This document shows, piece by piece, positions 1-64,000 of a stretch of 64,000 nt of DNA. A program made the position numbers and the translations under genes. Position 1 is the first letter of the stretch, and each line of letters opens with the position of its first letter. The stretch comes from Candidatus Hermodarchaeota archaeon (lineage in GTDB: Archaea > Asgardarchaeota > Lokiarchaeia > Sigyniarchaeales > SOKP01), in contig JBHLLP010000005.1 in the NCBI GenBank assembly GCA_048885525.1, forward strand, positions 14,335 to 78,334, given 5' to 3'. Below the pieces are notes generated by a model. The model did not search any database and had not been told where the DNA came from. It worked only from the letters and a program-made list of their open reading frames with translations.

Positions 1-212
1 AGCTTTTTGTTTATGCATTATACCAAACTTACAAAAAAGAAGGCGAAGCATTCGTTCCAAAATTTAAAAAACTTTTAAGCGCTGGGAGCAGTTTATCTCC
101 CGATGAGCTAGGTAAGATCGTGGGTTTGGATGTAACTAAACCTGATTTTTGGAAACATGGAATGAAACAATATAAGCAATTTGTAGATGAGTTAGAAAAA
201 CTTACAAAATAA
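1..212 (+). CDS. M3B oligoendopeptidase F, C-terminal fragment (truncated by window edge)
   Basis: Frame 3 reads LFVYALYQTYKKEGEAFVPKFKKLLSAGSSLSPDELGKIVGLDVTKPDFWKHG...LTK* (TAA 210-212), a typical PepF/M3B C-terminus. Not in the ORF track. Confidence 0.8.
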   Translation, partial: LFVYALYQTYKKEGEAFVPKFKKLLSAGSSLSPDELGKIVGLDVTKPDFWKHGMKQYKQFVDELEKLTK

Positions 213-464
213 CTGATAATCGATCTTGTTAGCTTTATCGGAAAACTACTCTTTTTAGTTTAATTTATCTATATAATATATTTTATTTACAAATTTGTAA
301 ATTCATTGACTTCAAATTACTCTTTATTCTCTATGTTTTATGTTTAGATATTTTAAACAGAGACTTTTTTGGACTTAAGAAGAAACCTAATAAATATTGA
401 TACTTTATTTTTTCATAATTATTTTCTATCAAAAAATAACTCATAAATAATAGTGAATTTTGAA

Positions 465-2390
465 ATGAGTAAAACTAAGGAAATAGCAGTTCCTGATAAA
501 GTAAAAGGTTTTACCCAAGTTCGACTTGACGTTGATCTAACAGATGGAAAAATTAGCAAAAGCGCATTATCTAATGAATTCTGTCGCGATTGGATTGGCG
601 GTTACGGTTTCGGTGCAAAAATTCTTTGGGATGAATGTCCTGCTGGTGTAGACCCATTAAGCCCTGATAATGTTTTCGTTTATGCACAAGGGCCCTTTCC
701 AGGAACAATCTTACCTACTTCTAGTAAATATGGAGTATTTGCTAAGTCCCCCTTAACAGGAATGTTTGGGATGGCAATCTCTTCTGGATCTGTTGCTGCT
801 CAAGCTAGACGTGCTGGAATTAATACGATTGTGGTTAAAGGTAAAGCATCAGAACCTGTTTATATGGTTGTTGATGATGATGATTATTATTTAGTACAAT
901 GTAAAGATACATTATGGGGGAAAGGATGCTGGGAAACAGAAGAAATTCTGAGAGATGAATTTCAGGATCATCGTCTTGGAATACTGACTATTGGTCCAGG
1001 AGGAGAACGCGGAGGTCATATGGGATGTATTACTAATGATCGCAATAGACAAGCTGGAAGAACTGGAATGGGTGCAATTATGGGCTCAAAGAATCTTAAA
1101 GCGATATGTTTTAGAGGAACCAAAGGGATTAGTGTTGCTCGTCCTGTTGAATTCTTTAAATTAGCAAAAAAGTTAATAAAAGTAGCAAATGGACCTGCTA
1201 CTGCTAAATATCGTGATTTAGGCACACCTGCCGGTATAACCAGTTATAACAAGCTTGGAATGATGCCCACTTTTAATCATCGTGAAGGCACATGGGACAA
1301 AGTTGACGATGGAACCTTTACAGGTGATACACTTAATCAAGATTGGGTTGTAAAGAAAGTTGCGTGTTCTCAATGTTCTATAGCTTGTGATCACATAACG
1401 AAGATACCAAAAGATCATCCACATTGGCCTAATCTCTATTCAAGTATCGATCAAGAATTATGTTATAGTTTTGGATCTGCATGTGGAAACTATGATTGGC
1501 CAACTGTATTCAAATGTGTGTCATTAACTGATGATTTAGGTGTTGATGCAATAAGTGCGGGAGTAACAGCCGCAATGGCATGTGAATGCTATGAAGAAGG
1601 GATTATAACAAAAGATGATTTAGGTTATGAATTACCTTTTGGATCTACAGTTAATCTCGTAAGATTCACAGAAGAGATGATTCTTGGTAAGGGATTTGCA
1701 GGTAAGATTTTTGGAGATGGAACACGTGAAGCGGGAAAACGTTTAGAAGAAATGGGTAGAAAAAATGCAAGCTACTATGGTATGCATATTAAAGGCTTGG
1801 AAATACCCGCTTTTGATGTTCATGGTATGAATAGTTTTGCAGTTGGAATGAGTGTATCTATTCGCGGTGCATGTCATCTAAGGAATGGTTCTTATGGACT
1901 TGATGCTAAAGGTAATTTTGACCGGTTCGGTTATGACAAACCTGTTGAAAGAGGTAAAGCAATTAAAGATTTAGAGGATATCTATGCCATTATTGATTCT
2001 TATATAGTGTGTAAATTTACTCGAGGTATTTATGAAAATGACGCTGAAATGGCTAAAGTATTTGAATTAGTTACAGGAATCCCCGTAACTGATAAATTTA
2101 TAGCACATAGAGGAGACGCAATTGTTACACTTTCGAAGTGCTTTAATATTCGAGAAGGATGGACTAGAGACGATGATAAACCTCCCGAGCGATTCTTCAA
2201 GCAACCACATACAAAGGGACCAGCTAAGGGAGTTACTTTAAAGGAAGATGGCTATCAGAAACTTTTGAGTGGTTATTATGAAGCTCGAGGCTGGGACACT
2301 AAGACAGGGATTCCAACTGATGCAACTTTGAAATCTCTTGGATTAGATTTTGTAATTGGTAAATTAAATGTCGCGGGAGGGAAGAAATAA
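465..2390 (+). CDS. aor: Tungsten-type aldehyde:ferredoxin oxidoreductase
   Basis: AOR motifs KSPLTG, GRTGMGAIMGSKNLKAI, CSQCSIAC, DDLGVDAIS, RGACH, YYEARGWD. ATG at 465 is preferred over GTG at 453. Confidence 0.92.
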   Translation: MSKTKEIAVPDKVKGFTQVRLDVDLTDGKISKSALSNEFCRDWIGGYGFGAKILWDECPAGVDPLSPDNVFVYAQGPFPGTILPTSSKYGVFAKSPLTGMFGMAISSGSVAAQARRAGINTIVVKGKASEPVYMVVDDDDYYLVQCKDTLWGKGCWETEEILRDEFQDHRLGILTIGPGGERGGHMGCITNDRNRQAGRTGMGAIMGSKNLKAICFRGTKGISVARPVEFFKLAKKLIKVANGPATAKYRDLGTPAGITSYNKLGMMPTFNHREGTWDKVDDGTFTGDTLNQDWVVKKVACSQCSIACDHITKIPKDHPHWPNLYSSIDQELCYSFGSACGNYDWPTVFKCVSLTDDLGVDAISAGVTAAMACECYEEGIITKDDLGYELPFGSTVNLVRFTEEMILGKGFAGKIFGDGTREAGKRLEEMGRKNASYYGMHIKGLEIPAFDVHGMNSFAVGMSVSIRGACHLRNGSYGLDAKGNFDRFGYDKPVERGKAIKDLEDIYAIIDSYIVCKFTRGIYENDAEMAKVFELVTGIPVTDKFIAHRGDAIVTLSKCFNIREGWTRDDDKPPERFFKQPHTKGPAKGVTLKEDGYQKLLSGYYEARGWDTKTGIPTDATLKSLGLDFVIGKLNVAGGKK

Positions 2391-2951
2391 ATGTCAAAAG
2401 CCAAAACAACTAAAAAAAGAGGTGGGGTAGTTCACCAATTTATCATTGTCGATCCAAATTTGTGCACTGGTTGCGAAACTTGTGAATCAGTGTGTTCATT
2501 TGTTCATGATGGAGAGTTTAACCCTATTAATACGAGAATTCACAGAGTAAGAATTGAACCCATCTTAAATGTAGCATTAGCATGTCAGAAGTGCGATGAT
2601 GCTCCATGTGTTCGAAGTTGTCCAGAAAAAGCCTTAGAACAAGATAAAGAAACAGGTTCAATTATCGTTGATGATGACAAATGTAATGGATGTGCTTTTT
2701 GTATTCGTGCGTGTGATTTTGGTGTTCTAAGCTTACATATTCAATCTCAGAAGGCTCTAATTTGTGATCTTTGTGAAACAATGAAGGATGATTATATAGA
2801 TCCTGAAAGGGGTGAAAAATATCCTGCTTGTATCGATGTCTGTCCAAAAGAAGCTATCTCATTAAAAGATGTAGAACAAATTGGTGAAGAGAAACGAATT
2901 GATGCGGTAAAACGACTTTTTGGAGATATTCTAAAAGAAACTGAAGGTTAA
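2391..2951 (+). CDS. 4Fe-4S dicluster electron-transfer subunit (DmsB/CooF-like) of the AOR
   Basis: Four Cys clusters (CTGCETCESVC, CQKCDDAPCVRSCP, CNGCAFCIRAC, CDLC...CIDVCP); starts immediately after the aor stop. Confidence 0.88.
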   Translation: MSKAKTTKKRGGVVHQFIIVDPNLCTGCETCESVCSFVHDGEFNPINTRIHRVRIEPILNVALACQKCDDAPCVRSCPEKALEQDKETGSIIVDDDKCNGCAFCIRACDFGVLSLHIQSQKALICDLCETMKDDYIDPERGEKYPACIDVCPKEAISLKDVEQIGEEKRIDAVKRLFGDILKETEG

Positions 2952-3175
2952 ATAATATCTTTTTATTCTTTATTTTTTTATAGATTTAATATGAAAGACT
3001 TTAAGATTATTTTATCGATAAAATGTATAGAACTATATCAAGATTAATCTAATTATGTAAATGAGTCTTGGTACTTCAAGATTCTTGATTGTTTAACCAG
3101 AACATTTATATATTGAAATAAGTTCTTATACTTTTGAAAAATTTAAAAAAATATTTTTTGAAGGACAGTTAAACT

Positions 3176-3487
3176 ATGGACCCAGGTCTCATTGGGCTTA
3201 TTGTTGGCATCGTAGGTTCAGCTATCGGAGTGTTAGGGGGCGTTATTGGAATTTATCTATCTATTAAACGCACAAAAACCACCGCTGAGCGAAAATTTGT
3301 AATTAAATGCACTCTGGCTGCGTGGATAGCGGTCACTCTGTTAATAATTTTACCACTTTTACTTTCTCTTGCTGGATTAATTCCACAATGGATTTATTGG
3401 ATAGCATCAATCTTGTTTTATATCTTGCTTATATCATCAATCTTCTGGGCAAATAAGTATCAAGCGACACTACGAGAGCAACACTAA
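3176..3487 (+). CDS. Small membrane protein (about 3 TM), unknown function
   Basis: 103 aa ORF with three hydrophobic segments. Confidence 0.65.
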   Translation: MDPGLIGLIVGIVGSAIGVLGGVIGIYLSIKRTKTTAERKFVIKCTLAAWIAVTLLIILPLLLSLAGLIPQWIYWIASILFYILLISSIFWANKYQATLREQH

Positions 3488-3666
3488 GTCTCAGTCAATA
3501 TTAAAGAAACTGAAGCTTAAATTGAAATTTTTATTATTTATATTTTTTTTCTTAATCTTACTGTTTATAAAAAAATCATATTTTGGAATCTCGAATTTAA
3601 ACATTAACTTCAGGTTTTTTTAGAATAATTGGATAAAAAAAAAAATAAAAAAAAAGGGATAATATA

Positions 3667-4959
3667 TTATTCATAATCTGGCGTCTTTCCTTCAGCGACT
3701 TCTTTTTTATACCATTCATCATATGGTTCATATTCAGGTGGCGTGTACTCAATATCGGCCAAATTTTCAGCAATTGGATATTTTCCATAAATCCTTACAG
3801 CATTTATAAAAGTGTGTACATTTAAAGGAGGAGTATCAATTGGGACTTGGGTTAGACTGAAGCACATGCTTCCTTCTCGGCCAAGATTATCAATAATTTT
3901 TTTAACGTAATTGATAATATCTTGAGGGGAAGCATCCCTTATGAAACTAGCACTACAACCAACAAATATTGGTGGTCTCCATTTTTTTGTAATGTTTTCT
4001 TCAATATATTCCCTCATCAAATCAATAGGCCAGAGTTGAGTTTGGCCCATACCCATGATTAAAGCAGGTTTACCAATATATGACATTGCCATATTATGCC
4101 AACAATATTTCATGAGTTCGGGATCAAATCGATCTGGATTTTCTTCACAATAATCTCCACCACCTGCTGCAACTACTCTTAGTTTTTTCTTCTTAGCTTG
4201 TTTAGCAAAGTATTTATAATATGGATTAACAAATTCCTCAATTATCATCTTATTAGTATTTGGTACTACTGCCCATGCATCAGGAGCGATGAAACTTTTG
4301 ATTCCCGTTTCCTTCTTGAGAAACTCCATGAAAGGTAATAATACCTCATCAATACTCCAGGTCAGAAGTCTGTGAATGAACTCTGGATTCTTCCTAATAT
4401 TTCGTATCACTCTGATATATGAGTGGATACCACAAATGAAGCTAAAAGGCGCTGTGACTATGCCAGGTCCTTTAGATCCTGTAAATTCTTCAATTGCTTT
4501 ATGGCAATCTATAACAAAGGGATTGCTCCCGGAATCCTTTTCTGATATCCTCTGGATATCAACCTTTTCGATATCATCTGGATTTTTAATTAATGGATCC
4601 GATTGATCTATTGAGGGCATGTGAACACGACTCTTGAGGACCTTTCCCCCTAATGCTTCAACTTCATAATTATAGTTTGCAGGGGGAAATAACATAGGTT
4701 GTTCGAAACCATACCACTTCTGCATGGATATCTGTACACCAGTGCAATATCGGCCATCCGTATAGATGAACCTCTCTGGATCGGCTTTAGCCACCAACAT
4801 CGAATGAACATGCATCTGGGCAGAGAGTGATGGGGCATAATCTGGTTTTCCAAACATTGAAGCTACAGCTCTACTTCCAGGAGTAAGTTTGATGAATTTC
4901 AACCCCTTCGTATATAGGATTCCCTTCAATGCTTCTACTATAGTTGGGGACATACTCAT
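3667..4959 (-). CDS. Uroporphyrinogen decarboxylase-superfamily (corrinoid) methyltransferase
   Basis: YEVEALGGKV, APFSF, PEFIHRLL, EEFVNPY and DTPPLNV are URO-D/MT family hallmarks; 4-nt overlap with the corrinoid protein gene. Confidence 0.8.
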   Translation of the reverse strand: MSMSPTIVEALKGILYTKGLKFIKLTPGSRAVASMFGKPDYAPSLSAQMHVHSMLVAKADPERFIYTDGRYCTGVQISMQKWYGFEQPMLFPPANYNYEVEALGGKVLKSRVHMPSIDQSDPLIKNPDDIEKVDIQRISEKDSGSNPFVIDCHKAIEEFTGSKGPGIVTAPFSFICGIHSYIRVIRNIRKNPEFIHRLLTWSIDEVLLPFMEFLKKETGIKSFIAPDAWAVVPNTNKMIIEEFVNPYYKYFAKQAKKKKLRVVAAGGGDYCEENPDRFDPELMKYCWHNMAMSYIGKPALIMGMGQTQLWPIDLMREYIEENITKKWRPPIFVGCSASFIRDASPQDIINYVKKIIDNLGREGSMCFSLTQVPIDTPPLNVHTFINAVRIYGKYPIAENLADIEYTPPEYEPYDEWYKKEVAEGKTPDYE

Positions 4960-5588
4960 CTCTCACCCCCCATGAGTTTTACAGCATTTTCAGCAGCATG
5001 AACCCCATCTCTTCCCCATCCATCAGCACCAACTTCTTTCGCATACTGCTCGCTTATCCTGACGCCTCCAATCATCACTTTTAAACTAGATCTTAAACCT
5101 TCATTTTCAAGAATTTGTATGTAATCTTTAATTGTTGCAGCAGTGGTACTCATGTAAGCACCTAACCCAACGATATCAGGTCGGACCTCCTTAACCTTTT
5201 CAATGAACTTTGTAATGGGAACATCCACACCTAAATCATGTATCTCGAATCCTGATGCCTTGAGCATAGAACTTACAATTTCCTTACCAAGGTCATGAAT
5301 ATCTCCTTCAACCGAACAAATGAGAAACTTTCCTATTTTATCTCCACCAGGCTCAGTTTGATCTTTTTCAAGTATAGCCATTGCAGATTTGAAGGCCTCA
5401 GAACTCAAAATCATATCTGGAAGAAAGTATACACCTTGCTTCCAAAGTTTTCCTGCTTCAAGAATGCCTGGAATTACTGCATCCTTAATAATCTTCAAAT
5501 TATTAATTCCTGATTCTAGAATGTTTTTAGCTAATTCTTCAGCTAATTCTGGATCTCCTTCTAAAATTGATTTTTTTAATTCCTCCAT
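4956..5588 (-). CDS. Cobalamin-binding corrinoid protein (MtaC/MtbC-like)
   Basis: B12 motif EGDIHDLGK (DxHxxG), LGVDVP, KVMIGG, GADGW; N-terminal cap domain. Confidence 0.92.
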   Translation of the reverse strand: MEELKKSILEGDPELAEELAKNILESGINNLKIIKDAVIPGILEAGKLWKQGVYFLPDMILSSEAFKSAMAILEKDQTEPGGDKIGKFLICSVEGDIHDLGKEIVSSMLKASGFEIHDLGVDVPITKFIEKVKEVRPDIVGLGAYMSTTAATIKDYIQILENEGLRSSLKVMIGGVRISEQYAKEVGADGWGRDGVHAAENAVKLMGGER

Positions 5589-5870
5589 AAGATCACGTAT
5601 AAAATATTTATCTAAAATTTATAACTAGTAATATTTTGATATTTGTGTATATAAATTTTAGTTCCTATTGATATAATATAGGCATAAAACTTAATTTATT
5701 TACACTCGAGACATGTGAATCTGTTTGTTCCTTATTATTTCTATTTTATTTTTAATTTCAGCATTTATTTAAGTAGTTATTTTAAGAGGTAAATATTCCT
5801 TTTCTGATTAGACAAAATATTAGTGATATTATCATAATTAATGTGAAGGATTAAATATTTTTCAACTTAG

Positions 5871-6347
5871 ATGATAGTTATGTACTCACTAAGAAAAGCA
5901 AATCTCAATGATATAGATAAATTGATAGATTTTCGAGTTGAGTTTTTAAAAAAAGTTCAAGATTTTCCCTCCAATAATGAAATTGAAGAATTCCGCAAAA
6001 CTTTAAAGGAATATTTTTTGGAGAAAATGAAATCCAATGAATTTGTAGCTTGGATGGCAGAAATTAATAATGAGATCATCGCTACAAGCGGGTTATCTTT
6101 TCTACAAAAACCACCTCATTTTATTAATATGACGGGAAAATTTGCTTATATTATGAATATGTATACTAAACCTGAATGGCGTAGGAAAGGGATTGGAGCT
6201 GCGCTTCTTAAGAAATTATTTGAAGAAATAAGGAAAAAGGGGATACAATCAGTAGTTCTTCATTCTACTCCTACTGGAAGACCATTATATGAAAAATATG
6301 GTTTTAAAGAAAATGATGGTGATAAAGAAATGATCTTAAAATTATAA
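5871..6347 (+). CDS. GNAT family N-acetyltransferase
   Basis: Acetyl-CoA motif MYTKPEWRRKGIG and LYEKYGF. Confidence 0.88.
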   Translation: MIVMYSLRKANLNDIDKLIDFRVEFLKKVQDFPSNNEIEEFRKTLKEYFLEKMKSNEFVAWMAEINNEIIATSGLSFLQKPPHFINMTGKFAYIMNMYTKPEWRRKGIGAALLKKLFEEIRKKGIQSVVLHSTPTGRPLYEKYGFKENDGDKEMILKL

Positions 6348-6504
6348 ATAAAGAAATTTAACAATTTATATCATTTTTAAGAATATTTGATGAGTGTAAT
6401 TTTACTAGTATATATATTTAATATATTGATCGAAAATGATACATTTTCAATATGAAATGTTTGGAAATGTTAAATTTATAAGATTTTTTTTACGAAATTC
6501 GCCA

Positions 6505-6522
6505 GTTTCAATTAATTGAAAC
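6505..6522. promoter_or_regulatory. Perfect 18-bp palindrome upstream of hdrA (candidate operator)
   Basis: GTTTCAATTAATTGAAAC is its own reverse complement. Confidence 0.4.
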
Positions 6523-6633
6523 CGTTGGATAAAAATTTCAAGTATTAACTCATCCTATATTACTGAAAGAGAATTGATTTGTTATAATAATTTAATTTTA
6601 ATAATATAGACTATTTACAATATCATAATATAT

Positions 6634-6654
6634 TTCTTAGAAATATTCTAAGAA
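6634..6654. promoter_or_regulatory. 9-3-9 inverted repeat upstream of hdrA (candidate operator)
   Basis: TTCTTAGAA-ATA-TTCTAAGAA, about 64 nt before the hdrA start. Confidence 0.35.
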
Positions 6655-6717
6655 CTAAAAGATAACATCGTTAATCTTTACAATTCAGGAGGTTAGGATT
6701 AACAAAGGTGAAAAATA

Positions 6718-8694
6718 TTGTCTGATAAACAGACCAATGAAAGTGTTAACGAAGATCAACCAAGAATAGGTGTGTTCGTATGCCATTGAGGTATCAATAT
6801 CGCAGGGATCTTAGATATTCCTAAAATTGTTGAAGAAATAGACAAATTAGAAAATGTTTGGGCTTATCCTTATTTATCTTTGTGTACTGAAGGTGGATCC
6901 ACGGAAATTAAAGAGAAACACGAAGATCGAAAATTTGATAGAATTTTAGTAGCAGCTTGCACCCCAAAGACTCATCAACCCGTTTTCCATGCAATATTAA
7001 AAGAAATGGGATTGCCTCCAAGATACTTAGAATTTGTAAACATTCGAGAGCATTGTTCCTTTGTACATCAAGCTCCAGAAGTACGCGAAAGAGCTACATT
7101 AAAAGCCATTGAATTAATCAAAGCCGGGATCGCTCGAGCAAGATTATTGGAAGATGTACCTACTAAAACTGTACCAGTAGAACCTGCAGCTCTAGTTGTA
7201 GGTGGAGGAATTGCTGGCTTATCTGCTGCTATCGATTTAGGTGATGCTGGATATAAGGTATATTTAGTTGAAAAAAATACTACAATTGGTGGACGTATGT
7301 CTCAACTTGATAGAACATTTCCTACCGATGATTGTTCTATATGAATCTTGGGCCCAAAAATGCTTGAAGCCAATCGACATCCAAACATAGAGATCTTATC
7401 TTATAGCGATGTTGATGTTATAGATGGCTATATCGGTAATTTTGAAGTCAAAGTACGAAGAAAAGCACGATTCGTTGATGAAACAAAATGTACTGGATGT
7501 GGTACATGTAGAGATGTGTGTCCAGTTTACACGAGTAATTATTTTGATGAACATCTATCTGCAAGAAAAGTTATTGATATTGCTTTTGCTCAAGCGGTAC
7601 CAGCAGTTTCGCAACTTGAGAGAAAAGTATGCATTGAATGCTTTGCATGCGTTGATGCGTGTGAACAAGAGGCAATTGATTTTAGTCAGCAGGATAAAAT
7701 TGAAGCACTTAAAGTTGGTACAATAATAGTTGCTACGGGTTGGGACCTCTATCAAGGCGATGACTATGGATATGGTATATATGAAAATGTCATTAACCAA
7801 ATAGAATTAGAACGAATCCTTGCTCCAAATGGTCCTACTTATGGACATTTAAAGCGCCCATCTGATGGAAAACGTCCTACAAAAGTGCTGTTCATTAATT
7901 GCGTTGGTTCACGAGATATTAATAAAAATGCTCATTGTAGTGTTATATGTTGTAATCTTTCACTTAAAAATTCCAAACTAATAAAATCAGAGTATCCTGA
8001 TTCACAAATCCTTTGTACATATATAGATATGCGATGTGCTGGAAAAGATTATGAAGAATACTATAGAAGATCTCGTGATGCTGGTATAATTTTTGTTAAA
8101 GGATTAGTAGGGAAAATTGAAGAAGATCCACTAACAAAAAATCTTAAAGTACAATTTGAACCAGTTGGGACAGATACTGTAGTTTCTATGGAATTCCACA
8201 TGGTTGTGTTGTCGCCTGCTTCATTACCATCTCAAGGTACAATTGAAATTGCGAGAGTGTTAAACATGGAGAAAAGTCCTGATGGGTTCTTAAAAGAATA
8301 CCACGCTCGATTAGATCCAATTAGCACAAAAGTACCCGGAATTTATATTTGCGGTTCTGCTCAAGGGCAAAAAGAAATTGATAAATCGGTAAGTCAAGCG
8401 AGAGGAGCAGCATCAGTAGCAGGTATTCCAATGGGGAAGGGAGAATATACGATGGAATTAATCAGAGCTTCTCCCTCAGATGAACGATGTGCTAAATGCT
8501 ATAAATGTATAGAAGCTTGTCCATACACAGCAATTTCAGTAAATGAAAAAGGAAATATTGTAGTTGACCTAATAAATTGTCGCGGTTGTGGAACATGTGC
8601 GGGTCTATGTCCTTCAAAGGCAATTGAATTAACATACTTTAGAGATGATCAATATATGGCATTAGTAGATGAATTATTACCAATAGAGGAATAG
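6718..8694 (+). CDS. hdrA: Heterodisulfide reductase subunit A, selenoprotein (Sec24, Sec209), 658 aa
   Basis: TTG 6718 after AGGTGA; one frame joins ORFs 6880-7344 and 7348-8694. TGA 6787-6789 lies in RIGVFVCH-U-GINIAG and TGA 7342-7344 in TFPTDDCSI-U-ILGPK, both conserved Cys positions. FAD motif GGGIAG, CVGSRD, CSVICC and ferredoxin domains are present. Confidence 0.93.
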
Positions 8695-8707
8695 AGAGGT
8701 AGATAAA

Positions 8708-9166
8708 ATGGCAGAAGCAAATGATATTAAAATAATTGTTTATGCTTGCTGGAAATGAGGTTATGGTTCTGCTGATATGGCTGGTACTATTAGAGCACAA
8801 TATCCAGATTCGATTAGAAATGTTTTAGTACCATGCTCGGGACGTGTAGGATCAGACTTAATAATGCGAGCATTTGGAAGAGGTGCAGATGGAGTAGTAA
8901 TTAATGCTTGATATCCAGGTGAATGTGATTATGAAACAGGAAATTACCACGCATATAGACAAGTTGAATACGTTAAAGAAATTTTAAGAGTTGTTGGTAT
9001 GAGTCCAGAGAGAATTAAGATAATCTACTGTACTGCTGCTGAAGGTCAAAAATTCCAAAATGAAGCTATAGAAATTGATAAAATAATCAGGAAATTAGGA
9101 CCAAGTCCTCTACGTACAAAAGGCACACCTAAAAAAGAAAAAGCTAAGGCGAAAGCTAAAGCTTAA
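8708..9166 (+). CDS. mvhD: MvhD/VhuD [2Fe-2S] subunit, selenoprotein (Sec17, Sec68), 152 aa
   Basis: Missing from the ORF track. Reads MAEANDIKIIVYACWK-U-GYGSADMAG...VPCSGRV...GADGVVINA-U-YPGECDY...GMSPERI...LGPSPL...KAKA*, with TGA at 8756-8758 and 8909-8911 at MvhD Cys ligands. GAGGT upstream. Confidence 0.93.
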
Positions 9167-9174
9167 AAAATTTA

Positions 9175-9248
9175 ATGTGTTGACTGATGAAGCTGAGTTA
9201 AAAAAAACGAGAGCTCAGTTGAAGAAATGGGTGCACCATATAACACAT
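9175..9248 (+). ncRNA. Eukaryote-like SECIS element (cis-acting selenocysteine insertion sequence)
   Basis: ATGA (9187-9190), a 9-bp stem AGCTGAGTT/AGCTCAGTT, an A-rich loop AAAAAAAACGAG and GA (9221-9222) form the AUGA..GA kink-turn core; outer helix ATGTGTTG (9175-9182)/TAACACAT (9241-9248). Lies directly after the last Sec-containing gene. Confidence 0.85.
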
Positions 9249-9355
9249 AAAAATGGTTTGATAAAATTTAATATAAATATTTATAATTTATTTTAAAAAA
9301 TTTGGGAAATTTAAGAAAATATAAAAGTATTGTAAATAGTTAGAGTTGGAATTAC

Positions 9356-10495
9356 ATGGAAGCAATGGCAGAATATTTGATAAAGATTGAAGATTTCCCC
9401 AAAATCTTGGCAATTTTACTAAAAGAGAAAACGGTAGACAAAATTATCGGTGCTGAATTGAGAGTTGATAAGAAATCTGGTAATATAGATAGATTTACTG
9501 TTCAGCCTAAGTTAGCAGAAAAAGAGGAAGATCTAAAGGATTTTCCATTAACTCCTTTAATTGCATTTGGATATGCTAGAACTGATTCTGCTTCAAAATT
9601 TTTACATAAATCCGTGGAGGGTGCAATGAAGGAGAAAGTAGGTCTTATTGCACGGCCATGTGATACAAGAGCATTAATTGAGCTTGCTAAAATAAAACAG
9701 GTAAATCTTGATAATCTTTTTATAATTGGTATTGAAGATAGAGGGATGCTTCCTAAAGCAGGAAGAGAGATGAGATCTATTAAAGATGTTGATCCTATTA
9801 AAATCCTTAAAGAAAAAGTTGGAGATAAAGGTCTTATTGTCAAGATGGAAGATGGAACAACTAAAGAGTTAGAGCTTACTGTTGCTGAGAATTGTTTGAG
9901 ATGCTATCGAAAAATTCCAGTTATAGCGGATTTAACTGTTAGCGATCTTGGTATTCCAGTTGATTCAGACGAGATAATTTTAAAGGTATATTCAGATAAA
10001 GGAAGTGAGATTCTAGAAAAATCAGGTGTAAAAGCAAAAACACTACCAGATAAAGAAAAGAAAGCTCATCTAGCAAAATATACTGAAATAATCGATAAAG
10101 CAAAAGAAAAGCGAACAAAGGATTTAGAAGAATGGGAGAAGCTTTCACAAGAAGAAAAAATAGCAGAACTTCTTAAATGCACGATGTGCAACACTTGTAT
10201 AAGAGGATGCCCAGTTTGCTACTGTGTGGATTGTATTTTGCAGAAAAAGAGAAAGGCCAAAAACATTGATAAAGCAACATATCAATTAACGCGTATAGCA
10301 CATGATGCTGATAGATGCGTAGAATGTGGAAACTGTGATAATAACTGTCCTCAGAATCTACCTTTATCACTATATTTTCAATCATTAAATGAAGCCTTTA
10401 AGAAGAAGTTTAAATACGAGGCAGGCATGTCTCTTGAGGATATTCCGTTTCGATCTGGAAAAGCAATTTCCCAGATGGAATTAGAAAAAACATAA
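9356..10495 (+). CDS. FdhB/FrhB-family F420-interacting beta subunit with C-terminal 2x[4Fe-4S]
   Basis: KVGLIARPCDTRALIEL, ENCLRC, ADLTV, CTMCNTCIRGCPVCYC, CVECGNCDNNCP. Confidence 0.85.
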   Translation: MEAMAEYLIKIEDFPKILAILLKEKTVDKIIGAELRVDKKSGNIDRFTVQPKLAEKEEDLKDFPLTPLIAFGYARTDSASKFLHKSVEGAMKEKVGLIARPCDTRALIELAKIKQVNLDNLFIIGIEDRGMLPKAGREMRSIKDVDPIKILKEKVGDKGLIVKMEDGTTKELELTVAENCLRCYRKIPVIADLTVSDLGIPVDSDEIILKVYSDKGSEILEKSGVKAKTLPDKEKKAHLAKYTEIIDKAKEKRTKDLEEWEKLSQEEKIAELLKCTMCNTCIRGCPVCYCVDCILQKKRKAKNIDKATYQLTRIAHDADRCVECGNCDNNCPQNLPLSLYFQSLNEAFKKKFKYEAGMSLEDIPFRSGKAISQMELEKT

Positions 10496-10587
10496 ATAAT
10501 AACTTATTTTTTAATTTTCTTTTTTATAGATTTAGGTTTTTAAGTTCCTAAAGAACTTTAGATTTTCACTTTTTTATTATAATTTTT

Positions 10588-11859
10588 TTATATGTATGAA
10601 CTAAAGAGACTTATTATTTTTGGAAACATAGTCTCAATTAGAGATTTTGATGTATTATTTACTATAGCATCTTTAATAATGTGATTTATCTCATCAATAG
10701 TCCTATCTCCCAATAGTAGTTTAAATAAAAGTGCTCCAGGAATCATGAGGTCAGTAGTTCTAGGATTTGGATATTCTTTTTTAATTTCAATTTTCTCGAT
10801 TTTTCCGTTATTAAAAGTTAATACAATAGTTTCATTATAATTGCTAATTCTTATAGTTTTAGTTAGTCCTTTAAATTCAGAATGATTTAGTCTCCTTTCA
10901 ATTAAATTTTTTACAAAGTGAAAAAACTTTTTTAAATTTGGAATTTTTACTTGCCATCCATAGGTTGAAACTGGTTTTCCCCCTAATGATTTGATATAAT
11001 CAAACAATGGTGAATGTTCACTAACACTAAATGTGATTACATCATTTGCTTTATACTTTCCCATCTTTTTAATAAATTGAAGCAAGCTTATCATCTCGTT
11101 TTTAGATAAATTAGGAGTAGTTATTTCATAATTTTGATTATCATAACTCATTCCAACAGAAAAATAATTTGTGGGGATACTAAGTTCATTAAAAATGTAA
11201 GTGGATCGAACTTCTGAATTAAATATATCATTTAAGTATTTAAATTTAAAAGATTCTGGTTCAAACCTGTTAAAGATATAGAAACGCTTATGGAATTGAT
11301 TATATTTTGTTTTAATAAAAGAAAGGTCCTTAGAATTAGCTTTTCTTATGTTAAGGTTCTCATATTTTTTATTAGGGATTTTGGATGCTGGAATCGCTAT
11401 TCTTTCATCGAGAGATGAAACATATTCATATCCTAACTTACGATAAAAATAGGGGATACCTCTTATAACTGAAAGAATATAACCATTTTGGTCAATTATT
11501 TTTTCATAAAGCTTGTTTAAAAGTTTAACGAAGCCTTTTTCTCTATATTCTTCAAGAGTTCCAACAAATTCCATTTCACATATTGGTAATGGAATGTCTT
11601 CAATTTGCCATTCTATAGGAGATAGACATATCAAAGAGATTAGTTTATTTAATTTATCATCCTTGATATATAACCACAAAATCTCATTTCTTCCCGGATG
11701 TTCTAAAAAAATATTTGGAATATAAGTCTTTAATACCTCTTCTTGATGAACTTCCATACTAAAATTAACTATAGATTTTAATTCGTCTTCGCTATCAGCA
11801 GCAATGTGAATACTGTAGCGATCATCGATTTTCGCAATATAACCTTTTCGAAATTCCAT
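10588..11859 (-). CDS. Eis-like GNAT acetyltransferase (tandem GNAT plus SCP2-like C-terminus)
   Basis: VGTLEEYREKG and GIPYFYRKLGY; about 420 aa; C-terminal LFKLLLG. Confidence 0.75.
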   Translation of the reverse strand: MEFRKGYIAKIDDRYSIHIAADSEDELKSIVNFSMEVHQEEVLKTYIPNIFLEHPGRNEILWLYIKDDKLNKLISLICLSPIEWQIEDIPLPICEMEFVGTLEEYREKGFVKLLNKLYEKIIDQNGYILSVIRGIPYFYRKLGYEYVSSLDERIAIPASKIPNKKYENLNIRKANSKDLSFIKTKYNQFHKRFYIFNRFEPESFKFKYLNDIFNSEVRSTYIFNELSIPTNYFSVGMSYDNQNYEITTPNLSKNEMISLLQFIKKMGKYKANDVITFSVSEHSPLFDYIKSLGGKPVSTYGWQVKIPNLKKFFHFVKNLIERRLNHSEFKGLTKTIRISNYNETIVLTFNNGKIEKIEIKKEYPNPRTTDLMIPGALLFKLLLGDRTIDEINHIIKDAIVNNTSKSLIETMFPKIISLFSSYI

Positions 11860-12052
11860 AATTTTGAAAATAGTTAGCTCTTTTTCAATCTATTTAATTC
11901 CTAAGTTGCTGGTAGTTGTAAATCTTTGGAAAAATTCCGTTATTTTGATTTGAAAAATAGATATGAAAAGTGTGTTTATAAATTATCCATATATCTTAAT
12001 ATATATAATTAATTATCAATTTAAGGTAAAATCCCAAATTTATAGTTTTATC

Positions 12053-12223
12053 ATGAATGAAGAAAATATACAAAACGAGTTAAAAGAAATTGGTCAAAAA
12101 CTTGATAGAATCGGGAAGCTTAATAATAACATACTAACTACACTCACGATATTAGTTATTATATTAATTATTCTCGTTTTTATGTGTTTCATATATTTCT
12201 CAGGTCATTTCCCTCCAATATAG
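12053..12223 (+). CDS. Small tail-anchored protein (short coiled coil plus C-terminal TM), 56 aa
   Basis: From ATG 12053: MNEENIQNELKEIGQKLDRIGKLNNNILTTLTILVIILIILVFMCFIYFSGHFPPI. The upstream extension to 11963 looks like AT-rich intergenic DNA. Confidence 0.55.
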   Translation: MNEENIQNELKEIGQKLDRIGKLNNNILTTLTILVIILIILVFMCFIYFSGHFPPI

Positions 12224-12303
12224 TAATTTAAGTTTTTGAAATTGGATTATCTAATTTGAGATTTAAGTTCTCAATTTGATTCTGTTTTATTTATAAATAG
12301 AAT

Positions 12304-14082
12304 TCACTTCTTTGGAGTCTTAATATCATTTTCCGATGATATCTCAATCCCTTCTTCCTTTTCATAAGGTTTAATCGGTTTAGAGGGATTAATAGGAGTA
12401 TTACAACCCCAACAAAGATTTTCTAAATCTATCAGCGTCTTGGCACAATTCTGACAGTAAATTGTATTACATTCTGGACAAATATAGATATTAAACCTCT
12501 CGATATCTCCCTTACAAACCAAACATACCTTTCTTTCTTTATGAACTGAAATTTTTTCAATAGTCATATGTGTTATGAATGACATCCGATTATGCAACAT
12601 CCCTTGGATTTGGTCTTCTATATGGGCAAGTTTCATGCGTTCAGTTAAGGGTGCATTTGATTCTTTTAATTTTTCCCATACGTCTAATTGTTTGAGTAAT
12701 TTTTCCTGCTCATTTGAAACTTTCATTGCCAACAGTTTATAATTATGCCTTTCGGCTATTTGTTGAGCTTGGGTCAAGAATCGTCTAGCTTCTTTTATAT
12801 TCAAAACTATTAACGATAGTCTGGCTTGTAATAGGTAAGTTTCGGCTAGTAACAAGTGTGAACGGCTTTTCTCAGCTATATCCAATAGTTGAGTAATAAA
12901 AGATTGTAACTCCTCTAATATTTCAAGATCACTGGTAATGCGTAAATCAATTAAGAGTAAATCGCAAAGATTAAGCAGCGTAAAAGTCAAGAAATCAAAA
13001 TCAAAAGTTTCTTTAAGACAGTGTTTGAGTATTTTTTCGGCTCTCCCCCGATTAATAGCTCTTAGGTTAGTTTTCAACATTATTGCCTTATTCATGCGAT
13101 ACACCAGTTTTGATAATTCGCTAATTCCTTGATCTTTGATTTGCTTCAAACGCATTAAGTATTGCCGCGCTTGTTCAAGATCGTTCATATCTAAAGCTAC
13201 GTGAAATAGTGAATCGAGTACTTTCCATGGGGAAGAAGTAATGCTTTCCCAAATTTCTAAGCTTCGCTTTAGGTATTCTTGTGCATGAAATAAGTCGCCT
13301 TTTTGTTGATATATTCCCCCAATATTATTAAGAAATCCCGCAATATCCCTTTTAGAATTCAATTTTTCCGCAATTACTAAACCCTGTTTATTATAATCTA
13401 GAGCATTATCTAAATCTCCTTTATATAAGTAAATTGTCCCTATTGTTGCATAACTTCGCGAAATATTCCGATTGAAATGGTCTTCTTCAAGTGCCAAACC
13501 TCGTTTAGCGTATTCTAAAGCACGATCTAGATCACCTTTAAGAGCTATAATAAATCCACAACGATTAAGGCACCGCGCAATATTTCGCTCTAATCCATAT
13601 TCCTCTCCTATTTTCAAGCTATGCTTAAGGTGATCCATGGAGGTATCTAATTCACCTTTACTTTCATATATAAGACCTTTTATAAAAGAAATAGCCACTT
13701 TCTTTCGCGCAAGTTCTTTTGATGATAAATCTATCATTTCAAAGAGCACATCTTCATTATTAGAAAGTACTTCTAACGCTTTTTCCTCTTGATTCAGCCA
13801 TACTAAAGATTCAGCCATAATAAGGGAAGCATCAAGCAATTGAAGACGGTTTTTCAATTTTTTACTCTCTTGATATACTTGTTCTGCTAATTTAAGCGCT
13901 TCTTGGTCTTGACCTAATCTACTTAAGCTGATACTTTTGAGGAGGTCGTAAGAAACTTGCTCTTGAGTGGTGAGAATTGTGTTTTCACTCAAATTATTTA
14001 GAGTTTGGAGGGCTTCGTAAAATTTTCCTTTCTCTTGGAGCTGTTTTGCTTGAATTAGTTCCTTAATTTCTGAATTTTGCAT
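12304..14082 (-). CDS. TPR-repeat protein with C-terminal C4C4 RING-like zinc finger
   Basis: Repeated xxIGxIYxxKGDLDxALxYxxxxLxI TPRs; C-terminal CLVC-x11-CPEC-x4-CQNC-x10-CWGC. Confidence 0.85.
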   Translation of the reverse strand: MQNSEIKELIQAKQLQEKGKFYEALQTLNNLSENTILTTQEQVSYDLLKSISLSRLGQDQEALKLAEQVYQESKKLKNRLQLLDASLIMAESLVWLNQEEKALEVLSNNEDVLFEMIDLSSKELARKKVAISFIKGLIYESKGELDTSMDHLKHSLKIGEEYGLERNIARCLNRCGFIIALKGDLDRALEYAKRGLALEEDHFNRNISRSYATIGTIYLYKGDLDNALDYNKQGLVIAEKLNSKRDIAGFLNNIGGIYQQKGDLFHAQEYLKRSLEIWESITSSPWKVLDSLFHVALDMNDLEQARQYLMRLKQIKDQGISELSKLVYRMNKAIMLKTNLRAINRGRAEKILKHCLKETFDFDFLTFTLLNLCDLLLIDLRITSDLEILEELQSFITQLLDIAEKSRSHLLLAETYLLQARLSLIVLNIKEARRFLTQAQQIAERHNYKLLAMKVSNEQEKLLKQLDVWEKLKESNAPLTERMKLAHIEDQIQGMLHNRMSFITHMTIEKISVHKERKVCLVCKGDIERFNIYICPECNTIYCQNCAKTLIDLENLCWGCNTPINPSKPIKPYEKEEGIEISSENDIKTPKK

Positions 14083-14180
14083 TTAATTATCTCAATAGAA
14101 TAAATATTACAAACTTGTCCAAAACGTTTTAAATACAATTAATAAAGTAAGTTAGTTTTCAATTTAAATGTAATTTATAA

Positions 14181-14228
14181 TTTCAGTCTGAAAAAGCAAT
14201 TGCCAAGATGGAATTAGAAAAAATTTAA
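14181..14228 (+). repeat. Degenerate direct repeat of the last 48 nt of the fdhB-like gene (10448-10495)
   Basis: 41/48 identical without gaps; encodes FQSEKAIAKMELEKI* versus FRSGKAISQMELEKT*. Confidence 0.85.
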
Positions 14229-14261
14229 TTACTTTTTTTAAAATTCTAGAGTTTTATTATT

Positions 14262-15509
14262 TCAAATTTGATGTTCAGCTTTTCCTATATGGTCAAGCTT
14301 ATGAATATCAGTGAATATCCATATTAATATTGTAACAGCAATTCCAATAATAATACTGAAGAGATATAGATTTTTAATGCCGAGCAATACCGCAAGTGGT
14401 CCCGATAAAAATGACCCAATAGGCATTATAGCAAAAGTCAACGAGTGGTCAAGTGAAACAATTCTTCCTACTTTATCAGAAGGAACAGAGCTTTGTAGTA
14501 GAGTTGCATAGTTTACAATTATGAAATTAAAAGACATTCCTTGAATAAATAATCCAATTCCCATAACAATAAAATGTCCTATTGGTGCGATTATTAAAAA
14601 AGAGTATCCTAAAAAGATCATCAATGTACCAAACATCATTATGAAGGTTTTATGCCAATATTCTTTTTTAAATGAATTAATTATCCCGCCAGTGATATTG
14701 GCTACTGACATGAACATTGAGACAAATGCTAAATTGATTGGATTGCCATTATGGATTTCTTTAATAAAATAAGGTAATAAAACAGAAAACGGTCTCCAAA
14801 GAAAGTTTATAACCATAGCAAAGAATATTAGACTTAATAACCCAGGAACAGCTTTAACTGTTTTTAATCCCAATTTAAACTCGTGAAAAAATGAAGTCTT
14901 TCCTTCTTCTTTAGTAACTTGGCTCACCGAAGGAATTGTAATGAAAAGCAATGGGATAAGCGCAATTATAAACGTAATAATATCAATCATAAAAATTAGT
15001 TCAATGGGTAGAATTAACAAAAGAATTCCTCCCAAAATTGGTCCAATAATAAATATGAAACTATTGAATACATTATTTATTGCATTAACTCTATTCAATC
15101 TATCTTTTGGCACCATTGAAGGTATGATAGCGTTAAAAGCCGGTAAATGAAATGCCTGAAGTATACTGCGAATAGTATTAACTGAAAGAACTAGCCAAAC
15201 ATTTGTAAGACCAAAAAAAAATAAAAGAGACAATCCGAAAGTTACACACGCTTGAATAGCATCTATAGAAATTATAATATATTTTCGATTTAATCTATCT
15301 ACTAATACTCCCGCAATCGGCGCAATAAAAATTTGAGGTACAATATATAGAACTGATGATAAAGAAAGATAAATAGGATTATCAGCGATCCACCAACTTA
15401 TTACAAAATAAACAATTGAGGAACCGAGTAAAGAAAATTCTTGTCCGAATAGGAAATAAAAGAAGTTTTTGTAGTACTTTTTTGATGAATTTTCTTCCAA
15501 TAATATCAA
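14262..15509 (-). CDS. MFS transporter (DHA3/MefA-like)
   Basis: GQEFSLLGS, AGVLVDRLNRK, PAFNAIIPSMVP, GPILGG; about 12 TM. Confidence 0.88.
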   Translation of the reverse strand: MILLEENSSKKYYKNFFYFLFGQEFSLLGSSIVYFVISWWIADNPIYLSLSSVLYIVPQIFIAPIAGVLVDRLNRKYIIISIDAIQACVTFGLSLLFFFGLTNVWLVLSVNTIRSILQAFHLPAFNAIIPSMVPKDRLNRVNAINNVFNSFIFIIGPILGGILLLILPIELIFMIDIITFIIALIPLLFITIPSVSQVTKEEGKTSFFHEFKLGLKTVKAVPGLLSLIFFAMVINFLWRPFSVLLPYFIKEIHNGNPINLAFVSMFMSVANITGGIINSFKKEYWHKTFIMMFGTLMIFLGYSFLIIAPIGHFIVMGIGLFIQGMSFNFIIVNYATLLQSSVPSDKVGRIVSLDHSLTFAIMPIGSFLSGPLAVLLGIKNLYLFSIIIGIAVTILIWIFTDIHKLDHIGKAEHQI

Positions 15510-15694
15510 CTGCCAATTAATTTAAAAATTAAATGTTTCTTGAGTTTTTAATTCTATGATTTCTTGTTATTTTAAGTCGAAATATGTAGGTTTAGAAAGA
15601 AATACTAATTTTTTTAAATGTTATTTTTTTAGCTTAAATAAGCTTCTTGGTAAAATACATTTAAGAATTATAAAAGTCTTGATGAAGAGATAAT

Positions 15695-17641
15695 TTGCGT
15701 TATTCAGATTATAAAATCCATCCAATTCCCCTCTCTCAGGTAAGAATTGAAGATAAATTCTGGTCTTCTAAAATTGAAGTTAATAATCTAATAACAATTC
15801 CTCATGCCTTTAAAAATTTAGAAAATACTGGAAGTATTGACAATTTTTTTAGAGCTGCGGCATTTTTAAGAGATGGAAAAGCACCGACATTTCCTTTTGA
15901 TGATTCTGATGTCTATAAAGTTATTGAAGGAGCAGCATATTCACTAATTTTAATTCCGAATCTTAAACTCGAAAAATATCTTGATAATTTAATTGAAAAA
16001 ATAGCAGCAGCTCAAGAAGATGATGGATACATATATACTACTCGTACAATAAACCCTGATAAACCTCATATATGGGCAGGGAAAAAAAGATGGGAATTAG
16101 TTTCAGTTTTAAGTCATGAATTATATAATATAGGTCATCTTATTGAAGCTGCTATCGCTTACTATCAAGCTACAGGTAAAAAAAAGTTGTTAAATGTAGC
16201 GATCAAGAGTGGAGACTTAGTGGAGATGGATTTTGGGCCGGGGAAAATCGAAAAAATTCCAGGACATCAAGAGATTGAATTAGCGTTAGTAAAATTATTT
16301 AAAACGACTAATAATGACAAATATCTGCGCTTAGCTAAGTATTTTCTTGATATTCGTGGTTCTACTAATGTATTTGAGCATCAAAATTCGTTTAAACAAT
16401 TAAAAAATGATAACCCTCTTATACAGAATACAAATGCCCGAGAATATAACCAAAGCCATAAAAGAATTATTGAACAGGATGAAGTAGTTGGGCATGCTGT
16501 TAGAGCAATGTATATGTATTCTGCCATTACAGACATATCAGCCCTTTATAACGATATAAAATATCGATCTGCTATAACTAGACTTTGGGATAATATAATT
16601 TCAAAAAAAATATATATTACAGGTGGAATTGGGTCGAGATCACATGAATATGGGGAAAGTTTCTGGGATGATTATAAATTACCTAATTTTGAAGCATATA
16701 ATGAAACTTGTGCAGCTATCGGAAATATGTTTTGGAATTACCGACTTTTTTTATTACAGGAAGATGCTAAATATATTGATGTTCTAGAGCGAATATTATA
16801 TAACAGTTTCCTCTCAGGAATCTCTATTGATGGGAAGAAATTTTTTTATTCTAATCCGCTTGCTTCAAAGGGAAATGCTAGAAGGAGATCTTGGTGGAAG
16901 GTAGCTTGTTGTCCTACGAACTTCGTGCGATTTATTCCCCAGATTTCGAGTTATATTTATGCTAATGCGAATAATTGTATTTTTGTTAATCTTTTTGTTG
17001 GAAGTAGTGCATCAATTAATCTTCAAGACACAGAAGTGTCATTATTTCAAGAAACAAATTACCCATGGGATGGAGCTGTGAAAATTACACTCTTCCTTAC
17101 TCAAAAGAAACAATTTGTAATTGCAATTCGAATTCCTGGATGGACTCAGAATAAACCCATGCCAAGTGATTTATATCGCTACTTAACAGTGAATAATCAG
17201 AAAACAAAGTTAAAAGTTAACAATGAAATAATGGAATTTGAAATAAAAAATGGATTTGCTAGAATTCAAAGAACTTGGAAAGATAATGACACCATTGAGT
17301 TAAACCTACCAATGCCTATTAGAAGGGTAATAAGTGATCCAAAGCTTAAAGAAAATAACAATAGAGTAGCAATTGAGCGAGGTCCAATTGTTTATTGTAT
17401 TGAAAGCATTGATAACGAAGGTGAATCAATATTTAACATCAAATTAAACGATAATGATTCACTTCAAGAGAAATATCAGAGTAGTCTACTTAAAGGAATT
17501 GTCACCATTACAAATTATGTTAAAAGAAAGAATAAGAACCTGGAGAAAATATTTGCGATTCCTTATTATGCGTGGGCTAATCGAGGTAAAAGTAAAATGA
17601 CAGTATGGATATGTCGAGACTCTCAAGTAGCTCTTTCTTAA
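15695..17641 (+). CDS. Glycoside hydrolase family 127 (beta-L-arabinofuranosidase-like)
   Basis: FDDSDVYKVIE, HELYNIGH, GHQEIELAL, GHAVRA, YNETCA, ACCPTN, RGPIVYC, IPYYAWANRG. Confidence 0.92.
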   Translation: MRYSDYKIHPIPLSQVRIEDKFWSSKIEVNNLITIPHAFKNLENTGSIDNFFRAAAFLRDGKAPTFPFDDSDVYKVIEGAAYSLILIPNLKLEKYLDNLIEKIAAAQEDDGYIYTTRTINPDKPHIWAGKKRWELVSVLSHELYNIGHLIEAAIAYYQATGKKKLLNVAIKSGDLVEMDFGPGKIEKIPGHQEIELALVKLFKTTNNDKYLRLAKYFLDIRGSTNVFEHQNSFKQLKNDNPLIQNTNAREYNQSHKRIIEQDEVVGHAVRAMYMYSAITDISALYNDIKYRSAITRLWDNIISKKIYITGGIGSRSHEYGESFWDDYKLPNFEAYNETCAAIGNMFWNYRLFLLQEDAKYIDVLERILYNSFLSGISIDGKKFFYSNPLASKGNARRRSWWKVACCPTNFVRFIPQISSYIYANANNCIFVNLFVGSSASINLQDTEVSLFQETNYPWDGAVKITLFLTQKKQFVIAIRIPGWTQNKPMPSDLYRYLTVNNQKTKLKVNNEIMEFEIKNGFARIQRTWKDNDTIELNLPMPIRRVISDPKLKENNNRVAIERGPIVYCIESIDNEGESIFNIKLNDNDSLQEKYQSSLLKGIVTITNYVKRKNKNLEKIFAIPYYAWANRGKSKMTVWICRDSQVALS

Positions 17642-17730
17642 TGTTAATATTACGAATTGGGTTAAGTTTTAATGAAAAAAAAGATTTATTAAGAGTAATA
17701 GATCAATGAATAAGAATATCTCAAAATTAT

Positions 17731-18396
17731 ATGACAAATTTTAAATCTGTTGTCAGTAAACTACAAAAACACTATCCTGATGCATCGGATGTAGTTATTG
17801 TGAGCAATAACGGTAAAATTCTTTATTCAACAAGTAAATGGGATGTTAAAAATGATATTAATAGTTTTTTAAGTAGCTGGGAAAGTGGTACCGCGCAATT
17901 TGTAACTCTAAATGGGATTAGATATTCAATACTTCAAATGGAGCCTGAACGCTTTATTGGGACTAATCGCCAAAAAAAGGGACATCTTATCGGTGCCGCA
18001 TCTCCAGATGGAGAAAAATATATGGTAGCTCATATTAAACCAAAAGCAAAAGGCTGGTTCCATATGGCTTATCCTGCTGTAGCAAGAGCCGCAGCTATGT
18101 TGAAAAAAGGCATAAAATCTGAATTTATTGGATCTAAAATTGATTTATCTAGTGAAACTAAGCAAGAGAGCGTGTACGAGAGCTCATCAAGGCAAACTGT
18201 AGCCTACCAACCTGCTCCAACTGAACCTACAATTGATCCTTATCTTAAAGCAGAAGTTGAAGGCTTTTTACAATGGATAAATAACCCATCAGGATTAGCT
18301 GGTTATATTTCTTATGTTTTACAACAAAACGACCAATATCGAATTTCTAGACTTGCTGAACTTTATAATGAATTATATCACTTATTTTTTGATTAG
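17731..18396 (+). CDS. Asgard (Loki-type) profilin with a C-terminal extension of about 90 aa
   Basis: The first ~125 aa match the Loki profilin pattern (VVIVSNNGKILYSTSKWD, LNGIRYSI, PERFIGTN, KGHLIG); followed by a S/E/P-rich linker and a helical domain. Confidence 0.75.
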   Translation: MTNFKSVVSKLQKHYPDASDVVIVSNNGKILYSTSKWDVKNDINSFLSSWESGTAQFVTLNGIRYSILQMEPERFIGTNRQKKGHLIGAASPDGEKYMVAHIKPKAKGWFHMAYPAVARAAAMLKKGIKSEFIGSKIDLSSETKQESVYESSSRQTVAYQPAPTEPTIDPYLKAEVEGFLQWINNPSGLAGYISYVLQQNDQYRISRLAELYNELYHLFFD

Positions 18397-18583
18397 GAGA
18401 TCCCGCTTAATAATCATCTTTTTAATTTAAGTTATATTCTACACTAAAGTTTAAATTCGCTTAGTCAATTAATTTAAACTTTAAATATTCATTACACTGA
18501 AACGATATTCTTAATTGAAACGTTTATTATCTTATATGAATTATAAATAATTAATCTAAAATTCATAACGAATAAGAGAAAAA

Positions 18584-19357
18584 ATGAGTCTACCGTCAAA
18601 AAAAGCTATTCAAGTGGATGAGAATACAGTAGATTATGAGTACAAGATGTTAAATCATGTTATGCAACTAAGATACCACGAAGATAAATGCGTCGAATGT
18701 GGATTTTGTCATCGTGTTTGCCCCGTTACTGTCTCTATTTATGATGAACCTCTAAAAAAGACAGCTATAGGAACCCCAAAAGATATGAAAATTGAATCAA
18801 ACAAAAAAATCGTAGTCGATACTGAAAAATGCGTCTGGTGCGGGTGTTGTACATGGATCTGTCCTGGTTATACATTAGAGCTTTTCATTAATGGTGAGAA
18901 AAAACTAAATGTAGTTGAAAATGGTTCACTTCCCGAATTTGAAGAAGAGGTAAGAACATTAGAGAATGGACAAAAAGTACGTAAGGTTGTAGAAGGGTCT
19001 ATAACAATTAATTGCAATGAGAAGGATACAAAGGTTTTAGATGCTTTTTGTGATGAATGCGCTGTAAGTGCCATGGAAAGAAAGGATAAAGAAATTGAAG
19101 CAGATCGAGATAAATGTATTTTATGCTTTAAATGTACTGAAGCTGCAGATAATTATGATAATATTAGCGTTGAGATTCATCGCGATAGATTTAAAAATAT
19201 AAAAGGAGAACCTTCTTCTGTGTGGAATGGCATCATGTTGAGAGTTCTTGGAAAAGAAGGTAAAATTAAAGGAATTATGAGCCGAAGTCAAAACAAACTT
19301 GCTGATGCCGTGATGCGATTAATGGGAAAAGAATTTAAAGAAGAAGAGGAAGCCTAA
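18584..19357 (+). CDS. 4Fe-4S polyferredoxin (FwdF/FmdF-like)
   Basis: CVECGFCHRVCP and CVWCGCCTWICP, plus degenerate third and fourth clusters (CDECAV, CILCFKC). Confidence 0.75.
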   Translation: MSLPSKKAIQVDENTVDYEYKMLNHVMQLRYHEDKCVECGFCHRVCPVTVSIYDEPLKKTAIGTPKDMKIESNKKIVVDTEKCVWCGCCTWICPGYTLELFINGEKKLNVVENGSLPEFEEEVRTLENGQKVRKVVEGSITINCNEKDTKVLDAFCDECAVSAMERKDKEIEADRDKCILCFKCTEAADNYDNISVEIHRDRFKNIKGEPSSVWNGIMLRVLGKEGKIKGIMSRSQNKLADAVMRLMGKEFKEEEEA

Positions 19358-19383
19358 ATCTCCACTTTTTTATATTATTTTTA

Positions 19384-20280
19384 TTATTTACTCCCTAGTA
19401 TTTTTTGTTTGTATAATTTATTCTGGTCGAATGCTTGTATAATATCATTCATACGATTTTTAATATTTCTCTTATACATTAGATCTGTATGGGATAATAT
19501 ATAAAATGCATCATCTTTTATTGCTTGAAATATAATCTCACCTGCTTGATTGGGTGAAAGACCCGCTTCAAACATTCGACGAAGCATTTCGAACGTTTTT
19601 TTAGATTCTGGATAGTTCTTAATCACTTTTTCTGTAGCAGACATATAATCTGGACCACGATATTCATCAGGACGATTTCGTTCACAATCCATTATCGTTG
19701 TATTTACAAATGATGGGCAAAAAACAGAAACCTTTATTTTTGAATTTGCTTGTTCAAGCTCCCCTGCTAAAGCTTCAGAGAGAGCAACAACACCATGTTT
19801 TGTAGCAGCATAAATCCCAGTTCCCGTTTCACCTGACATGAGACCAGCAAGAGATGCTGTGTTTACGATATGACACTCATTATCTTGTTTAAGCATGATT
19901 GGGACAAAATTACGAATGCCATGGATTACACCCCAAAAGTTCACATTAATAATCCATTTCCAATCGAGTAGAGAATGTTCCCACATAGGTCCAGGCAAGA
20001 CAACCCCAGCATTATTACATAATAAATTTACTTCACCGAAAGTATCTATTGTTTTTTGCGCTAAATTTTCAACATGTTCCGCTTTTGTAACATCTGTTAA
20101 TACAGATAACACCGCTACTCCCGCTGCTTTTAATTCATCTTCAGCTTTAGATAATGCATCTGCTTCAAGATCGGCAAGTACAATCTTCATCCCTTCCTTT
20201 GCAGCTATGTTAGCAATTCCACGCCCAATACCATTTGCGCCACCAGTGATAACCGCTACTTTATCTTTAAAATCTTTCAT
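19384..20280 (-). CDS. Short-chain dehydrogenase/reductase
   Basis: TGGANGIG, NNAG, catalytic YAATK. Confidence 0.92.
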   Translation of the reverse strand: MKDFKDKVAVITGGANGIGRGIANIAAKEGMKIVLADLEADALSKAEDELKAAGVAVLSVLTDVTKAEHVENLAQKTIDTFGEVNLLCNNAGVVLPGPMWEHSLLDWKWIINVNFWGVIHGIRNFVPIMLKQDNECHIVNTASLAGLMSGETGTGIYAATKHGVVALSEALAGELEQANSKIKVSVFCPSFVNTTIMDCERNRPDEYRGPDYMSATEKVIKNYPESKKTFEMLRRMFEAGLSPNQAGEIIFQAIKDDAFYILSHTDLMYKRNIKNRMNDIIQAFDQNKLYKQKILGSK

Positions 20281-20513
20281 ATATATCTCACTCTAATTTT
20301 TCTTTTTTAAAACCAACATTGGATATTTATAAAAGATAATAAGATTATTTATAACATTTATTAAAAAAAAAGCAAAATTAAATTATTTCACATTTATATC
20401 TCCTTTAAATTTCCTACATATCGTTCTTATATGTGGAAAAATATAAAACTAAAAAATTAAAAAACTATCTACCACATATTTAGATTGTCATTTCTAAATT
20501 AAATATAAAAAAA

Positions 20514-21530
20514 GTGATAATGATGGCAAAAAGAGTCGCAATTAATGGTTTTGGTAGAATCGGTCGATTATTTTTTAGAGCAGTATACGATAATTTCTGG
20601 AATGACATTGATGTTGTTTCAATTAACGATCTGTTTGAACCCAAATATTTAGCATATGCCTTAAAATATGATACCGTCTTTGGAAGATTTAAAGGAAAAG
20701 TAGAATCAACTGAAAATTCATTGATTATCGATGGTAAAAATATACCAATCACTGCTGAGAGAGATCCTGCGAATTTACCACATGCTAATAATAATATTGA
20801 TGTTGCTGCTGAATGTACCGGTCGATTTGTTAATAGAGAAGGAGCTAGCAAACATTTAACTGCTGGCGCAAAAAGAGTCCTAATTAGTGCTCCAGCAACG
20901 GATCCAGATATTACTGTTGTATTGGGATGTAATGATGATAAAATTTCATATGAGCATAAGATTATTTCGAATGCTTCCTGTACAACTAACTGTCTAGCAC
21001 CTGTAGTTAAAGTTCTGCAAGATAATTTCAAAATCAAATACGGTTTAATGACAACTATCCACTCATATACAAATGATCAAACTACAGGAGATATCGCAAG
21101 AGCAGGTAGTCCAGATAAAATGATTCGTGGAAGATCTGCTGCTCAAAATATGATTCCTACATCTACAGGTGCAGCTAAAGCAATTGGATTAGTTTTTCCT
21201 GAATTAAAGGGGAAACTAGATGGTATTGCTGTAAGAGTACCAACAATCGACGGTAGTGTAGTAGATTTAAAAGCTATTCTAGAAACTAGATGTAATGCTG
21301 AAGATATTAATTCTAAAATGAAGGAAGCCTCCAATAACAGTTTAAGGGGTATCTTAGAATATACTGAAGACCCAATTGTAAGTAGTGATATTATAGGGAA
21401 CCCACACAGCTCAATATTCAATAGTCTTTGGACTAAAGTTATTGAGGATCAAGTTTTTGTGTTGAGCTGGTATGATAATGAATGGGGTTTCTCTAACCGA
21501 ATGGCTGAATTGATTATTAAAAGATTATAA
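20514..21530 (+). CDS. gap: Class I (bacterial/eukaryotic-type) glyceraldehyde-3-phosphate dehydrogenase
   Basis: INGFGRIGR, SNASCTTNCLAP, PTSTGAAKA, WYDNEWG. True start is probably ATG 20520 or 20523. Confidence 0.95.
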   Translation: MIMMAKRVAINGFGRIGRLFFRAVYDNFWNDIDVVSINDLFEPKYLAYALKYDTVFGRFKGKVESTENSLIIDGKNIPITAERDPANLPHANNNIDVAAECTGRFVNREGASKHLTAGAKRVLISAPATDPDITVVLGCNDDKISYEHKIISNASCTTNCLAPVVKVLQDNFKIKYGLMTTIHSYTNDQTTGDIARAGSPDKMIRGRSAAQNMIPTSTGAAKAIGLVFPELKGKLDGIAVRVPTIDGSVVDLKAILETRCNAEDINSKMKEASNNSLRGILEYTEDPIVSSDIIGNPHSSIFNSLWTKVIEDQVFVLSWYDNEWGFSNRMAELIIKRL

Positions 21531-21566
21531 ATGTAAAATTTATTCAATCCTTTTTTTATTTTTTTC

Positions 21567-22121
21567 CTATAATATAAGATTTAGAAGTGTAATTATAGTT
21601 ATTAAGAAACTACTTAATAGAATTATAAAAAGATTAGAACTCTGCGTTTTAATTCTTCTTCTTATAAGCATGAATTTAAATCCTACAGCAATGTGTAATA
21701 TTATACAAATTGCTAGAAAGTAATCATAATAGATATGCACTTCAAAAGGAATTACAATTCCTATAGTTCCTTGATACCAATCAAAATATCCTAGACCTGA
21801 TAAAACAACCAAAGCGGCTAAAATGATTATTACTCTATTTGTAATTAGTTGTATCAACCTTAATATGTATATGGGGCGAGCTCTTTCATTTTTTAGCCCT
21901 TTAAAGATTCGAGGAAACCAAAGTTTCAAGTATTTTTGTGAAAGAATGCAGTGGATAATAAGTAATCCCATTAAAGTCCATTCGACAACCATGTGAAGAA
22001 TGGGATAGAAATCATAAATTTCCAGAAATTCATGTGAACTCACTATAGCAAGCACAAATAATGAAAAAACTGCAACTAACCAAGATATATTCCTGTGTAA
22101 TTTTAATCCGTTTATTTTCAT
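21567..22121 (-). CDS. Membrane protein with paired intramembrane His (cytochrome b-like)
   Basis: About 5 TM; His in LHRN, ILHMV, IIHCI, VHIY, ILHIA, arranged as an internal duplication. Confidence 0.55.
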   Translation of the reverse strand: MKINGLKLHRNISWLVAVFSLFVLAIVSSHEFLEIYDFYPILHMVVEWTLMGLLIIHCILSQKYLKLWFPRIFKGLKNERARPIYILRLIQLITNRVIIILAALVVLSGLGYFDWYQGTIGIVIPFEVHIYYDYFLAICIILHIAVGFKFMLIRRRIKTQSSNLFIILLSSFLITIITLLNLIL

Positions 22122-22123
22122 AA

Positions 22124-22786
22124 TTACATTTCCTTTTTCTTAAAATTCAATTGATATACAAACCAATTTCCAAATTGATCATCTAATTCAAAACCAGCTT
22201 CATCTGCCCACTTTTTTTCTGTTTTGCGCCTCGGGTAATCAGGATCAGGAATCATTTCACTTAACGATATTAACCCATTAGGTTTTAAAACTCTTTTAAT
22301 TTCTTTAAGAGCTCGTATAGGTTCTGGAATTTCGGGAAGACAAGCAATCATTAGAATACGATCAATGCTTTCATCTTCAAACGAGAGATTATACACATCT
22401 TCTATTTTAGGGATAATATTAATAATATTCTCTTTTTCTATTCTTTTTTTTAACCTATTTATTACTGATTCTTGGATATCTATAGCAAACACTTTTCCTT
22501 TCGGTAAAACATTTTTTGCGATTGCTTTTGTATAGCTCCCTTTTCCTGGTCCAATTTCAACTACTATCATACCAGATTCGAGATTCATCCTTTCAGCTAT
22601 CTTTTTAGGTTTTTGTATAAATTTCCTTCTAATAGGATTGTCTATTAGAAGTGTCATAAAACCAGGGATCGGAAATTTATGATATCTTCGAATTATTCTT
22701 AATATGATAAATACAATAAAGAATAAAGTTCCCAGGATTATAAGAAATGTCAAAAAAATGATTCTTAAGATAAGCCAAATATCCAT
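22124..22786 (-). CDS. Class I SAM-dependent methyltransferase with N-terminal TM anchor
   Basis: VVEIGPGKG, AIDIQ, FEDESID, RVLKPNG. Confidence 0.88.
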   Translation of the reverse strand: MDIWLILRIIFLTFLIILGTLFFIVFIILRIIRRYHKFPIPGFMTLLIDNPIRRKFIQKPKKIAERMNLESGMIVVEIGPGKGSYTKAIAKNVLPKGKVFAIDIQESVINRLKKRIEKENIINIIPKIEDVYNLSFEDESIDRILMIACLPEIPEPIRALKEIKRVLKPNGLISLSEMIPDPDYPRRKTEKKWADEAGFELDDQFGNWFVYQLNFKKKEM

Positions 22787-22877
22787 TGATATTAAACTCT
22801 TGAAATTCTACGAAGTTTGTTTAATTAACTAAATAAAAGAATAATCCTTTTAAAGTTCTTTAAATAATAAAATAACC

Positions 22878-23807
22878 ATGGATCTTAGCACGGGAAAACC
22901 AATTGAATTATCAGATAAAAGTCTATTCGATGAATATTTTAGCAAATATCCCCCAGAAAGTTCTGAATTTACATTTACTAACTTGTTTATGTGGAGGAAT
23001 TATTATAATTTCTTATTTATGGAATTTGAGGGGCATTTAATCCTACATTCTAAAGATTATTTAAGAAACAGAAAAAAACCGATTAATGCAGACTCTAATA
23101 ATTATATTTACTTCTTTCCTCCAATAGGTCTTTATCCAGAAAAAATCATTATTAAATTATTTGAAAATTTTGAGAATATAGAAATACATAGGGTTCCAGA
23201 AGAAATATGTGAAAAATTAGCTCAAAATGAGAATTTTACTAAATTAAATTTAGGTTGCATTGAAGATAGGAATAATTGGGATTATGTATATAACAAAGAA
23301 GAAATTCTCAATTTAGCTGGAAACAAGTATAGGCAAAATCGAAGGTGGTTACAAAAATTCCTAACCAATTACAATCACGATTTTAAGTTAATAACGGAAA
23401 AAGATATTGAAAAGTGTAAAGAACTTCAATTGGAATGGTGTATAATGAGAGCTTGCACTGAAGATGAGAGTTTAGAGGCTGAACAAGCGGCGATTTATGA
23501 AGCCTTGAACAATTTTAACGCTCTAAAATTTAAGGGGGGAATACTATGTGTTGATGATAAATGTGCTGCTTATACTTTTGGTGAAATGTTAAATACTAAA
23601 ACTTTAGTAATTCATATTGAAAAGGCTCACATGGAATATGAAGGATCCTATCAAGCCATCAATAACTTCTTCTTAAAAAACTGTTGTGTAGATGCTATAT
23701 GTGTTAATCGGGAACAAGATTTAGGGATAGAGGGCTTAAGAAGGGCAAAAGAGTCGTATAAGCCAATTAAAATGAATAAAAAAAGTATTGTCTATAAAAT
23801 AGTGTAA
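22878..23807 (+). CDS. DUF2156-family protein (aminoacyl-transferase / LPG synthase C-terminal-like)
   Basis: SEFTFTNLFMW, DYVY, IHIEKA, NREQDLGIEGLRRAKESY. Confidence 0.82.
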   Translation: MDLSTGKPIELSDKSLFDEYFSKYPPESSEFTFTNLFMWRNYYNFLFMEFEGHLILHSKDYLRNRKKPINADSNNYIYFFPPIGLYPEKIIIKLFENFENIEIHRVPEEICEKLAQNENFTKLNLGCIEDRNNWDYVYNKEEILNLAGNKYRQNRRWLQKFLTNYNHDFKLITEKDIEKCKELQLEWCIMRACTEDESLEAEQAAIYEALNNFNALKFKGGILCVDDKCAAYTFGEMLNTKTLVIHIEKAHMEYEGSYQAINNFFLKNCCVDAICVNREQDLGIEGLRRAKESYKPIKMNKKSIVYKIV

Positions 23808-23812
23808 TTTAG

Positions 23813-24622
23813 TTATTGTTTATCTCTAATTTTTTCCTTTTTAAAAGCATATAAAGCTTTTAACGGTAAGGTTGTAAGAAATGCTATATATTCGCGTTCC
23901 TTTACTTCAGGATCGTTATTTTGTGCTGTTAATAATTCAATATTCTTTTTAACAAAATCTAGCTCTGCTTTCTTATATTGCTCATAATATTTTTCACTGA
24001 AATAGCTATAACCAATAGAAGGTGCCAATTTCGATTCAAAGCTAAAATATTTGTCATATATTTTTTTTGCATTTGGGAGATCATCAAGGTGTAATTCAAA
24101 ACTATTTAATAATGGCTTTAATAAGTCTAATAGTTTTTTAAAACTATGAATTGCAACTCTACAAAGATCTATTTCTTTTCTGTAGAATTCAACTAATTTT
24201 TTTGGATCTGCTGGTGATTCGTGACTAATCGGACTATATTCAAGTACTTGTAGTACTTTTTTATTTAGTTGATATAATTTTGGAGGGATTTTTCCTTTTT
24301 GATGCTTCTCAGCTTTTCGTGAAATAATCATACCGTCTTCTTCCATACTTTTAAGATGTCTAGCTACTGTAGATTTACTTTGTTCAACCATGTGACTAAT
24401 TTGGGTTATATTCAATTCACCAAATACTGATAAAATGCTCATAAGATCAAATCGTATATTATATTTACCCAATAGATGAAACCAGTTTTCAATTGTTTTG
24501 ATTTCTTTATCATTCAATTTTACTTCAATTTTTTCTCCATTTGGTAAGGTTATAGTGAATTTTTGTTCCTTATCCACTTTCAGCTTTTCCGGTACAATTT
24601 CACGGAATTCTTCTTTAGACAT
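23813..24622 (-). CDS. ArsR-like winged-helix transcriptional regulator (module 1)
   Basis: IRFDLMSIL...ELNITQISHMVEQSKSTVARHLKSMEEDGMI. Confidence 0.85.
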   Translation of the reverse strand: MSKEEFREIVPEKLKVDKEQKFTITLPNGEKIEVKLNDKEIKTIENWFHLLGKYNIRFDLMSILSVFGELNITQISHMVEQSKSTVARHLKSMEEDGMIISRKAEKHQKGKIPPKLYQLNKKVLQVLEYSPISHESPADPKKLVEFYRKEIDLCRVAIHSFKKLLDLLKPLLNSFELHLDDLPNAKKIYDKYFSFESKLAPSIGYSYFSEKYYEQYKKAELDFVKKNIELLTAQNNDPEVKEREYIAFLTTLPLKALYAFKKEKIRDKQ

Positions 24623-24802
24623 TTTTTAAATCATCACTCTAAAATTCATTAATTTTTTTCATATCGTGTTAGTTTCAGTTTTTTTCTTTAATAATAATAT
24701 AGCGTATTATTTTTTTAATTTTTTGGTTTGACAGTCCGTTTCATAAATTTATACATTTTAGTATTTGAGATTGTTTTTTCTCGATTTAATAGTTCTATTC
24801 AA

Positions 24803-24833
24803 TATCATACCAATGATAAGATTTAAATATGAA
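24803..24833 (+). promoter_or_regulatory. Module 1 operator plus TATA core
   Basis: TATCAT-ACCA-ATGATA (24803-24818), 2 nt, then ATTTAAATATGAA (24821-24833). Confidence 0.6.
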
Positions 24834-24889
24834 ACGTCCCAATATTATAATGCCATATTGAAAATTAATTTAAAAATAAAAAATAAGAT

Positions 24890-25597
24890 TTGATGAAAAA
24901 AATATTTGAGGTGAAAATGATAGTGAAAAAGAAATCAAATGTGACTAAAGGACTGATCGTCGCAACACTTTTAATAACGATCATTACACTTCTTACAACA
25001 GTGAACGCTTGTGCCTCTAATCGCGTCTATTTCATGGCAATAGGAGATGATCTAGATCTCGCTAGAACTAATAATTTTATCATAGGTAATATTAAACTCG
25101 GTGAAGACGGTGAGCCTGAATCGGCAGGAGTATTTTTCTATTCAAAAATCTATGATGAATCAGGTCAATATGCAATGATAGGAATGACCACAAATGGGAT
25201 TCTGGTAACCGACCAATTAACATTTTATTGCCCAGTCTTTAGTGTCTGGTTCACTAATGTGTGGGCTTTCGTGGGTGAGGGATTGTTTAGAACTACTGAT
25301 ACCAATATCGACTTAGTTTTTCGAAGAACATTTCCAATAACCATGCCAAATACCGAAGGTCAATGGGTCCCAGCTTCCATTTTTATATGGCTAAGCCCTA
25401 CAGGTGAATATTATGAAGGTGATCCCGAAGATCCCAATTATCCCCCTCAACCGATAGGCGAAGTTCAAATTATGGAACCAGGATGGGCCCTTGCTGGGGT
25501 TTTTTGGAATGTTAGCATCCCAATGGATGTGGGGTTTGGATTAGGTATATTACCGATCGGTCCGATATCCTATTTGACATCATACATAGAAATATGA
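24890..25597 (+). CDS. Secreted protein of unknown function (module 1)
   Basis: Basic N-terminus, hydrophobic helix and TTVNA cleavage-like site; acidic, aromatic- and Gly/Pro-rich mature part. Start is probably 24917 or 24923, after GAGGTG. Confidence 0.75.
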   Translation: MMKKIFEVKMIVKKKSNVTKGLIVATLLITIITLLTTVNACASNRVYFMAIGDDLDLARTNNFIIGNIKLGEDGEPESAGVFFYSKIYDESGQYAMIGMTTNGILVTDQLTFYCPVFSVWFTNVWAFVGEGLFRTTDTNIDLVFRRTFPITMPNTEGQWVPASIFIWLSPTGEYYEGDPEDPNYPPQPIGEVQIMEPGWALAGVFWNVSIPMDVGFGLGILPIGPISYLTSYIEI

Positions 25598-25721
25598 GTC
25601 CCATAACGCTAAGTCATTTGTAACAGATAAAAAATATATTCTAAAATCTTTTTTTTTTAAACCGCTTTAACCATCAATTTGATGATAATATCAAAATAAA
25701 AAAAAATGAATTGATAAAAAA

Positions 25722-26111
25722 ATGACCGAAATTAAAAAACTTACAAAAATTGCTCTTATAGTGGATGCTGTTATTTTTATTATATTTGGAACCATGCTTA
25801 TCTTTCTATATGATGCGACGTTGAATACGGAGGGTTGGACAAATCCATTATTTCCAAGAGGTTTTGGGGGTCTTATCTATGTCGCTGCTCTTTACGCAGT
25901 TATAATGCTTCGCAAAAAGGAATGGGAAGAGATTAAATTGGCATATTTATTTTTGTTTAGCTTGTGTATACCAGTAATAATTATTGAAGCTACAGTATTA
26001 GGAGTGCTTGGGTCAACTTTTAAGGTTGTAACTGTCTCTCAGATGATCTTCGACTTGATTATGATTAGTGCAAAGGTAGCTCTTGGCTTTGTCGCTTATT
26101 TCCGACAGTGA
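25722..26111 (+). CDS. 4-TM membrane protein (module 1), paralogue of 27359-27763
   Basis: MTEIKKLTKI...KKEWEEIKLAYLF...SQMIFDLIMIS...YFRQ. Confidence 0.8.
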   Translation: MTEIKKLTKIALIVDAVIFIIFGTMLIFLYDATLNTEGWTNPLFPRGFGGLIYVAALYAVIMLRKKEWEEIKLAYLFLFSLCIPVIIIEATVLGVLGSTFKVVTVSQMIFDLIMISAKVALGFVAYFRQ

Positions 26112-26191
26112 GGATAAACGCAAAAAATGAATAATTTTTAAATTAAATTTTTTTTCTTTTTATTTTTTCTATATATATTCAGGAACTAATG

Positions 26192-26893
26192 CTATTTTTT
26201 ATTGATAAATTTTTTTAACTCCATTTCTTCAAATAGAATTTTAACCGGTATACCCGCGTGAAACCAATAAATGTATTTTTCTTGATTAGGGTTTTCCTTT
26301 TGTTCCTTGATACACTGTTCTTCAAATTCTATAATAAATTTATAAAGTAGTTTCTGCAATCTCTTCCATTGATTCTCAGTAAAAAAGAACCTGCCCCCAA
26401 AAAAATGACTAATATCGAGTTTTGTGTAATTTACCGTTTTATAAATTTCTTTATAAATTTCTACTATATCGTCAGAATCAGTTTCTTCTAGATATTCACA
26501 GAATTTAATACATTTATCTAAAATTCTTCTATTATACAATACTGAAGATTTTGTTGATTTAGCAATTTTTTGAACCAGTTCTTTATTAAACCCATGTGAA
26601 AGATCATAAGCAGCTATTAAGGTTATTTCATCAGCATCAGGAGTTAGAGAATAATAATGGGCTTCTATATTAGCCCGAACATGTTCTTTTTTAGAAATTT
26701 CAACAATTCCAAGCTCGATCAATTTTTGCAAATGAGGATGTATTGTAGATTTTGACTTTCCTAATTTTTTCGCTAGTTCAGTAAAACTTAATTCAGGATA
26801 TACGTTTAATAGACCCCATATTCTAAATCGTATTCCTGTTAAATCTGAAATATCTATTGTTGATTTTATTTCATTCTCTTCCAAATCACCCAC
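26192..26893 (-). CDS. ArsR-like winged-helix transcriptional regulator (module 2)
   Basis: IRFRIWGLL...ELSFTELAKKLGKSKSTIHPHLQKLIELGIV; paralogous to 23813-24622. Confidence 0.85.
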   Translation of the reverse strand: MGDLEENEIKSTIDISDLTGIRFRIWGLLNVYPELSFTELAKKLGKSKSTIHPHLQKLIELGIVEISKKEHVRANIEAHYYSLTPDADEITLIAAYDLSHGFNKELVQKIAKSTKSSVLYNRRILDKCIKFCEYLEETDSDDIVEIYKEIYKTVNYTKLDISHFFGGRFFFTENQWKRLQKLLYKFIIEFEEQCIKEQKENPNQEKYIYWFHAGIPVKILFEEMELKKFINKK

Positions 26894-27152
26894 CTTTAAG
26901 ACAATTTAATGAATCTTAAAAAACAAGTTTTTTCTATTAATTACTTCACTTTATATCTCTTCTTTATTTGTTTTAATAGAATCAATTCAAGTTTATAAGT
27001 ATTATTAATAATACGAATAATAAATAATCGAATATATAAATAATCTTATTATTTTAATATTATATTGTCGGATTATGTCGAATCGATTCATACAAATTCA
27101 TGTTTTTATTATAAATTTATAAAGTGTTTTTTAAAAATTTTGATTTCTATTA

Positions 27153-27183
27153 TTCGAAGTATATCGAAATATTTAAATATGAA
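27153..27183 (+). promoter_or_regulatory. Module 2 operator plus TATA core
   Basis: TTCGA-AGTATA-TCGAA (27153-27168), 2 nt, then ATTTAAATATGAA (27171-27183). Confidence 0.6.
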
Positions 27184-27358
27184 TGTGATCTAATTTATTA
27201 ATAAAGCCGAATAATGAAAGGTTCACTATTCTTTAGTATATAATGGTCTTATAAAAGTATACTAAGATTGGGCGAATCGATTCGGAGAATCTAACAAAAA
27301 TCAAATAACGAAATCTAACGCCAAATTAAAAATAAAAAAAAAGAGTCTATAACAAAAA

Positions 27359-27763
27359 ATGACTGAAATTAAAAAACTTACAAAAATTTCACTTTTAGCA
27401 GTTGGTATCGTTAATATCTTATATGGGCCTATGTTATTATTTCTTCCTAATCTTTTTATAAACCTAGGTGTTATAACTCCTACGACAAATCCTTATATTC
27501 TGAGATTTGGTGGTGCAACTTTATTAGGAATGGCAATTTTCGCATTTGTAATTTTAATCAAAAAGGATTGGGAATGGGAAAAGGTAAAATTGGCATATGC
27601 ATTTCTATATTATCTGTTAATTGCGAACATAATCCTGGAACCTACAAAGCTAGTATTTTCAATACCCACTAATATGATGATTTCTCAGACGATCATGGAT
27701 TTAATCATAATGTCTGTACTTCTTGTTCTTGGTGTTTACTCTTACATCAAACAGAGAGAATAA
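27359..27763 (+). CDS. 4-TM membrane protein (module 2), paralogue of 25722-26111
   Basis: MTEIKKLTKI...KKDWEWEKVKLAYAF...SQTIMDLIIMS...YIKQ. Confidence 0.8.
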   Translation: MTEIKKLTKISLLAVGIVNILYGPMLLFLPNLFINLGVITPTTNPYILRFGGATLLGMAIFAFVILIKKDWEWEKVKLAYAFLYYLLIANIILEPTKLVFSIPTNMMISQTIMDLIIMSVLLVLGVYSYIKQRE

Positions 27764-27820
27764 ATAGAAAAATTAAAAATATAATTAATTAAAAATGATA
27801 AATCAAATCAAAAAGAAGAG

Positions 27821-28330
27821 TTGAGCAAAATTAATAGATCTAAATTAATACCGAAAGTATTAGTAGGTTTAGTTGTTTTAGCAACAATCTTGGGCTTAAC
27901 AACAGCAGCTAGAGCAGGTGTCCCTCCATTCATATGGGTTTACATGTCAGAATACAATCAGATTAGCAGTTTAGAAGGCGATGTAGAAGCTCCTCATGAT
28001 GAGCCATGTTTATGGGGAGTTATGTCTGCTTGTAGTGAAGATGAAATAGGATACTTTCCTCAACATCCCTATGATCATAAATTGTTTATTGATGGAGAAA
28101 AAATAGCTTTACTCAGGTTTGTGTGGATTGATAGGGATGGGTTGTTTGGATATCCAGACCTTAAATGGTGGGTTTATTATCAAGTTTTTGAAGCAGGTTA
28201 TTTTGATGTAGGTTTGCATGAAATTAAGCATGAAATGTGGGTTCAAAAACCTTATTTTGGAAGCGAAATGTATGGATGGAGAATCTTTATAACTCTGACT
28301 TACACTTTAAATATTACTGAAAACGTATAA
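27821..28330 (+). CDS. Secreted protein of unknown function (module 2)
   Basis: Signal peptide MSKINRSKLIPKVLVGLVVLATILGLTTAARA; aromatic-rich, beta-type mature domain. Confidence 0.75.
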   Translation: MSKINRSKLIPKVLVGLVVLATILGLTTAARAGVPPFIWVYMSEYNQISSLEGDVEAPHDEPCLWGVMSACSEDEIGYFPQHPYDHKLFIDGEKIALLRFVWIDRDGLFGYPDLKWWVYYQVFEAGYFDVGLHEIKHEMWVQKPYFGSEMYGWRIFITLTYTLNITENV

Positions 28331-28377
28331 GAAATAATAATGAGGGTGAAGAAGGGCAATTTTAATTTTAAATCAGG

Positions 28378-28470
28378 ATATAGAAAATGGAGGAGTTGGG
28401 TTAGATAAAATACTTCCTAATAAAGCTACTACTAAACCAACAATCCTCCATTCTATATTTCTTTTTTTTA
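28378..28470 (+). terminator. Long imperfect hairpin followed by a T-tract after module 2
   Basis: ATATAGA/TCTATAT, ATGGAGGA/TCCTCCAT and GTTGGGTTAG/CTAAACCAAC pairings, followed by a T run. Confidence 0.5.
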
Positions 28471-28566
28471 TATTTAAAGTTTGATATGTAATCCGAGAAA
28501 AAAATACATAAAAAAATTAATTTTCTAAAATTAAAAAAAGGGAAAAAATTTATGGAATAAAAAGTA

Positions 28567-29085
28567 ATGAAGGGAGAAATTGATAAAAAGTTTGATGAAG
28601 CACTTAAACAATTTGAAGAGATATTTCCTAAACTAGATCCTACTGAAGGTGGCTGTGCGGAAGGCACAATGACAGGTATTTTAAATATACTAGGAATCCA
28701 AGATGGATTAATCAATAACATAATGATTCCTTTATCTGGTGGACTAGGTGGTTATAAGTCTGAAAAAGACTGGTATGGCCCATGTGGGGCGGTAGTTGGA
28801 GGGTGTGCTGCAATAGGAGCAATTTTAGGAGGAAAAGGAAGAGAAAAGATGTCTAATGATTTAATTCCTGTTGCTTATATGAAATCGGCACAATTTGCGA
28901 AAGAATTTGAGAAGGAATTTGGTTCAGTAATTTGCCCAAATTTATCTGGATATGATTTCAGTGAGCCAAATGCATTGACGAAATACATCGAAGATGGTAC
29001 ATGGGGAAAAAAGTGTTATAAGTACGTTCTATGGGCGATCGACAACATAAGAAAATTAATGCAGGAAGAATTAGTAAAATTTTAA
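28567..29085 (+). CDS. C-GCAxxG-C-C family putative redox protein
   Basis: GGCAEG, GPCGAVVGG, FGSVICPNL, KKC. Confidence 0.85.
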   Translation: MKGEIDKKFDEALKQFEEIFPKLDPTEGGCAEGTMTGILNILGIQDGLINNIMIPLSGGLGGYKSEKDWYGPCGAVVGGCAAIGAILGGKGREKMSNDLIPVAYMKSAQFAKEFEKEFGSVICPNLSGYDFSEPNALTKYIEDGTWGKKCYKYVLWAIDNIRKLMQEELVKF

Positions 29086-29271
29086 TAATAAATACTAATT
29101 TTTTTTTTTAATTTCTTGAATATTTTTAGTAATTTGGTAAATCTACTTAAGATATTTAATTATCAAGGAATTAAGAATTAGAAATCAAATTTTAATAAGA
29201 ATTAAAAATTGAAATCGCTTAGATTTATATTTTTAAAATTTCTAAGATCATTATAACTTATATTAATTTAT

Positions 29272-30939
29272 GTGGTATTAATGACAGAAGAAGGTTCACT
29301 AGAAGAAAAACCAGTAGGTAGATTAACTGGAAAAACGACAACACATACAGTAACAGCGGTGTTTGAGGTTCCTTCAGTTGAAAGAAATAATTATTTAGTG
29401 GTTTATGGGGAAAAAGATAAAGAAGGAAGAAGATTATATTATGTGCTCTACATTATTGAAATGTGGACCGATGAGAAGGGGCGTCAAGCAAAATTAGGAG
29501 TCCTGGGAGAAAGACCGACAAAACCTTTTGAAATTGGAGCAGATATCTTCATGGCAAAACAAGAACAAATTTCAAAAATTTTAGGAATCTTCAACCCACC
29601 AGGCGAATCCCTCTCATTAGGAAAACTTATAGGTTATCCATATGAAGTGTATCTATTAATTAAAAATTTTGGCAGAATTTTCATTACTGGAAAATCTGGT
29701 TCCGGTAAATCTTATACTATGGGAGTTTTATGCGAGGAATTTCTTAAAAAGGGTATTCCTGTTGTCATTTTAGACAGACATGGGGAATATGGAAGTCTTA
29801 AGGTAGCTGGTGAGGATTTACCGGAAGGAGAGAGTGAATTTGTCGATAAGATAGTAGAATTTTCTGATTTGAAGAAGAATAAGGGTGGTGATGTCGATAT
29901 TGAATATTTATTTTCATTAAAACCCTTGGATATTGTTGCTCCAAATTTATGTACTGTTGTAAATCTAAATGGTCTGGCTTTAGAAGTTCAGGAAGCTATA
30001 GCAGGTAAATTACTAAAAAAATTATATGATGCAAGTACAACAAGAAGTATACCTCCTTTCTACTTGTTTTTAGATGAGGCTCATTTATTTGCTGGAAAGA
30101 AACAAACAGAAACATGTGAAGTAGTTAAATTATTTGCACAGGAAGGTAGAAAATTTGGTGCTAATATTGTTATAGGCACACAACGTCCTCAATTATTAGA
30201 TACTACCATCAGAGCTCAAGCTGGTACTTGGGTAGTTCATAATTTATCAGATATAAGAGATATCGGAATTACAATTTCAAGTGCGGAAGATTTAAGTAAT
30301 GAAAATAAATCAGATATTTCAGGGTTAGATAAAGGACAGGCAATAGTCTGTGGAGAAGCTGTTAAAGGGATTCCTTTATTTGTTAAAATAAGATCACGAC
30401 GAACCAAGCATGGTGGAGTTAGTTTTAATCCTTTAGATTTTCTTTCAGAAAGCACTGTAGAAGAGTTACAAAAAAGAAAGGAGAGACTTTTAGGAGGGAA
30501 ATCCGCTGATGAATTAGAAACTGGAAAGTCAATGTTTGAAGAAATGTTGGAACCAAAAAAAGCAGCCGATTATTTGGATGAAATTGCTGCGTTAAAAGTC
30601 AGAATTCAGGAATTGGAAGATGAAGTTAATCGATTAAAACAAAAAGTAGCTGATGTGAAAGAAGGAAAAGAAATTCCGCTTATTGCTACTGATGAAACTA
30701 TAGAAGAATTACAAACCGAAATAAATGTATGGAAGGAGAAATATAACTTTTTAAAAGAAATGGCAGAAAAAGGTGGAGAAGATATGGTCCCCTTAGATGA
30801 AGGCAGCGAAATGGTATTAGATTTGAATAATAGAATAATAGAATTAGATGCTCAAGTTAAAAAATATAAATCAAAGTATGATGATGCAATAATTTTAGCT
30901 GAAAAATCAATAGCTGAACTGAAAAAGCGAAAAAAGTAA
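29272..30939 (+). CDS. HerA/FtsK-superfamily ATPase (DUF87) with N-terminal barrel and C-terminal coiled coil
   Basis: Walker A GKSGSGKS, LDRHGEY, Walker B LFLDEAH, EGRKFG, TQRP; heptad-rich last ~130 aa. Confidence 0.88.
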   Translation: MVLMTEEGSLEEKPVGRLTGKTTTHTVTAVFEVPSVERNNYLVVYGEKDKEGRRLYYVLYIIEMWTDEKGRQAKLGVLGERPTKPFEIGADIFMAKQEQISKILGIFNPPGESLSLGKLIGYPYEVYLLIKNFGRIFITGKSGSGKSYTMGVLCEEFLKKGIPVVILDRHGEYGSLKVAGEDLPEGESEFVDKIVEFSDLKKNKGGDVDIEYLFSLKPLDIVAPNLCTVVNLNGLALEVQEAIAGKLLKKLYDASTTRSIPPFYLFLDEAHLFAGKKQTETCEVVKLFAQEGRKFGANIVIGTQRPQLLDTTIRAQAGTWVVHNLSDIRDIGITISSAEDLSNENKSDISGLDKGQAIVCGEAVKGIPLFVKIRSRRTKHGGVSFNPLDFLSESTVEELQKRKERLLGGKSADELETGKSMFEEMLEPKKAADYLDEIAALKVRIQELEDEVNRLKQKVADVKEGKEIPLIATDETIEELQTEINVWKEKYNFLKEMAEKGGEDMVPLDEGSEMVLDLNNRIIELDAQVKKYKSKYDDAIILAEKSIAELKKRKK

Positions 30940-31096
30940 TTTATTTTATAATCTTTTTTGTTAATTCTCGTAGATCATTTTCTCTAAGGAAATTGGTTAT
31001 TTTAGTTAATTTTTTTTAATTTTCTTAAACTATTTATGTGAATTATTAATTGCATAATTATTATTATAGTAGAATTTTACCAGGAGTAGTATTATA

Positions 31097-31264
31097 GTGA
31101 ATATTGAAAGTATTAAAGAGTTACAACAAAAATTATCATCTTTACTTGGTGTATCTGTTCCATGTAGATATATCCACTCACCAAATTCCTTATTAAAACT
31201 TGAGGATATTTATAAGACTATTCAGCTGATTGAAGCTTTTATACGAAATCCTGCTAATGTATAA
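31097..31264 (+). pseudogene. Internally deleted M42 (TET) aminopeptidase remnant, 55 aa in frame
   Basis: GTG after AGGAG: MNIESIKELQQKLSSLLGVS|VPCRYIHSPNSLLKLEDIYKTIQLIEAFIRNPANV*, i.e. an M42 N-terminal helix joined to the M42 C-terminal RYIHSP motif. Confidence 0.75.
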
Positions 31265-32722
31265 TTATTCCTCAAAGAATAATTCTTCTTCTGAAATTTC
31301 AGGGCTTATAACTGGTTTATGGATAAATTTTTCATTCAGCTTAATTCTTTTGAGAAAAAATAAACTAAATAAGTAAAAAATTCCCATTGAAGCTAATGTA
31401 AGTGTAATAATTGTAGAATTTTCTGCATTATGCCCAGTAAGAATTAATCCTATTACGAAAGAAGCCAGCGATTGGCCCGCTGCCATAATGAAAGAGCTTA
31501 AACCGAAATAAGCTCCAGATATGTTTGACACAGCTTCATGAAAATCAGGTTTTTTAGCCCTATCAGCTGCTTCATAAACTAAAACGCTCGCTAAAGGAGG
31601 ATTAAATAATCCTAATCCATACATAGAACCTAATATAGTACCCATAGTTAATATAAATAAAATAATTTCAAATCCAGTAGATAACACTTTAATCAAGAAA
31701 AACAATTCTAAAAAACACGCAATAATCGAAGATAATATACAAACCATATATGTTTTAAGTATTGAATTCTTTTTAAGCAGTCTTCGCCAGATATAGAAAC
31801 CAATCATCTTACTTATTACCGAGACTACAACATAAATATAAAATTTACTTGCGGTAAACAGGAGTGTATAAGTGAGAAAAGGAATTACTATAATTCCTAA
31901 TATTTTCCCGGATATACTGTTAAAAAGTATTACACTTAGATACTTTCTGTATTTTTTATCCCATAATGGAGCTCGCATTTGGCTGACAAAAGACTTTAAG
32001 CTGGTTTTACTTCTACTTTTTTCTACTTTGGTAGTTTTATGAAAGCTTTCATCAACAGAAAAAAAGGTTATTATAATAGTGATTAAACCAAAAATTGTGA
32101 ATGCAATTCCAATCCATGGCATAAATGTAAGAATTATTGTTCCAGAATATTCCCACCATTTTACATTTTCTGGTTCTGGTAATAAGCTCTCTACCATTAA
32201 AGGAAGCATTAGTGCTAAAACTGATGCAATTATGTGAAAAAATGTAGTAACTGCCGCGATTTTTTCTCTATTTTTATGAGTTTGTGATTGTTCTGTCAAC
32301 ATGGAAAGATGGACAGTCATAATCGATGAACTACTGATAGATTTAATAATTAACGTACTCCACAGAAATATTGCTGTAGGCATAAATAAGGCATTATTTT
32401 GAGGGCATCTCGGAGGTAACCAAACGATAATACTAGTTAAAATCCATATTGGTAACCCATATAAAAGAAAAGGTTTACGTTTTCCAAGTTTAGTCGGTTT
32501 TTTATTGTCAGCGACTATTCCAAAAATGATAGAAGAAATTGCGGAGACTATGAGTTGTATGGAAATCCCAACAGATGTCAGAATTGAATCCAGATTAATC
32601 GTATAAACATAAAATTGAAAGATAAATGTGCCTACAAACATATTGGACATAATCATGCCGAAGTTGCCTATGGCATATCCAATAAGTCGCTTTCCATGTA
32701 ACTCACGTTGAACCTCAACCAT
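31265..32722 (-). CDS. MFS transporter, GPH/MelB-like sugar:cation symporter
   Basis: IGYAIGNFG, FGIVADNKKPTKLGKRKPFLL, SGAYFG; about 12 TM. Confidence 0.85.
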   Translation of the reverse strand: MVEVQRELHGKRLIGYAIGNFGMIMSNMFVGTFIFQFYVYTINLDSILTSVGISIQLIVSAISSIIFGIVADNKKPTKLGKRKPFLLYGLPIWILTSIIVWLPPRCPQNNALFMPTAIFLWSTLIIKSISSSSIMTVHLSMLTEQSQTHKNREKIAAVTTFFHIIASVLALMLPLMVESLLPEPENVKWWEYSGTIILTFMPWIGIAFTIFGLITIIITFFSVDESFHKTTKVEKSRSKTSLKSFVSQMRAPLWDKKYRKYLSVILFNSISGKILGIIVIPFLTYTLLFTASKFYIYVVVSVISKMIGFYIWRRLLKKNSILKTYMVCILSSIIACFLELFFLIKVLSTGFEIILFILTMGTILGSMYGLGLFNPPLASVLVYEAADRAKKPDFHEAVSNISGAYFGLSSFIMAAGQSLASFVIGLILTGHNAENSTIITLTLASMGIFYLFSLFFLKRIKLNEKFIHKPVISPEISEEELFFEE

Positions 32723-32811
32723 GATATTATAATTAATATATAAAAGATTAAGTTTTCGATTTTAAAAGGAGAAGAGTCATATTTGTCAAGAAATAAGTTT
32801 AAAAAAATATT

Positions 32812-33693
32812 TTATTTATCTGTTTTTTCCTTTTTCCTCTTTTCAACTTTCTTTTGTTGTTCTACAATTACATTACTAATAAATTGGGTAGTAGAATATG
32901 CCGATTCCGCTTCGCCGAGACTTAACCCTTCTAATTCTTCCATTTCAGCTTCATCCTCACTGAATCCCATTTCTTTCATGGCATATTCCTTAGCACTCAT
33001 TTTATGTCTTTTAGTTCTTAATTCAGCTCTCTGTAAATAATAATGGCTGGTCATATGAAGAACAGTTCCATCACCATGATCAAATGTAATAACTATTGGA
33101 GGTTCACCATATTTTTCTTGCATTTCTTTACTTACGATTAAAAGTTTAACTCGAGTTTTATCTAATATTTGAATTGGATACGAAGAACTCTCTAACCACC
33201 AAATTGGATCAGCTTTTTCATCAAATAATCCTTCTAAAAACTTGTTGCTTTTGTCTAATACTTCTACTTTAACACAATCATCTGCGGTTGGTCTCTGATT
33301 GTATTTTAAATAAAGGGGAAATATTTTTTCAAGAATATTTAGCAGAACCCAATCAGTAGTAAAGAGAAATCCTCCTTTCTTGACAAATTCTTTTATTTTT
33401 GTTAAAGCATCATCGTTTACATTTCCAGGACAATTAATAATTAAGATTTGATCTGATCTTAATTCAATTTGACTCACTTCATGAGGTTGAATTAAAATAT
33501 ATGGAACTTTTATCAGATCTAATACCAACTCAATTTTATCATAAGACCCAGCAACTATTATTATTGATGATTCTTTCACTTTTCTCAATATATCGAGATC
33601 CATTGGTCGTTCTTTTGCCATTCTTCTTTCTAATATCTTGGAGGAAGCTTTATAAGCTTGTTCCATCTTTTTAAAATCTCCCATTTGAATCAC
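32812..33693 (-). CDS. Hypothetical protein with class I glutamine amidotransferase-like fold
   Basis: ILIINCPG...IKEFVKKGGFLFTTDW and GDGTVLHMTSH resemble a GATase1-like domain; charged helical termini. Confidence 0.6.
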   Translation of the reverse strand: MIQMGDFKKMEQAYKASSKILERRMAKERPMDLDILRKVKESSIIIVAGSYDKIELVLDLIKVPYILIQPHEVSQIELRSDQILIINCPGNVNDDALTKIKEFVKKGGFLFTTDWVLLNILEKIFPLYLKYNQRPTADDCVKVEVLDKSNKFLEGLFDEKADPIWWLESSSYPIQILDKTRVKLLIVSKEMQEKYGEPPIVITFDHGDGTVLHMTSHYYLQRAELRTKRHKMSAKEYAMKEMGFSEDEAEMEELEGLSLGEAESAYSTTQFISNVIVEQQKKVEKRKKEKTDK

Positions 33694-33845
33694 ATTTTAA
33701 TATTTCTTTTAAAAAATTATGACAATTGATATCTTTAAACTTTTTCTAGATTTTATCTATACCAAAAAAATTAATAATTAATAAATTATAAAATCAAATA
33801 ATTTAACCATTAAAATTTGGTACAAACAATTAGGATTTAACAAAA

Positions 33846-35543
33846 ATGAGCAAAATTGAAATATCTAAAAAGAGAATAATTCTACTGAGTCTTTTTTTAA
33901 CTATTTTCGTGATAGGGACAGTTTTAATATTCGTAATACCCATAAGTGTCAAAGCAACTTATAATCAAACAGCTCAAACTACAGATGGAGTAACAATTTC
34001 ATTCAATGTCTTTGAGCCTTCAACTAGCGGAATGAATAAACCAGCATTCATACTCGGGCATGGCTCTATGGCAAATAAAGAAATGATGAAGGGGTATGCT
34101 ATAGAGCTGGCAGCAGCAGGTTTTGTAGCAATTCCATTTGATTTTAGAGGACATGGGCAAAGTACATCAGGAAATACTAGTGCCATGTTTAATGATGTTA
34201 TAGCAATCAAAGAATACCTTAATACTAGAGCTGATATTGATATGAATTCATTAGGATATATTGGATATAGTATGGGAGGATTAGGTCAAAGTGTAGTTCA
34301 TGTTGACCCTTCATTCAAATGTTTTATTGGTGTAGGTACATGGTTATATCCCACCCTCCGAACAGGTAATTTAACTAACCCTTTAAATGTCCTTATGATC
34401 CAAGCGTTATTTGATGAGGCAATAGAGCTTGGTGAATTAAAAGAGAGCTTGGCAACTCGCGTTGGTATTTCTGTTTCTGCTGTTGATGCAAATAAAATGT
34501 ATGGATCTTTTGAACAAGAAAATGCATCGATGATTTATTTAGATGATGATAGTAATCATTTGAAAGTAGCTTGGGACCAAGATTTCATAAGAGAAGCAAG
34601 AAATTGGGCAATAAATGCATTTGATATTGATGTGTTAGATGAAAATTTTTATGTCAATATAAGAGCAATCATTTTGTTGATACAAGTAATTGGTGGCATA
34701 GGATTTTTCTTTTTAGTTGTTGAACCTTTTTCTAAATTGATACTTCTATCAAAAGAAGAGAGGGAAAGAGACGCAGAATTAGAAATTTATAAAATTGATA
34801 TACCAGAAATTTCAATTAAAAAATTATCAATTAAAGTACTAATCTATTCATTATTACTTGGTATTCCCGGGATTATTATTTTTATCCCAATTTTATTAAT
34901 CCTGCCGTTTGCTATTGCCGGATTTGTTGTTACTATCTTATTTGGTCAAACCTTCGGATTAATAATTTTATTATGGAGGATTAGTAAACGTTTAGAATTA
35001 TCATTTAAAGAAATATTAAAGAAACCATTTCAAGGAAGAACTAAATTTTTAAGACAATTAGCACTAGGAACGATCTTATCAATAATATTATTTTTAATTT
35101 CATATTCTTCAGTAGGTTTAAACTATTTTGGATTAGTTCCTGCAGTAATTAAAATTTGGGGATTAGCTATCTTTCTAGTTATTTGTTTTTTTATTAATGT
35201 CATCTATTCTCTCCTAATGCAAGTGATCATACAAAACAAATTTACTGATACACTTAAGGATACTTTGAAAATGGTATTTTTAGGTTTTATTTTCCCATTC
35301 TTATATTATTCTATATATCTGTTAATACTCAGTGGACTTACAAGAAGTCTTTTTTACTTTGGGAATTTTATTCCTCTTTCTTTAATAATGTTTACATTAA
35401 ATTCTTCTGTTTCAATAATAGCATATAAGAAAACAGGAAATATAGCAACAGGCGCTATAATATATGCTGTATTACTAACATTTCTAATTGTTACAGCATC
35501 TACTCCATCAACTGGTTTATCTTTTATATCAAGATTTTTCTAA
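33846..35543 (+). CDS. Membrane-bound alpha/beta hydrolase
   Basis: GHGS, FDFRGHGQS, nucleophile elbow GYSMG; N-terminal TM and about 8 C-terminal TMs. Confidence 0.85.
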   Translation: MSKIEISKKRIILLSLFLTIFVIGTVLIFVIPISVKATYNQTAQTTDGVTISFNVFEPSTSGMNKPAFILGHGSMANKEMMKGYAIELAAAGFVAIPFDFRGHGQSTSGNTSAMFNDVIAIKEYLNTRADIDMNSLGYIGYSMGGLGQSVVHVDPSFKCFIGVGTWLYPTLRTGNLTNPLNVLMIQALFDEAIELGELKESLATRVGISVSAVDANKMYGSFEQENASMIYLDDDSNHLKVAWDQDFIREARNWAINAFDIDVLDENFYVNIRAIILLIQVIGGIGFFFLVVEPFSKLILLSKEERERDAELEIYKIDIPEISIKKLSIKVLIYSLLLGIPGIIIFIPILLILPFAIAGFVVTILFGQTFGLIILLWRISKRLELSFKEILKKPFQGRTKFLRQLALGTILSIILFLISYSSVGLNYFGLVPAVIKIWGLAIFLVICFFINVIYSLLMQVIIQNKFTDTLKDTLKMVFLGFIFPFLYYSIYLLILSGLTRSLFYFGNFIPLSLIMFTLNSSVSIIAYKKTGNIATGAIIYAVLLTFLIVTASTPSTGLSFISRFF

Positions 35544-35649
35544 AACTCTAAATATTCTTTTTTTTTTTAATTTTATAGAGTACAAAAACATTATTCAACC
35601 ATATTATAATTAAAAATTTTAAATTGGAAATAATCTTATTTCTTCAATA

Positions 35650-36687
35650 ATGACGCAAAACCAGATTTTATGTATTACTTATTTTGACCAAGTAATCGGT
35701 CCTAGCACTTTATATTCAAGTGAACCATTAGTTAAAAGCATAGATACACCTGATATAAATCGAATTCTTGAATTCAACGATGAGGAAGGCACTTTCATTT
35801 TTGCTTATAGAAAGTTTCAAACAGTTAATCATATCTTTCACATTGAATCAGAATTAGCTCGGGGGGGCAAAGATTTAATGATGATTACTTATATGATCAA
35901 AACAGCGATTTTCAAGGATGAAATCGTAGATGTGTTCAAATATTTAGATTCTAAAGCACCAGTTTTAGAAGAATTTGCTTCTGAGATTAGTAAATTAAAT
36001 GAATTAACAACAATTCTACACACAAAGAAGAGTGCTATTACTGGTGAATACACTTTAGAATTAGCTAATGAGGAACTAAAACGTAATTTTTTGGACATAT
36101 TCAATAAGTATTTTGAAAAATTAGCCCCTAAATACCGATTAGAAACCCCTATAAGGGATAAACGTCTTATAAAGAAAATTTTTATAATTGGGGCTCCTAG
36201 AGCTGGTAAAACAACATTTTTAAAGAATATTGAATTAATACAATTTTTAAATATTAAAAGAAATGATTTACCAAGTAGGATTTATGAAGTTGTTATTGAA
36301 AATCTCGAAATTTTACAATATGACGATGAGATGAGAGAATTCGAATGTAAAGATTTTGAGAATTTAGAGAATTGTGTTAACTTCGCGCAGGGATTTATCA
36401 TACTTTTTAATTTATCAGATAAAAATTCAATTATTCTCACAAAGGAAATTTTCAAAATAGTTGATAATACACGATTAAAAATTGAGACTGAATTGGCACC
36501 AATTTTAATTATAGGAAACAAGTTTCATGATAAGGAGGATTTTGACCAAGAATTTATTAATGAAACATTTGAAATTAATGAATTAAGGGAACTTGGTATC
36601 AAGATAAAATATTTTCCTATAAACATTTTAAAGGAAGACGAAAAAGTTATGAAAGCTATACGCTGGTTAATACGAAAAATTGTGTAA
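35650..36687 (+). CDS. Longin/uDENN-like domain fused to a small GTPase-like domain
   Basis: N-terminal ITYFDQVIGP...ARGG longin/uDENN-type motif; P-loop GAPRAGKT, GFIILFNL, ILIIGNK. Confidence 0.75.
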   Translation: MTQNQILCITYFDQVIGPSTLYSSEPLVKSIDTPDINRILEFNDEEGTFIFAYRKFQTVNHIFHIESELARGGKDLMMITYMIKTAIFKDEIVDVFKYLDSKAPVLEEFASEISKLNELTTILHTKKSAITGEYTLELANEELKRNFLDIFNKYFEKLAPKYRLETPIRDKRLIKKIFIIGAPRAGKTTFLKNIELIQFLNIKRNDLPSRIYEVVIENLEILQYDDEMREFECKDFENLENCVNFAQGFIILFNLSDKNSIILTKEIFKIVDNTRLKIETELAPILIIGNKFHDKEDFDQEFINETFEINELRELGIKIKYFPINILKEDEKVMKAIRWLIRKIV

Positions 36688-36828
36688 TATTAGACTAAAG
36701 AAAAATAGTAATAGTTAAGATTTCTTTTCATTAAATTAAACCTCCAGCAAATCTTTTAAATTATCATAAATATAATAAATAAAAATAGAATCATATTCAA
36801 TCTTAAATAACAATTTGAATTCTTAAAA

Positions 36829-37182
36829 ATGGCATTTAAAGGCATAGCATGGGGAATTGTTTTCTTTTTAACAGCAGTTATATATTCTACAATTCCCACT
36901 TATTTAATTATTAGGTTTTGGGTGTGGTTAAACAGTTTTCCCGTTTATACTTTATCATTATTTATGCTATTTTTATGGATTGTTGCTATAATTGTAGTAC
37001 TAATCTATATTGTAGCAATGATAAGAGCTTTTATTCAAAGAAAAAATGAAGAAGGTCTTGGTATTCCAAAAGGTGTGAAAGGTTTTGGATTAGTGTCAAC
37101 AATCATAGTAATTGTATTCATGGTGATCTGGTATATTCTGTTTGGTAAAATTGCTTTTTTTACTATGATTCCTCCAATTTAA
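36829..37182 (+). CDS. Small membrane protein (about 3 TM)
   Basis: 117 aa hydrophobic ORF. Confidence 0.7.
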   Translation: MAFKGIAWGIVFFLTAVIYSTIPTYLIIRFWVWLNSFPVYTLSLFMLFLWIVAIIVVLIYIVAMIRAFIQRKNEEGLGIPKGVKGFGLVSTIIVIVFMVIWYILFGKIAFFTMIPPI

Positions 37183-38387
37183 TATAAAATAACTCGAATT
37201 ACCTTAAAGAGGATTTGAGGATTTTTTATTAGAAATTTAATTAAAAAAAATAGAAACAGTGGATTTTTGATTATTTTGAATATTGTAGCTCGAGGAAAGT
37301 CCATATCACCATAAATAGATATTAATGTTTCAATTTCGCTTTTTTTTATTATTCTGAATATCTTTTCAAAATCTTTCTTAGTACACTTCTCTAAAAAGGC
37401 TCGAATTAAATAATGAATTTTTAATTCTCTTCCAATTTTAATTCTACATGGAGTTTCATAATTCCTCTTGATTATTCTCCGTGTGAATTTTTTATATTTA
37501 AAACATTTTTTAATGCATTCAGCTGCATATTTCCCTGCTGTTAATAACATTATGATCCCACCTCCAGTAGTAGCTTTAACTTGACAGGCTGAATCTCCTA
37601 CTAGTAAAACATTATTAAAAGCAAGTTTGTTCATTAATCCATACGGTATTAAACCGCCTTGTTGATCAATCTTTTGGTCAGGATTAATTTTTAGTCTATT
37701 TAGGAAAGTTCGGAAATTTTTTCCTATATTTTTAGAGCTTGCTATTCCAATACGATAGATATTGTTGCCTTCTGGGACGATCCAGCCAAATAATTCTCTC
37801 CATCGGCGATCAAAAAACAGCAGTGCTTCATTTTCATTAAATTGACCTTTAATACGGATCTGAGTAGCAAATAAATTATCATTTTTTATTCCTAATATCT
37901 TTCCTACAGAAGTTAAAGGTCCATCGCATCCAACCAATATATTAGCTTTAATTTTTCTTTTATTAGTTTCAATTAATACTAGTTTTTCTTGATTTTGTTT
38001 TATAATTTGAAAATTTCTAAATTTCTCTCCAAAACTATACTGAATATTCTCATTATATTTAATTTTTTCATAGAATAAGCGGTCTAACCCCACTCTGTCA
38101 ATTATGTATGGCTTTTCATTTCCTGCTAGTTTAATAAAGACTCCTGAGGGTGCTACAATTTTAGCTGTATCTACACGATTTAAAATTATTTCAGGAGGTA
38201 ATTCGATTAAATTACTTAGTTTTTGAGAAACAATACCAGCACATTGAAGAGGCAGTCCTATTTGTTCATGTTCTTCGATAACTAATATTTTTAAATTAGT
38301 TTTGGATAATAAATAGCTTAAATAATTACCTGTAAGGCTTCCCCCAATGATACAAACATCACAATCTGCAATTTTAATCTCCTTCAT
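37179..38387 (-). CDS. Geranylgeranyl reductase family FAD-dependent oxidoreductase
   Basis: PLQCAG, IDRVGLD, VGCDG, FGWIVP, LVGDSACQVKATTGGGI. Confidence 0.88.
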   Translation of the reverse strand: MKEIKIADCDVCIIGGSLTGNYLSYLLSKTNLKILVIEEHEQIGLPLQCAGIVSQKLSNLIELPPEIILNRVDTAKIVAPSGVFIKLAGNEKPYIIDRVGLDRLFYEKIKYNENIQYSFGEKFRNFQIIKQNQEKLVLIETNKRKIKANILVGCDGPLTSVGKILGIKNDNLFATQIRIKGQFNENEALLFFDRRWRELFGWIVPEGNNIYRIGIASSKNIGKNFRTFLNRLKINPDQKIDQQGGLIPYGLMNKLAFNNVLLVGDSACQVKATTGGGIIMLLTAGKYAAECIKKCFKYKKFTRRIIKRNYETPCRIKIGRELKIHYLIRAFLEKCTKKDFEKIFRIIKKSEIETLISIYGDMDFPRATIFKIIKNPLFLFFLIKFLIKNPQILFKVIRVILY

Positions 38388-38473
38388 GAGTTTTTAGAAT
38401 ATTACGATTTATAGTTATGAAAATTACAAATATATTGAAAAAATATCAAAAATTTTGTATATCGAAATTATCT

Positions 38474-39508
38474 TTAAGAATAATATTTTTTAACATAAAT
38501 TAATTCATCGGGTGGAATCTCTCGATAACCTAATGATGTCATCATTCCATAGACTATTCCTAAAGTTACATTAGAAAAGATAGAATTAGTCTTAACAGTT
38601 AGATCTGTCCTTGATGTTAGAATTGGAGTAATTTTATCAACTAGAAATTTTGTTCTAGGATTTTCTTCATATAATTTTATTATTGCATCTTTAAATGTTT
38701 TCATAAAATTCTCATGTTCTGAAATGATTTCATGAACATTGTTTTTCCCATTAACTATTCCAAAATGGCCAAAACCGGCTTTTAAAGGGAATAATTTTTT
38801 CAGATTACCTAAGGTTTCCATATACTTATTATGATTGTAGTAAATAGGCATAGATGATGGCATTGTTACTAACTTTGAAGTATGATAGAGGGTTCCAACA
38901 CCTTCTCCAAAAAATATAAAATCTATTTTCCCATCTTTGATGAAGAGAGGCATCTGGTGATCTGGGGTGTGTCCAGGTGTTTTTAATATAGCTAATTTAA
39001 CTTCTGATTCATTAGTAGTGAAAATATCAATGATATCAATTTTTTTGGGATCTTGATTAAAATTGGCACTTGGATCAATTATTTTAAAAGCAGTTTCTGG
39101 AATAGGTCTCATCTCACCTATTAAATTACCGTATGTGCGCTTACCCCGATTCAAATGAAGTTCAAAATCAATTAATAGTTCTTTAGTTATTTGATTTGTG
39201 AGAATTTTTACATCTGGGTTATACTTTTTTAATTTTGCATAAAGCTTCCACATTCCACCATTATGATCAAAATGATGATGGGAGGTTATTAAATATTTAA
39301 ATGATGATAATGAGATATTCTGTTTTTTAAAATACCTTAATCCTTTTTTGATATCTAATGAAGATCCACAGTCAAATAAAACAGAGCAATCATCAAATTC
39401 TCCAAGAAAAATAGATAGCATTCTTGTTGTTCCATAACCTCTCATATCAATATGATGGAGATATTCGTTGATCTTCCCCGTTTTTAAAGTTATTACCTCA
39501 TTATCCAT
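38474..39508 (-). CDS. Metallo-beta-lactamase fold hydrolase
   Basis: SHHHFDHNGG, TPGHTPDH, FGHFG. Confidence 0.88.
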   Translation of the reverse strand: MDNEVITLKTGKINEYLHHIDMRGYGTTRMLSIFLGEFDDCSVLFDCGSSLDIKKGLRYFKKQNISLSSFKYLITSHHHFDHNGGMWKLYAKLKKYNPDVKILTNQITKELLIDFELHLNRGKRTYGNLIGEMRPIPETAFKIIDPSANFNQDPKKIDIIDIFTTNESEVKLAILKTPGHTPDHQMPLFIKDGKIDFIFFGEGVGTLYHTSKLVTMPSSMPIYYNHNKYMETLGNLKKLFPLKAGFGHFGIVNGKNNVHEIISEHENFMKTFKDAIIKLYEENPRTKFLVDKITPILTSRTDLTVKTNSIFSNVTLGIVYGMMTSLGYREIPPDELIYVKKYYS

Positions 39509-39606
39509 AGAAAAGGTAATTAAAAATACAATAAGAAGTATTTTATTATAAAAAATTAAAAATTTGTGAGATTTAAAAGGTAAAAGTTATAAAAAGGATT
39601 TTTTTC

Positions 39607-41814
39607 TTAAAGATTTAGTTTTTGTTTCCAGATTTTCATTGAAAGTCTCAATTCCTCTCTTTCAGGATGGCTTAACACCTCTGATTTATCTTTAAGCTCT
39701 GTACCAGTACTATGAATAGTTTTTAATATACTATTATATCCCTCTGTCTTAACAAATTCATTTTGAAATCTTTCTAATGCTGCTGAAATTTCTTTTCCAG
39801 TCATTTTTTCTAGATTATTTAAAATATCATGGAACTGTTTTGATAAGAAAGTATCTTTTGGGATTTCGGCTACTTCTGTCTCTACCATTTTAGGTTCTTC
39901 CAATGGGGGTGTAATTACAGGTTTAGTAATGATGGGTTCTTCTTTTAGAGGTTCTTCTAATTTGGGTTGTGTTTCTAATGAAATTGGCTTTTTAATTGTA
40001 CGCAAAATTTCCTTACGTGCTCCAACCCAAGCATCTTCAAGGATAGGTACAAATATTTTAATATGTTCTTCAATTATACTCCCAATACCTGCGATTTCAG
40101 TTAGATATTCTCCTCTAAATTCTGTTTTTGAAAGAACACATAGTATTACTTCTTCATAATCTTTGTTAATTCCCCAAAGATTTTGTAGTGCTCGATTTCG
40201 ATAATCTACGTTATCCATATTATCCATCTCTCGCATAATAGCCTCATGTTCTGGGATAGTTGGATCTATATAAGTTGCAATTCTAAAGTTTATGCGTGAA
40301 GGTCGGGCTTTAATTGTCTCAATGTCAATGTCAGAAAGATTGGGTGCTACAATCAAGACTCTCATTTTAGCATTTAATATTTCTTCATTTATATGAGCTC
40401 TAGCCGCTTCTGGAGACCTAATAAACCATATATCCTTCATTGTAAAGCCACGTTGGCTTTTGGCTTGATCCCAAAATTCTCGAGTAGTAACTTCACTAAC
40501 TTCCAATCTTTTTAAAATATCTGATAATGTATTATCTAGAGTGTCAACAATACCCTTTCCAAAGATATCTTTTATATTACCAAATGATTCAAAAATACCT
40601 CCAGAAAGACCATCAATTCGTTGTTCCGCTAACTTTACAGCTTTATTAAAATTTTCAGAAATATCAGCAAATATTCTTTCTTTATCTTCTCCAGATTTGG
40701 AAGTAATTGATTCAATATTCTTTGCGGCATCTTCAAGTGAATCCTTAAGTTTTGAAATAATTTCTGTGTTAATTCCTTGTGTTGCTTTTTTCAATTCATC
40801 AGCAAATACAGTCTGACTGACGCTTAATTGCACGTTTAAATTGTCAGTAATATCTTTTAAACGTGTAGCAATAACTTTATCGATTACATCACTAACTGCT
40901 TGTTGAATTACCCCTAAGCGTAATTTTTGTAAATTTTCAGTAATAGTTGTTTTGATATCACCAAATTGATCTCGTAGATCATCAACTTGATTTTTAATAA
41001 TCTGGGATGTTCTTACATTAAGATTTTCAAATTGCTTTGATAAAGAACTAATTTGATCATCAGACAAAGACTTTGTTAAATCTCCGAGATGAGATATATC
41101 ATCTGTAATTGTTCTAATTTGATCGATTGCTGAAATCGTCTGATCGAATTCTTTCTTTTGAGCATGGATTTGAGAAAGCATTTTTTCTTTTAAATCTGAC
41201 ATTACTACACTAGAATCTTTCATTTTTTCCATATCCTTTGCCTCAGTTTCAAGTTGAGAAAATGATTTATCTAATTGCTTAGGGATAGTAGATTTTATAT
41301 CATATATATAAGCATAAAATTTCTTCAATTGTGCGATTAAAGCAGCATAAGGCGGTAAAGCCTGATAATGAGGAGTTGCACCGATAATCTCTTTAAATAA
41401 TCCTTTTTCTACAAATTTATCAGCAATTTCTTTACATTTTTCTTTTGGTTTGCCAATTAGAATTGACATTTCCCCAATAGATATTGCTTCTCGACCTGTG
41501 GTTCGAAAATATAGATCTATTTCTTCATCCGATAGATCAATCTCACTTAATACTTGCTTTGTTAATTCTTTGGAATATGCAACATCTTTTTCTTTTTCTA
41601 TAACATCTTTTATTTCAAAATTCTCTACTTCTAAATGTTGATTGATAAAAATTATTAATTTATGAGCAGGGTCGCCGTGAACATTTTCTTTTTTAATTGG
41701 AAACTTTTTAATTTCTTTATACTCATCTACAGAAATTGGAAATTTAATATCTTTTAAACAAATCTTACATTTAATAGGGACTTCAACAATATCTTTATCT
41801 TTAAATAGATACAT
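39607..41814 (-). CDS. TrmB-like regulator with N-terminal Zn-binding module, long helical/coiled-coil insert and PLD-like C-terminal domain
   Basis: CKIC...HGDPAH; TrmB-type HTH (LSDEEIDLY...FVEKGLF...YQALPP); ~300 aa helical stretch; WFIRSPEAARAHINEEI...RVLIVAP. Confidence 0.7.
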   Translation of the reverse strand: MYLFKDKDIVEVPIKCKICLKDIKFPISVDEYKEIKKFPIKKENVHGDPAHKLIIFINQHLEVENFEIKDVIEKEKDVAYSKELTKQVLSEIDLSDEEIDLYFRTTGREAISIGEMSILIGKPKEKCKEIADKFVEKGLFKEIIGATPHYQALPPYAALIAQLKKFYAYIYDIKSTIPKQLDKSFSQLETEAKDMEKMKDSSVVMSDLKEKMLSQIHAQKKEFDQTISAIDQIRTITDDISHLGDLTKSLSDDQISSLSKQFENLNVRTSQIIKNQVDDLRDQFGDIKTTITENLQKLRLGVIQQAVSDVIDKVIATRLKDITDNLNVQLSVSQTVFADELKKATQGINTEIISKLKDSLEDAAKNIESITSKSGEDKERIFADISENFNKAVKLAEQRIDGLSGGIFESFGNIKDIFGKGIVDTLDNTLSDILKRLEVSEVTTREFWDQAKSQRGFTMKDIWFIRSPEAARAHINEEILNAKMRVLIVAPNLSDIDIETIKARPSRINFRIATYIDPTIPEHEAIMREMDNMDNVDYRNRALQNLWGINKDYEEVILCVLSKTEFRGEYLTEIAGIGSIIEEHIKIFVPILEDAWVGARKEILRTIKKPISLETQPKLEEPLKEEPIITKPVITPPLEEPKMVETEVAEIPKDTFLSKQFHDILNNLEKMTGKEISAALERFQNEFVKTEGYNSILKTIHSTGTELKDKSEVLSHPEREELRLSMKIWKQKLNL

Positions 41815-41847
41815 TATTCTAAATCATCTCATATTAATTATTATACT

Positions 41848-43101
41848 TTAAAATATTACTTTCTCTGGATATGTAATTTCTAATAAGCTAAGAGCTTTTC
41901 TAGCGATTTCATAAGTAATTGCACCATCAGTATCTTGATCTTTATAAGCTGCTCTTATTTTAGGGAGAAGATATTCTGGAAATATAATCAATGGTTTAAT
42001 ATCAGTTAATAGACATATCCATTTTCTGTCAGTCTCATCTGTAACTTCTGTAATTATATTTAATTTCTTTAGATCTTCTAATAAAATCTCAGTTACAGCG
42101 AACTCGGAAAAAATTTTTGGAATTTTATCCATTGGATAATGATTATGTCTCATTAAGACAAAAAAATCATAAACATCAGGATTGAGAAGAATTGATGCCA
42201 ATTTTTTCGTATCTTCAATTGGTTGAGTATAAGGATCGTAATTTGAAAAGAAATCAACAACTTTTTGTCTATATAAAGGTAATAATTCATTTTTAGTCTC
42301 TTTAAAGTGGTTTAATAAGTTTTCATTTGGAACACGAGCAAACATTAAATCTTTAACTAGAAATAGATATTCTCCTTGATGGGTTAGTGTACCTGTTTTT
42401 TTGTCTTTTTCACCTTTTATCCAATCCCGACGTATAATATTTAACTCTAAAAAAGGTTGTAAGAGGATATCTACATTTACATTAGATGACATCTTTTCTA
42501 ATATTGCCTTCATTTCCTTCTTTGAGATTGGTCTTTCTCTCAAAAGTTCTAAAATTTTCAAACGTTCATTACTATTATAGATCAAAGCGACTTTCTGAAG
42601 TTTATCTAAGTTTGATAAACGGTCCACTTGAAAAATAGTAAACTTTAATTCATTTTTTAACCTGATATTAATATTCTCGATAAGAGAAAGTTGTTTCGAA
42701 TTCCTTGCTCTTGTTAATTTATCAAAAATGACATCTAATCTTTTTCCCATTTCTTTAATTAGAGCTTCAAAAATGTCAATTTCATCATCTAATTCGAATA
42801 CTGAGATGGCCAAATACTGCGTTCCATCAGCGACTTGTTTAAAATAAGATAATATCTGATAAGGAGTGTCTTTTGATCTTCCCTCATAAAAATTACTATA
42901 ACTATACTTGACTCCAAAAAGTCCTGTAGTGTGCTGATAAAAAATCGCAAAAATATCATTTTGAGAAATTAATTCTGAAAAATGATCCTCATCATACTCA
43001 TCTTCCCGGAAGATTAATTGAATTGGTTCAAACTCTGGTTCTATTTCACCACTTTCTTTTTGATTAATCTTGAACTGAAATGTTAAAATACCTTGGATCA
43101 A
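41848..43101 (-). CDS. Conserved hypothetical protein, probable longin-like N-terminus plus tandem winged helices
   Basis: Longin-like beta/alpha pattern in the N-terminal part; ERLKILELLRERPISKKEM...LLQPFLELNIIRR and DVYDFFVLMR...LLEDLKKLNIITEV resemble wHTH units. Confidence 0.55.
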   Translation of the reverse strand: MIQGILTFQFKINQKESGEIEPEFEPIQLIFREDEYDEDHFSELISQNDIFAIFYQHTTGLFGVKYSYSNFYEGRSKDTPYQILSYFKQVADGTQYLAISVFELDDEIDIFEALIKEMGKRLDVIFDKLTRARNSKQLSLIENINIRLKNELKFTIFQVDRLSNLDKLQKVALIYNSNERLKILELLRERPISKKEMKAILEKMSSNVNVDILLQPFLELNIIRRDWIKGEKDKKTGTLTHQGEYLFLVKDLMFARVPNENLLNHFKETKNELLPLYRQKVVDFFSNYDPYTQPIEDTKKLASILLNPDVYDFFVLMRHNHYPMDKIPKIFSEFAVTEILLEDLKKLNIITEVTDETDRKWICLLTDIKPLIIFPEYLLPKIRAAYKDQDTDGAITYEIARKALSLLEITYPEKVIF

Positions 43102-43401
43102 TTATATCACTTTACAGATTTGATAAATAAGTTTTTTAAATTAATATTATAATATTACTTCTTAAGTATTATTTATTATTATAGTTTAATTAAACTTTAT
43201 TCAAATTAATTAAGATTAGACATTTAGTATTTCTAAATAATTGATAATACGTTGTAATTTATATATTATGATATCCTAAAGAAAAACATCTAAGAATATA
43301 TTTCAAAGGTTTTAAGATATATTGGCAAATTATTTATTAAATAATTTAGTATAATACCTTAACAAAAATTTTTTAATTAAAAGAGCAAAGAATACCTAAT
43401 T

Positions 43402-46400
43402 ATGATTTTGAGAAATGGGAAAAAGAAGAGCTTTCTAATTTTTAGTTTTATTTTTTTAATTTCATTCTCATCTATTTTTATATTTTCTATAAATCAAAAT
43501 ACTAGTTCAATCTTAAACAAGAAATTTGGAGGATCTGAAAAGAATAATCTAAAAAATCCTAAATTAGCAGCTCAAGAAACGCTTACGGCTGTATGGTTTG
43601 AAAACCCTACTTTTGAAGATCCAATAGGCCCAACTTGGTATCATTTATATGGAGAATTAGGAGATAATTCAGATATAAAAGCAACTTCAGGTTCAGATCA
43701 AGCAAACTTTATAATAATAGGGGATAGCTATGAGGAACAGATCCTCCTTGATGATACAACTTACACAAATTGGGAAGCGTTCAATAAAACAGAGCTAGTT
43801 GTCGTTCCTCAACGCTCATCTGTTCCCTATTATGGGATTGATAGTGATGGAGCTTGGTGCAGTCATCGTTGGGATGAAGGAGAGACTGGAGGGCAACCCA
43901 AAAATACTCCTGTTATGCATTGGAGAACAAATGTTAGTCTAAATGTCGACATGTCTGATTATATTATTACATCGGTAGATTTTAACGCAATAATTAATGG
44001 TAGCGTAGATATATATATTGATACGCCTGGTGATACACTGGCTAGAGCAGGAGTTTCCATCAATCAATATGAAACTTATGATTATGCTCAATTTTATGTT
44101 GAAATTACCACTTTAGATATTAATGAGCTAAATACTTACAGGATTGCCTTTAATCAAACAATCTGGTTAGGAAATGAAGCCCGTTTATTATATGATATAG
44201 AAGGATTAATAGGAGCTTATGAAGAACAAGCAATAATTAATGCGTTAAATAATGTCTTAGCAGTGGATCCAGGTCATAATAATTTCACAATTGTTTTGGG
44301 AATATATTTGTATTGTGAAGACAATAATTCGGGCACTGATCTCGACGATTGGACTGAATTACGATTCAAATTTCTGAATTTGACGTTTTCTTATGAAAAA
44401 AAAATAGATCAATTTACTTCTGCCTCATGGAATCAGGATGGAGATAAAGTAAGTGATATTAGTAATGATACAATTATAATAAATGAAGCAAAACTTAATT
44501 TTAACTATAAAACGGATAGTAATTGGACTGATGCTTCTCCTAATTCTGAAATCAGAATTTTTATTAATAACAATAAACTCACAGAAACAATTAAACTAAG
44601 TACAGCTACCACAAGTTTTCAAATCGCTAAAATAGGTGGTTATGATGTCACTTCATTAATTCCATATAATGTTTTTATCAATTTTTCAATTCAAGTTTAT
44701 TTAGCAGATGAATTTTCATTAAGTAAAAATATCACTTTTTCAATAGATAATCTTTATCTCAATATTACATATACTGTACTATTTCCTGATTATCAGACAA
44801 ATTTACAAATATTTTTCAACGGTGTGAACAAGACTTCTCTTCCATTTTATGATCATCCTGTAGGTAATGATTTAAATATAACTGTAAAGTATCCTGATGA
44901 TACAGGTACTCATATTCCAGGAGCTGTAGTACAGTTATCTGGAAATCTCACAGGAACTTTACAAGAAGATCCATCGTATGAACAATATACTATTATTATA
45001 GACGCAAATGATTTTAATGCAGGTACTTACGATTTAAAAATTGTCGCGCATAAGGTAAATTATAAGCTAAGTACCATCAGCCGTGTTTTAACTGTAAGTC
45101 CAACTAGTTCGCAAGATCTTCAATTATTCTTAAATGGTGAAAATAAGACTTTAGACCCTTCATTTGAAATTTCACTCGATAAATTATTAAATATCACAAT
45201 AAAATACAATACTTTCTTAGGAACACCGGTAACAGGAGCTTCAGTAACTTTATCTGGAGAAGGAATTTTAGAAAATCTGAATGAAAGCGTGAGTTTAAAT
45301 CAATATTCTACAATCATAAATACTACATTAAATCTTAAATATGGGACTAATCTCTTAGAAATTGAAGCAAAAAAATTAAATCATGAAACAAAATTTGAAT
45401 ATCCAAGGATAAATATAAGGAAAATTAATGCAATGATTACTCCTGTAAATAATACTAATACAATAAGTACTAAACCAGGAGGAGACGCTACAATACAAGT
45501 ATATATAAATAACACAGATTTTAATGAAATAGTCAAAGGAGCATATGTTACTTATTCTTGGGATTTTGATGATGGCATTCTTTATGATCTTGATAATGAT
45601 GGGATATATGAGGTGAATATAACAGATGTTCCTGCAGGAACTCATTCAATAAATATTAATGCTTTTGGAAGTGATAAATACAATTTTATCAGTCTTGAAA
45701 TCATAATAGCTGCTGTAAAACCTATAGATTCATCGTTTCTCTTTCGAGCTTTATTAATAGCAGCAATTATTGTTTCCATTGGATTAACGAGTTATCTTTA
45801 TGCATATCAAACATATCTAAAATATCCTAAACAAGTTAGAAAAATCCGAAAATATCGAAAAACTCTAAGAAAAGCAAAAGATCCACATATTCCTATTATA
45901 AAACGTAAAAAAGCATTTAATCGTTCATATCAAGAAGAATTGGATAAAACGTCAATAAATTTAAAAAGTAAACCAAAAGGAGAAAAAGAACTGCAGGAAA
46001 GGATGGTTAAAGAATCTCCAGAAAATTCTGGAGTCGAATTACCTAATGGAACTATAAAACAAAGCACAAATTCTCATTTTACAAATAAAGATAAAACCAA
46101 TAGAAAAAATAAAAATAGGACTCATCGAAAGTGGTTTAAGTTTAGTTTGAAAAAAAAGTGGGGAGGATCTCTTAATATTAAAAACAACAGAAAATTTCTT
46201 TATTTAATTTTTATTTTAGCAAGCTTAATTCTGTACTCCTTGATAATCTGTCCATTTATTAGTCAAAATTCCACTATATTCTCCAATGATTCAGTTAACA
46301 ATGTATTTAATGAAAATGTTGGCAAACTTGGAATTTCAGCTCAAGAGTCTTTTACAAAACAATGGCTTGATAATTATAACCTTACAACTCCAATAGAACC

Positions 46401-48897
46401 AACTTGGTTCCCTTCATATGGAGAATTAGGAGACAGTTCAGATGTAAAGGCAACTTCAGGTTCAGATCAAGCAAATTTTATAATAATAGGGGATACCTAT
46501 GAGGAACAGGTCCTCCTTGATGATACAACTTTTTCGAACTGGGAAGCCTTCAATAAGTCTGAACTGGTCGTCGTTCCTCAACGCTCATCTGTCCCCTATT
46601 ATGGAATTGATAGTGATGGAGCTTGGTGTAGTCATCGTTGGTGGGAAGGAGAGTCAGGGGGTCAACCTAAAAATACTCCTGTTATGCATTGGAGAACAAA
46701 TGTGAGTCTATCAGTCGACATGTCTGATTATGTTATCACATCTGTAGACTTCAATGCGATAATAAATGCTAGTGTAGATATGTATATTGATACTCCTGGT
46801 GATACTCTAGCTAGAGCAGGAGTTTCCATCAATCAATATGAGACTTATGATTATGCCCGATTTTATGTTGAAATTACCACATTAGATGTTGATGAGTTAA
46901 ATACTTACAGGATTGCCTTTAATCAAACACGATTATTAGGAAACGAATTTCTTTCATTATATGATATAGAAGGATTTATAGGAGCTTATGAAGAAAAGGC
47001 GATAATTGATGCGTTAACTAATGTTTTAGCAGTAGATCCAGGTCATAATAATTTCACCATTGTTTTAGGAATCTATTTATACTGTGAAGATAATAATTCT
47101 GGCACTGATCTTGACGATTGGACCGAATTACGTTTTAAATTTCTGAATTTGACGTTTTCTTATGAAAAAAAAATAGATCAATTTACTTCCGTTTCATGGA
47201 ATCAAGATGGAGATAAAATAAGTGATATTAGTAATTATACAGTGGTAGTTGATCAAGCATTCCTTAATTTCAAATATAAAATCAATGATACTTGGCCTAG
47301 CACATCACCAAATTCCGAAATTAGGGTTTTAATTAATGATAACTTACATCCTGAAACAGTAAAATTAACAACCGCTAATGCATCATTCCAATTAGCAAAA
47401 ACAGGAGGTTTTGATGTAACTCCTCTAATTATAGAAGATGTGAACCTTTCAATTCAAGTATATGTTGCTGATGAATTTAGTTTAGATAGGAATATTGAAA
47501 TTTCAATAGATGATGTTACACTAAATATATCTTATACAATAATACTTCCTGACGAGAAAACTGATCTGCATTTATTTTTAGATAATGTAAATAAAACTGA
47601 CGATCCTGAGATTGATATATTTATTGGTGATTCTCTAAATGTTACGGTAAAATATCTTAATTCAACTGGAGAGCATATAACTAATGCTACAGTTCAACTA
47701 TTAGGAAGTTTTGCTGGAGAATTAGAGGAAGATGATGGATTGGGACAATATACTCGAATTATAAATACAGATATATCTGATGCTGGTACACATTTTTTAA
47801 CAATTATTGCACGAGCAGAAGATCATGAAACACGGGAAATAATTTTTAGAGTAGATATTAATAAATTTGAGAGTGATAATTTACAAGTTCTATTAAATAA
47901 TCAAAATCGCACTCAAGATCCTTATATTCAATTAACTGTAAGTCAGATCTTAAATATAACTATTAAGTATACCAATCTTATAGGAACCCATATTTCAGGA
48001 GCAAATGTGCTACTCACATCTGAAACGTACTCTTCATATTTAAATGAAAGTATTAGTTTTGAACATTATTCAATAATTATTAATACAACTGAAAGATTAA
48101 AAATTGGAGCAAATTATTTAACAATTGAAGCACAAGCACCAACATTTCAAACCCAATTCCTAGATATAACAATCTCTATTAGAAAGATTAATCTTGATAT
48201 TATAACTATAACTGGTTCAAATTCTATAGAGGCTAAAAAAGGAGACAATATCAGGTTACAGGTAAGATTAAATAATACAGATTTTGGTGGATTTGTAAAG
48301 GGGGCATTTTTAACATATACATGGCAAGAGGGAGATGGCATTCTTACTGATGATAACAATGATGGGATTTATGAAGCTACGATCTCAAATTTTCCAGAGG
48401 GTACATATTCAATAGAATTATTCGCATTTGTGGGTGATGATTATAATATTGATATGTATCAAATTTTTGTATCAGCAACGAGTGAAGAGGAGGAGGAAAA
48501 TATTATTTTTCCAATACTGTTTTCAATTTTTCTTGTATTAATATCTGGTTTAGCAATTTATCTTTATGCCTATCAAACATATTTAAAATATCCTAAACAA
48601 GTTAGAAAAGTTCGAAAATATAGAAAATCCCTAAATCGTAAGGAAGCTCCTAAAGTACAAATTATAGGCAGAGAGACTGCCTTCAAATCATACTATAACG
48701 AAAATTTAGGAAAGGATACTAGCAATTTAAAATTGAAACGCCATCCAGGAATAACAAAATCAATGGAACAAAAAATAAGTGTTGATAAAGCACCTGATAA
48801 ATCTCTAGAAAAAAAAATGGACCAAGATCAATTAACTAGAAAAGTTATTGAAAAGAAGGAAGAATTGGATGAATTAATTAAAGATTCTTCAAAATAA
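43402..48897 (+). CDS. Giant cell-surface glycoprotein, tandem fusion of two paralogous units (4 TM)
   Basis: Each unit has a signal-anchor, a head domain, Ig-like repeats, DxDxDG-like motif, TM and YLKYPKQVRK tail; many NxS/T sequons. Confidence 0.85.
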   Translation: MILRNGKKKSFLIFSFIFLISFSSIFIFSINQNTSSILNKKFGGSEKNNLKNPKLAAQETLTAVWFENPTFEDPIGPTWYHLYGELGDNSDIKATSGSDQANFIIIGDSYEEQILLDDTTYTNWEAFNKTELVVVPQRSSVPYYGIDSDGAWCSHRWDEGETGGQPKNTPVMHWRTNVSLNVDMSDYIITSVDFNAIINGSVDIYIDTPGDTLARAGVSINQYETYDYAQFYVEITTLDINELNTYRIAFNQTIWLGNEARLLYDIEGLIGAYEEQAIINALNNVLAVDPGHNNFTIVLGIYLYCEDNNSGTDLDDWTELRFKFLNLTFSYEKKIDQFTSASWNQDGDKVSDISNDTIIINEAKLNFNYKTDSNWTDASPNSEIRIFINNNKLTETIKLSTATTSFQIAKIGGYDVTSLIPYNVFINFSIQVYLADEFSLSKNITFSIDNLYLNITYTVLFPDYQTNLQIFFNGVNKTSLPFYDHPVGNDLNITVKYPDDTGTHIPGAVVQLSGNLTGTLQEDPSYEQYTIIIDANDFNAGTYDLKIVAHKVNYKLSTISRVLTVSPTSSQDLQLFLNGENKTLDPSFEISLDKLLNITIKYNTFLGTPVTGASVTLSGEGILENLNESVSLNQYSTIINTTLNLKYGTNLLEIEAKKLNHETKFEYPRINIRKINAMITPVNNTNTISTKPGGDATIQVYINNTDFNEIVKGAYVTYSWDFDDGILYDLDNDGIYEVNITDVPAGTHSININAFGSDKYNFISLEIIIAAVKPIDSSFLFRALLIAAIIVSIGLTSYLYAYQTYLKYPKQVRKIRKYRKTLRKAKDPHIPIIKRKKAFNRSYQEELDKTSINLKSKPKGEKELQERMVKESPENSGVELPNGTIKQSTNSHFTNKDKTNRKNKNRTHRKWFKFSLKKKWGGSLNIKNNRKFLYLIFILASLILYSLIICPFISQNSTIFSNDSVNNVFNENVGKLGISAQESFTKQWLDNYNLTTPIEPTWFPSYGELGDSSDVKATSGSDQANFIIIGDTYEEQVLLDDTTFSNWEAFNKSELVVVPQRSSVPYYGIDSDGAWCSHRWWEGESGGQPKNTPVMHWRTNVSLSVDMSDYVITSVDFNAIINASVDMYIDTPGDTLARAGVSINQYETYDYARFYVEITTLDVDELNTYRIAFNQTRLLGNEFLSLYDIEGFIGAYEEKAIIDALTNVLAVDPGHNNFTIVLGIYLYCEDNNSGTDLDDWTELRFKFLNLTFSYEKKIDQFTSVSWNQDGDKISDISNYTVVVDQAFLNFKYKINDTWPSTSPNSEIRVLINDNLHPETVKLTTANASFQLAKTGGFDVTPLIIEDVNLSIQVYVADEFSLDRNIEISIDDVTLNISYTIILPDEKTDLHLFLDNVNKTDDPEIDIFIGDSLNVTVKYLNSTGEHITNATVQLLGSFAGELEEDDGLGQYTRIINTDISDAGTHFLTIIARAEDHETREIIFRVDINKFESDNLQVLLNNQNRTQDPYIQLTVSQILNITIKYTNLIGTHISGANVLLTSETYSSYLNESISFEHYSIIINTTERLKIGANYLTIEAQAPTFQTQFLDITISIRKINLDIITITGSNSIEAKKGDNIRLQVRLNNTDFGGFVKGAFLTYTWQEGDGILTDDNNDGIYEATISNFPEGTYSIELFAFVGDDYNIDMYQIFVSATSEEEEENIIFPILFSIFLVLISGLAIYLYAYQTYLKYPKQVRKVRKYRKSLNRKEAPKVQIIGRETAFKSYYNENLGKDTSNLKLKRHPGITKSMEQKISVDKAPDKSLEKKMDQDQLTRKVIEKKEELDELIKDSSK
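43621..44466 (+). repeat. Internal repeat copy 1 (head domain)
   Basis: Highly similar to 46390-47235 at a constant offset of 2769 nt. Confidence 0.9.
46390..47235 (+). repeat. Internal repeat copy 2 (head domain)
   Basis: Highly similar to 43621-44466. Confidence 0.9.
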
Positions 48898-49204
48898 ACT
48901 AAAATTTAATATCAGCTTTTTTAACTTAATTATTTTTATTTTTAAGCGAATTAGTAATGAAGCTAAAATAATAACTCAACTATTTTAAAATTTATATATC
49001 AAAAAAAGGGGTAATTTATCTTATATATAATAATGTCTTAAGTAACTTAAACGATAGGTAGAAAAAGCACTTATATACTGTTTAAACTTGTTTTTTGAAA
49101 GTGAATTATTTATTAGGAACTTTTACCCATTAACTTTAGTTAATAATATAAACCAAATTGAGTTTAAATAAATTATAAAAATCATCATATTTAGGCGAAA
49201 AATT

Positions 49205-52200
49205 TTGATTAAAAATAGAAGAATTAGACAAAGGTCAAGATCTATAGGATTATTATCTATTCTATTATGCATTTTTGTTAGTTTTGTTTTATTAAATTCT
49301 GATAGAGAACATATTTTATCTATGGAAAATAATGAGAACAATTTAGAGAATGTAATTCAAAATAATTTATTAAAAACTTCAAGCCTTTCTTTGAATAATA
49401 TTTTTAGTGGAATTGGAGAACCGTGGAATGCAACCCATTATGCAAATCGAACCGATTATAATTTACCAGTTAATTTTGGAAATGGTACATACGATACAGC
49501 AGAAATTCCATTAGGAATTGATTGGATTGGGTATCAATTAAATGCATCAATAGACAATCTTTATGATACTAGAAATTGGAATAATGGTACGTTCGATTTT
49601 GGAGATGATGATGGAACGTATGCTGCGGCTGAGGATGATACAAGTGATATAATAAATCCATATCAAAATTGGACCTTTAATTTACTAGACGGTGCTACAA
49701 ATAATGATATGAGTGGAAATTATTTAGATAGCGGATATGGTCCATCTGATGGGCATAACTGTTTAGAATTAAGAATGGATGGAAACCCTAACGTATTAGT
49801 TGGATACCGAAACTATAATGAAAATGATAGATGTTGGTGGAATAGTACGTTTGTTATCCCAAGGGGAACCATAATAAGCAGTACTTTAGAATTTGATGTT
49901 AATCCAAATTATTTAGCAAATTTTAACTCATGGGATTTTGGGATTTTAATTAATAGTCAACAAATTTATAGTATTGGTACTTATTCACTTAAACAGCTTG
50001 GTGAGGGATCTTGGCATAGTTTTAGTATTCCAAGTTCTGTTTGGATCAATCAGTCTAACGTTTTCAATTCACCAGTTAATGGGACTAGTATATCTATCGA
50101 ATTTAGTTTAGAATATGTAGCAACATCCGCGAGTTATTCAAATGGATTTACAAATATAGAATATCAACAAATATTTGTAGACAATATTAAATTAGTAAGT
50201 AAAGCAGAAGTAAAACCTAGTCAACTTCTATTGAAAATAAATAATACCGATGTAAATGATGTAGATTGGGGAAAAGGCTACTTAGAACTAAAGGGTAATT
50301 GGCAATCTTCAAAAGTTTATGCTAATTTTAGCAGCGATGATACATGGAGTCTTAGTAATTTTGATATAGAATTAGACACAGATTTGAGTTTATATGCTCT
50401 TAAAAATATTCCTGAGACTAGCTATGAAACGAATATTTTTTCAGAAGGCGTAAAGTTTTCAGTTGAAAACAATAGTTTAGTTAGTTGGGAGAGTTATAGT
50501 TATTTTGCCGTTCCTACCGGGTATGAAGAGAGTACTATGAGGCTTGAATTTCCAACAGATATAGATATAAAATGGGTATCTGAACCACAACAACCAAGTG
50601 TTAATAGACTAACTCAATGTGATAATTCTACAACGGGATTATTATTAATTCCAGTAAACTCAATATCAACCACTCCTGATGGTTTCTGGAGATTTGAAGG
50701 TAAATCGCCTAATTATTGTGAAGAGTTGCAGATTTTTAAAAATACAACCAGTATACCTACTGGAAATGATTGGATTCAGGAAACTGAATTTTTTAGTGGA
50801 GATTATATTAATATAACTACAAAAATAACAGATTCTTCTTTAGTTTCAAGTTATATTCAACAAACTAAAGCAAAACTGCAGATTAGATTTCCAAATGGTT
50901 CAATTTGGACAGAAGTATATCAATTACAATCTCCAGACTCGAATGGTAATGTAGATTTCAATTATTTTCAAATACCAAAAACACCACCAAATTATGAAGT
51001 TGGAGAATATGAAGCAATAATTACTTGGAATAACTCTTATTCAATATTCGGATTAAATGAAACAGGTATTATAACAAAAAAGTTTACTGTAAAGCATTTC
51101 TCAACACTTACACCTGATCAGAGCTATTACGCTAATATTCTTGAGGGCGATACAATCAATCTTTTAGCATCTTTTACTGATAAAGAGAATGGAGATGCAA
51201 TTGAGGATGCTTTAGTCTATATCGATAACTTCTTGGGAGGTAGAGAATATTTTAATGAAATTAGTCCCGGATTTTATGTTTTATTAGACTTTAATACATC
51301 AGGAGGAGTTGCTGGTGATAACATACTTACTATATATGCAAATTCATCTTTATATCAAAATAATACAAACCAGATAACTATAAATCTAGTACTCAAGACA
51401 ACACTTACAGCTCAAGAATTTCCATATTTGCAAGTTTCGTGGAATGAAAATTTTACGATTCACTTGAATTACACGGAAACTACAACTGGAAATGGGATAA
51501 TCACGTCTCCGACAAGTAATTGGCTAGGAGAATATTCTATAAATATGACTTCACCAGGAATCTACAATATGGAGTTTAATAGTTCCTTATATGAAGTAAA
51601 TAAAATCCATTCACTAATAATCAATGTAAACGAAGCTAACTATGAATCTCAGAATGTTCTAATTAAAATCGAAATAATCGAAAGAGAAACATATATTGAT
51701 AATGTTTTTCTTAATGGCATTGAAAAAGTAACAGATAAGAGTATAACTCTTACTTCTGGACAACTTTTAAACATAACAATTAGTTATAAAGATCAAATTT
51801 CTGGTGATTTTCTAAGTGGGGCAACTGTTAGAGTTGTTGGTGGAGGACTTTCTGAGTTTTTAAACGAGAGTTTAATTTATCCACAATATGAACTAGTATT
51901 TAATACATCACTTTTGGATGTTGGGGCCACATTTCTCACGGTCTCTGCGCAATTACAAAATTACAGCTCGTCAGCTATAGTATTGACACTTTATCTTGAT
52001 GTTAGGGGAACTTCGATGGTTGTTTTATTAAATGGAGCTATATATCCAAATAATTATATAACTGTTGAAGTTACGGAAAAAATTAATATAACAGTCATCT
52101 ATACCGATTTCATAAGTGGGTCTTATTTATATAACGCTACAATAGAATTATTAGGATATGGATTTTTTGATGAAAATCCTTCCTTAGAACAATATAATTA

Positions 52201-53263
52201 CACTATAGATGCAGGTATTTTGGGTCAAGGAATTGATATTTTGAATATTATTGCAACTAAGAGTAATTATCAATCTCAACCAGCTCAAGTAACTGTAGAG
52301 ATTACTGAAAAAAATACAAACCTTCAATTATTTTTTAATGGTGATAATAAAACTGCAGATCCATTTTTAGAATTACCCATCGGATCATCATTAAATATTA
52401 CTGTGAAATATTCAGATTTACTTGGTAATTTTATTGACAGTGCTGATGTAATACTTCTTGGTGAAGGTTTATCTGACTCTTTAAATCAAAGTATCAGTTT
52501 TGAACAATATTCAATTTTATTAGATACACGTCAATTGGATATAGGAGTAAGATTATTAACAATAGTAGCACAAAGAAATAATTACCAACTAAAGAAAATT
52601 AATATTAGATTAGATATATTACGCATTAGAACTAATATTACAACCTTATCGGGTATTAATGTGATTAATATCATTGCTGGTCAATCTGTTGATTTGAAAA
52701 TCAAACTAAATGATTTAGATTTTGGAGGTTTAATTTTGAATGCAACTGTATCTTATCGATGGCAAAATGGACAAGGAATTTTAACAGATAATGATAATGA
52801 TGGTATATATGAAGCAACTATTCCCAATATACCAAAAGGCTCGTTTATTATTACAATAACCGCATTTGCAGGAGATGATTATGATTTTGAGAGGTTTGAG
52901 ATTTTTATAACTGCAATAACCGAACCTGGAGAGGATTCACTTTTGTGGTTAGGATTATTTATTGGCGTTTCAATAGCAGCTGGAATTTTGATATCCTATC
53001 TTGTAGTCTATACACGTATTTTGAGATTTCCTAAACCTGTCAGAAGAGTACGAAAATTCAGAAAAAGTTTGAAGCGCAAAACTGTACCTAGTATAAGTGT
53101 AACTGGTCGTCAAAAAGCTTTTGATTCCCTTTATAGTGAGGAATTAGCTAAAACATCTGGTATAATAAAATTTAAGCCACTAGTAAGTAAAAAGAAATCG
53201 ATACAAGAAAAAGAAGCTCAAATACCAGTATCAATTAAAGAAAAACCTGAAACTTTAGACTAA
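49205..53263 (+). CDS. Large cell-surface glycoprotein with Ig-like stalk repeats and C-terminal TM
   Basis: N-terminal signal-anchor; repeats such as LQLFFNGDNKT..LNITVKY; DNDNDGIYE; TM followed by RFPKPVRRVRKFRKSL. Confidence 0.85.
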   Translation: MIKNRRIRQRSRSIGLLSILLCIFVSFVLLNSDREHILSMENNENNLENVIQNNLLKTSSLSLNNIFSGIGEPWNATHYANRTDYNLPVNFGNGTYDTAEIPLGIDWIGYQLNASIDNLYDTRNWNNGTFDFGDDDGTYAAAEDDTSDIINPYQNWTFNLLDGATNNDMSGNYLDSGYGPSDGHNCLELRMDGNPNVLVGYRNYNENDRCWWNSTFVIPRGTIISSTLEFDVNPNYLANFNSWDFGILINSQQIYSIGTYSLKQLGEGSWHSFSIPSSVWINQSNVFNSPVNGTSISIEFSLEYVATSASYSNGFTNIEYQQIFVDNIKLVSKAEVKPSQLLLKINNTDVNDVDWGKGYLELKGNWQSSKVYANFSSDDTWSLSNFDIELDTDLSLYALKNIPETSYETNIFSEGVKFSVENNSLVSWESYSYFAVPTGYEESTMRLEFPTDIDIKWVSEPQQPSVNRLTQCDNSTTGLLLIPVNSISTTPDGFWRFEGKSPNYCEELQIFKNTTSIPTGNDWIQETEFFSGDYINITTKITDSSLVSSYIQQTKAKLQIRFPNGSIWTEVYQLQSPDSNGNVDFNYFQIPKTPPNYEVGEYEAIITWNNSYSIFGLNETGIITKKFTVKHFSTLTPDQSYYANILEGDTINLLASFTDKENGDAIEDALVYIDNFLGGREYFNEISPGFYVLLDFNTSGGVAGDNILTIYANSSLYQNNTNQITINLVLKTTLTAQEFPYLQVSWNENFTIHLNYTETTTGNGIITSPTSNWLGEYSINMTSPGIYNMEFNSSLYEVNKIHSLIINVNEANYESQNVLIKIEIIERETYIDNVFLNGIEKVTDKSITLTSGQLLNITISYKDQISGDFLSGATVRVVGGGLSEFLNESLIYPQYELVFNTSLLDVGATFLTVSAQLQNYSSSAIVLTLYLDVRGTSMVVLLNGAIYPNNYITVEVTEKINITVIYTDFISGSYLYNATIELLGYGFFDENPSLEQYNYTIDAGILGQGIDILNIIATKSNYQSQPAQVTVEITEKNTNLQLFFNGDNKTADPFLELPIGSSLNITVKYSDLLGNFIDSADVILLGEGLSDSLNQSISFEQYSILLDTRQLDIGVRLLTIVAQRNNYQLKKINIRLDILRIRTNITTLSGINVINIIAGQSVDLKIKLNDLDFGGLILNATVSYRWQNGQGILTDNDNDGIYEATIPNIPKGSFIITITAFAGDDYDFERFEIFITAITEPGEDSLLWLGLFIGVSIAAGILISYLVVYTRILRFPKPVRRVRKFRKSLKRKTVPSISVTGRQKAFDSLYSEELAKTSGIIKFKPLVSKKKSIQEKEAQIPVSIKEKPETLD

Positions 53264-53287
53264 TCGAAAATATTAGAAGATTTAATC

Positions 53288-53845
53288 TTAAACTCCATTA
53301 TTTTTTATACAAGCTAATATTATAGCGTCATGAAATTTCCCTTGAAAATTCAAATACTGCCTTAATGTGCCTTCTATTTTGAATCCACATTTTTCAAAAA
53401 GAAAGATAGATCTTTTGTTTTCTAATGCGATGTATGCTTCAAGTCGGTTAATTTTGAGATGATTAAATCCAATAATTTTAATTAAGTTTATAGATTTTTC
53501 ACCCAAACCCTTACTCCAAAAAGAAGGTGTTATCCAAATCCCAACTTGAGCCCTATAATGCTTCCAGTTAATATTCCATAGACTAATCGAGCCGATTTTC
53601 ACTTTATTAACGTTGTGTAATTCGATTATGTAATTAAATTGAAGATAATTATCCCAATACTTTGAATAATTTTTTATTAATCTTTTTGCATCTTCTATTG
53701 TTTTTAAAGGACCTAAGGATAAATATAAATTTAATTCATTTTCATTTAGGCTATTAAATACAAATTCTGCGTCTTCTTTAGTTATTTTTCTAAAGACGAG
53801 ATTTCCATCATTAATTTCTTCAACAAATTCAGAGTTTCTAATCAT
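53288..53845 (-). CDS. RimJ/RimL-type GNAT acetyltransferase
   Basis: GIWITPSFWSKGLG, ENKRS, GFKIEG. Confidence 0.88.
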   Translation of the reverse strand: MIRNSEFVEEINDGNLVFRKITKEDAEFVFNSLNENELNLYLSLGPLKTIEDAKRLIKNYSKYWDNYLQFNYIIELHNVNKVKIGSISLWNINWKHYRAQVGIWITPSFWSKGLGEKSINLIKIIGFNHLKINRLEAYIALENKRSIFLFEKCGFKIEGTLRQYLNFQGKFHDAIILACIKNNGV

Positions 53846-53951
53846 ATTACAAAATTAAAAGATCTTAGTTCATTGAATAAAAAATGTTTTTATAAATATA
53901 TCAAAAAAAAGGGTTAAAAAATGTATTGAAAAAACTAGGATATGTGAGAGT

Positions 53952-54782
53952 TTATATTCCACCAGTGAATTTTGGTTCTCTTTTTTGTAGAAAAGCCTGG
54001 ATGCCTTCATTAACATCTTTAGATCCAGCATTAACTCCAAAACCGAACATTTCGAATATATTTCCAATTTCTATAGGTACTTGAGTTCCAAATTTAACTG
54101 CTTTCTTAATTACTAACAGAGCGGTAGTAGGGCCACTTCCTAGCCATGAAGCTTTTTCATGAATAAGGTTTTCAAACGCTTCACCATCATCACAAAGATA
54201 ACTTACATGCCCCCATTCATGCATTTTCTCTGCTGATACTCGTTCTCCAAAATAAATCATATTTAATGCTCGATTCACCCCAATACGTCTTGCCATTCTT
54301 TGAGTACCTCCATTTCCAGGAAAGATACCTCTAGCTATTTCTGGAAATCCAAAAAATGATCTTTTAGTTGCAATTATAATATCACAGACAAGAGTTAATT
54401 CACATCCCCCTCCAAACGCATACCCATCAACTGCTCCAATTACTGGTTTTGGGAATTGCTCAATTAAAGTATAATATTTATGCTTTTGCTGCATGGAAAT
54501 TGTCCAATGAACAGGAATATTTGGTTTTAATCCTTTTCCCATAGGAGAAGATAAATCTGCTCCAGCAGAAAATGCAGGTTTTTTAGTAACATTTTTAGTA
54601 CCTCTAAGGACAATACATCTTACACTAGGTTCAAGTTCAAATTGCTCCATTGCTTCATAAATTTCTCTTAATGTTTGTGTTGTGAGTGCATTTAACTTAT
54701 CTGGTCTATTAATGGAAATAACTGCATAATTCCCTTCTTCATTTTTTTCTACTATTACATGTTCAAAATTCTTTTCTGACAT
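53952..54782 (-). CDS. Enoyl-CoA hydratase/isomerase
   Basis: NRPDKLNAL, FSAGADL, GGGCEL, FPE, PGNGGTQR. Confidence 0.93.
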   Translation of the reverse strand: MSEKNFEHVIVEKNEEGNYAVISINRPDKLNALTTQTLREIYEAMEQFELEPSVRCIVLRGTKNVTKKPAFSAGADLSSPMGKGLKPNIPVHWTISMQQKHKYYTLIEQFPKPVIGAVDGYAFGGGCELTLVCDIIIATKRSFFGFPEIARGIFPGNGGTQRMARRIGVNRALNMIYFGERVSAEKMHEWGHVSYLCDDGEAFENLIHEKASWLGSGPTTALLVIKKAVKFGTQVPIEIGNIFEMFGFGVNAGSKDVNEGIQAFLQKREPKFTGGI

Positions 54783-54953
54783 TTAATCAAACCTCTTTTA
54801 AATTATTTTTAACAACAATTTCTAATTTGATTTAAAGATAATTAGTATTATTTTTTTTAAAATTAAAAATTTTCAAATTGAAATTCAAATTTTCATTAGG
54901 AAATTCGTATAATATCAAAAATATAAAAAAAAGGAAAAAAAATTAATAAAATT

Positions 54954-56126
54954 TTATTTCATATCAACCCATTTACCAGATTTTAATAAATCACATGGTT
55001 TAAAATATTCTATTCCTGTAAGTTCAACAAGTTCATTTAGGACTTCAACTTGTTTATCCCATGTATTTACGTTTGGAGCCATAGGTCCCGGCATATTCAT
55101 CCCTGCCATTACTGTTTTATCAATCACTTCCCAACTATTTGTAACTCCTTCCTCTAAAAGCCTGCATGCTTCATTTAACATAATAGCAATTGGATATTTC
55201 ATTTTATAAATTCTTGCTTTTCCAGCACTCTTATCTGGTTCAGGTCTCCCTTTGGACCAGTCGCGGAATCCTTGACCAGTTTTCATACCAAGTTTACCTT
55301 CATTAAATAGTTTAGTTATTACCTTGCCAGGAGCAAAATCAGGAGAAAGGGTTTCAGCGTAATACTTTTGACCATGGTATAAAACATCTATACCTACATA
55401 ATCAGCTAGTACAGTTATTGACATAGGTCCAGTTCGAGCATCATTATCAAGTTGATCCCATGAAATTCCTTCTTCAGCACATTTATCAAAAACGTAGTTT
55501 TGATAAATTTGAGGGGGTGCAGTAACTCGGTTGCAAATAAATCCAGGTCTATCCTTCAGTACTTTTGCGATATATCTTTCACCTCTAAGACAAGGAATAG
55601 ATTTTGCAAATTCCATTCCTATATTTATACTTTCATCAGAAGAATGCACGCTATAAATAACCTCAATCAACCTCATTAGAGGTACCGGATTAAAAAAGTG
55701 CATTCCTATACATTTATCTGGTCTCCCCGATTCTTTACCAATATCAGTAATACTCATTGTAGACGTATTTGACGCAAGAATACAGTGAGGTGGTGCATTT
55801 TCTCCACAAGTTTTAAAAACTTGTTGTTTAACATCCATTTTTTCGATAACTGCTTCAATCATTATATCAGCATCCTTTACTGCTGATGCTAAATCTGTTG
55901 ATTTTTTACAATTTGCCATAAAATCAGCAGCTGTTTTACCTTCTGGTAAGGATCCCTTCGCTTCGAGTTTTTTCATCCCTTCCTCTATTTTATTCCAACC
56001 TTTATCAACGAACTCGTCTTTTATATCAACCATTGTAACATTGTATCCTGCCATCAGTGCCATTTGACCAATTCCATGGCCCATTTGCCCGGCACCGACC
56101 ACTATTAAATTCTTAATTTCAGCCAT
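54954..56126 (-). CDS. 3-hydroxyacyl-CoA dehydrogenase
   Basis: GAGQMGHGI, EAVIE, ASNTS, GMHFFNP, PGFICNR. Confidence 0.93.
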   Translation of the reverse strand: MAEIKNLIVVGAGQMGHGIGQMALMAGYNVTMVDIKDEFVDKGWNKIEEGMKKLEAKGSLPEGKTAADFMANCKKSTDLASAVKDADIMIEAVIEKMDVKQQVFKTCGENAPPHCILASNTSTMSITDIGKESGRPDKCIGMHFFNPVPLMRLIEVIYSVHSSDESINIGMEFAKSIPCLRGERYIAKVLKDRPGFICNRVTAPPQIYQNYVFDKCAEEGISWDQLDNDARTGPMSITVLADYVGIDVLYHGQKYYAETLSPDFAPGKVITKLFNEGKLGMKTGQGFRDWSKGRPEPDKSAGKARIYKMKYPIAIMLNEACRLLEEGVTNSWEVIDKTVMAGMNMPGPMAPNVNTWDKQVEVLNELVELTGIEYFKPCDLLKSGKWVDMK

Positions 56127-56502
56127 TTGTTTTTTTCAACCTCTTAATATTAAATTGGAAATTTTATTTTTGCTATCTAAAATTCAACATATATTATAAT
56201 TTTTTTTTAATTTTTGACTTTGTGTAATTTAAAACTAAATTTATATGTTAGAAATTAATAGTTTTTATTATCATTTTCAAAAGATTCATTTCTAAAAATT
56301 TATTAAATTTGAGTTTGATATCATAAAATTTTGTACTTTTTAAATATAAGGTATTCTAAAATTCTCTTCTCAGATATAAATACTTCTAAAAATTCTATTT
56401 CTCTTAATAATCAATAGGAATTTAATATTGAATTTTTATAATTTGATCAGAAATCGTTGTTTTTGAATTAATCAATCTGAAAGGAATTTGTGAGGTTTAA
56501 TT

Positions 56503-57615
56503 GTGAAAATAGCAAATATTAAAATTAAATTGAATTTGTCAACACTAATAATAGTAGTTTTAGTTGGTTTTTATGCAACAAGTTTCTATGCCTCGATTGT
56601 GCAAAACGCACCATTACTTGAACTTTTAATTGTTGGCTTAATCAATGGAATAATTATCTTACTTTCGATATTAACCCATGAGTTATCTCATTCAATAGTT
56701 GCTCAAAAATTTGGACTAGGAGTTTCTGAAATTGAACTTTATTTGTTTGGGGGTGTTTCTAAAATAGAAGAAGAACCCAAAACACCTAAATCGGAACTAT
56801 TAATCGCCATTGTTGGTCCTTTGTCGAGTCTTTTAATAGGAATGTTTTTACTCATACTATCATTTTTGCCAATAACCTTGCCGACTATTTTATCGGTTAC
56901 ATTATTTTACTCAGGAATTTCTAATGTAGGATTAGGAATCTTTAATTTACTTCCAGCTTTTCCCATTGATGGTGGGCGATTATTAAGAGCTTTCTTATGG
57001 AAACGTCGTGATAATTTATTATCAGCCACGAAATCAGCTTCAAAGGTGGGTGTTGCTTTTGGTTATGGTTTGATGATATATGGAGTGTTTCAGATATTTA
57101 CTTTTGGATTCTTTAATGGTCTCTGGTTAATTCTAATAGGGTCATTTCTAAGAAACACCGCAAGGCAATCCTATAATCAGACTTTAAATGAAGTAGCTCT
57201 TTCAAACATAAGTGTTAAGGAACTCTTAAGTTTCCCTATTCAAATTCCCTTTGACATGATTTTATCAGATGCAATAAGAGAATATTTTTTAACATACAAA
57301 AGGGATTATTTCCCCGTTGTCCAAGGACAAAAAATAGTAGGAATTATTCACATAGCAGATGTTAGAAGAATCCCAATTCATCAGAGGACTAATTATATTA
57401 TAGGATACGTAATGAGGAAAATCTCAGAATTTCCTTACATTGATAGTAATCAAAGTGGCAAAGAAGCAATAAAAAAATTAAATCAATTAAGTGGACAAAC
57501 ACCTATTATAATAGTTCGAGAAGTAGATAATAATGAATTACTTGGATTCATTGGAAAGGAAGAATTAGCCTCTTCTTTGAAATATTGGACGCTCCATACG
57601 CAAGATTATAACTAG
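56503..57615 (+). CDS. Site-2 protease (M50) with C-terminal CBS domains
   Basis: HELSH, NLLPAFPIDGG, CBS pair. Confidence 0.92.
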   Translation: MKIANIKIKLNLSTLIIVVLVGFYATSFYASIVQNAPLLELLIVGLINGIIILLSILTHELSHSIVAQKFGLGVSEIELYLFGGVSKIEEEPKTPKSELLIAIVGPLSSLLIGMFLLILSFLPITLPTILSVTLFYSGISNVGLGIFNLLPAFPIDGGRLLRAFLWKRRDNLLSATKSASKVGVAFGYGLMIYGVFQIFTFGFFNGLWLILIGSFLRNTARQSYNQTLNEVALSNISVKELLSFPIQIPFDMILSDAIREYFLTYKRDYFPVVQGQKIVGIIHIADVRRIPIHQRTNYIIGYVMRKISEFPYIDSNQSGKEAIKKLNQLSGQTPIIIVREVDNNELLGFIGKEELASSLKYWTLHTQDYN

Positions 57616-57678
57616 GGCTAATGGTCTAGATTATTGGATTTTTTTTATTTTTTTTTAAATTTTTTTTAATTCAAGTGA

Positions 57679-58206
57679 TTATATATAAAAATTAAGTTCT
57701 TCAACACAAACGTCTTTCTCAGCATCATTTCCAAGAAAATTTATCTCTATTTTCTTTATATTATCTCCCAATAATTTTTGGAAAACAGTCTCAAAATATC
57801 CCTTATTAATCCTGCAAAATGCTTTTCCATAATCTAGTTTTTCCCGATGACTTATTGGTTTACGTAAAAAGCAATGATTTTCAATGACAATTCTATATCG
57901 ATCATTATATTGTTCAACATCTCGAACTTGGATTGAATAAAATTCTTTTAATTCATCCATTAGAATTACAAGAGCTTCCATTATCTCAAACTTTTCTTTT
58001 CCATATTCCTTTTTTATTCTATTTGCAATAATTGTCCCTGGATGGACTCCTGTTTGATATAGAATCGAAAGCAAGCTATTACGACCAAAAACATCATAAA
58101 CTTGATAGACTAACGATTCAGATATAATTTCGAATCCTTTGACAGAATCAATATTATCAATTGGATTGTATATTCTCTCATTTAACTCCTTTTTATATTC
58201 TTCCAA
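57679..58206 (-). CDS. V4R-like small-molecule/metal-binding domain protein
   Basis: LYQTG...ENHCF...FCRINKGY...CV: Cys spacing typical of V4R-like domains. Confidence 0.6.
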   Translation of the reverse strand: MEEYKKELNERIYNPIDNIDSVKGFEIISESLVYQVYDVFGRNSLLSILYQTGVHPGTIIANRIKKEYGKEKFEIMEALVILMDELKEFYSIQVRDVEQYNDRYRIVIENHCFLRKPISHREKLDYGKAFCRINKGYFETVFQKLLGDNIKKIEINFLGNDAEKDVCVEELNFYI

Positions 58207-58332
58207 TATAGAATACCCCTAACTTCTAAAATTTAGTTTGAGAACTATTCAATATCTTTTTAATAATTATTAGCATTTGATCTATTTAAAAACTTAATTC
58301 AAAAAAAAATGTTAATTATTAAAGAATAAATA

Positions 58333-58548
58333 TTATAAGATTGCGGTTTTTCGCTGGAACAAGAGTATACCCAGAAGAATTAAGCATATTCCCCATATGA
58401 AAATAAAGATCAAATTTAATCCAACTGGATCAAATGCCATACTACCATGAATCATTACAGCTCCCATGACTTCTGCTGCTAAAGATGTAGGTATAAAATC
58501 TACAAGTGGAACTGTAAGTAATCCTCCTAAAAATTCACTTTTATTTAC
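58333..58548 (-). pseudogene. C-terminal remnant of an ABC-2 type permease
   Basis: Stop-to-stop frame VNKSEFLGGLLTVPLVDFIPTSLAAEVMGAVMIHG...IWGICLILLGILLFQRKTAIL*, with no start codon before the homologous part. Confidence 0.55.
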
Positions 58549-58610
58549 TTAAATTTAAATTTTTCTACTTTAAAACAAAAAGAGTATAATGTCTAAATAA
58601 AGAGATAGTT

Positions 58611-59156
58611 TTAATTCATTAAATTATTTAATACTTTTTCAAATTCCTTGTAATCTGCTTCTGTCTCTAAACAAATTGATACATTTCTTAGATTTAAATT
58701 TTTTTCTATAAAATATTTTTTTATGGTTGGCAACATTGTTTCAGCACAAAATTTTGCGGTGATACCACGCATTTCAATAGATAGTGGGGGGATAACTATA
58801 GAGCTTAATCCTTTTTCATCTGCTAATTTTAATGAATTCCATGTGGCTAACATTAATTTCTTTCCCTCGTTTCCTTGACCTGGTCTTGGACCATTCGTGT
58901 GTATAATATTTTTTATGAAATTTCCTCCTGATGTCAATACACATGATCCTACAGAAATCTGAACGATCTTATTAATAATATTATTACATTCAACTTGAAC
59001 TTGTGTTCCAGCTTTTCTTAACACTCTACACCTTAATTCACCGCTAGGTAATAATCTACTATTAGTAGGAATAACGATGGCATCATAATATTCAATGTTA
59101 GTTAAATCTCCTACAAAAATTTCTATAATTGAATTGTTTAACATTATTTGATTCAT
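58611..59156 (-). CDS. Macro domain protein (degenerate active site)
   Basis: VGDLT, DAIVIPTN, TSGG, IIHTNGP, SIVIPPLS. Confidence 0.82.
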   Translation of the reverse strand: MNQIMLNNSIIEIFVGDLTNIEYYDAIVIPTNSRLLPSGELRCRVLRKAGTQVQVECNNIINKIVQISVGSCVLTSGGNFIKNIIHTNGPRPGQGNEGKKLMLATWNSLKLADEKGLSSIVIPPLSIEMRGITAKFCAETMLPTIKKYFIEKNLNLRNVSICLETEADYKEFEKVLNNLMN

Positions 59157-59249
59157 TAAAAATATAACCTAAGAAATTATATATATATCTTATTTTTAAA
59201 AAAACGTACCTAATTTAAAGAAGAACTAGTGTTTATTCATTTCTAACTT

Positions 59250-59729
59250 CTATGACTCATTAATCTCTTTTATTTTTTTAACTGCTTTCTCAACATTTTC
59301 ATCTATAATTCTAAGAACTTTCCTAAAAGTGTCATCTGAAGTATAATAAGGATCAATTATATCAATGTTATGGGTTTCTCCATTAAACTCTTTCAAAGTA
59401 AAAGTTTTTTTTTCAATATCCTTGACATTTAGAAATTTTTGTATTATTTCTTGGGAATATTTGATTTCCATTGTAAGTATTAAATCTTGTTTTTCTAATA
59501 AATGGCGATTAATAATTTTTGGCATAAAGTCTGAATGTTTAATTCCCTTAGAATCCAGATAATTGCGAGATTCTGGTTGTATATAAGAAAAAGCATTAAA
59601 AAAGCCACAAGAATCAAAATTCAAATTAACATTAAGTTTTTCAGCATAATAACGAGCTAAATATTCTGCTGCAGGAGATCTTGCAGTATTTCCTAGACAT
59701 ACAAAGAGAACTTGCTTTATTTTATTCAA
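59250..59729 (-). CDS. Low molecular weight protein phosphatase (LMW-PTP fold)
   Basis: P-loop VCLGNTARS, DLILTM, DIIDPYY. Confidence 0.9.
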   Translation of the reverse strand: MNKIKQVLFVCLGNTARSPAAEYLARYYAEKLNVNLNFDSCGFFNAFSYIQPESRNYLDSKGIKHSDFMPKIINRHLLEKQDLILTMEIKYSQEIIQKFLNVKDIEKKTFTLKEFNGETHNIDIIDPYYTSDDTFRKVLRIIDENVEKAVKKIKEINES

Positions 59730-59849
59730 GATTTATCAAATATAGATAGAAGTATATATCAAATAAAATTTGTGCGAACATACTGACATAAAGATTAAAT
59801 AAAAGATAAGCATAACGAATAATACTGAAATCAATACAATTTAGTCCTT

Positions 59850-61493
59850 ATGAGAAGTGAATCAATAAAAAACTGGTTTATCAAGGTATTCACGAGAGAT
59901 ATCAATTTACCACGAACCAATTTGGCATATTTATTTTTCTCTTTACTTGCTATTACATTAATAGCTGAAGCTTTTTTATTTAAGTATGCGGCTATAACAA
60001 GTGGTGTTTTATTTGTAGATGCAGAGATTTATATCCTATTATTTATACTTGCAGTTAGTTTTCTTATTTCTGGTATAATCATTGATTTCATAAGGAACAG
60101 AACAAAATATTTCAATATGATGCTATTAATTTGTATAATTGGATTATTTATAAGTGCCATTCCGCAAATTTATTTATATTATTTGGGTTTACTAATTATT
60201 CTATTAACGGTACCTCAATTAGTAATATCATGGTTTACCATATTAGTACATGAAACAAATATATTAAATAGAGGTAGATTAACAGCCTATTTGCTGATTT
60301 CTGGTTTTTCGTTAGGATTTATTTCTGTAATATTCATTATTTTTGAATTCTTATACCTCTTGTTAGGGGTTTTGGAATTTGGAGTATTTGCAATTATTTT
60401 TTGGTATTCAAGACAATATAAATATATAGAATCTAAAGAACGATTGAAATCGGAGAGAAAATATTTGAATATAATTTTTGAAAAGCATTTTTTTAGATAT
60501 TCATCTAGTTTTATGGTATTAAGCTTCATTTTAGGAGATTTATTGGCGAGATATAGTTTTCAAGTAGATTTAATGATATATGCAATGGCGTCTTTTGGAT
60601 ATCTCATAGTTGCAGGTTGTTTTTTAGATAATATTGGCCGTAAGACTTCAATAGTGCTAGGAATTTACGTTCTTTCATTTTTTCTTGTTTCTTCTGGTTC
60701 ATACATTGAAGCGGAGTTCATTTTTGGTATGCCAAGAAAAACACTTCTCTCTATTCATTATGGTTTTTCAATATTACCCCTTTTGCTAGCAATTTTAACA
60801 ATATCTGGGGATTTTTCTACAGAACGAGGAAATTTAAAGTTTAGGGGGCGTATAAATGGTCTTTTTATGTCACTATTATTTTTTGGAGCAATAATTGGTT
60901 TTATATTTAGTCATTGGATAAATAATTTATGGAAAGTTTCTTCCATTTTAAATGAATATTTACCAAACATTCCACATCTTTTAAATGGATTTATTCTTGT
61001 TTCTCTTTTAGTTTGGATGATGGCAATGAAAGAATTTCTCGTATCTAAAGAAAAGCAATGGGCAAATTCTCTTAAAAACATTTTTGTTTTTAATAAAAGT
61101 GGAGTTTGCCTTTATAATTACAGTTTTGAACACAAAAAAACAATAGAAGAAGAAACAGATGAATCAGACTTCGATGAAGATCTTATTTCGGGTGCTCTTT
61201 CAGGGATTATTACTATAATATCCGAAATAACTCACAGCAAAAGACAGCTTAGACAAATCCAAAAAGAAGAAGCCACTCTACTATTTACTTATGGAAAGTA
61301 TCATATAGTTGCATTGATAGCTTCTATGGAATTACCAGTTCTTTTTAAAAAGATTGATGATTTTTCAAGAGAATTTGAGCAAAAATTCCAAAAAGAACTA
61401 AAAAATTTTCAAGGCAATATTCAACGCTTCGAACCAGCAAGATTTCTCATAGTAAAGTATTTCAGTCAAAAATTTAATGAGTTTTCAAAATAA
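59850..61493 (+). CDS. MFS-fold polytopic membrane protein fused to a C-terminal longin-like domain (paralogue 1)
   Basis: About 12 TM; MFS motif GCFLDNIGRK, NRGR, RGRING; soluble C-terminus IFVFNKSGVCLY...DEDLISGALSGI...FSREFEQKF. Confidence 0.75.
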   Translation: MRSESIKNWFIKVFTRDINLPRTNLAYLFFSLLAITLIAEAFLFKYAAITSGVLFVDAEIYILLFILAVSFLISGIIIDFIRNRTKYFNMMLLICIIGLFISAIPQIYLYYLGLLIILLTVPQLVISWFTILVHETNILNRGRLTAYLLISGFSLGFISVIFIIFEFLYLLLGVLEFGVFAIIFWYSRQYKYIESKERLKSERKYLNIIFEKHFFRYSSSFMVLSFILGDLLARYSFQVDLMIYAMASFGYLIVAGCFLDNIGRKTSIVLGIYVLSFFLVSSGSYIEAEFIFGMPRKTLLSIHYGFSILPLLLAILTISGDFSTERGNLKFRGRINGLFMSLLFFGAIIGFIFSHWINNLWKVSSILNEYLPNIPHLLNGFILVSLLVWMMAMKEFLVSKEKQWANSLKNIFVFNKSGVCLYNYSFEHKKTIEEETDESDFDEDLISGALSGIITIISEITHSKRQLRQIQKEEATLLFTYGKYHIVALIASMELPVLFKKIDDFSREFEQKFQKELKNFQGNIQRFEPARFLIVKYFSQKFNEFSK

Positions 61494-61678
61494 TAAATAA
61501 TATACTCTCTTAAAACCCTTATTTTAACCTGTTTTAGTGATTTAAGTAATTATAGCAAAGATATTAAATAATAAGAACTTCTAAAAATAGTACAAATAAT
61601 AAAACTTGGCTAAATCTTTTATGTATGAGCGAATAATTTAATTTCATTGAGATTAAAAATAGAGTAATAACAAGAATT

Positions 61679-63349
61679 ATGAAAAAAAGTTTAAGATTTT
61701 GGATCAGTAAAGTATTTGCAAGAGATTTAAATTTAGAAAAAAATTCATTTCTTTATTTATTTTTCTCTTTTCTTGCTATTACATTTGTCATTGAGTATTT
61801 TATTCTCAAATTTATAGTTTGTATGAGGGTAGGATTAGAGAGAGAAATATTTTTCAATTTAACTTTATTTGGGATTTCAATATTTTTCTTAGCTTCTGGC
61901 TTTTTTGTTGATTTCATCAAAAACAAAACAAAGCTGTTCTATTTATCTCTAGTGGTTTGTATATTAGGGCTTTTTTTAATTACATTCGTAAATTTCTCAA
62001 TTAATCTAATTGGATTAGTGATTGTATTGATTACCATACCAGTATTAATCACTGTATGGTGTTCAACATTAGTTCATTCTACAAATATACTAAACAGAGG
62101 AAGAATAGTCGCTATAATTATTGTAATTTGTTATCTTCTCGGATTAATAGGACTTTTTTTTGTTTATTTCGAGAGTTTATTTATTTTTCTTATCGTTATA
62201 GAAGCTTTTCTTTTAATTATTATAATCTGGATTTCACGATTTTATAACTATACTGAAACTGAAAAAAGACTTACATCGGAAAAAAAATATTTCAATATAA
62301 TCTTTGAGAAACATTTTTCTCGATACTCAATTGGCTTTGCTTTTTTAAGTGGACTTCTTGGAGGTTTATTAAATGATACTTTAGGTTATTTTACACCTTT
62401 CGAAGGTTATAAGATTGAGATTATTACATTTTCAATAACATCTATTTTTTACGTTCTTGGTGCTGGTTGGTTTTTTGATACAGTTGGTCGAAAAAACACT
62501 TTGGTTATAGGCATTCTAATTGTCTCATTTTTTTATATAACACATGGCTCATTTTACGAAACTGCCCCTGAATTATCCGTTTTTGGCATATCAAAAGAAA
62601 TTCATATCTCTTTTCACTATGCATTCGCTCTTCTTCCACTTATATTAACAATAATTGTAATTTCTGGAGATTTTTCAACGGAACGAGGTAACTTAAAATA
62701 TAGAGGACGAATTAATGGTCTTTTTATAGCATTAATGTTTTTTGGTCTTGGAGTAGGATATTTATTATACAAAATGATAGAAATTCTTTATAACACGTTT
62801 CCTGATATGAGATCTTGGGTACCAGATGCTCCAAATCTACTTAATTCTTTTGTTTTAGTTATCACTCTAGTTTGGATAATGGCTGGAAAAGACATATTAG
62901 TCTCTAAAGAGCGGGATTGGGCGAAAACATTAAAAAGTATTTTTGTATTCAGTAATAGCGGAGTTTGTATATATAATCATAGTTTCATACGGAAATACCA
63001 ACCTAAAGAAGATGAAGAAGAGTGTGCATTTGACGAAGATCTAGTCTCCGGCGCATTGAGCGGAGTTATTACTATAATATCTGAAATTACTCGAAGCAAA
63101 AAGTATATTAAGAAAATTGACAAAGAAGGAAACCATCTTTTTTTTGCATTCGGAAAATATCATATTGCTGCTTTAATTGCCACTACAGATTTACCTGTTC
63201 TATTCAAGAAACTTGATAATTTTTCACAAGAGTTTGAGCATACTTTTTCTAAAGATCTTAAGAAGTTTCAGGGAAATATTCAGAAATTTGCATCAACTAA
63301 ATATATAATAAGAAAATATTTTAGTCAAAAATATTCAGAATTTTTCTAA
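61679..63349 (+). CDS. MFS-fold polytopic membrane protein fused to a C-terminal longin-like domain (paralogue 2)
   Basis: GWFFDTVGRK, NRGR, RGRING; C-terminus IFVFSNSGVCIY...DEDLVSGALSGV...FSQEFEHTF. Confidence 0.75.
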   Translation: MKKSLRFWISKVFARDLNLEKNSFLYLFFSFLAITFVIEYFILKFIVCMRVGLEREIFFNLTLFGISIFFLASGFFVDFIKNKTKLFYLSLVVCILGLFLITFVNFSINLIGLVIVLITIPVLITVWCSTLVHSTNILNRGRIVAIIIVICYLLGLIGLFFVYFESLFIFLIVIEAFLLIIIIWISRFYNYTETEKRLTSEKKYFNIIFEKHFSRYSIGFAFLSGLLGGLLNDTLGYFTPFEGYKIEIITFSITSIFYVLGAGWFFDTVGRKNTLVIGILIVSFFYITHGSFYETAPELSVFGISKEIHISFHYAFALLPLILTIIVISGDFSTERGNLKYRGRINGLFIALMFFGLGVGYLLYKMIEILYNTFPDMRSWVPDAPNLLNSFVLVITLVWIMAGKDILVSKERDWAKTLKSIFVFSNSGVCIYNHSFIRKYQPKEDEEECAFDEDLVSGALSGVITIISEITRSKKYIKKIDKEGNHLFFAFGKYHIAALIATTDLPVLFKKLDNFSQEFEHTFSKDLKKFQGNIQKFASTKYIIRKYFSQKYSEFF

Positions 63350-63373
63350 ATTTTTATTAAAATAAGTTAACTC

Positions 63374-63868
63374 TTATTCCTCGTTTCTATTAATTTCAAT
63401 AATTTTTTCCATGACCGTTAATACTGCTTTCTCGATCCTCTCTAGAATTTTATTATACTCATCTTGTGGTAGATGAAAAGGATCTTTTATCTCTAAATTC
63501 TCTTTTTCACCAGCATATTCTAATAATAAGAACACTTTATTGTTCAATCCTTTAAAATTCTTAAACTTTCTTTTCAATTTATTTATGTGATGCTTTTGTT
63601 CGAACCCTAAAATCAAATCTTGCTTCTCAAGTAAATGTAAATTAATTTTTTTTGTAGCAAAATCACTAATATCTATACCTTTTGACTTTAGATAATTAAT
63701 TGTTCCAGGCTGAGCAGTTTTGTAATAATGATAGATCCCCGCAGAATCAAATTCTACTTCCCTTAATTCTTTTTTAAACTTAGTTCTTTTTAACCAATTT
63801 GCATATGCCTCAGCAAAAGGACTTCTACAAGTGTTTCCCGCACAGTAAAAAAGAACGTGTTTTATCAT
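63374..63868 (-). CDS. Low molecular weight protein phosphatase (LMW-PTP fold)
   Basis: P-loop YCAGNTCRS, DSAG, DLILG, EIKDPF. ATG 63868 (MIKHVLF) is preferred over the ORF-track start at 63967. Confidence 0.9.
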   Translation of the reverse strand: MIKHVLFYCAGNTCRSPFAEAYANWLKRTKFKKELREVEFDSAGIYHYYKTAQPGTINYLKSKGIDISDFATKKINLHLLEKQDLILGFEQKHHINKLKRKFKNFKGLNNKVFLLLEYAGEKENLEIKDPFHLPQDEYNKILERIEKAVLTVMEKIIEINRNEE

Positions 63869-64000
63869 AGATATTTTTTGGTTTTTCGATAACTTAATTG
63901 GTAATAAATATTTTTTATCAAAAAAGAATTTTGAATAACTCCAAAAGGGAGCAAAAATATACAACAAAACAGAATAATAAAAGATTTTATAATACAGAGT

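Follow-up and report, generated by a model that had tools for sequence, protein, structure and literature searches.

Two adjacent gene modules with divergent ArsR-like regulators encode a conserved 4-TM protein and exported proteins in a Lokiarchaeial genome

Archaeal ArsR/SmtB-like regulators with a C-terminal extension, such as PH1932 (1ULY), PF0095 (2QUF/2QLZ) and MsvR, are encoded divergently from the genes that they control and have repeated sites located on or close to the TATA box; efflux genes are among the frequent targets of ArsR-type regulators. Bacteriocin or archaeocin-immunity and polymorphic toxin cassettes combine a small multi-pass protein with a regulator and an exported protein that bears a leader, and have a patchy distribution. 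Further, GTPase genes seldom lie in operons with their known regulators in one cultured strain (PMC10933270). The DNA analysed here, a 64,000-nt stretch of a Lokiarchaeial genome (the window), contains two adjacent modules that share an ArsR-type winged helix, divergent genes and repeated sites with the first group and the layout of the second. The analysis identifies them as two atypical copies of a widespread 4-TM protein, M, under ArsR-like regulators, and shows that the M genes and their exported neighbours, S, belong to a wider collection of shuffled cassette genes.

Both modules, which had been proposed from a sequence-only reading, are real, and all six open reading frames were recovered at their positions and on their strands. 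In the first module, R1 (23813 to 24622, minus strand), a 269-aa regulator with an ArsR-type winged helix (wHTH) and a C-terminal helical domain of ~150 aa, is divergent from S1 (24890 to 25597, plus strand) and M1 (25722 to 26111, plus strand). In the second module, its paralogue R2 (26192 to 26893, minus strand; 233 aa), with the same two-domain architecture, is divergent from M2 (27359 to 27763, plus strand) and S2 (27821 to 28330, plus strand). The order of the cargo genes is swapped, S1-M1 in one module and M2-S2 in the other, as that reading had described.

The assignment of R1 and R2 as ArsR-like proteins with common N- and C-terminal patterns held up. Both pass the Pfam HTH_5/ArsR model (32.5 bits for R1, at residues 57-100, and 32.0 bits for R2; cut-off 22), and R2 also matches HTH_IclR (32.8 bits). 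Their winged helices are 34% identical, with IRF..L..EL..SKST..HL common to both (E 4e-9), and the homology is full-length (24% over residues 9-222, E 5.6e-6), taking in a C-terminal motif, Q..(D/N)P..(E/K)...LP.K. The nearest solved chains to R1 in the PDB are PF0095, CzrA and ArsR, with the match limited to the winged helix, and R2 matches PH1932 (1ULY, E 5.2e-7). Overall, the likeness to the described archaeal regulators is limited to this domain; in NCBIfam, the MsvR model scores 28-32 bits on R1 and R2 (cut-off 220), and the models of metalloregulators reach 24-28 bits (cut-off 55). Unlike those regulators, R1 and R2 have no conserved Cys pair or metal site: the ELCVCD-type alpha3 site and the alpha5 site are absent, no Cys lies in or near the winged helix, and the only Cys pair, CIKFC in R2, is not kept in its orthologue. 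Their C-terminal domain is private to this one Lokiarchaeial regulator family. R1 orthologues occupy the same position in four further genomes (L063, L056, L057 and L075), and one R2 orthologue was found (G007, which is L063; 79% identity). The same genome has further paralogues of the family: one, on C50, lies opposite an S3-like exported protein, and another, R2-like and on C12, lies opposite a transporter-like gene with 11 TM segments.

Each control region has a rare repeated element of its own, which is conserved in the orthologous spacers of other species. In the R1/S1 region (24623 to 24889), a TATA-like TTTAAATA (24822-24829) is followed directly by ATGAAACGTCC (24829-24839, plus strand), and an inverted copy, ATGAAACGGAC (24734-24744, minus strand), lies behind TATAAATTT and faces R1. 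This motif, ATGAAACGKMC, occurs exactly twice in the window, with 0.06 occurrences expected, and both copies are kept in L063, L056 and L057. In the 465-bp R2/M2 region (26894 to 27358), which has no Rfam match, a perfect palindrome, CGAATCGATTC(G), is present at 27079-27089 and 27273-27284 and is restricted to these two places in the window (0.03 expected). We infer that the motif copies and the palindromes are candidate operators. The promoter core ATTTAAATATGAA is common to both cargo promoters, being located at 27171-27183 before M2 and also before S1. Moreover, the R2/M2 region is 82% identical to the R2 spacer of G007 until ~20-40 nt before the start codon, and the gene downstream of that spacer is a different one despite this identity.

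In the genus, the majority of M genes, among them M3 of the same genome (locus on C33), have a full promoter-operator-leader cassette, consisting of GGAACTATC repeats, a TATA box, an ATCATC..GATGAT inverted repeat and the GAGTTGAT leader. No publication was found that describes this Lokiarchaeal regulon of double-wHTH/TPR regulators and Ras-like GTPases. The modules of the window differ from it in their ArsR-like regulators and their repeats: the GGAACTATC repeats were not found in the window, M1 retains the inverted repeat and leader part of the cassette, and M2 retains the last ~35 nt of the leader only. In the S1-M1 spacer (25598 to 25721), a T-run is followed by the family-wide M leader, with an inverted repeat, ATCA..TGAT (~25671-25686); an A-rich tract and GAATTGAT also precede the ATG, and the direct-repeat families D1 and D2 were recorded as well. 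The M1 leader aligns with 20 other M leaders, and 18-20 of these 21 sequences preserve its 6-bp inverted repeat, with one compensatory change. In two genomes (G003 and G034), M is driven directly by this R1 promoter with no S1 between them, which makes M the constant cargo and S1 an optional one.

M1 and M2 (129 and 134 aa) are 42% identical (E 9e-26); as originally proposed, both start with MTEIKKLTKI, carry SQ.I.DLI and have four hydrophobic segments, which recur across the M family. A further motif ascribed to both proteins, KK[ED]W..[IV]KLAY, is exact in M1 and has two extra residues in M2 (KKDWEWEKVKLAY). The family was found in 103 of 151 Lokiarchaeia genomes and has no match in Pfam (above cut-off), in NCBIfam, in PADLOC or, by sequence, in the PDB. 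The nearest relative of M1 is L053_6143 of G031 (84% identity), not the syntenic gene of G007, and the M2 orthologues of G006, G007 and G008 (74-82% identity) are found in a TPR/GTPase context and not beside R2. The best-conserved parts of the M family, scored as 1 minus normalised entropy, are the N-tail MTEIKKLTKI (0.96), the loop KKEWEEIKL (~0.8-0.99 over KK.WE..KL) and the C-tail YIKQR (0.77), and the lowest values given are those of TM3 and loop 3 (0.51-0.53). Conservation is equal whichever regulator type adjoins, and M is therefore not tied to the regulators themselves. By hydropathy and the positive-inside rule, the conserved N-tail, loop and C-tail are predicted to face the cytoplasm, which suggests a shared partner in the cytoplasm that M probably docks; the conserved N-tail could also be simply an insertion or translation signal.

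The exported protein had been taken to be polymorphic, a claim that the comparison of homologues does not support. In particular, S1, S2 and S3 group by sequence into three conserved families: more than 120 clusters, every one with an Asgard label, belong to the S1 family at 36-100% identity over the full length, the S2 family has 19 clusters with 53-100% identity over the full length, and the S3 family has 27 representatives. The source genome has single copies of S1 and S2 and two of S3. The mature sequences of S1 and S2 are unrelated, as had been noted, with no BLAST similarity and a profile alignment confined to the leader; the similarity claimed for their signal peptides stands in a weak form (55.8% probability, E 1.1e-4), and N-terminal likeness is strong between S2 and S3 (E 1.4e-9 over 40 columns). 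S1 likely starts at the ATG at 24917, behind GAGGTGA. The long form of S2 (169 aa, TTG start), whose signal peptide ends in ARAG, is supported because its N-terminus is conserved in 18 homologues.

S1 and S2 are beta-rich proteins of the Sec-exported type. After its signal peptide, S1 is modelled as an 8-stranded beta-barrel (AF2 pLDDT 85.7, pTM 0.75), which has no significant Foldseek match and VIA Z scores of 9.6 with OmpA, 8.8 with NspA and 7.7-7.9 with the PliC/PhiA barrels, all at the tool's quoted background level. S2 is modelled as an Ig-like beta-sandwich (AF2 pLDDT 71.6) with generic Ig-like matches, whose VIA Z of up to 6.4 is again the background level. Its comparison with the chagasin-family EhICP2 gives a Foldseek E of 2e-4 but a TM of 0.35/0.48 and an rmsd of 7.5, and the VIA Z for that family (6.0) is tied with many Ig domains, with no Pfam match. 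S1 and S2 thus share a fold class only with PliC/MliC, YceI and chagasin/ICP, and this likeness, at background scores and unaccompanied by any match in sequence or motif, gives no basis for assigning a function. Neither S1 nor S2 has a match in Pfam (above cut-off), NCBIfam or PADLOC, which, together with the searches of M, bears out the original impression that no described family is present. Further, the S proteins occur as modular domains: S1-like and S2-like domains are fused in a 328-residue open frame (G017), S2-like repeats occur in tandem in a 738-aa open reading frame (G099), and the S1 and S2 genes adjoin in G011.

The neighbourhoods of 43 full-length M genes, from 22 genomes of one genus, show how far these genes travel together. 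A divergent upstream wHTH gene accompanies 26 of the 43, a same-strand S-family gene lies within three genes of 21, and 18 have both; the proposed association of regulator, 4-TM protein and exported protein, for which no published description was found, is recurrent to this extent, but 14 of the 43 have neither partner. About 3% of the open reading frames of the source genome are signal-peptide-like, and the M-S association is therefore not due to chance. The usual partners of M, present at the M3 locus and at the majority of M loci in the genus, are a double-wHTH/TPR regulator, from which M usually heads a divergent operon, TPR proteins of ~650 aa and Ras-like GTPases. Compared with base rates of 1.7% for regulators of the same families (on either strand and side), 3% for TPR650 genes and 10% for GTPase genes, the counts near M (26, 23 and 11 of 43) correspond to enrichments of 18- to 35-fold for the regulators and TPR proteins and ~2.5-fold for the GTPases, values that are overstated because a single genome supplied the base rates and the compared genomes are close kin. 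The sequence-only reading missed these partners because they lie outside the window, and no TPR650, wHTH-TPR640 or Ras-like GTPase gene is among the genes mapped at window positions 17001-35000. Moreover, the 14 M genes without either partner, and more distant members, are found in unrelated contexts, with kbl, beta-lactamase-like and other membrane genes, and the M family is therefore not bound to the module.

The reading that we favour, and hold tentatively, is that the two modules are co-regulated cell-envelope operons in which M is a generic membrane adaptor. R1 and R2 would bind the module-specific repeats ATGAAACG and CGAATCGATTCG, respectively, each controlling its own gene and its cargo; M would dock a common cytoplasmic partner and would not itself be a cognate partner; the S proteins would be co-regulated exported domains of binding type; and M and S together would remodel or report on the cell envelope, with no toxin-immunity pair. 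As part of this explanation, the locus may be a variable hot spot of the Lokiarchaeial genome that holds two adjacent, locally regulated envelope operons: its content is R1-S1-M1-R2-M2-S2 in G000, R1-S1-M-R2 with a 263-aa 5-TM gene in G007, and R1-M only in G003.

This differing gene content would also be expected if M and S were co-regulated yet functionally independent, the module being a regulon and hot-spot effect only, which we consider somewhat unlikely. S type is randomly distributed on the M tree (18 changes, compared to a shuffled mean of 19.2), near-identical sister M proteins have different S families, about half of the M genes lack an S gene, M is missing within 1.5 kb of about half of the S1 genes and of most S2-like ones, and the GAGTTGAT leader precedes both M3 and an M-less S3-like gene on C50. 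However, where S1 and M occur together their arrangement is fixed, with M 110-125 nt downstream across a conserved spacer at 11 of ~22 S1 loci in two genera, and M lies beside S genes far above the base rate. The same tree does not support the claim that M is a cognate partner, and it weighs against a cassette for toxin (archaeocin) immunity, pheromone reception or kin recognition, in which S would be the effector and M the protector or receptor matched to it. The layout resembles a bacteriocin locus and the S genes are patchy (S1 in 16 and S2 in 11 of 81 genomes), but M and S match no toxin, immunity or defence family in Pfam, NCBIfam or PADLOC, the S families are conserved and not hypervariable, their folds are a generic barrel and Ig-like domains, M-S co-phylogeny is absent, and S1 and M are often found without each other. 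This tempting interpretation, the least probable of those considered, is removed as unsupported.

It is improbable that M is a surface anchor or receptor whose outer loop 1 (W-T-N-P..P-R) holds S and signals inward to TPR/GTPase proteins or the winged-helix regulator. Beyond the signal peptide, the S proteins carry nothing that would anchor them in the membrane, loop 1 has a conserved WTNP/PR.FGG motif and M co-occurs with TPR650 and GTPase genes, but the outer loops are short, a single M type accompanies S proteins of three unrelated folds, and M is absent from the vicinity of most S2-like genes. A small transporter or channel subunit, with its ligand sensed by the ArsR-like regulator and S as an extracellular binding protein, is very unlikely, although efflux genes are often under ArsR-type control, the R2-like paralogue faces a transporter-like gene, and M resembles DUF4345 (PF14248, ~120 aa) in its size and four TM segments. 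DUF4345 aligns with M2 at 18.6 bits (residues 8-120 with profile positions 2-114 of 119), below the gathering threshold of 26.5, and with 7 of 35 M proteins at E values of 1 or less (best 1.1e-5), along nearly the full length of the profile, and every M protein of the source genome scores below gathering. DUF4345 itself has no assigned function, few polar residues are conserved inside the TM segments of M, and the metal site found in sensing ArsR/SmtB proteins is missing from R1 and R2.

Beyond the favoured envelope operons, it is also unlikely, though of wider consequence, that M serves an undescribed signalling module of Asgard archaea as its membrane docking subunit, in which case the window would show this module re-wired to ArsR-like control. 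The S barrel and Ig-like proteins would act outside, the TPR proteins, Ras-like GTPases and wHTH(-TPR) regulators inside, and the invariant cytoplasmic tails and loop of M would couple them; if true, M would provide small-GTPase signalling with a membrane platform in a prokaryote, and this small, lineage-wide protein could be a handle on such signalling. Whichever reading holds, the analysis defines four uncharacterised families (M, S1, S2 and S3) and a single family of regulators, together with its candidate operators.

Finally, a putative redox protein of the C_GCAxxG_C_C family (47.6 bits, Pfam) is encoded 3' of S2 (28567 to 29085, plus strand), making it a possible further cargo of the S2-side module. 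Members of this family are also found inside or beside the M clusters of L048 and L057, and the source genome has only two copies.

Two adjacent modules make up the locus, and their six open reading frames were all recovered at exactly the positions proposed by the sequence-only reading: the ArsR-type winged-helix (wHTH) regulator R1 (23813-24622, minus strand, 269 aa), the exported protein S1 (24890-25597, plus strand, 235 aa) and the four-transmembrane (4-TM) protein M1 (25722-26111, plus strand, 129 aa), followed by R2 (26192-26893, minus strand, 233 aa), M2 (27359-27763, plus strand, 134 aa) and S2 (27821-28330, plus strand, 169 aa). The proposed kinship of M1 and M2 is borne out (42% identity, E 9e-26), and BLAST finds no relationship between S1 and S2. 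The source genome (G000) is a 3.58 Mb Asgard MAG, and the homologues are labelled Promethearchaeota, Lokiarchaeota or other Asgard. Searches of Pfam, NCBIfam and PADLOC with the six proteins and S3, a third exported family, returned nothing beyond generic wHTH matches, to R1 and R2 only; among these, a Csa3/CasR-type HTH identity was judged unspecific and set aside. Literature searches covering DUF4345 and the gene surroundings of Asgard GTPases yielded no published description of these families or of their neighbourhood.

G000 encodes four close copies of the 4-TM protein (M1, M2, M3 on contig C33 and M4 on contig C78) and about three or four more distant ones. Single-protein searches gave matches confined to the genus itself, in 21 of 36 genomes, and with a profile search M turned up in 103 of the class's 151 genomes, spread over 13 of 29 genera. 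No named member was found, Pfam DUF4345 being the sole recurring match and always sub-threshold; the M profile had no match among PDB sequences at E values up to 10, and the ESM Atlas returned only unnamed clusters, with no models, for M and S3. The most conserved parts of M are its N-terminal tail (MTEIKKLTKI), the loop after TM2 (KK(E/D)WE..KL) and its C-terminal tail (YIKQR); all three are K/R-rich, so that by the positive-inside rule they are predicted to face the cytoplasm. Outer loop 1 carries a WTNP..PR.FGG motif that is conserved too, and TM3 and loop 3 are the most variable parts. Across 40 paralogues, synonymous sites vary within the first ten codons, which argues for selection on the peptide and rules out a nucleotide-level cause, such as gene conversion or an RNA element, for their common start. 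On C78, the intact M4 is immediately followed by a 60-aa M1-like fragment (L012:5910-6092, plus strand; E 3.8e-13 to M1), which overlaps the gene after it; the fragment looks like what was left behind when an M gene was replaced.

The surroundings of M genes were surveyed by calling and clustering ORFs within ±5 kb in 22 genomes. In the usual layout, the long regulator, a divergently transcribed protein of ~640 aa that combines two winged helices with TPR repeats, is followed by M (with S1 optionally before it and an S gene optionally after it), by one or two ~650-aa TPR proteins and then by a Ras-family GTPase. Counts were made on 43 full-length M genes, with base rates taken from G000 only. 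A divergent upstream wHTH gene lies within three genes of 26 of the 43 (base rate 1.7%, counting regulators of these families irrespective of strand and side); a same-strand S gene lies within three genes of 21, directly adjacent in 12 (about 3% of ORFs are signal-peptide-like); a ~650-aa TPR gene lies within three genes of 23 (base rate 3%) and a GTPase gene within four genes of 11 (base rate 10%). Both a divergent wHTH gene and an S gene accompany 18 of the 43 M genes, and 14 have neither. M4 and its orthologues have a kbl-like gene on one side and a PK_C-like gene on the other. In a distant clade (MVEITK...), M invariably comes after a beta-lactamase-family protein of ~355 aa with an N-terminal anchor (PF00144, E 2.6e-27; loci L069, L070, L076 and L077, in genomes G013, G014 and G017), which is a second, different fixed partnership of the 4-TM family. 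In the ~650-aa TPR proteins (L011:2479-4437 and 25 G000 paralogues), a C-terminal region of ~130 aa is without a Pfam assignment; G000 encodes about 25 of these proteins and about 55 Ras-family GTPases.

The sequence-only reading saw in the modules the layout of toxin-immunity, pheromone-receptor or kin-recognition cassettes, with a conserved membrane partner, a polymorphic exported protein and a dedicated regulator. The type of S gene beside M does not follow the M tree: mapped onto a maximum-likelihood tree of 43 M proteins, it requires 18 changes, compared to a mean of 19.2 when shuffled. Sister M proteins only 0.04-0.09 in branch length apart have different S families alongside, and the M genes with an R1-type regulator are scattered over the tree as well. 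The closest relative of M1 is a G031 gene in long-regulator context, not the syntenic gene of G007, which argues for cassette exchange among loci. Overall, the evidence gives no support to cognate pairing between a polymorphic effector and its partner; it supports modules that are locally regulated, shuffled envelope cassettes, with M as a generic component. Because the conservation of M sits in its predicted cytoplasmic parts, we tentatively favor a cytoplasmic partner for M (a TPR, GTPase or regulator protein) rather than S.

The exported proteins fall into three families: S1 (more than 120 clusters, 36-100% identity), S2 (19 clusters) and the divergent S3 (27 representative clusters, with RPIEDW...WPVE motifs). 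G000 has one copy each of S1 and S2, one close copy of S3, and an S3-like gene on contig C50. Their leaders are similar, those of S2 and S3 above all; a profile of the S2 and S3 leaders, run against 3310 G000 ORFs, matched these proteins only (S3, S2 and the C50 protein with E up to 3e-9, S1 with E 0.01). In profile comparisons, only the leaders align, except that the S1-S3 alignment extends into mature sequence at 15% identity; the mature parts are not detectably homologous. S1 is confidently modeled as an 8-stranded up-and-down barrel (pLDDT 85.7), whose best match (Z 9.6) is near the tool's stated background and for which Foldseek gave no significant match; the S2 model is an Ig-like sandwich (pLDDT 71.6) with generic fold matches only. 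Of the 81 genomes in the taxonomic family, S1 was detected in 16 and S2-like genes in 11. M directly follows S1 at 11 of ~22 S1 loci, always 110-125 nt downstream, and adjoins only 2 of ~15 S2-like genes. In G017 (contig C22, L105:937-1920, minus strand), one open frame of 328 residues has a signal sequence at its N-terminus and joins an S1-like domain (HMM positions 2-132, i-E 3.7e-12) with an S2-like one (HMM positions 52-141, i-E 7.5e-18), a Rosetta-stone link between the window's two exported families. Together with a 738-aa ORF bearing two S2-like repeats (G099, contig C12, L120/L121), this fusion marks the exported domains as modular.

R1 and R2 both pass the Pfam ArsR-type HTH_5 model, share 34% identity in their wHTH domains, and can be aligned over their whole length, both to one another and to other paralogues; their similarity to the long regulator is not significant. 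At five loci, a short regulator of the R1 type stands in place of the long one, and R2 does so only at the window locus and in G007. A redox switch in R2 was rejected because its Cys pair is not conserved.

In the R1/S1 spacer (24623-24889), TTTAAATA is followed with no gap by ATGAAACGTCC, and the ATGAAACGTCC motif recurs in inverted form, facing R1, behind another TATA-like box; it is found nowhere else in the 64 kb, and its conservation extends to three other species. In G003 and G034, an R1/S1-type promoter stands directly in front of M, without S1. The R2/M2 spacer (26894-27358) has the core ATTTAAATATGAA in common with the R1/S1 spacer and contains the perfect palindrome CGAATCGATTC(G) in two places. 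Within these two spacers, ATGAAACG and CGAATCGATTCG, respectively, are candidate operators of R1 and R2. The R2/M2 spacer is 82% identical to its G007 counterpart, the identity ending ~20-40 nt before the start codon, and the gene behind it in G007 encodes a different, 263-aa membrane protein (X263). M genes in the usual context have a ~170-nt cassette composed of GGAACTATC repeats, CAATTATAAAG, an ATCATC-N5-GATGAT inverted repeat and a GAGTTGAT leader. The distal part of this cassette is kept at M1; the GGAACTATC repeats were not found anywhere in the window. A core Shine-Dalgarno match lies within 25 nt of the start in only 222 of 3310 G000 ORFs (7%), making the extended GAGTTGAT of M genes unusual in G000, where it precedes 7 genes, including M3 and the C50 S3-like gene. 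Rfam identified no known RNA in the long spacers, and a bacterial promoter and terminator scan was uninformative, the host being an archaeon. Elsewhere in G000, at L014:276-2107 (contig C50), one R-family paralogue faces the S3-like exported protein, without M and with the GAGTTGAT leader again present, and at L013:4704-6770 (contig C12) another faces an 11-TM transporter-like gene.

The locus is a hot spot whose gene content varies among species. Flanked by an LPG_synthase_C-like gene and a HerA-like ATPase, it reads R1-S1-M1-R2-M2-S2-GCAxxG in G000, R1-S1-M-R2-X263 in G007 and GCAxxG-R1-M in G003. GCAxxG denotes a C_GCAxxG_C_C putative redox gene, which occurs in or beside M clusters of three genomes at differing positions (window 28567-29085; L048:4991-5512; L057:1288-1836); the whole of G000 has only two such genes. 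In G003, HerA is followed by a 359-aa peptidase-like gene (L057:5416-6495), whose start is resembled by that of a far shorter, 55-aa ORF at 31097-31264 of the window.

Follow-up and report, generated by a model that had tools for sequence, protein, structure and literature searches.

Gene content of the locus

In the window, the whole 64,000-nucleotide stretch of DNA that was analysed, a Loki-type Asgard archaeon has two genes side by side, A and B, that each encode a 12-TM MFS protein followed by a C-terminal cytoplasmic longin domain (Table 1). Full-length identity between the two proteins is 48%, and the linker between the last TM helix and the longin domain is about 17 residues long and contains an invariant Trp. 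The six ORFs that the first-pass annotation had placed in this region are all present at its coordinates, as are the motifs it quoted, namely GCFLDNIGRK (G-x3-D-x2-GRK), NRGR, RGRING, HETNILNRGR/HSTNILNRGR, Y[LF]NIIFEKHF, and ISGDFSTERGNLK. Repeats bracketing the A-B insert were looked for and none was found.

Table 1. Coordinates of genes, domains, and the intergenic spacer at the locus.
Feature	Position in the window	Strand	Description
Conserved protein, putative V4R-like	57679..58206	-	175 aa; invariant C112, C131, C167
Macro-domain protein	58611..59156	-	181 aa; PF01661 62.5 bits
LP1, LMW phosphatase	59250..59729	-	159 aa, TTG start; PF01451 94 bits; divergent from A
LP1-A spacer	59730..59849		120 bp, AT-rich, between divergent genes
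MFS-longin A	59850..61493	+	547 aa (translation)
Gene A, MFS domain	residues 1-395 (59850-61034)	+	12-TM
Gene A, tail	residues 396-547 (61035-61490)	+	Juxtamembrane linker with invariant W404, plus longin domain
MFS-longin B	61679..63349	+	556 aa; paralogue of A
Gene B, domains	MFS residues 1-405; tail residues 406-556 (62894-63346)	+
LP2, LMW phosphatase	63374..63868	-	164 aa from ATG 63868; PF01451 87 bits

The pair is flanked on each side by an LMW phosphatase gene, as had been annotated, both products scoring above the Pfam cut-off and carrying the P-loop (C-x5-R-[ST]) and the Asp-Pro general-acid loop of PF01451. The P-loop and D-loop read CLGNTARS and IDPYY in LP1, and CAGNTCRS and KDPFH in LP2; the P-loops are conserved among the orthologues of both, and the two phosphatases share 44% identity. 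LP2 is convergent with B, with 25 bp between them, and its open frame extends to a TTG at 63967. On the other side, the arrangement of the genes indicates that the putative promoters of both LP1 and A must lie inside the 120-bp spacer. Protein arginine phosphatases of the YwlE/DARP type have Thr, not Ile, at P-loop position 5 (PMC7772506), and Thr occupies this position in LP1, LP2, and nearly all of their orthologues, a likeness to the arginine-phosphatase type at the level of sequence only. A McsB-type kinase (PF00217) was looked for in the genome, which is 99% complete, and none was found.

The phosphatases could also be regarded as LMWP-family arsenate reductases that, together with an efflux permease, would form an ars-type detoxification unit, a reading that we consider very improbable. 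The hydroxyl residue at P-loop position 5 agrees with it, as do NCBIfam matches to LMWP-type ArsC (E 1e-9 to 6e-5) and the presence of an ArsB/CitMHS-superfamily permease in the same gap in other genera; however, this permease scores as CitMHS (143-179 bits) and not as ArsB (at most 23.5 bits). Likewise, the ArsC matches are partial and cover the N-terminal half only, whereas the Wzb/PTP matches are full length, and the D-loop of LP1, LP2, and their orthologues is of the PTP type (DPYY/DPF[YH]). In thioredoxin-coupled ArsC (pI258), the second and third catalytic cysteines are Cys82 and Cys89. The only cysteines of LP1 are C11 and C41, and those of LP2 are the two in its P-loop, so this pair is missing from both proteins.

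Two further genes lie beyond LP1. The macro gene is the sole macro gene in the window's own genome (G000) and is found at only 19 of the 41 related loci. Alignment with MACROD2 (4iqy) showed loops P-S-G-E-L-R-C and E-M-R-G where MACROD2 reads G-G-G-V-D-G and G-I-Y-G (GGG to PSG, G-I-Y-G to E-M-R-G). The active MacroD-type loops (N-x6-G-G-G and G-[IV]-[YF]-G) are therefore not kept in this alignment, and the earlier description of the macrodomain as degenerate is fair despite its Pfam score. The product of the gene at 57679-58206 is 75-90% identical across Loki-type genomes and has 363 homologues. Its resemblance to the C-terminal V4R part of MsvR is weak (E 0.0035, 17 bits, cut-off 220), and neither a Pfam match nor a PDB profile match was obtained.

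The MFS half and the longin tail

The AF2 model of gene A (pLDDT 79, pTM 0.73) has 12 long TM helices in a 6+6 arrangement with both termini cytoplasmic, as in the MFS fold, and a central cytoplasmic loop at residues 187-217. Its best Foldseek matches are NorA, VMAT, and YajR (prob 1.0, E ~1e-7, TMt 0.64-0.73), with MdfA and LmrP likewise matched at prob 1.0. Motif A (G-x3-D-x2-G-R-[KR]) is present in both loops 2-3 and 8-9 and invariant in each, the first copy as G75-x3-D79 followed by N-R-T-K after TM2 and the second as G256-x3-D260-x2-G-R-K after TM8; the RG motifs of loops 4-5 and 10-11 are also intact. In Pfam, MFS_1 (PF07690, gathering cut-off 33.4 bits) gave no match for A and 22-24 bits for B, under the cut-off, which is exceeded by more distant fused relatives (73 bits in P0181), and many homologues carry a precomputed PF07690 match. 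The MFS half probably still transports a solute, and this transport is possibly coupled to protons.

The cytoplasmic loops of A and B share 74% identity and their longin domains 62%, against 42% for the TM helices and 16% for the external loops, which bears out the higher conservation of cytoplasmic elements relative to TM helices noted in the first-pass annotation. Across the family alignment, the share of invariant columns is 34-49% in the cytoplasmic loops and 3-15% in the TM helices, an excess that is measured inside the MFS-longin family only and does not gauge how usual such a pattern is among MFS families. The divergence of the TM helices and external loops might be taken as a sign that transport has been lost and that the MFS fold persists as a sensor or scaffold in the shape of a transporter, which would only bind a ligand or anchor the longin platform in the membrane. 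The low or absent MFS_1 scores would fit this reading, as would the finding that Gly and Leu are the only invariant intramembrane residues when both clades are taken together. However, the conformational-switch motifs are fully kept, and E40 (TM1), Q123, E176 (TM6), and H303 (TM10) are conserved within the membrane inside the clade, and we regard a loss of transport as quite unlikely.

The assignment of the C-terminal ~150 aa to a longin fold, proposed earlier, held, with profile matches, the tail model, and structural alignments in agreement. The model of the gene A tail (pLDDT 86; DSSP E13-20, E25-30, H48-66, E74-77, E80-86, E90-96, H101-123, H129-151) follows the longin topology beta1-beta2-alpha1-beta3-beta4-beta5-alpha2-alpha3, both C-terminal helices included. 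By VIA, the tail aligns with TRAPPC4 over 131 residues (Z 13.7, rmsd 3.6 A), with Fuzzy (Z 12.7), and with Sec22b (Z 12.1); roadblocks score below these whole-domain matches (Z ~10-10.9) and align over only ~100 residues, without the C-terminal helices. The best Foldseek match of the tail is 3cue_A, and the tail family profile matches Trs23 (E 0.003) and TRAPPC1 (E 0.009). Among the longin reference families used, the A tail stays under the Pfam gathering cut-off for both TRAPP Sybindin (PF04099; 21.9 bits, cut-off 25) and Fuz_longin_1 (PF19036; 18 bits, cut-off 26.1). As modelled, the tail is a genuine longin fold, nearest to the TRAPP Bet5/Trs23 type.

In eukaryotes, the longin fold pairs up and docks small GTPases. 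The tails of A and B had been expected to pair, and their predicted pairing score of 0.68, versus 0.26 for the best control, bears this out at the level of prediction; the mark applied is reached by 58 of 80 solved complexes and by 2 of 110 mismatched pairs. Agreement between runs extends to at least 98% of contacts, and the partner pLDDT is at least 80. The predicted dimer adopts the canonical longin mode via helix alpha1 and strand beta3, and its interface includes the invariant E-I-T and I-x-K residues. This result may reflect likeness to solved longin dimers, and since the two tails are 62% identical, homodimers would probably pass the same test. The proposal of an obligate A/B heterodimer did not survive comparison across loci, most of which carry a single copy, that of L033 being of the B type only. 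As for partners, an Arf-like protein is encoded 23 kb from the pair, at 35650-36687, and its N-terminal part gave no match to the tail profile.

A variable slot between two phosphatase genes

The first-pass annotation had read the locus as a dedicated cassette, in which an obligate A/B sensor would turn solute binding into longin/GTPase signalling, tuned by the phosphatases and with the macro and V4R-like proteins involved. Part of the comparative evidence is compatible with this. LP1 and LP2 flank the MFS-longin genes in 36 of 41 close loci, in almost all of which nothing is inserted between the phosphatase genes and MFS-longin, and this flanked position is an old one, ancestral to the clade; in addition, LP1 and A are divergent over the short shared spacer and the tails are predicted to pair. 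However, LP1, LP2, and the macro and putative V4R-like genes all sit in a syntenic block of ~15 kb that also holds unrelated housekeeping genes, including those for an enoyl-CoA hydratase, a 3-hydroxyacyl-CoA dehydrogenase, an aspartate-oxidase-like flavoprotein, a DeoC aldolase, a subtilase, and an ERCC4 nuclease, and the whole of this block is equally syntenic. The conservation of the neighbours is thus that of the block, and they remain in it where MFS-longin is absent, the gene at 57679-58206 included. LP1 and LP2 are directly adjacent, in the same block, in same-genus genomes without MFS-longin (G225, G129, G008, and G213) and adjacent without it in most genomes of the family, and in other genera of the family the gap between them holds a CitMHS permease, a Sir2 gene, or a longin-only ORF.

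The converse was also observed, as MFS-longin occurs away from the phosphatases: no LMWP neighbour was found for the orthologues in L020, L022, L028, and L034, nor in the whole of a deeper paralogue clade. Both A-only and B-only loci exist, with the B-type sequences forming a separate clade (15 rows, support 100), and about half of the loci have no macro gene. The parts of the proposed cassette are therefore not lost together. Given that related genomes have other genes, or no gene at all, between LP1 and LP2, the data argue against a dedicated signalling cassette, which we consider to have little chance of being correct. The age of the LP-flanked position and the 120-bp spacer make some regulatory coupling of MFS-longin to the phosphatases conceivable, and such coupling may exist; that two of the four cargo types in the gap are transporters could hint at a phosphatase-transporter link. 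What looks like a phosphatase bracket is nevertheless a tandem phosphatase pair with a variable slot between its members, so that the neighbourhood alone provides no basis for a signalling pathway here, which corrects a tempting over-reading of the gene order.

The reading that we prefer, and hold with about even confidence, is that A and B are accessory paralogous MFS-longin proteins, coupled to a longin platform and located in a variable slot, with the phosphatases, the macro protein, and the V4R-like protein as positional neighbours.

A membrane-tethered longin module in Asgard archaea

Among 137 representative proteins, 128 carry this type of tail behind a TM helix (median spacing, 17 residues), which indicates a general Asgard membrane-tethered module. 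Its carriers include many unrelated Asgard membrane proteins, single-pass giant surface proteins among them, and eight copies are present in the window's own genome. The deeper MFS-longin paralogue clade is found in a second slot, likewise optional, with a Roadblock gene adjacent and a Ras-family GTPase gene ~3 kb away; both of these neighbours persist without MFS-longin. The MFS-longin fusion is itself conserved. A full-text literature search found no description of it, in line with the first-pass annotation, which knew of none.

These observations bear on whether A and B could be ordinary secondary transporters, with the tail as a dimerisation or autoregulatory domain only and neither a GTPase nor another partner, comparable with the YAM domain of YajR. 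DHA1-type antiporters have a conserved acidic residue in TM1, as do the proteins of this clade, and the intact motif-A loops and RG motifs, together with the location of the most conserved tail residues in the predicted dimer interface, would suit such a role. Escherichia coli YajR (3WDO), which aligns with the whole model over 507 columns and ranks among its best matches, shares the order of a 12-TM MFS followed by a folded cytoplasmic domain. However, the presence of the tail at fixed spacing on unrelated membrane proteins argues for a function that is not specific to transport regulation, and a longin-only ORF, a remnant, survives in the slot in G099. The YAM domain, of ~65 aa, has a fold other than longin and not that of a dimeric GTPase platform. 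An ordinary transporter is a serious alternative, if a somewhat unlikely one.

Among known longin proteins, the best profile and structural matches of the tail are TRAPP Bet5/TRAPPC1 and Trs23/TRAPPC4 (PF04099; 3CUE, 2J3T, 7B6D), with the common topology beta-beta-alpha-beta-beta-beta-alpha-alpha. Longin and roadblock dimers use the same alpha1/beta3 interface as the predicted tail dimer. However, TRAPP subunits are soluble, belong to a multi-subunit Rab GEF, and are unfused to membrane proteins, whereas the tail is fused and scores below the Pfam cut-offs. The longin SNAREs Sec22b, VAMP7, and Ykt6 (1IFQ, 4AFI, 3BW6; Z 10.4-12.1) are also membrane-anchored, but they have an N-terminal longin, a SNARE helix, and a C-terminal anchor, an order that is reversed in MFS-longin, which is without a SNARE motif. 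Yeast Snf3/Rgt2 and other MFS transceptors carry a C-terminal cytoplasmic extension and signal instead of, or beside, transport. Their long tails have little structure, carry short motifs, and include no longin domain, so the likeness to MFS-longin is in architecture only and the relationship ends at the MFS fold. In the SLC38A9-Ragulator-Rag system, which the first-pass annotation had offered as a functional analogy, a transporter-like membrane protein is coupled to a platform of the roadblock/longin kind that serves small GTPases. The fold of SLC38A9 is APC, and its platform consists of separate proteins that are coupled to it non-covalently, whereas in MFS-longin the platform fold is covalently fused to the transporter; Ragulator roadblock structures (6EHR, 5Y39) align with the tail at Z ~10.5, and the GTPase link is an analogy only. 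Within the Asgard archaea, Tran et al. 2024 (PMC10933270) described roadblock, longin, and TRAPPC3-like proteins, modelled a TRAPPC1-like longin of MK-D1, and noted longin-GTPase and longin-TRAPPC3 fusions. These longins are of the same lineage and fold class as the tail; the words "MFS" and "transmembrane" are absent from that paper, and the membrane-tethered class is not covered there.

Following the preferred reading of accessory, platform-coupled proteins, a longin dimer under the membrane would join two MFS protomers, A with B at this locus and homodimers where a single copy is present. The cytoplasmic face of the MFS rocker switch, which is strongly conserved, would adjoin this platform and, with the switch face beside the platform, a soluble partner docked there could read or set the state of the transporter. 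The most plausible docking partner would be a small GTPase or a roadblock/longin protein. It is also conceivable, though unlikely, that the tail dimers act directly at the transporter, recruiting or regulating Asgard small GTPases there, as a fused prokaryotic forerunner of SLC38A9-Ragulator-Rag and of the TRAPP longin core. If so, the same output module would serve MFS proteins, smaller polytopic proteins, and giant surface proteins, and the neighbours of the deeper clade, an adjacent Roadblock gene and a Ras-family GTPase gene close by, would be a trace of the GTPase link.

Asgard genomes encode many small GTPases, longins, and roadblocks, whose targets are puzzling in cells without visible internal compartments. 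In transporters and surface proteins alike, one class of longin is attached to the cytoplasmic end with constant spacing, and these fused longins would offer a concrete and testable site for such platforms, namely the plasma membrane, on solute carriers.

Membrane and longin domains of the paired proteins

The six ORFs of the region are all intact (Table), and the two membrane proteins A and B are co-directional, with an end-to-end identity of 48%. The fusion of an MFS domain to a C-terminal longin tail (MFS-longin) was confirmed as real and conserved, and every motif quoted for A and B in the first-pass annotation was located in their sequences. In line with the view that such proteins had not been described, a literature search, with most subscription journals outside its reach, found nothing specific.

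Table. Locations of the genes and related loci
Feature	Location	Strand
175-aa protein (earlier "V4R-like")	57679-58206	minus
Macro-domain protein	58611-59156	minus
LP1, LMW phosphatase	59250-59729	minus
A, membrane protein, 547 aa	59850-61493	plus
B, membrane protein, 556 aa	61679-63349	plus
LP2, LMW phosphatase	63374-63868 (from its ATG)	minus
LP2, upstream extension to TTG	63869-63967	
Arf-like protein	35650-36687	
LP1-LP2 gap cargo in another genus (CitMHS/Sir2 group)	L092:1552-2841, L094:721-2016, L095:3640-4935, L093:1435-2187	
152-aa ORF in the LP1-LP2 gap of G099	L091:1487-1945	
Loci and genomes with LMW phosphatase copy-number variation	L005, L009, L015, L036, L038; G008, G168, G141, G261, G264	
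Loci of the second MFS-longin slot	L042-L063, L020, L022, L028, L034	
Second block in the own genome	L090 (G000:C3:9000-26000)	

With Pfam, A had no MFS match and B scored 22-24 bits, below the cut-off of 33.4 that remoter fused relatives exceed (e.g., P0181, 73 bits). An AF2 model of the membrane protein, built from 131 homologues, contained 12 confident TM helices (pLDDT mostly 85-95, pTM 0.73), and Foldseek matched it to MFS transporters at probability 1.0 (NorA, VMAT1/2, YajR, MdfA, and LmrP), the best whole-model structural matches being mostly outward-open or occluded structures. Identity between A and B was 74% in the cytoplasmic loops, 62% in the longin domain, 42% in the TM helices, and 16% in the external loops, which agrees, within this family alone, with the earlier observation that cytoplasmic elements are better conserved than TM helices. 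When 74 family members were aligned, invariant columns made up 34% of the cytoplasmic loops compared with 3% of the TM helices. Neither motif-A loop varies, nor do the RG loops that follow TM4 and TM10, and the cytoplasmic side also has an invariant Y190-x-Y192 loop. Since polar TM residues are kept within the clade (E40 in TM1, Q123 in TM4, E176 in TM6, and H303 in TM10), and proton-coupled DHA1-type MFS antiporters typically have an acidic residue in the middle of TM1, A and B likely retain a transport function.

The longin nature of the C-terminus, on which the sensor reading had been made to depend beforehand, was supported by profile and by structural alignment. Against the PDB, a profile made from 145 tails matched two longin subunits of TRAPP, Trs23 at E 0.003 and TRAPPC1 at E 0.009. 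Modelled alone, the tail (pLDDT 86) showed the order beta-beta-alpha-beta-beta-beta-alpha-alpha; its best Foldseek match was Trs23, and VIA-align gave Z 13.7 with TRAPPC4 (131 residues, 3.6 Å), followed by Fuzzy (12.7), Sec22b (12.1), and VAMP7 (11.5). In contrast, roadblock proteins have no counterpart of the two C-terminal helices and so aligned across only ~100 residues, with Z 10-10.9. The C-terminal domain of A and B is a longin.

The tails of A and B, each supplied with a separate alignment, were predicted to pair with a score of 0.68 against 0.26 for the best control, passing a mark that 58 of 80 solved complexes attained, as did 2 of 110 mismatched pairs, with contact agreement between runs of at least 98% and partner pLDDT of at least 80. 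In the model the tails meet through a symmetric interface formed by helix alpha1 and strand beta3, in the canonical longin/roadblock mode, and the invariant residues E459-I460-T461, I470, and K472 belong to this interface. The model thus supports binding between the two tails, although the pass may be owed to resemblance to solved longin dimers, and at 62% identity the score does not separate a heterodimer from a homodimer. The proposed heterodimer therefore stands as a predicted pairing and falls as an obligate state, because most related loci carry a single MFS-longin copy and L033 has a B-type gene alone.

The interval between the phosphatase genes

LP1 and LP2 are paralogues (44% identical) with intact P-loops and Asp-Pro loops, and represent two of the three LMWPc genes in their genome. 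The second P-loop Cys is kept in LP2 and replaced by Ala in LP1. Position 5 of the P-loop is Thr in both and in nearly all orthologues; Thr at this position gives phospho-arginine specificity in YwlE and DARP, Ile being present in most LMW-PTPs (PMC7772506), so that LP1 and LP2 share a signature suggestive of phospho-arginine phosphatases. A search of the window's own genome for a McsB-type arginine kinase (PF00217) found none. An arsenate reductase (ArsC) reading was rejected on the cysteine pattern and the D-loop: the extra cysteines of thioredoxin-coupled ArsC are absent, and ArsC models match the N-terminal half only, PTP models the full length. The LP2 frame remains open for 33 further codons before the ATG, as far as a TTG. 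This extension is covered at ~75-85% identity by tblastn matches from several close relatives, making the true start uncertain. LP1 and A are separated by a 120-bp spacer.

In 36 of 41 closely related loci both phosphatase genes flank the MFS-longin, so the bracket described in the first-pass annotation seems well conserved at first. However, the rest of the block is equally syntenic, its whole order being shared across these genomes: GNAT, enoyl-CoA hydratase, 3-hydroxyacyl-CoA dehydrogenase, M50-CBS protease, the 175-aa protein, macro, LP1, [A, B], LP2, aspartate-oxidase-like flavoprotein (32/41 loci), DeoC aldolase, subtilase, YdjM, and ERCC4 nuclease. The close clade of MFS-longins occurs in a single GTDB family, and patchily within it, being present in ~8 of 18 genomes of the window's genus. 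Four genomes of this genus without MFS-longin keep the block, with LP1 and LP2 adjacent on the same strand, 10-55 bp apart, and in most genomes of the family the tandem LMWP genes, two or three in number, enclose no other gene. Elsewhere the gap carries other genes: a 430-aa CitMHS permease (PF03600, E 1e-52 to 2e-41) in three genomes of another genus of the family, one of which (G183) also has a NosD-like beta-helix protein there; a Sir2 gene in G263; and, in G099, a 152-aa ORF matching B residues 400-555 only (linker and longin tail, 51% identity), which is either what a deletion left behind or a longin gene in its own right. On account of these adjacent and alternative arrangements, the LP1-LP2 spacer is a slot of variable content within a tandem phosphatase pair, with MFS-longin as one of several cargoes, and it acts as a hot spot for cargo genes on the opposite strand. 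This runs against a dedicated cassette, and tuning of the proposed sensor by dephosphorylation was not supported.

In the tree, flanking by LP1 and LP2 is an old state of the close clade, and A and B form sister lineages, with good support, that arose by a duplication. A repeat search for mobile-element traces in 59600-63500 returned only the A/B paralogue repeats, none of them bracketing the insert. The phosphatase array itself differs in size among genomes, some having two copies and others three or more, with duplication on the LP1 side.

Among the neighbours, the macro gene is the only macro-domain gene of its genome and has neither the GGG nor the G-I-Y-G loop; a PARP14 macro domain is its closest PDB match. 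The 175-aa protein shows 75-90% identity over hundreds of Loki-type sequences, far above its neighbours. Its invariant C112, C131, and C167, with the nearly invariant H111, form a possible metal site. The protein carries no family assignment, and a profile of its homologues had no PDB match. A Loki V4R/TRAPPC3-like protein is discussed in PMC10933270, and the 175-aa protein may be the same one.

A second MFS-longin location and the GTPase question

Another conserved block houses a deeper paralogue clade (32-36% identity) together with four close-clade members (L020, L022, L028, and L034). Its upstream part encodes a DUF362-ferredoxin, a Ras-family GTPase (~3 kb upstream of the MFS-longin), a HAD hydrolase, a 379-aa protein of unknown function (u379), and sometimes a 351-aa protein (c351), neither of the latter two bearing the tail when checked for it. 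These are followed by the MFS-longin, a Roadblock/LC7 gene 25-407 bp downstream, Rpb7, DUF359, S24e, Kae1, and Bud32. The window's own genome keeps this block on contig C3 without the MFS-longin, the 351-aa gene there adjoining the Roadblock gene, and the neighbours are therefore independent of the MFS-longin. The Roadblock adjacency is the sole neighbourhood hint of a tie to GTPase machinery, and the GTPase output proposed for the MFS-longins would be an analogy. The Arf-like protein was dropped as a tail homologue, its N-terminal 175 aa giving no match to the tail profile (hhalign probability 0.4%).

The longin tail in Asgard membrane proteins

Klinger and colleagues reportedly counted 41 Loki longins in 2016. 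An exhaustive search with the present tail gave 565 cluster representatives. TM helices before the tail were scored in 137 tail-bearing representatives: at least nine in 51, three to eight in 45, one or two in 32, and none in 9, most of these fragment-length. The group with one or two helices includes proteins of 770-790, 1664, and 2638 aa in which the N-terminal part is large, and a weak MG2-like domain lies ahead of the TM helix in relatives of the ~780-aa class. The median distance from the last TM helix to the tail was 17 residues. The window's own genome holds eight copies of the tail; the six beyond A and B (L066-L071) lie in open frames of 291, 371, 375, 737, 1929, and 2126 aa and include giant surface proteins. 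Among Asgard membrane proteins this longin class is an output or adaptor module in juxtamembrane position, carried most commonly by MFS proteins.
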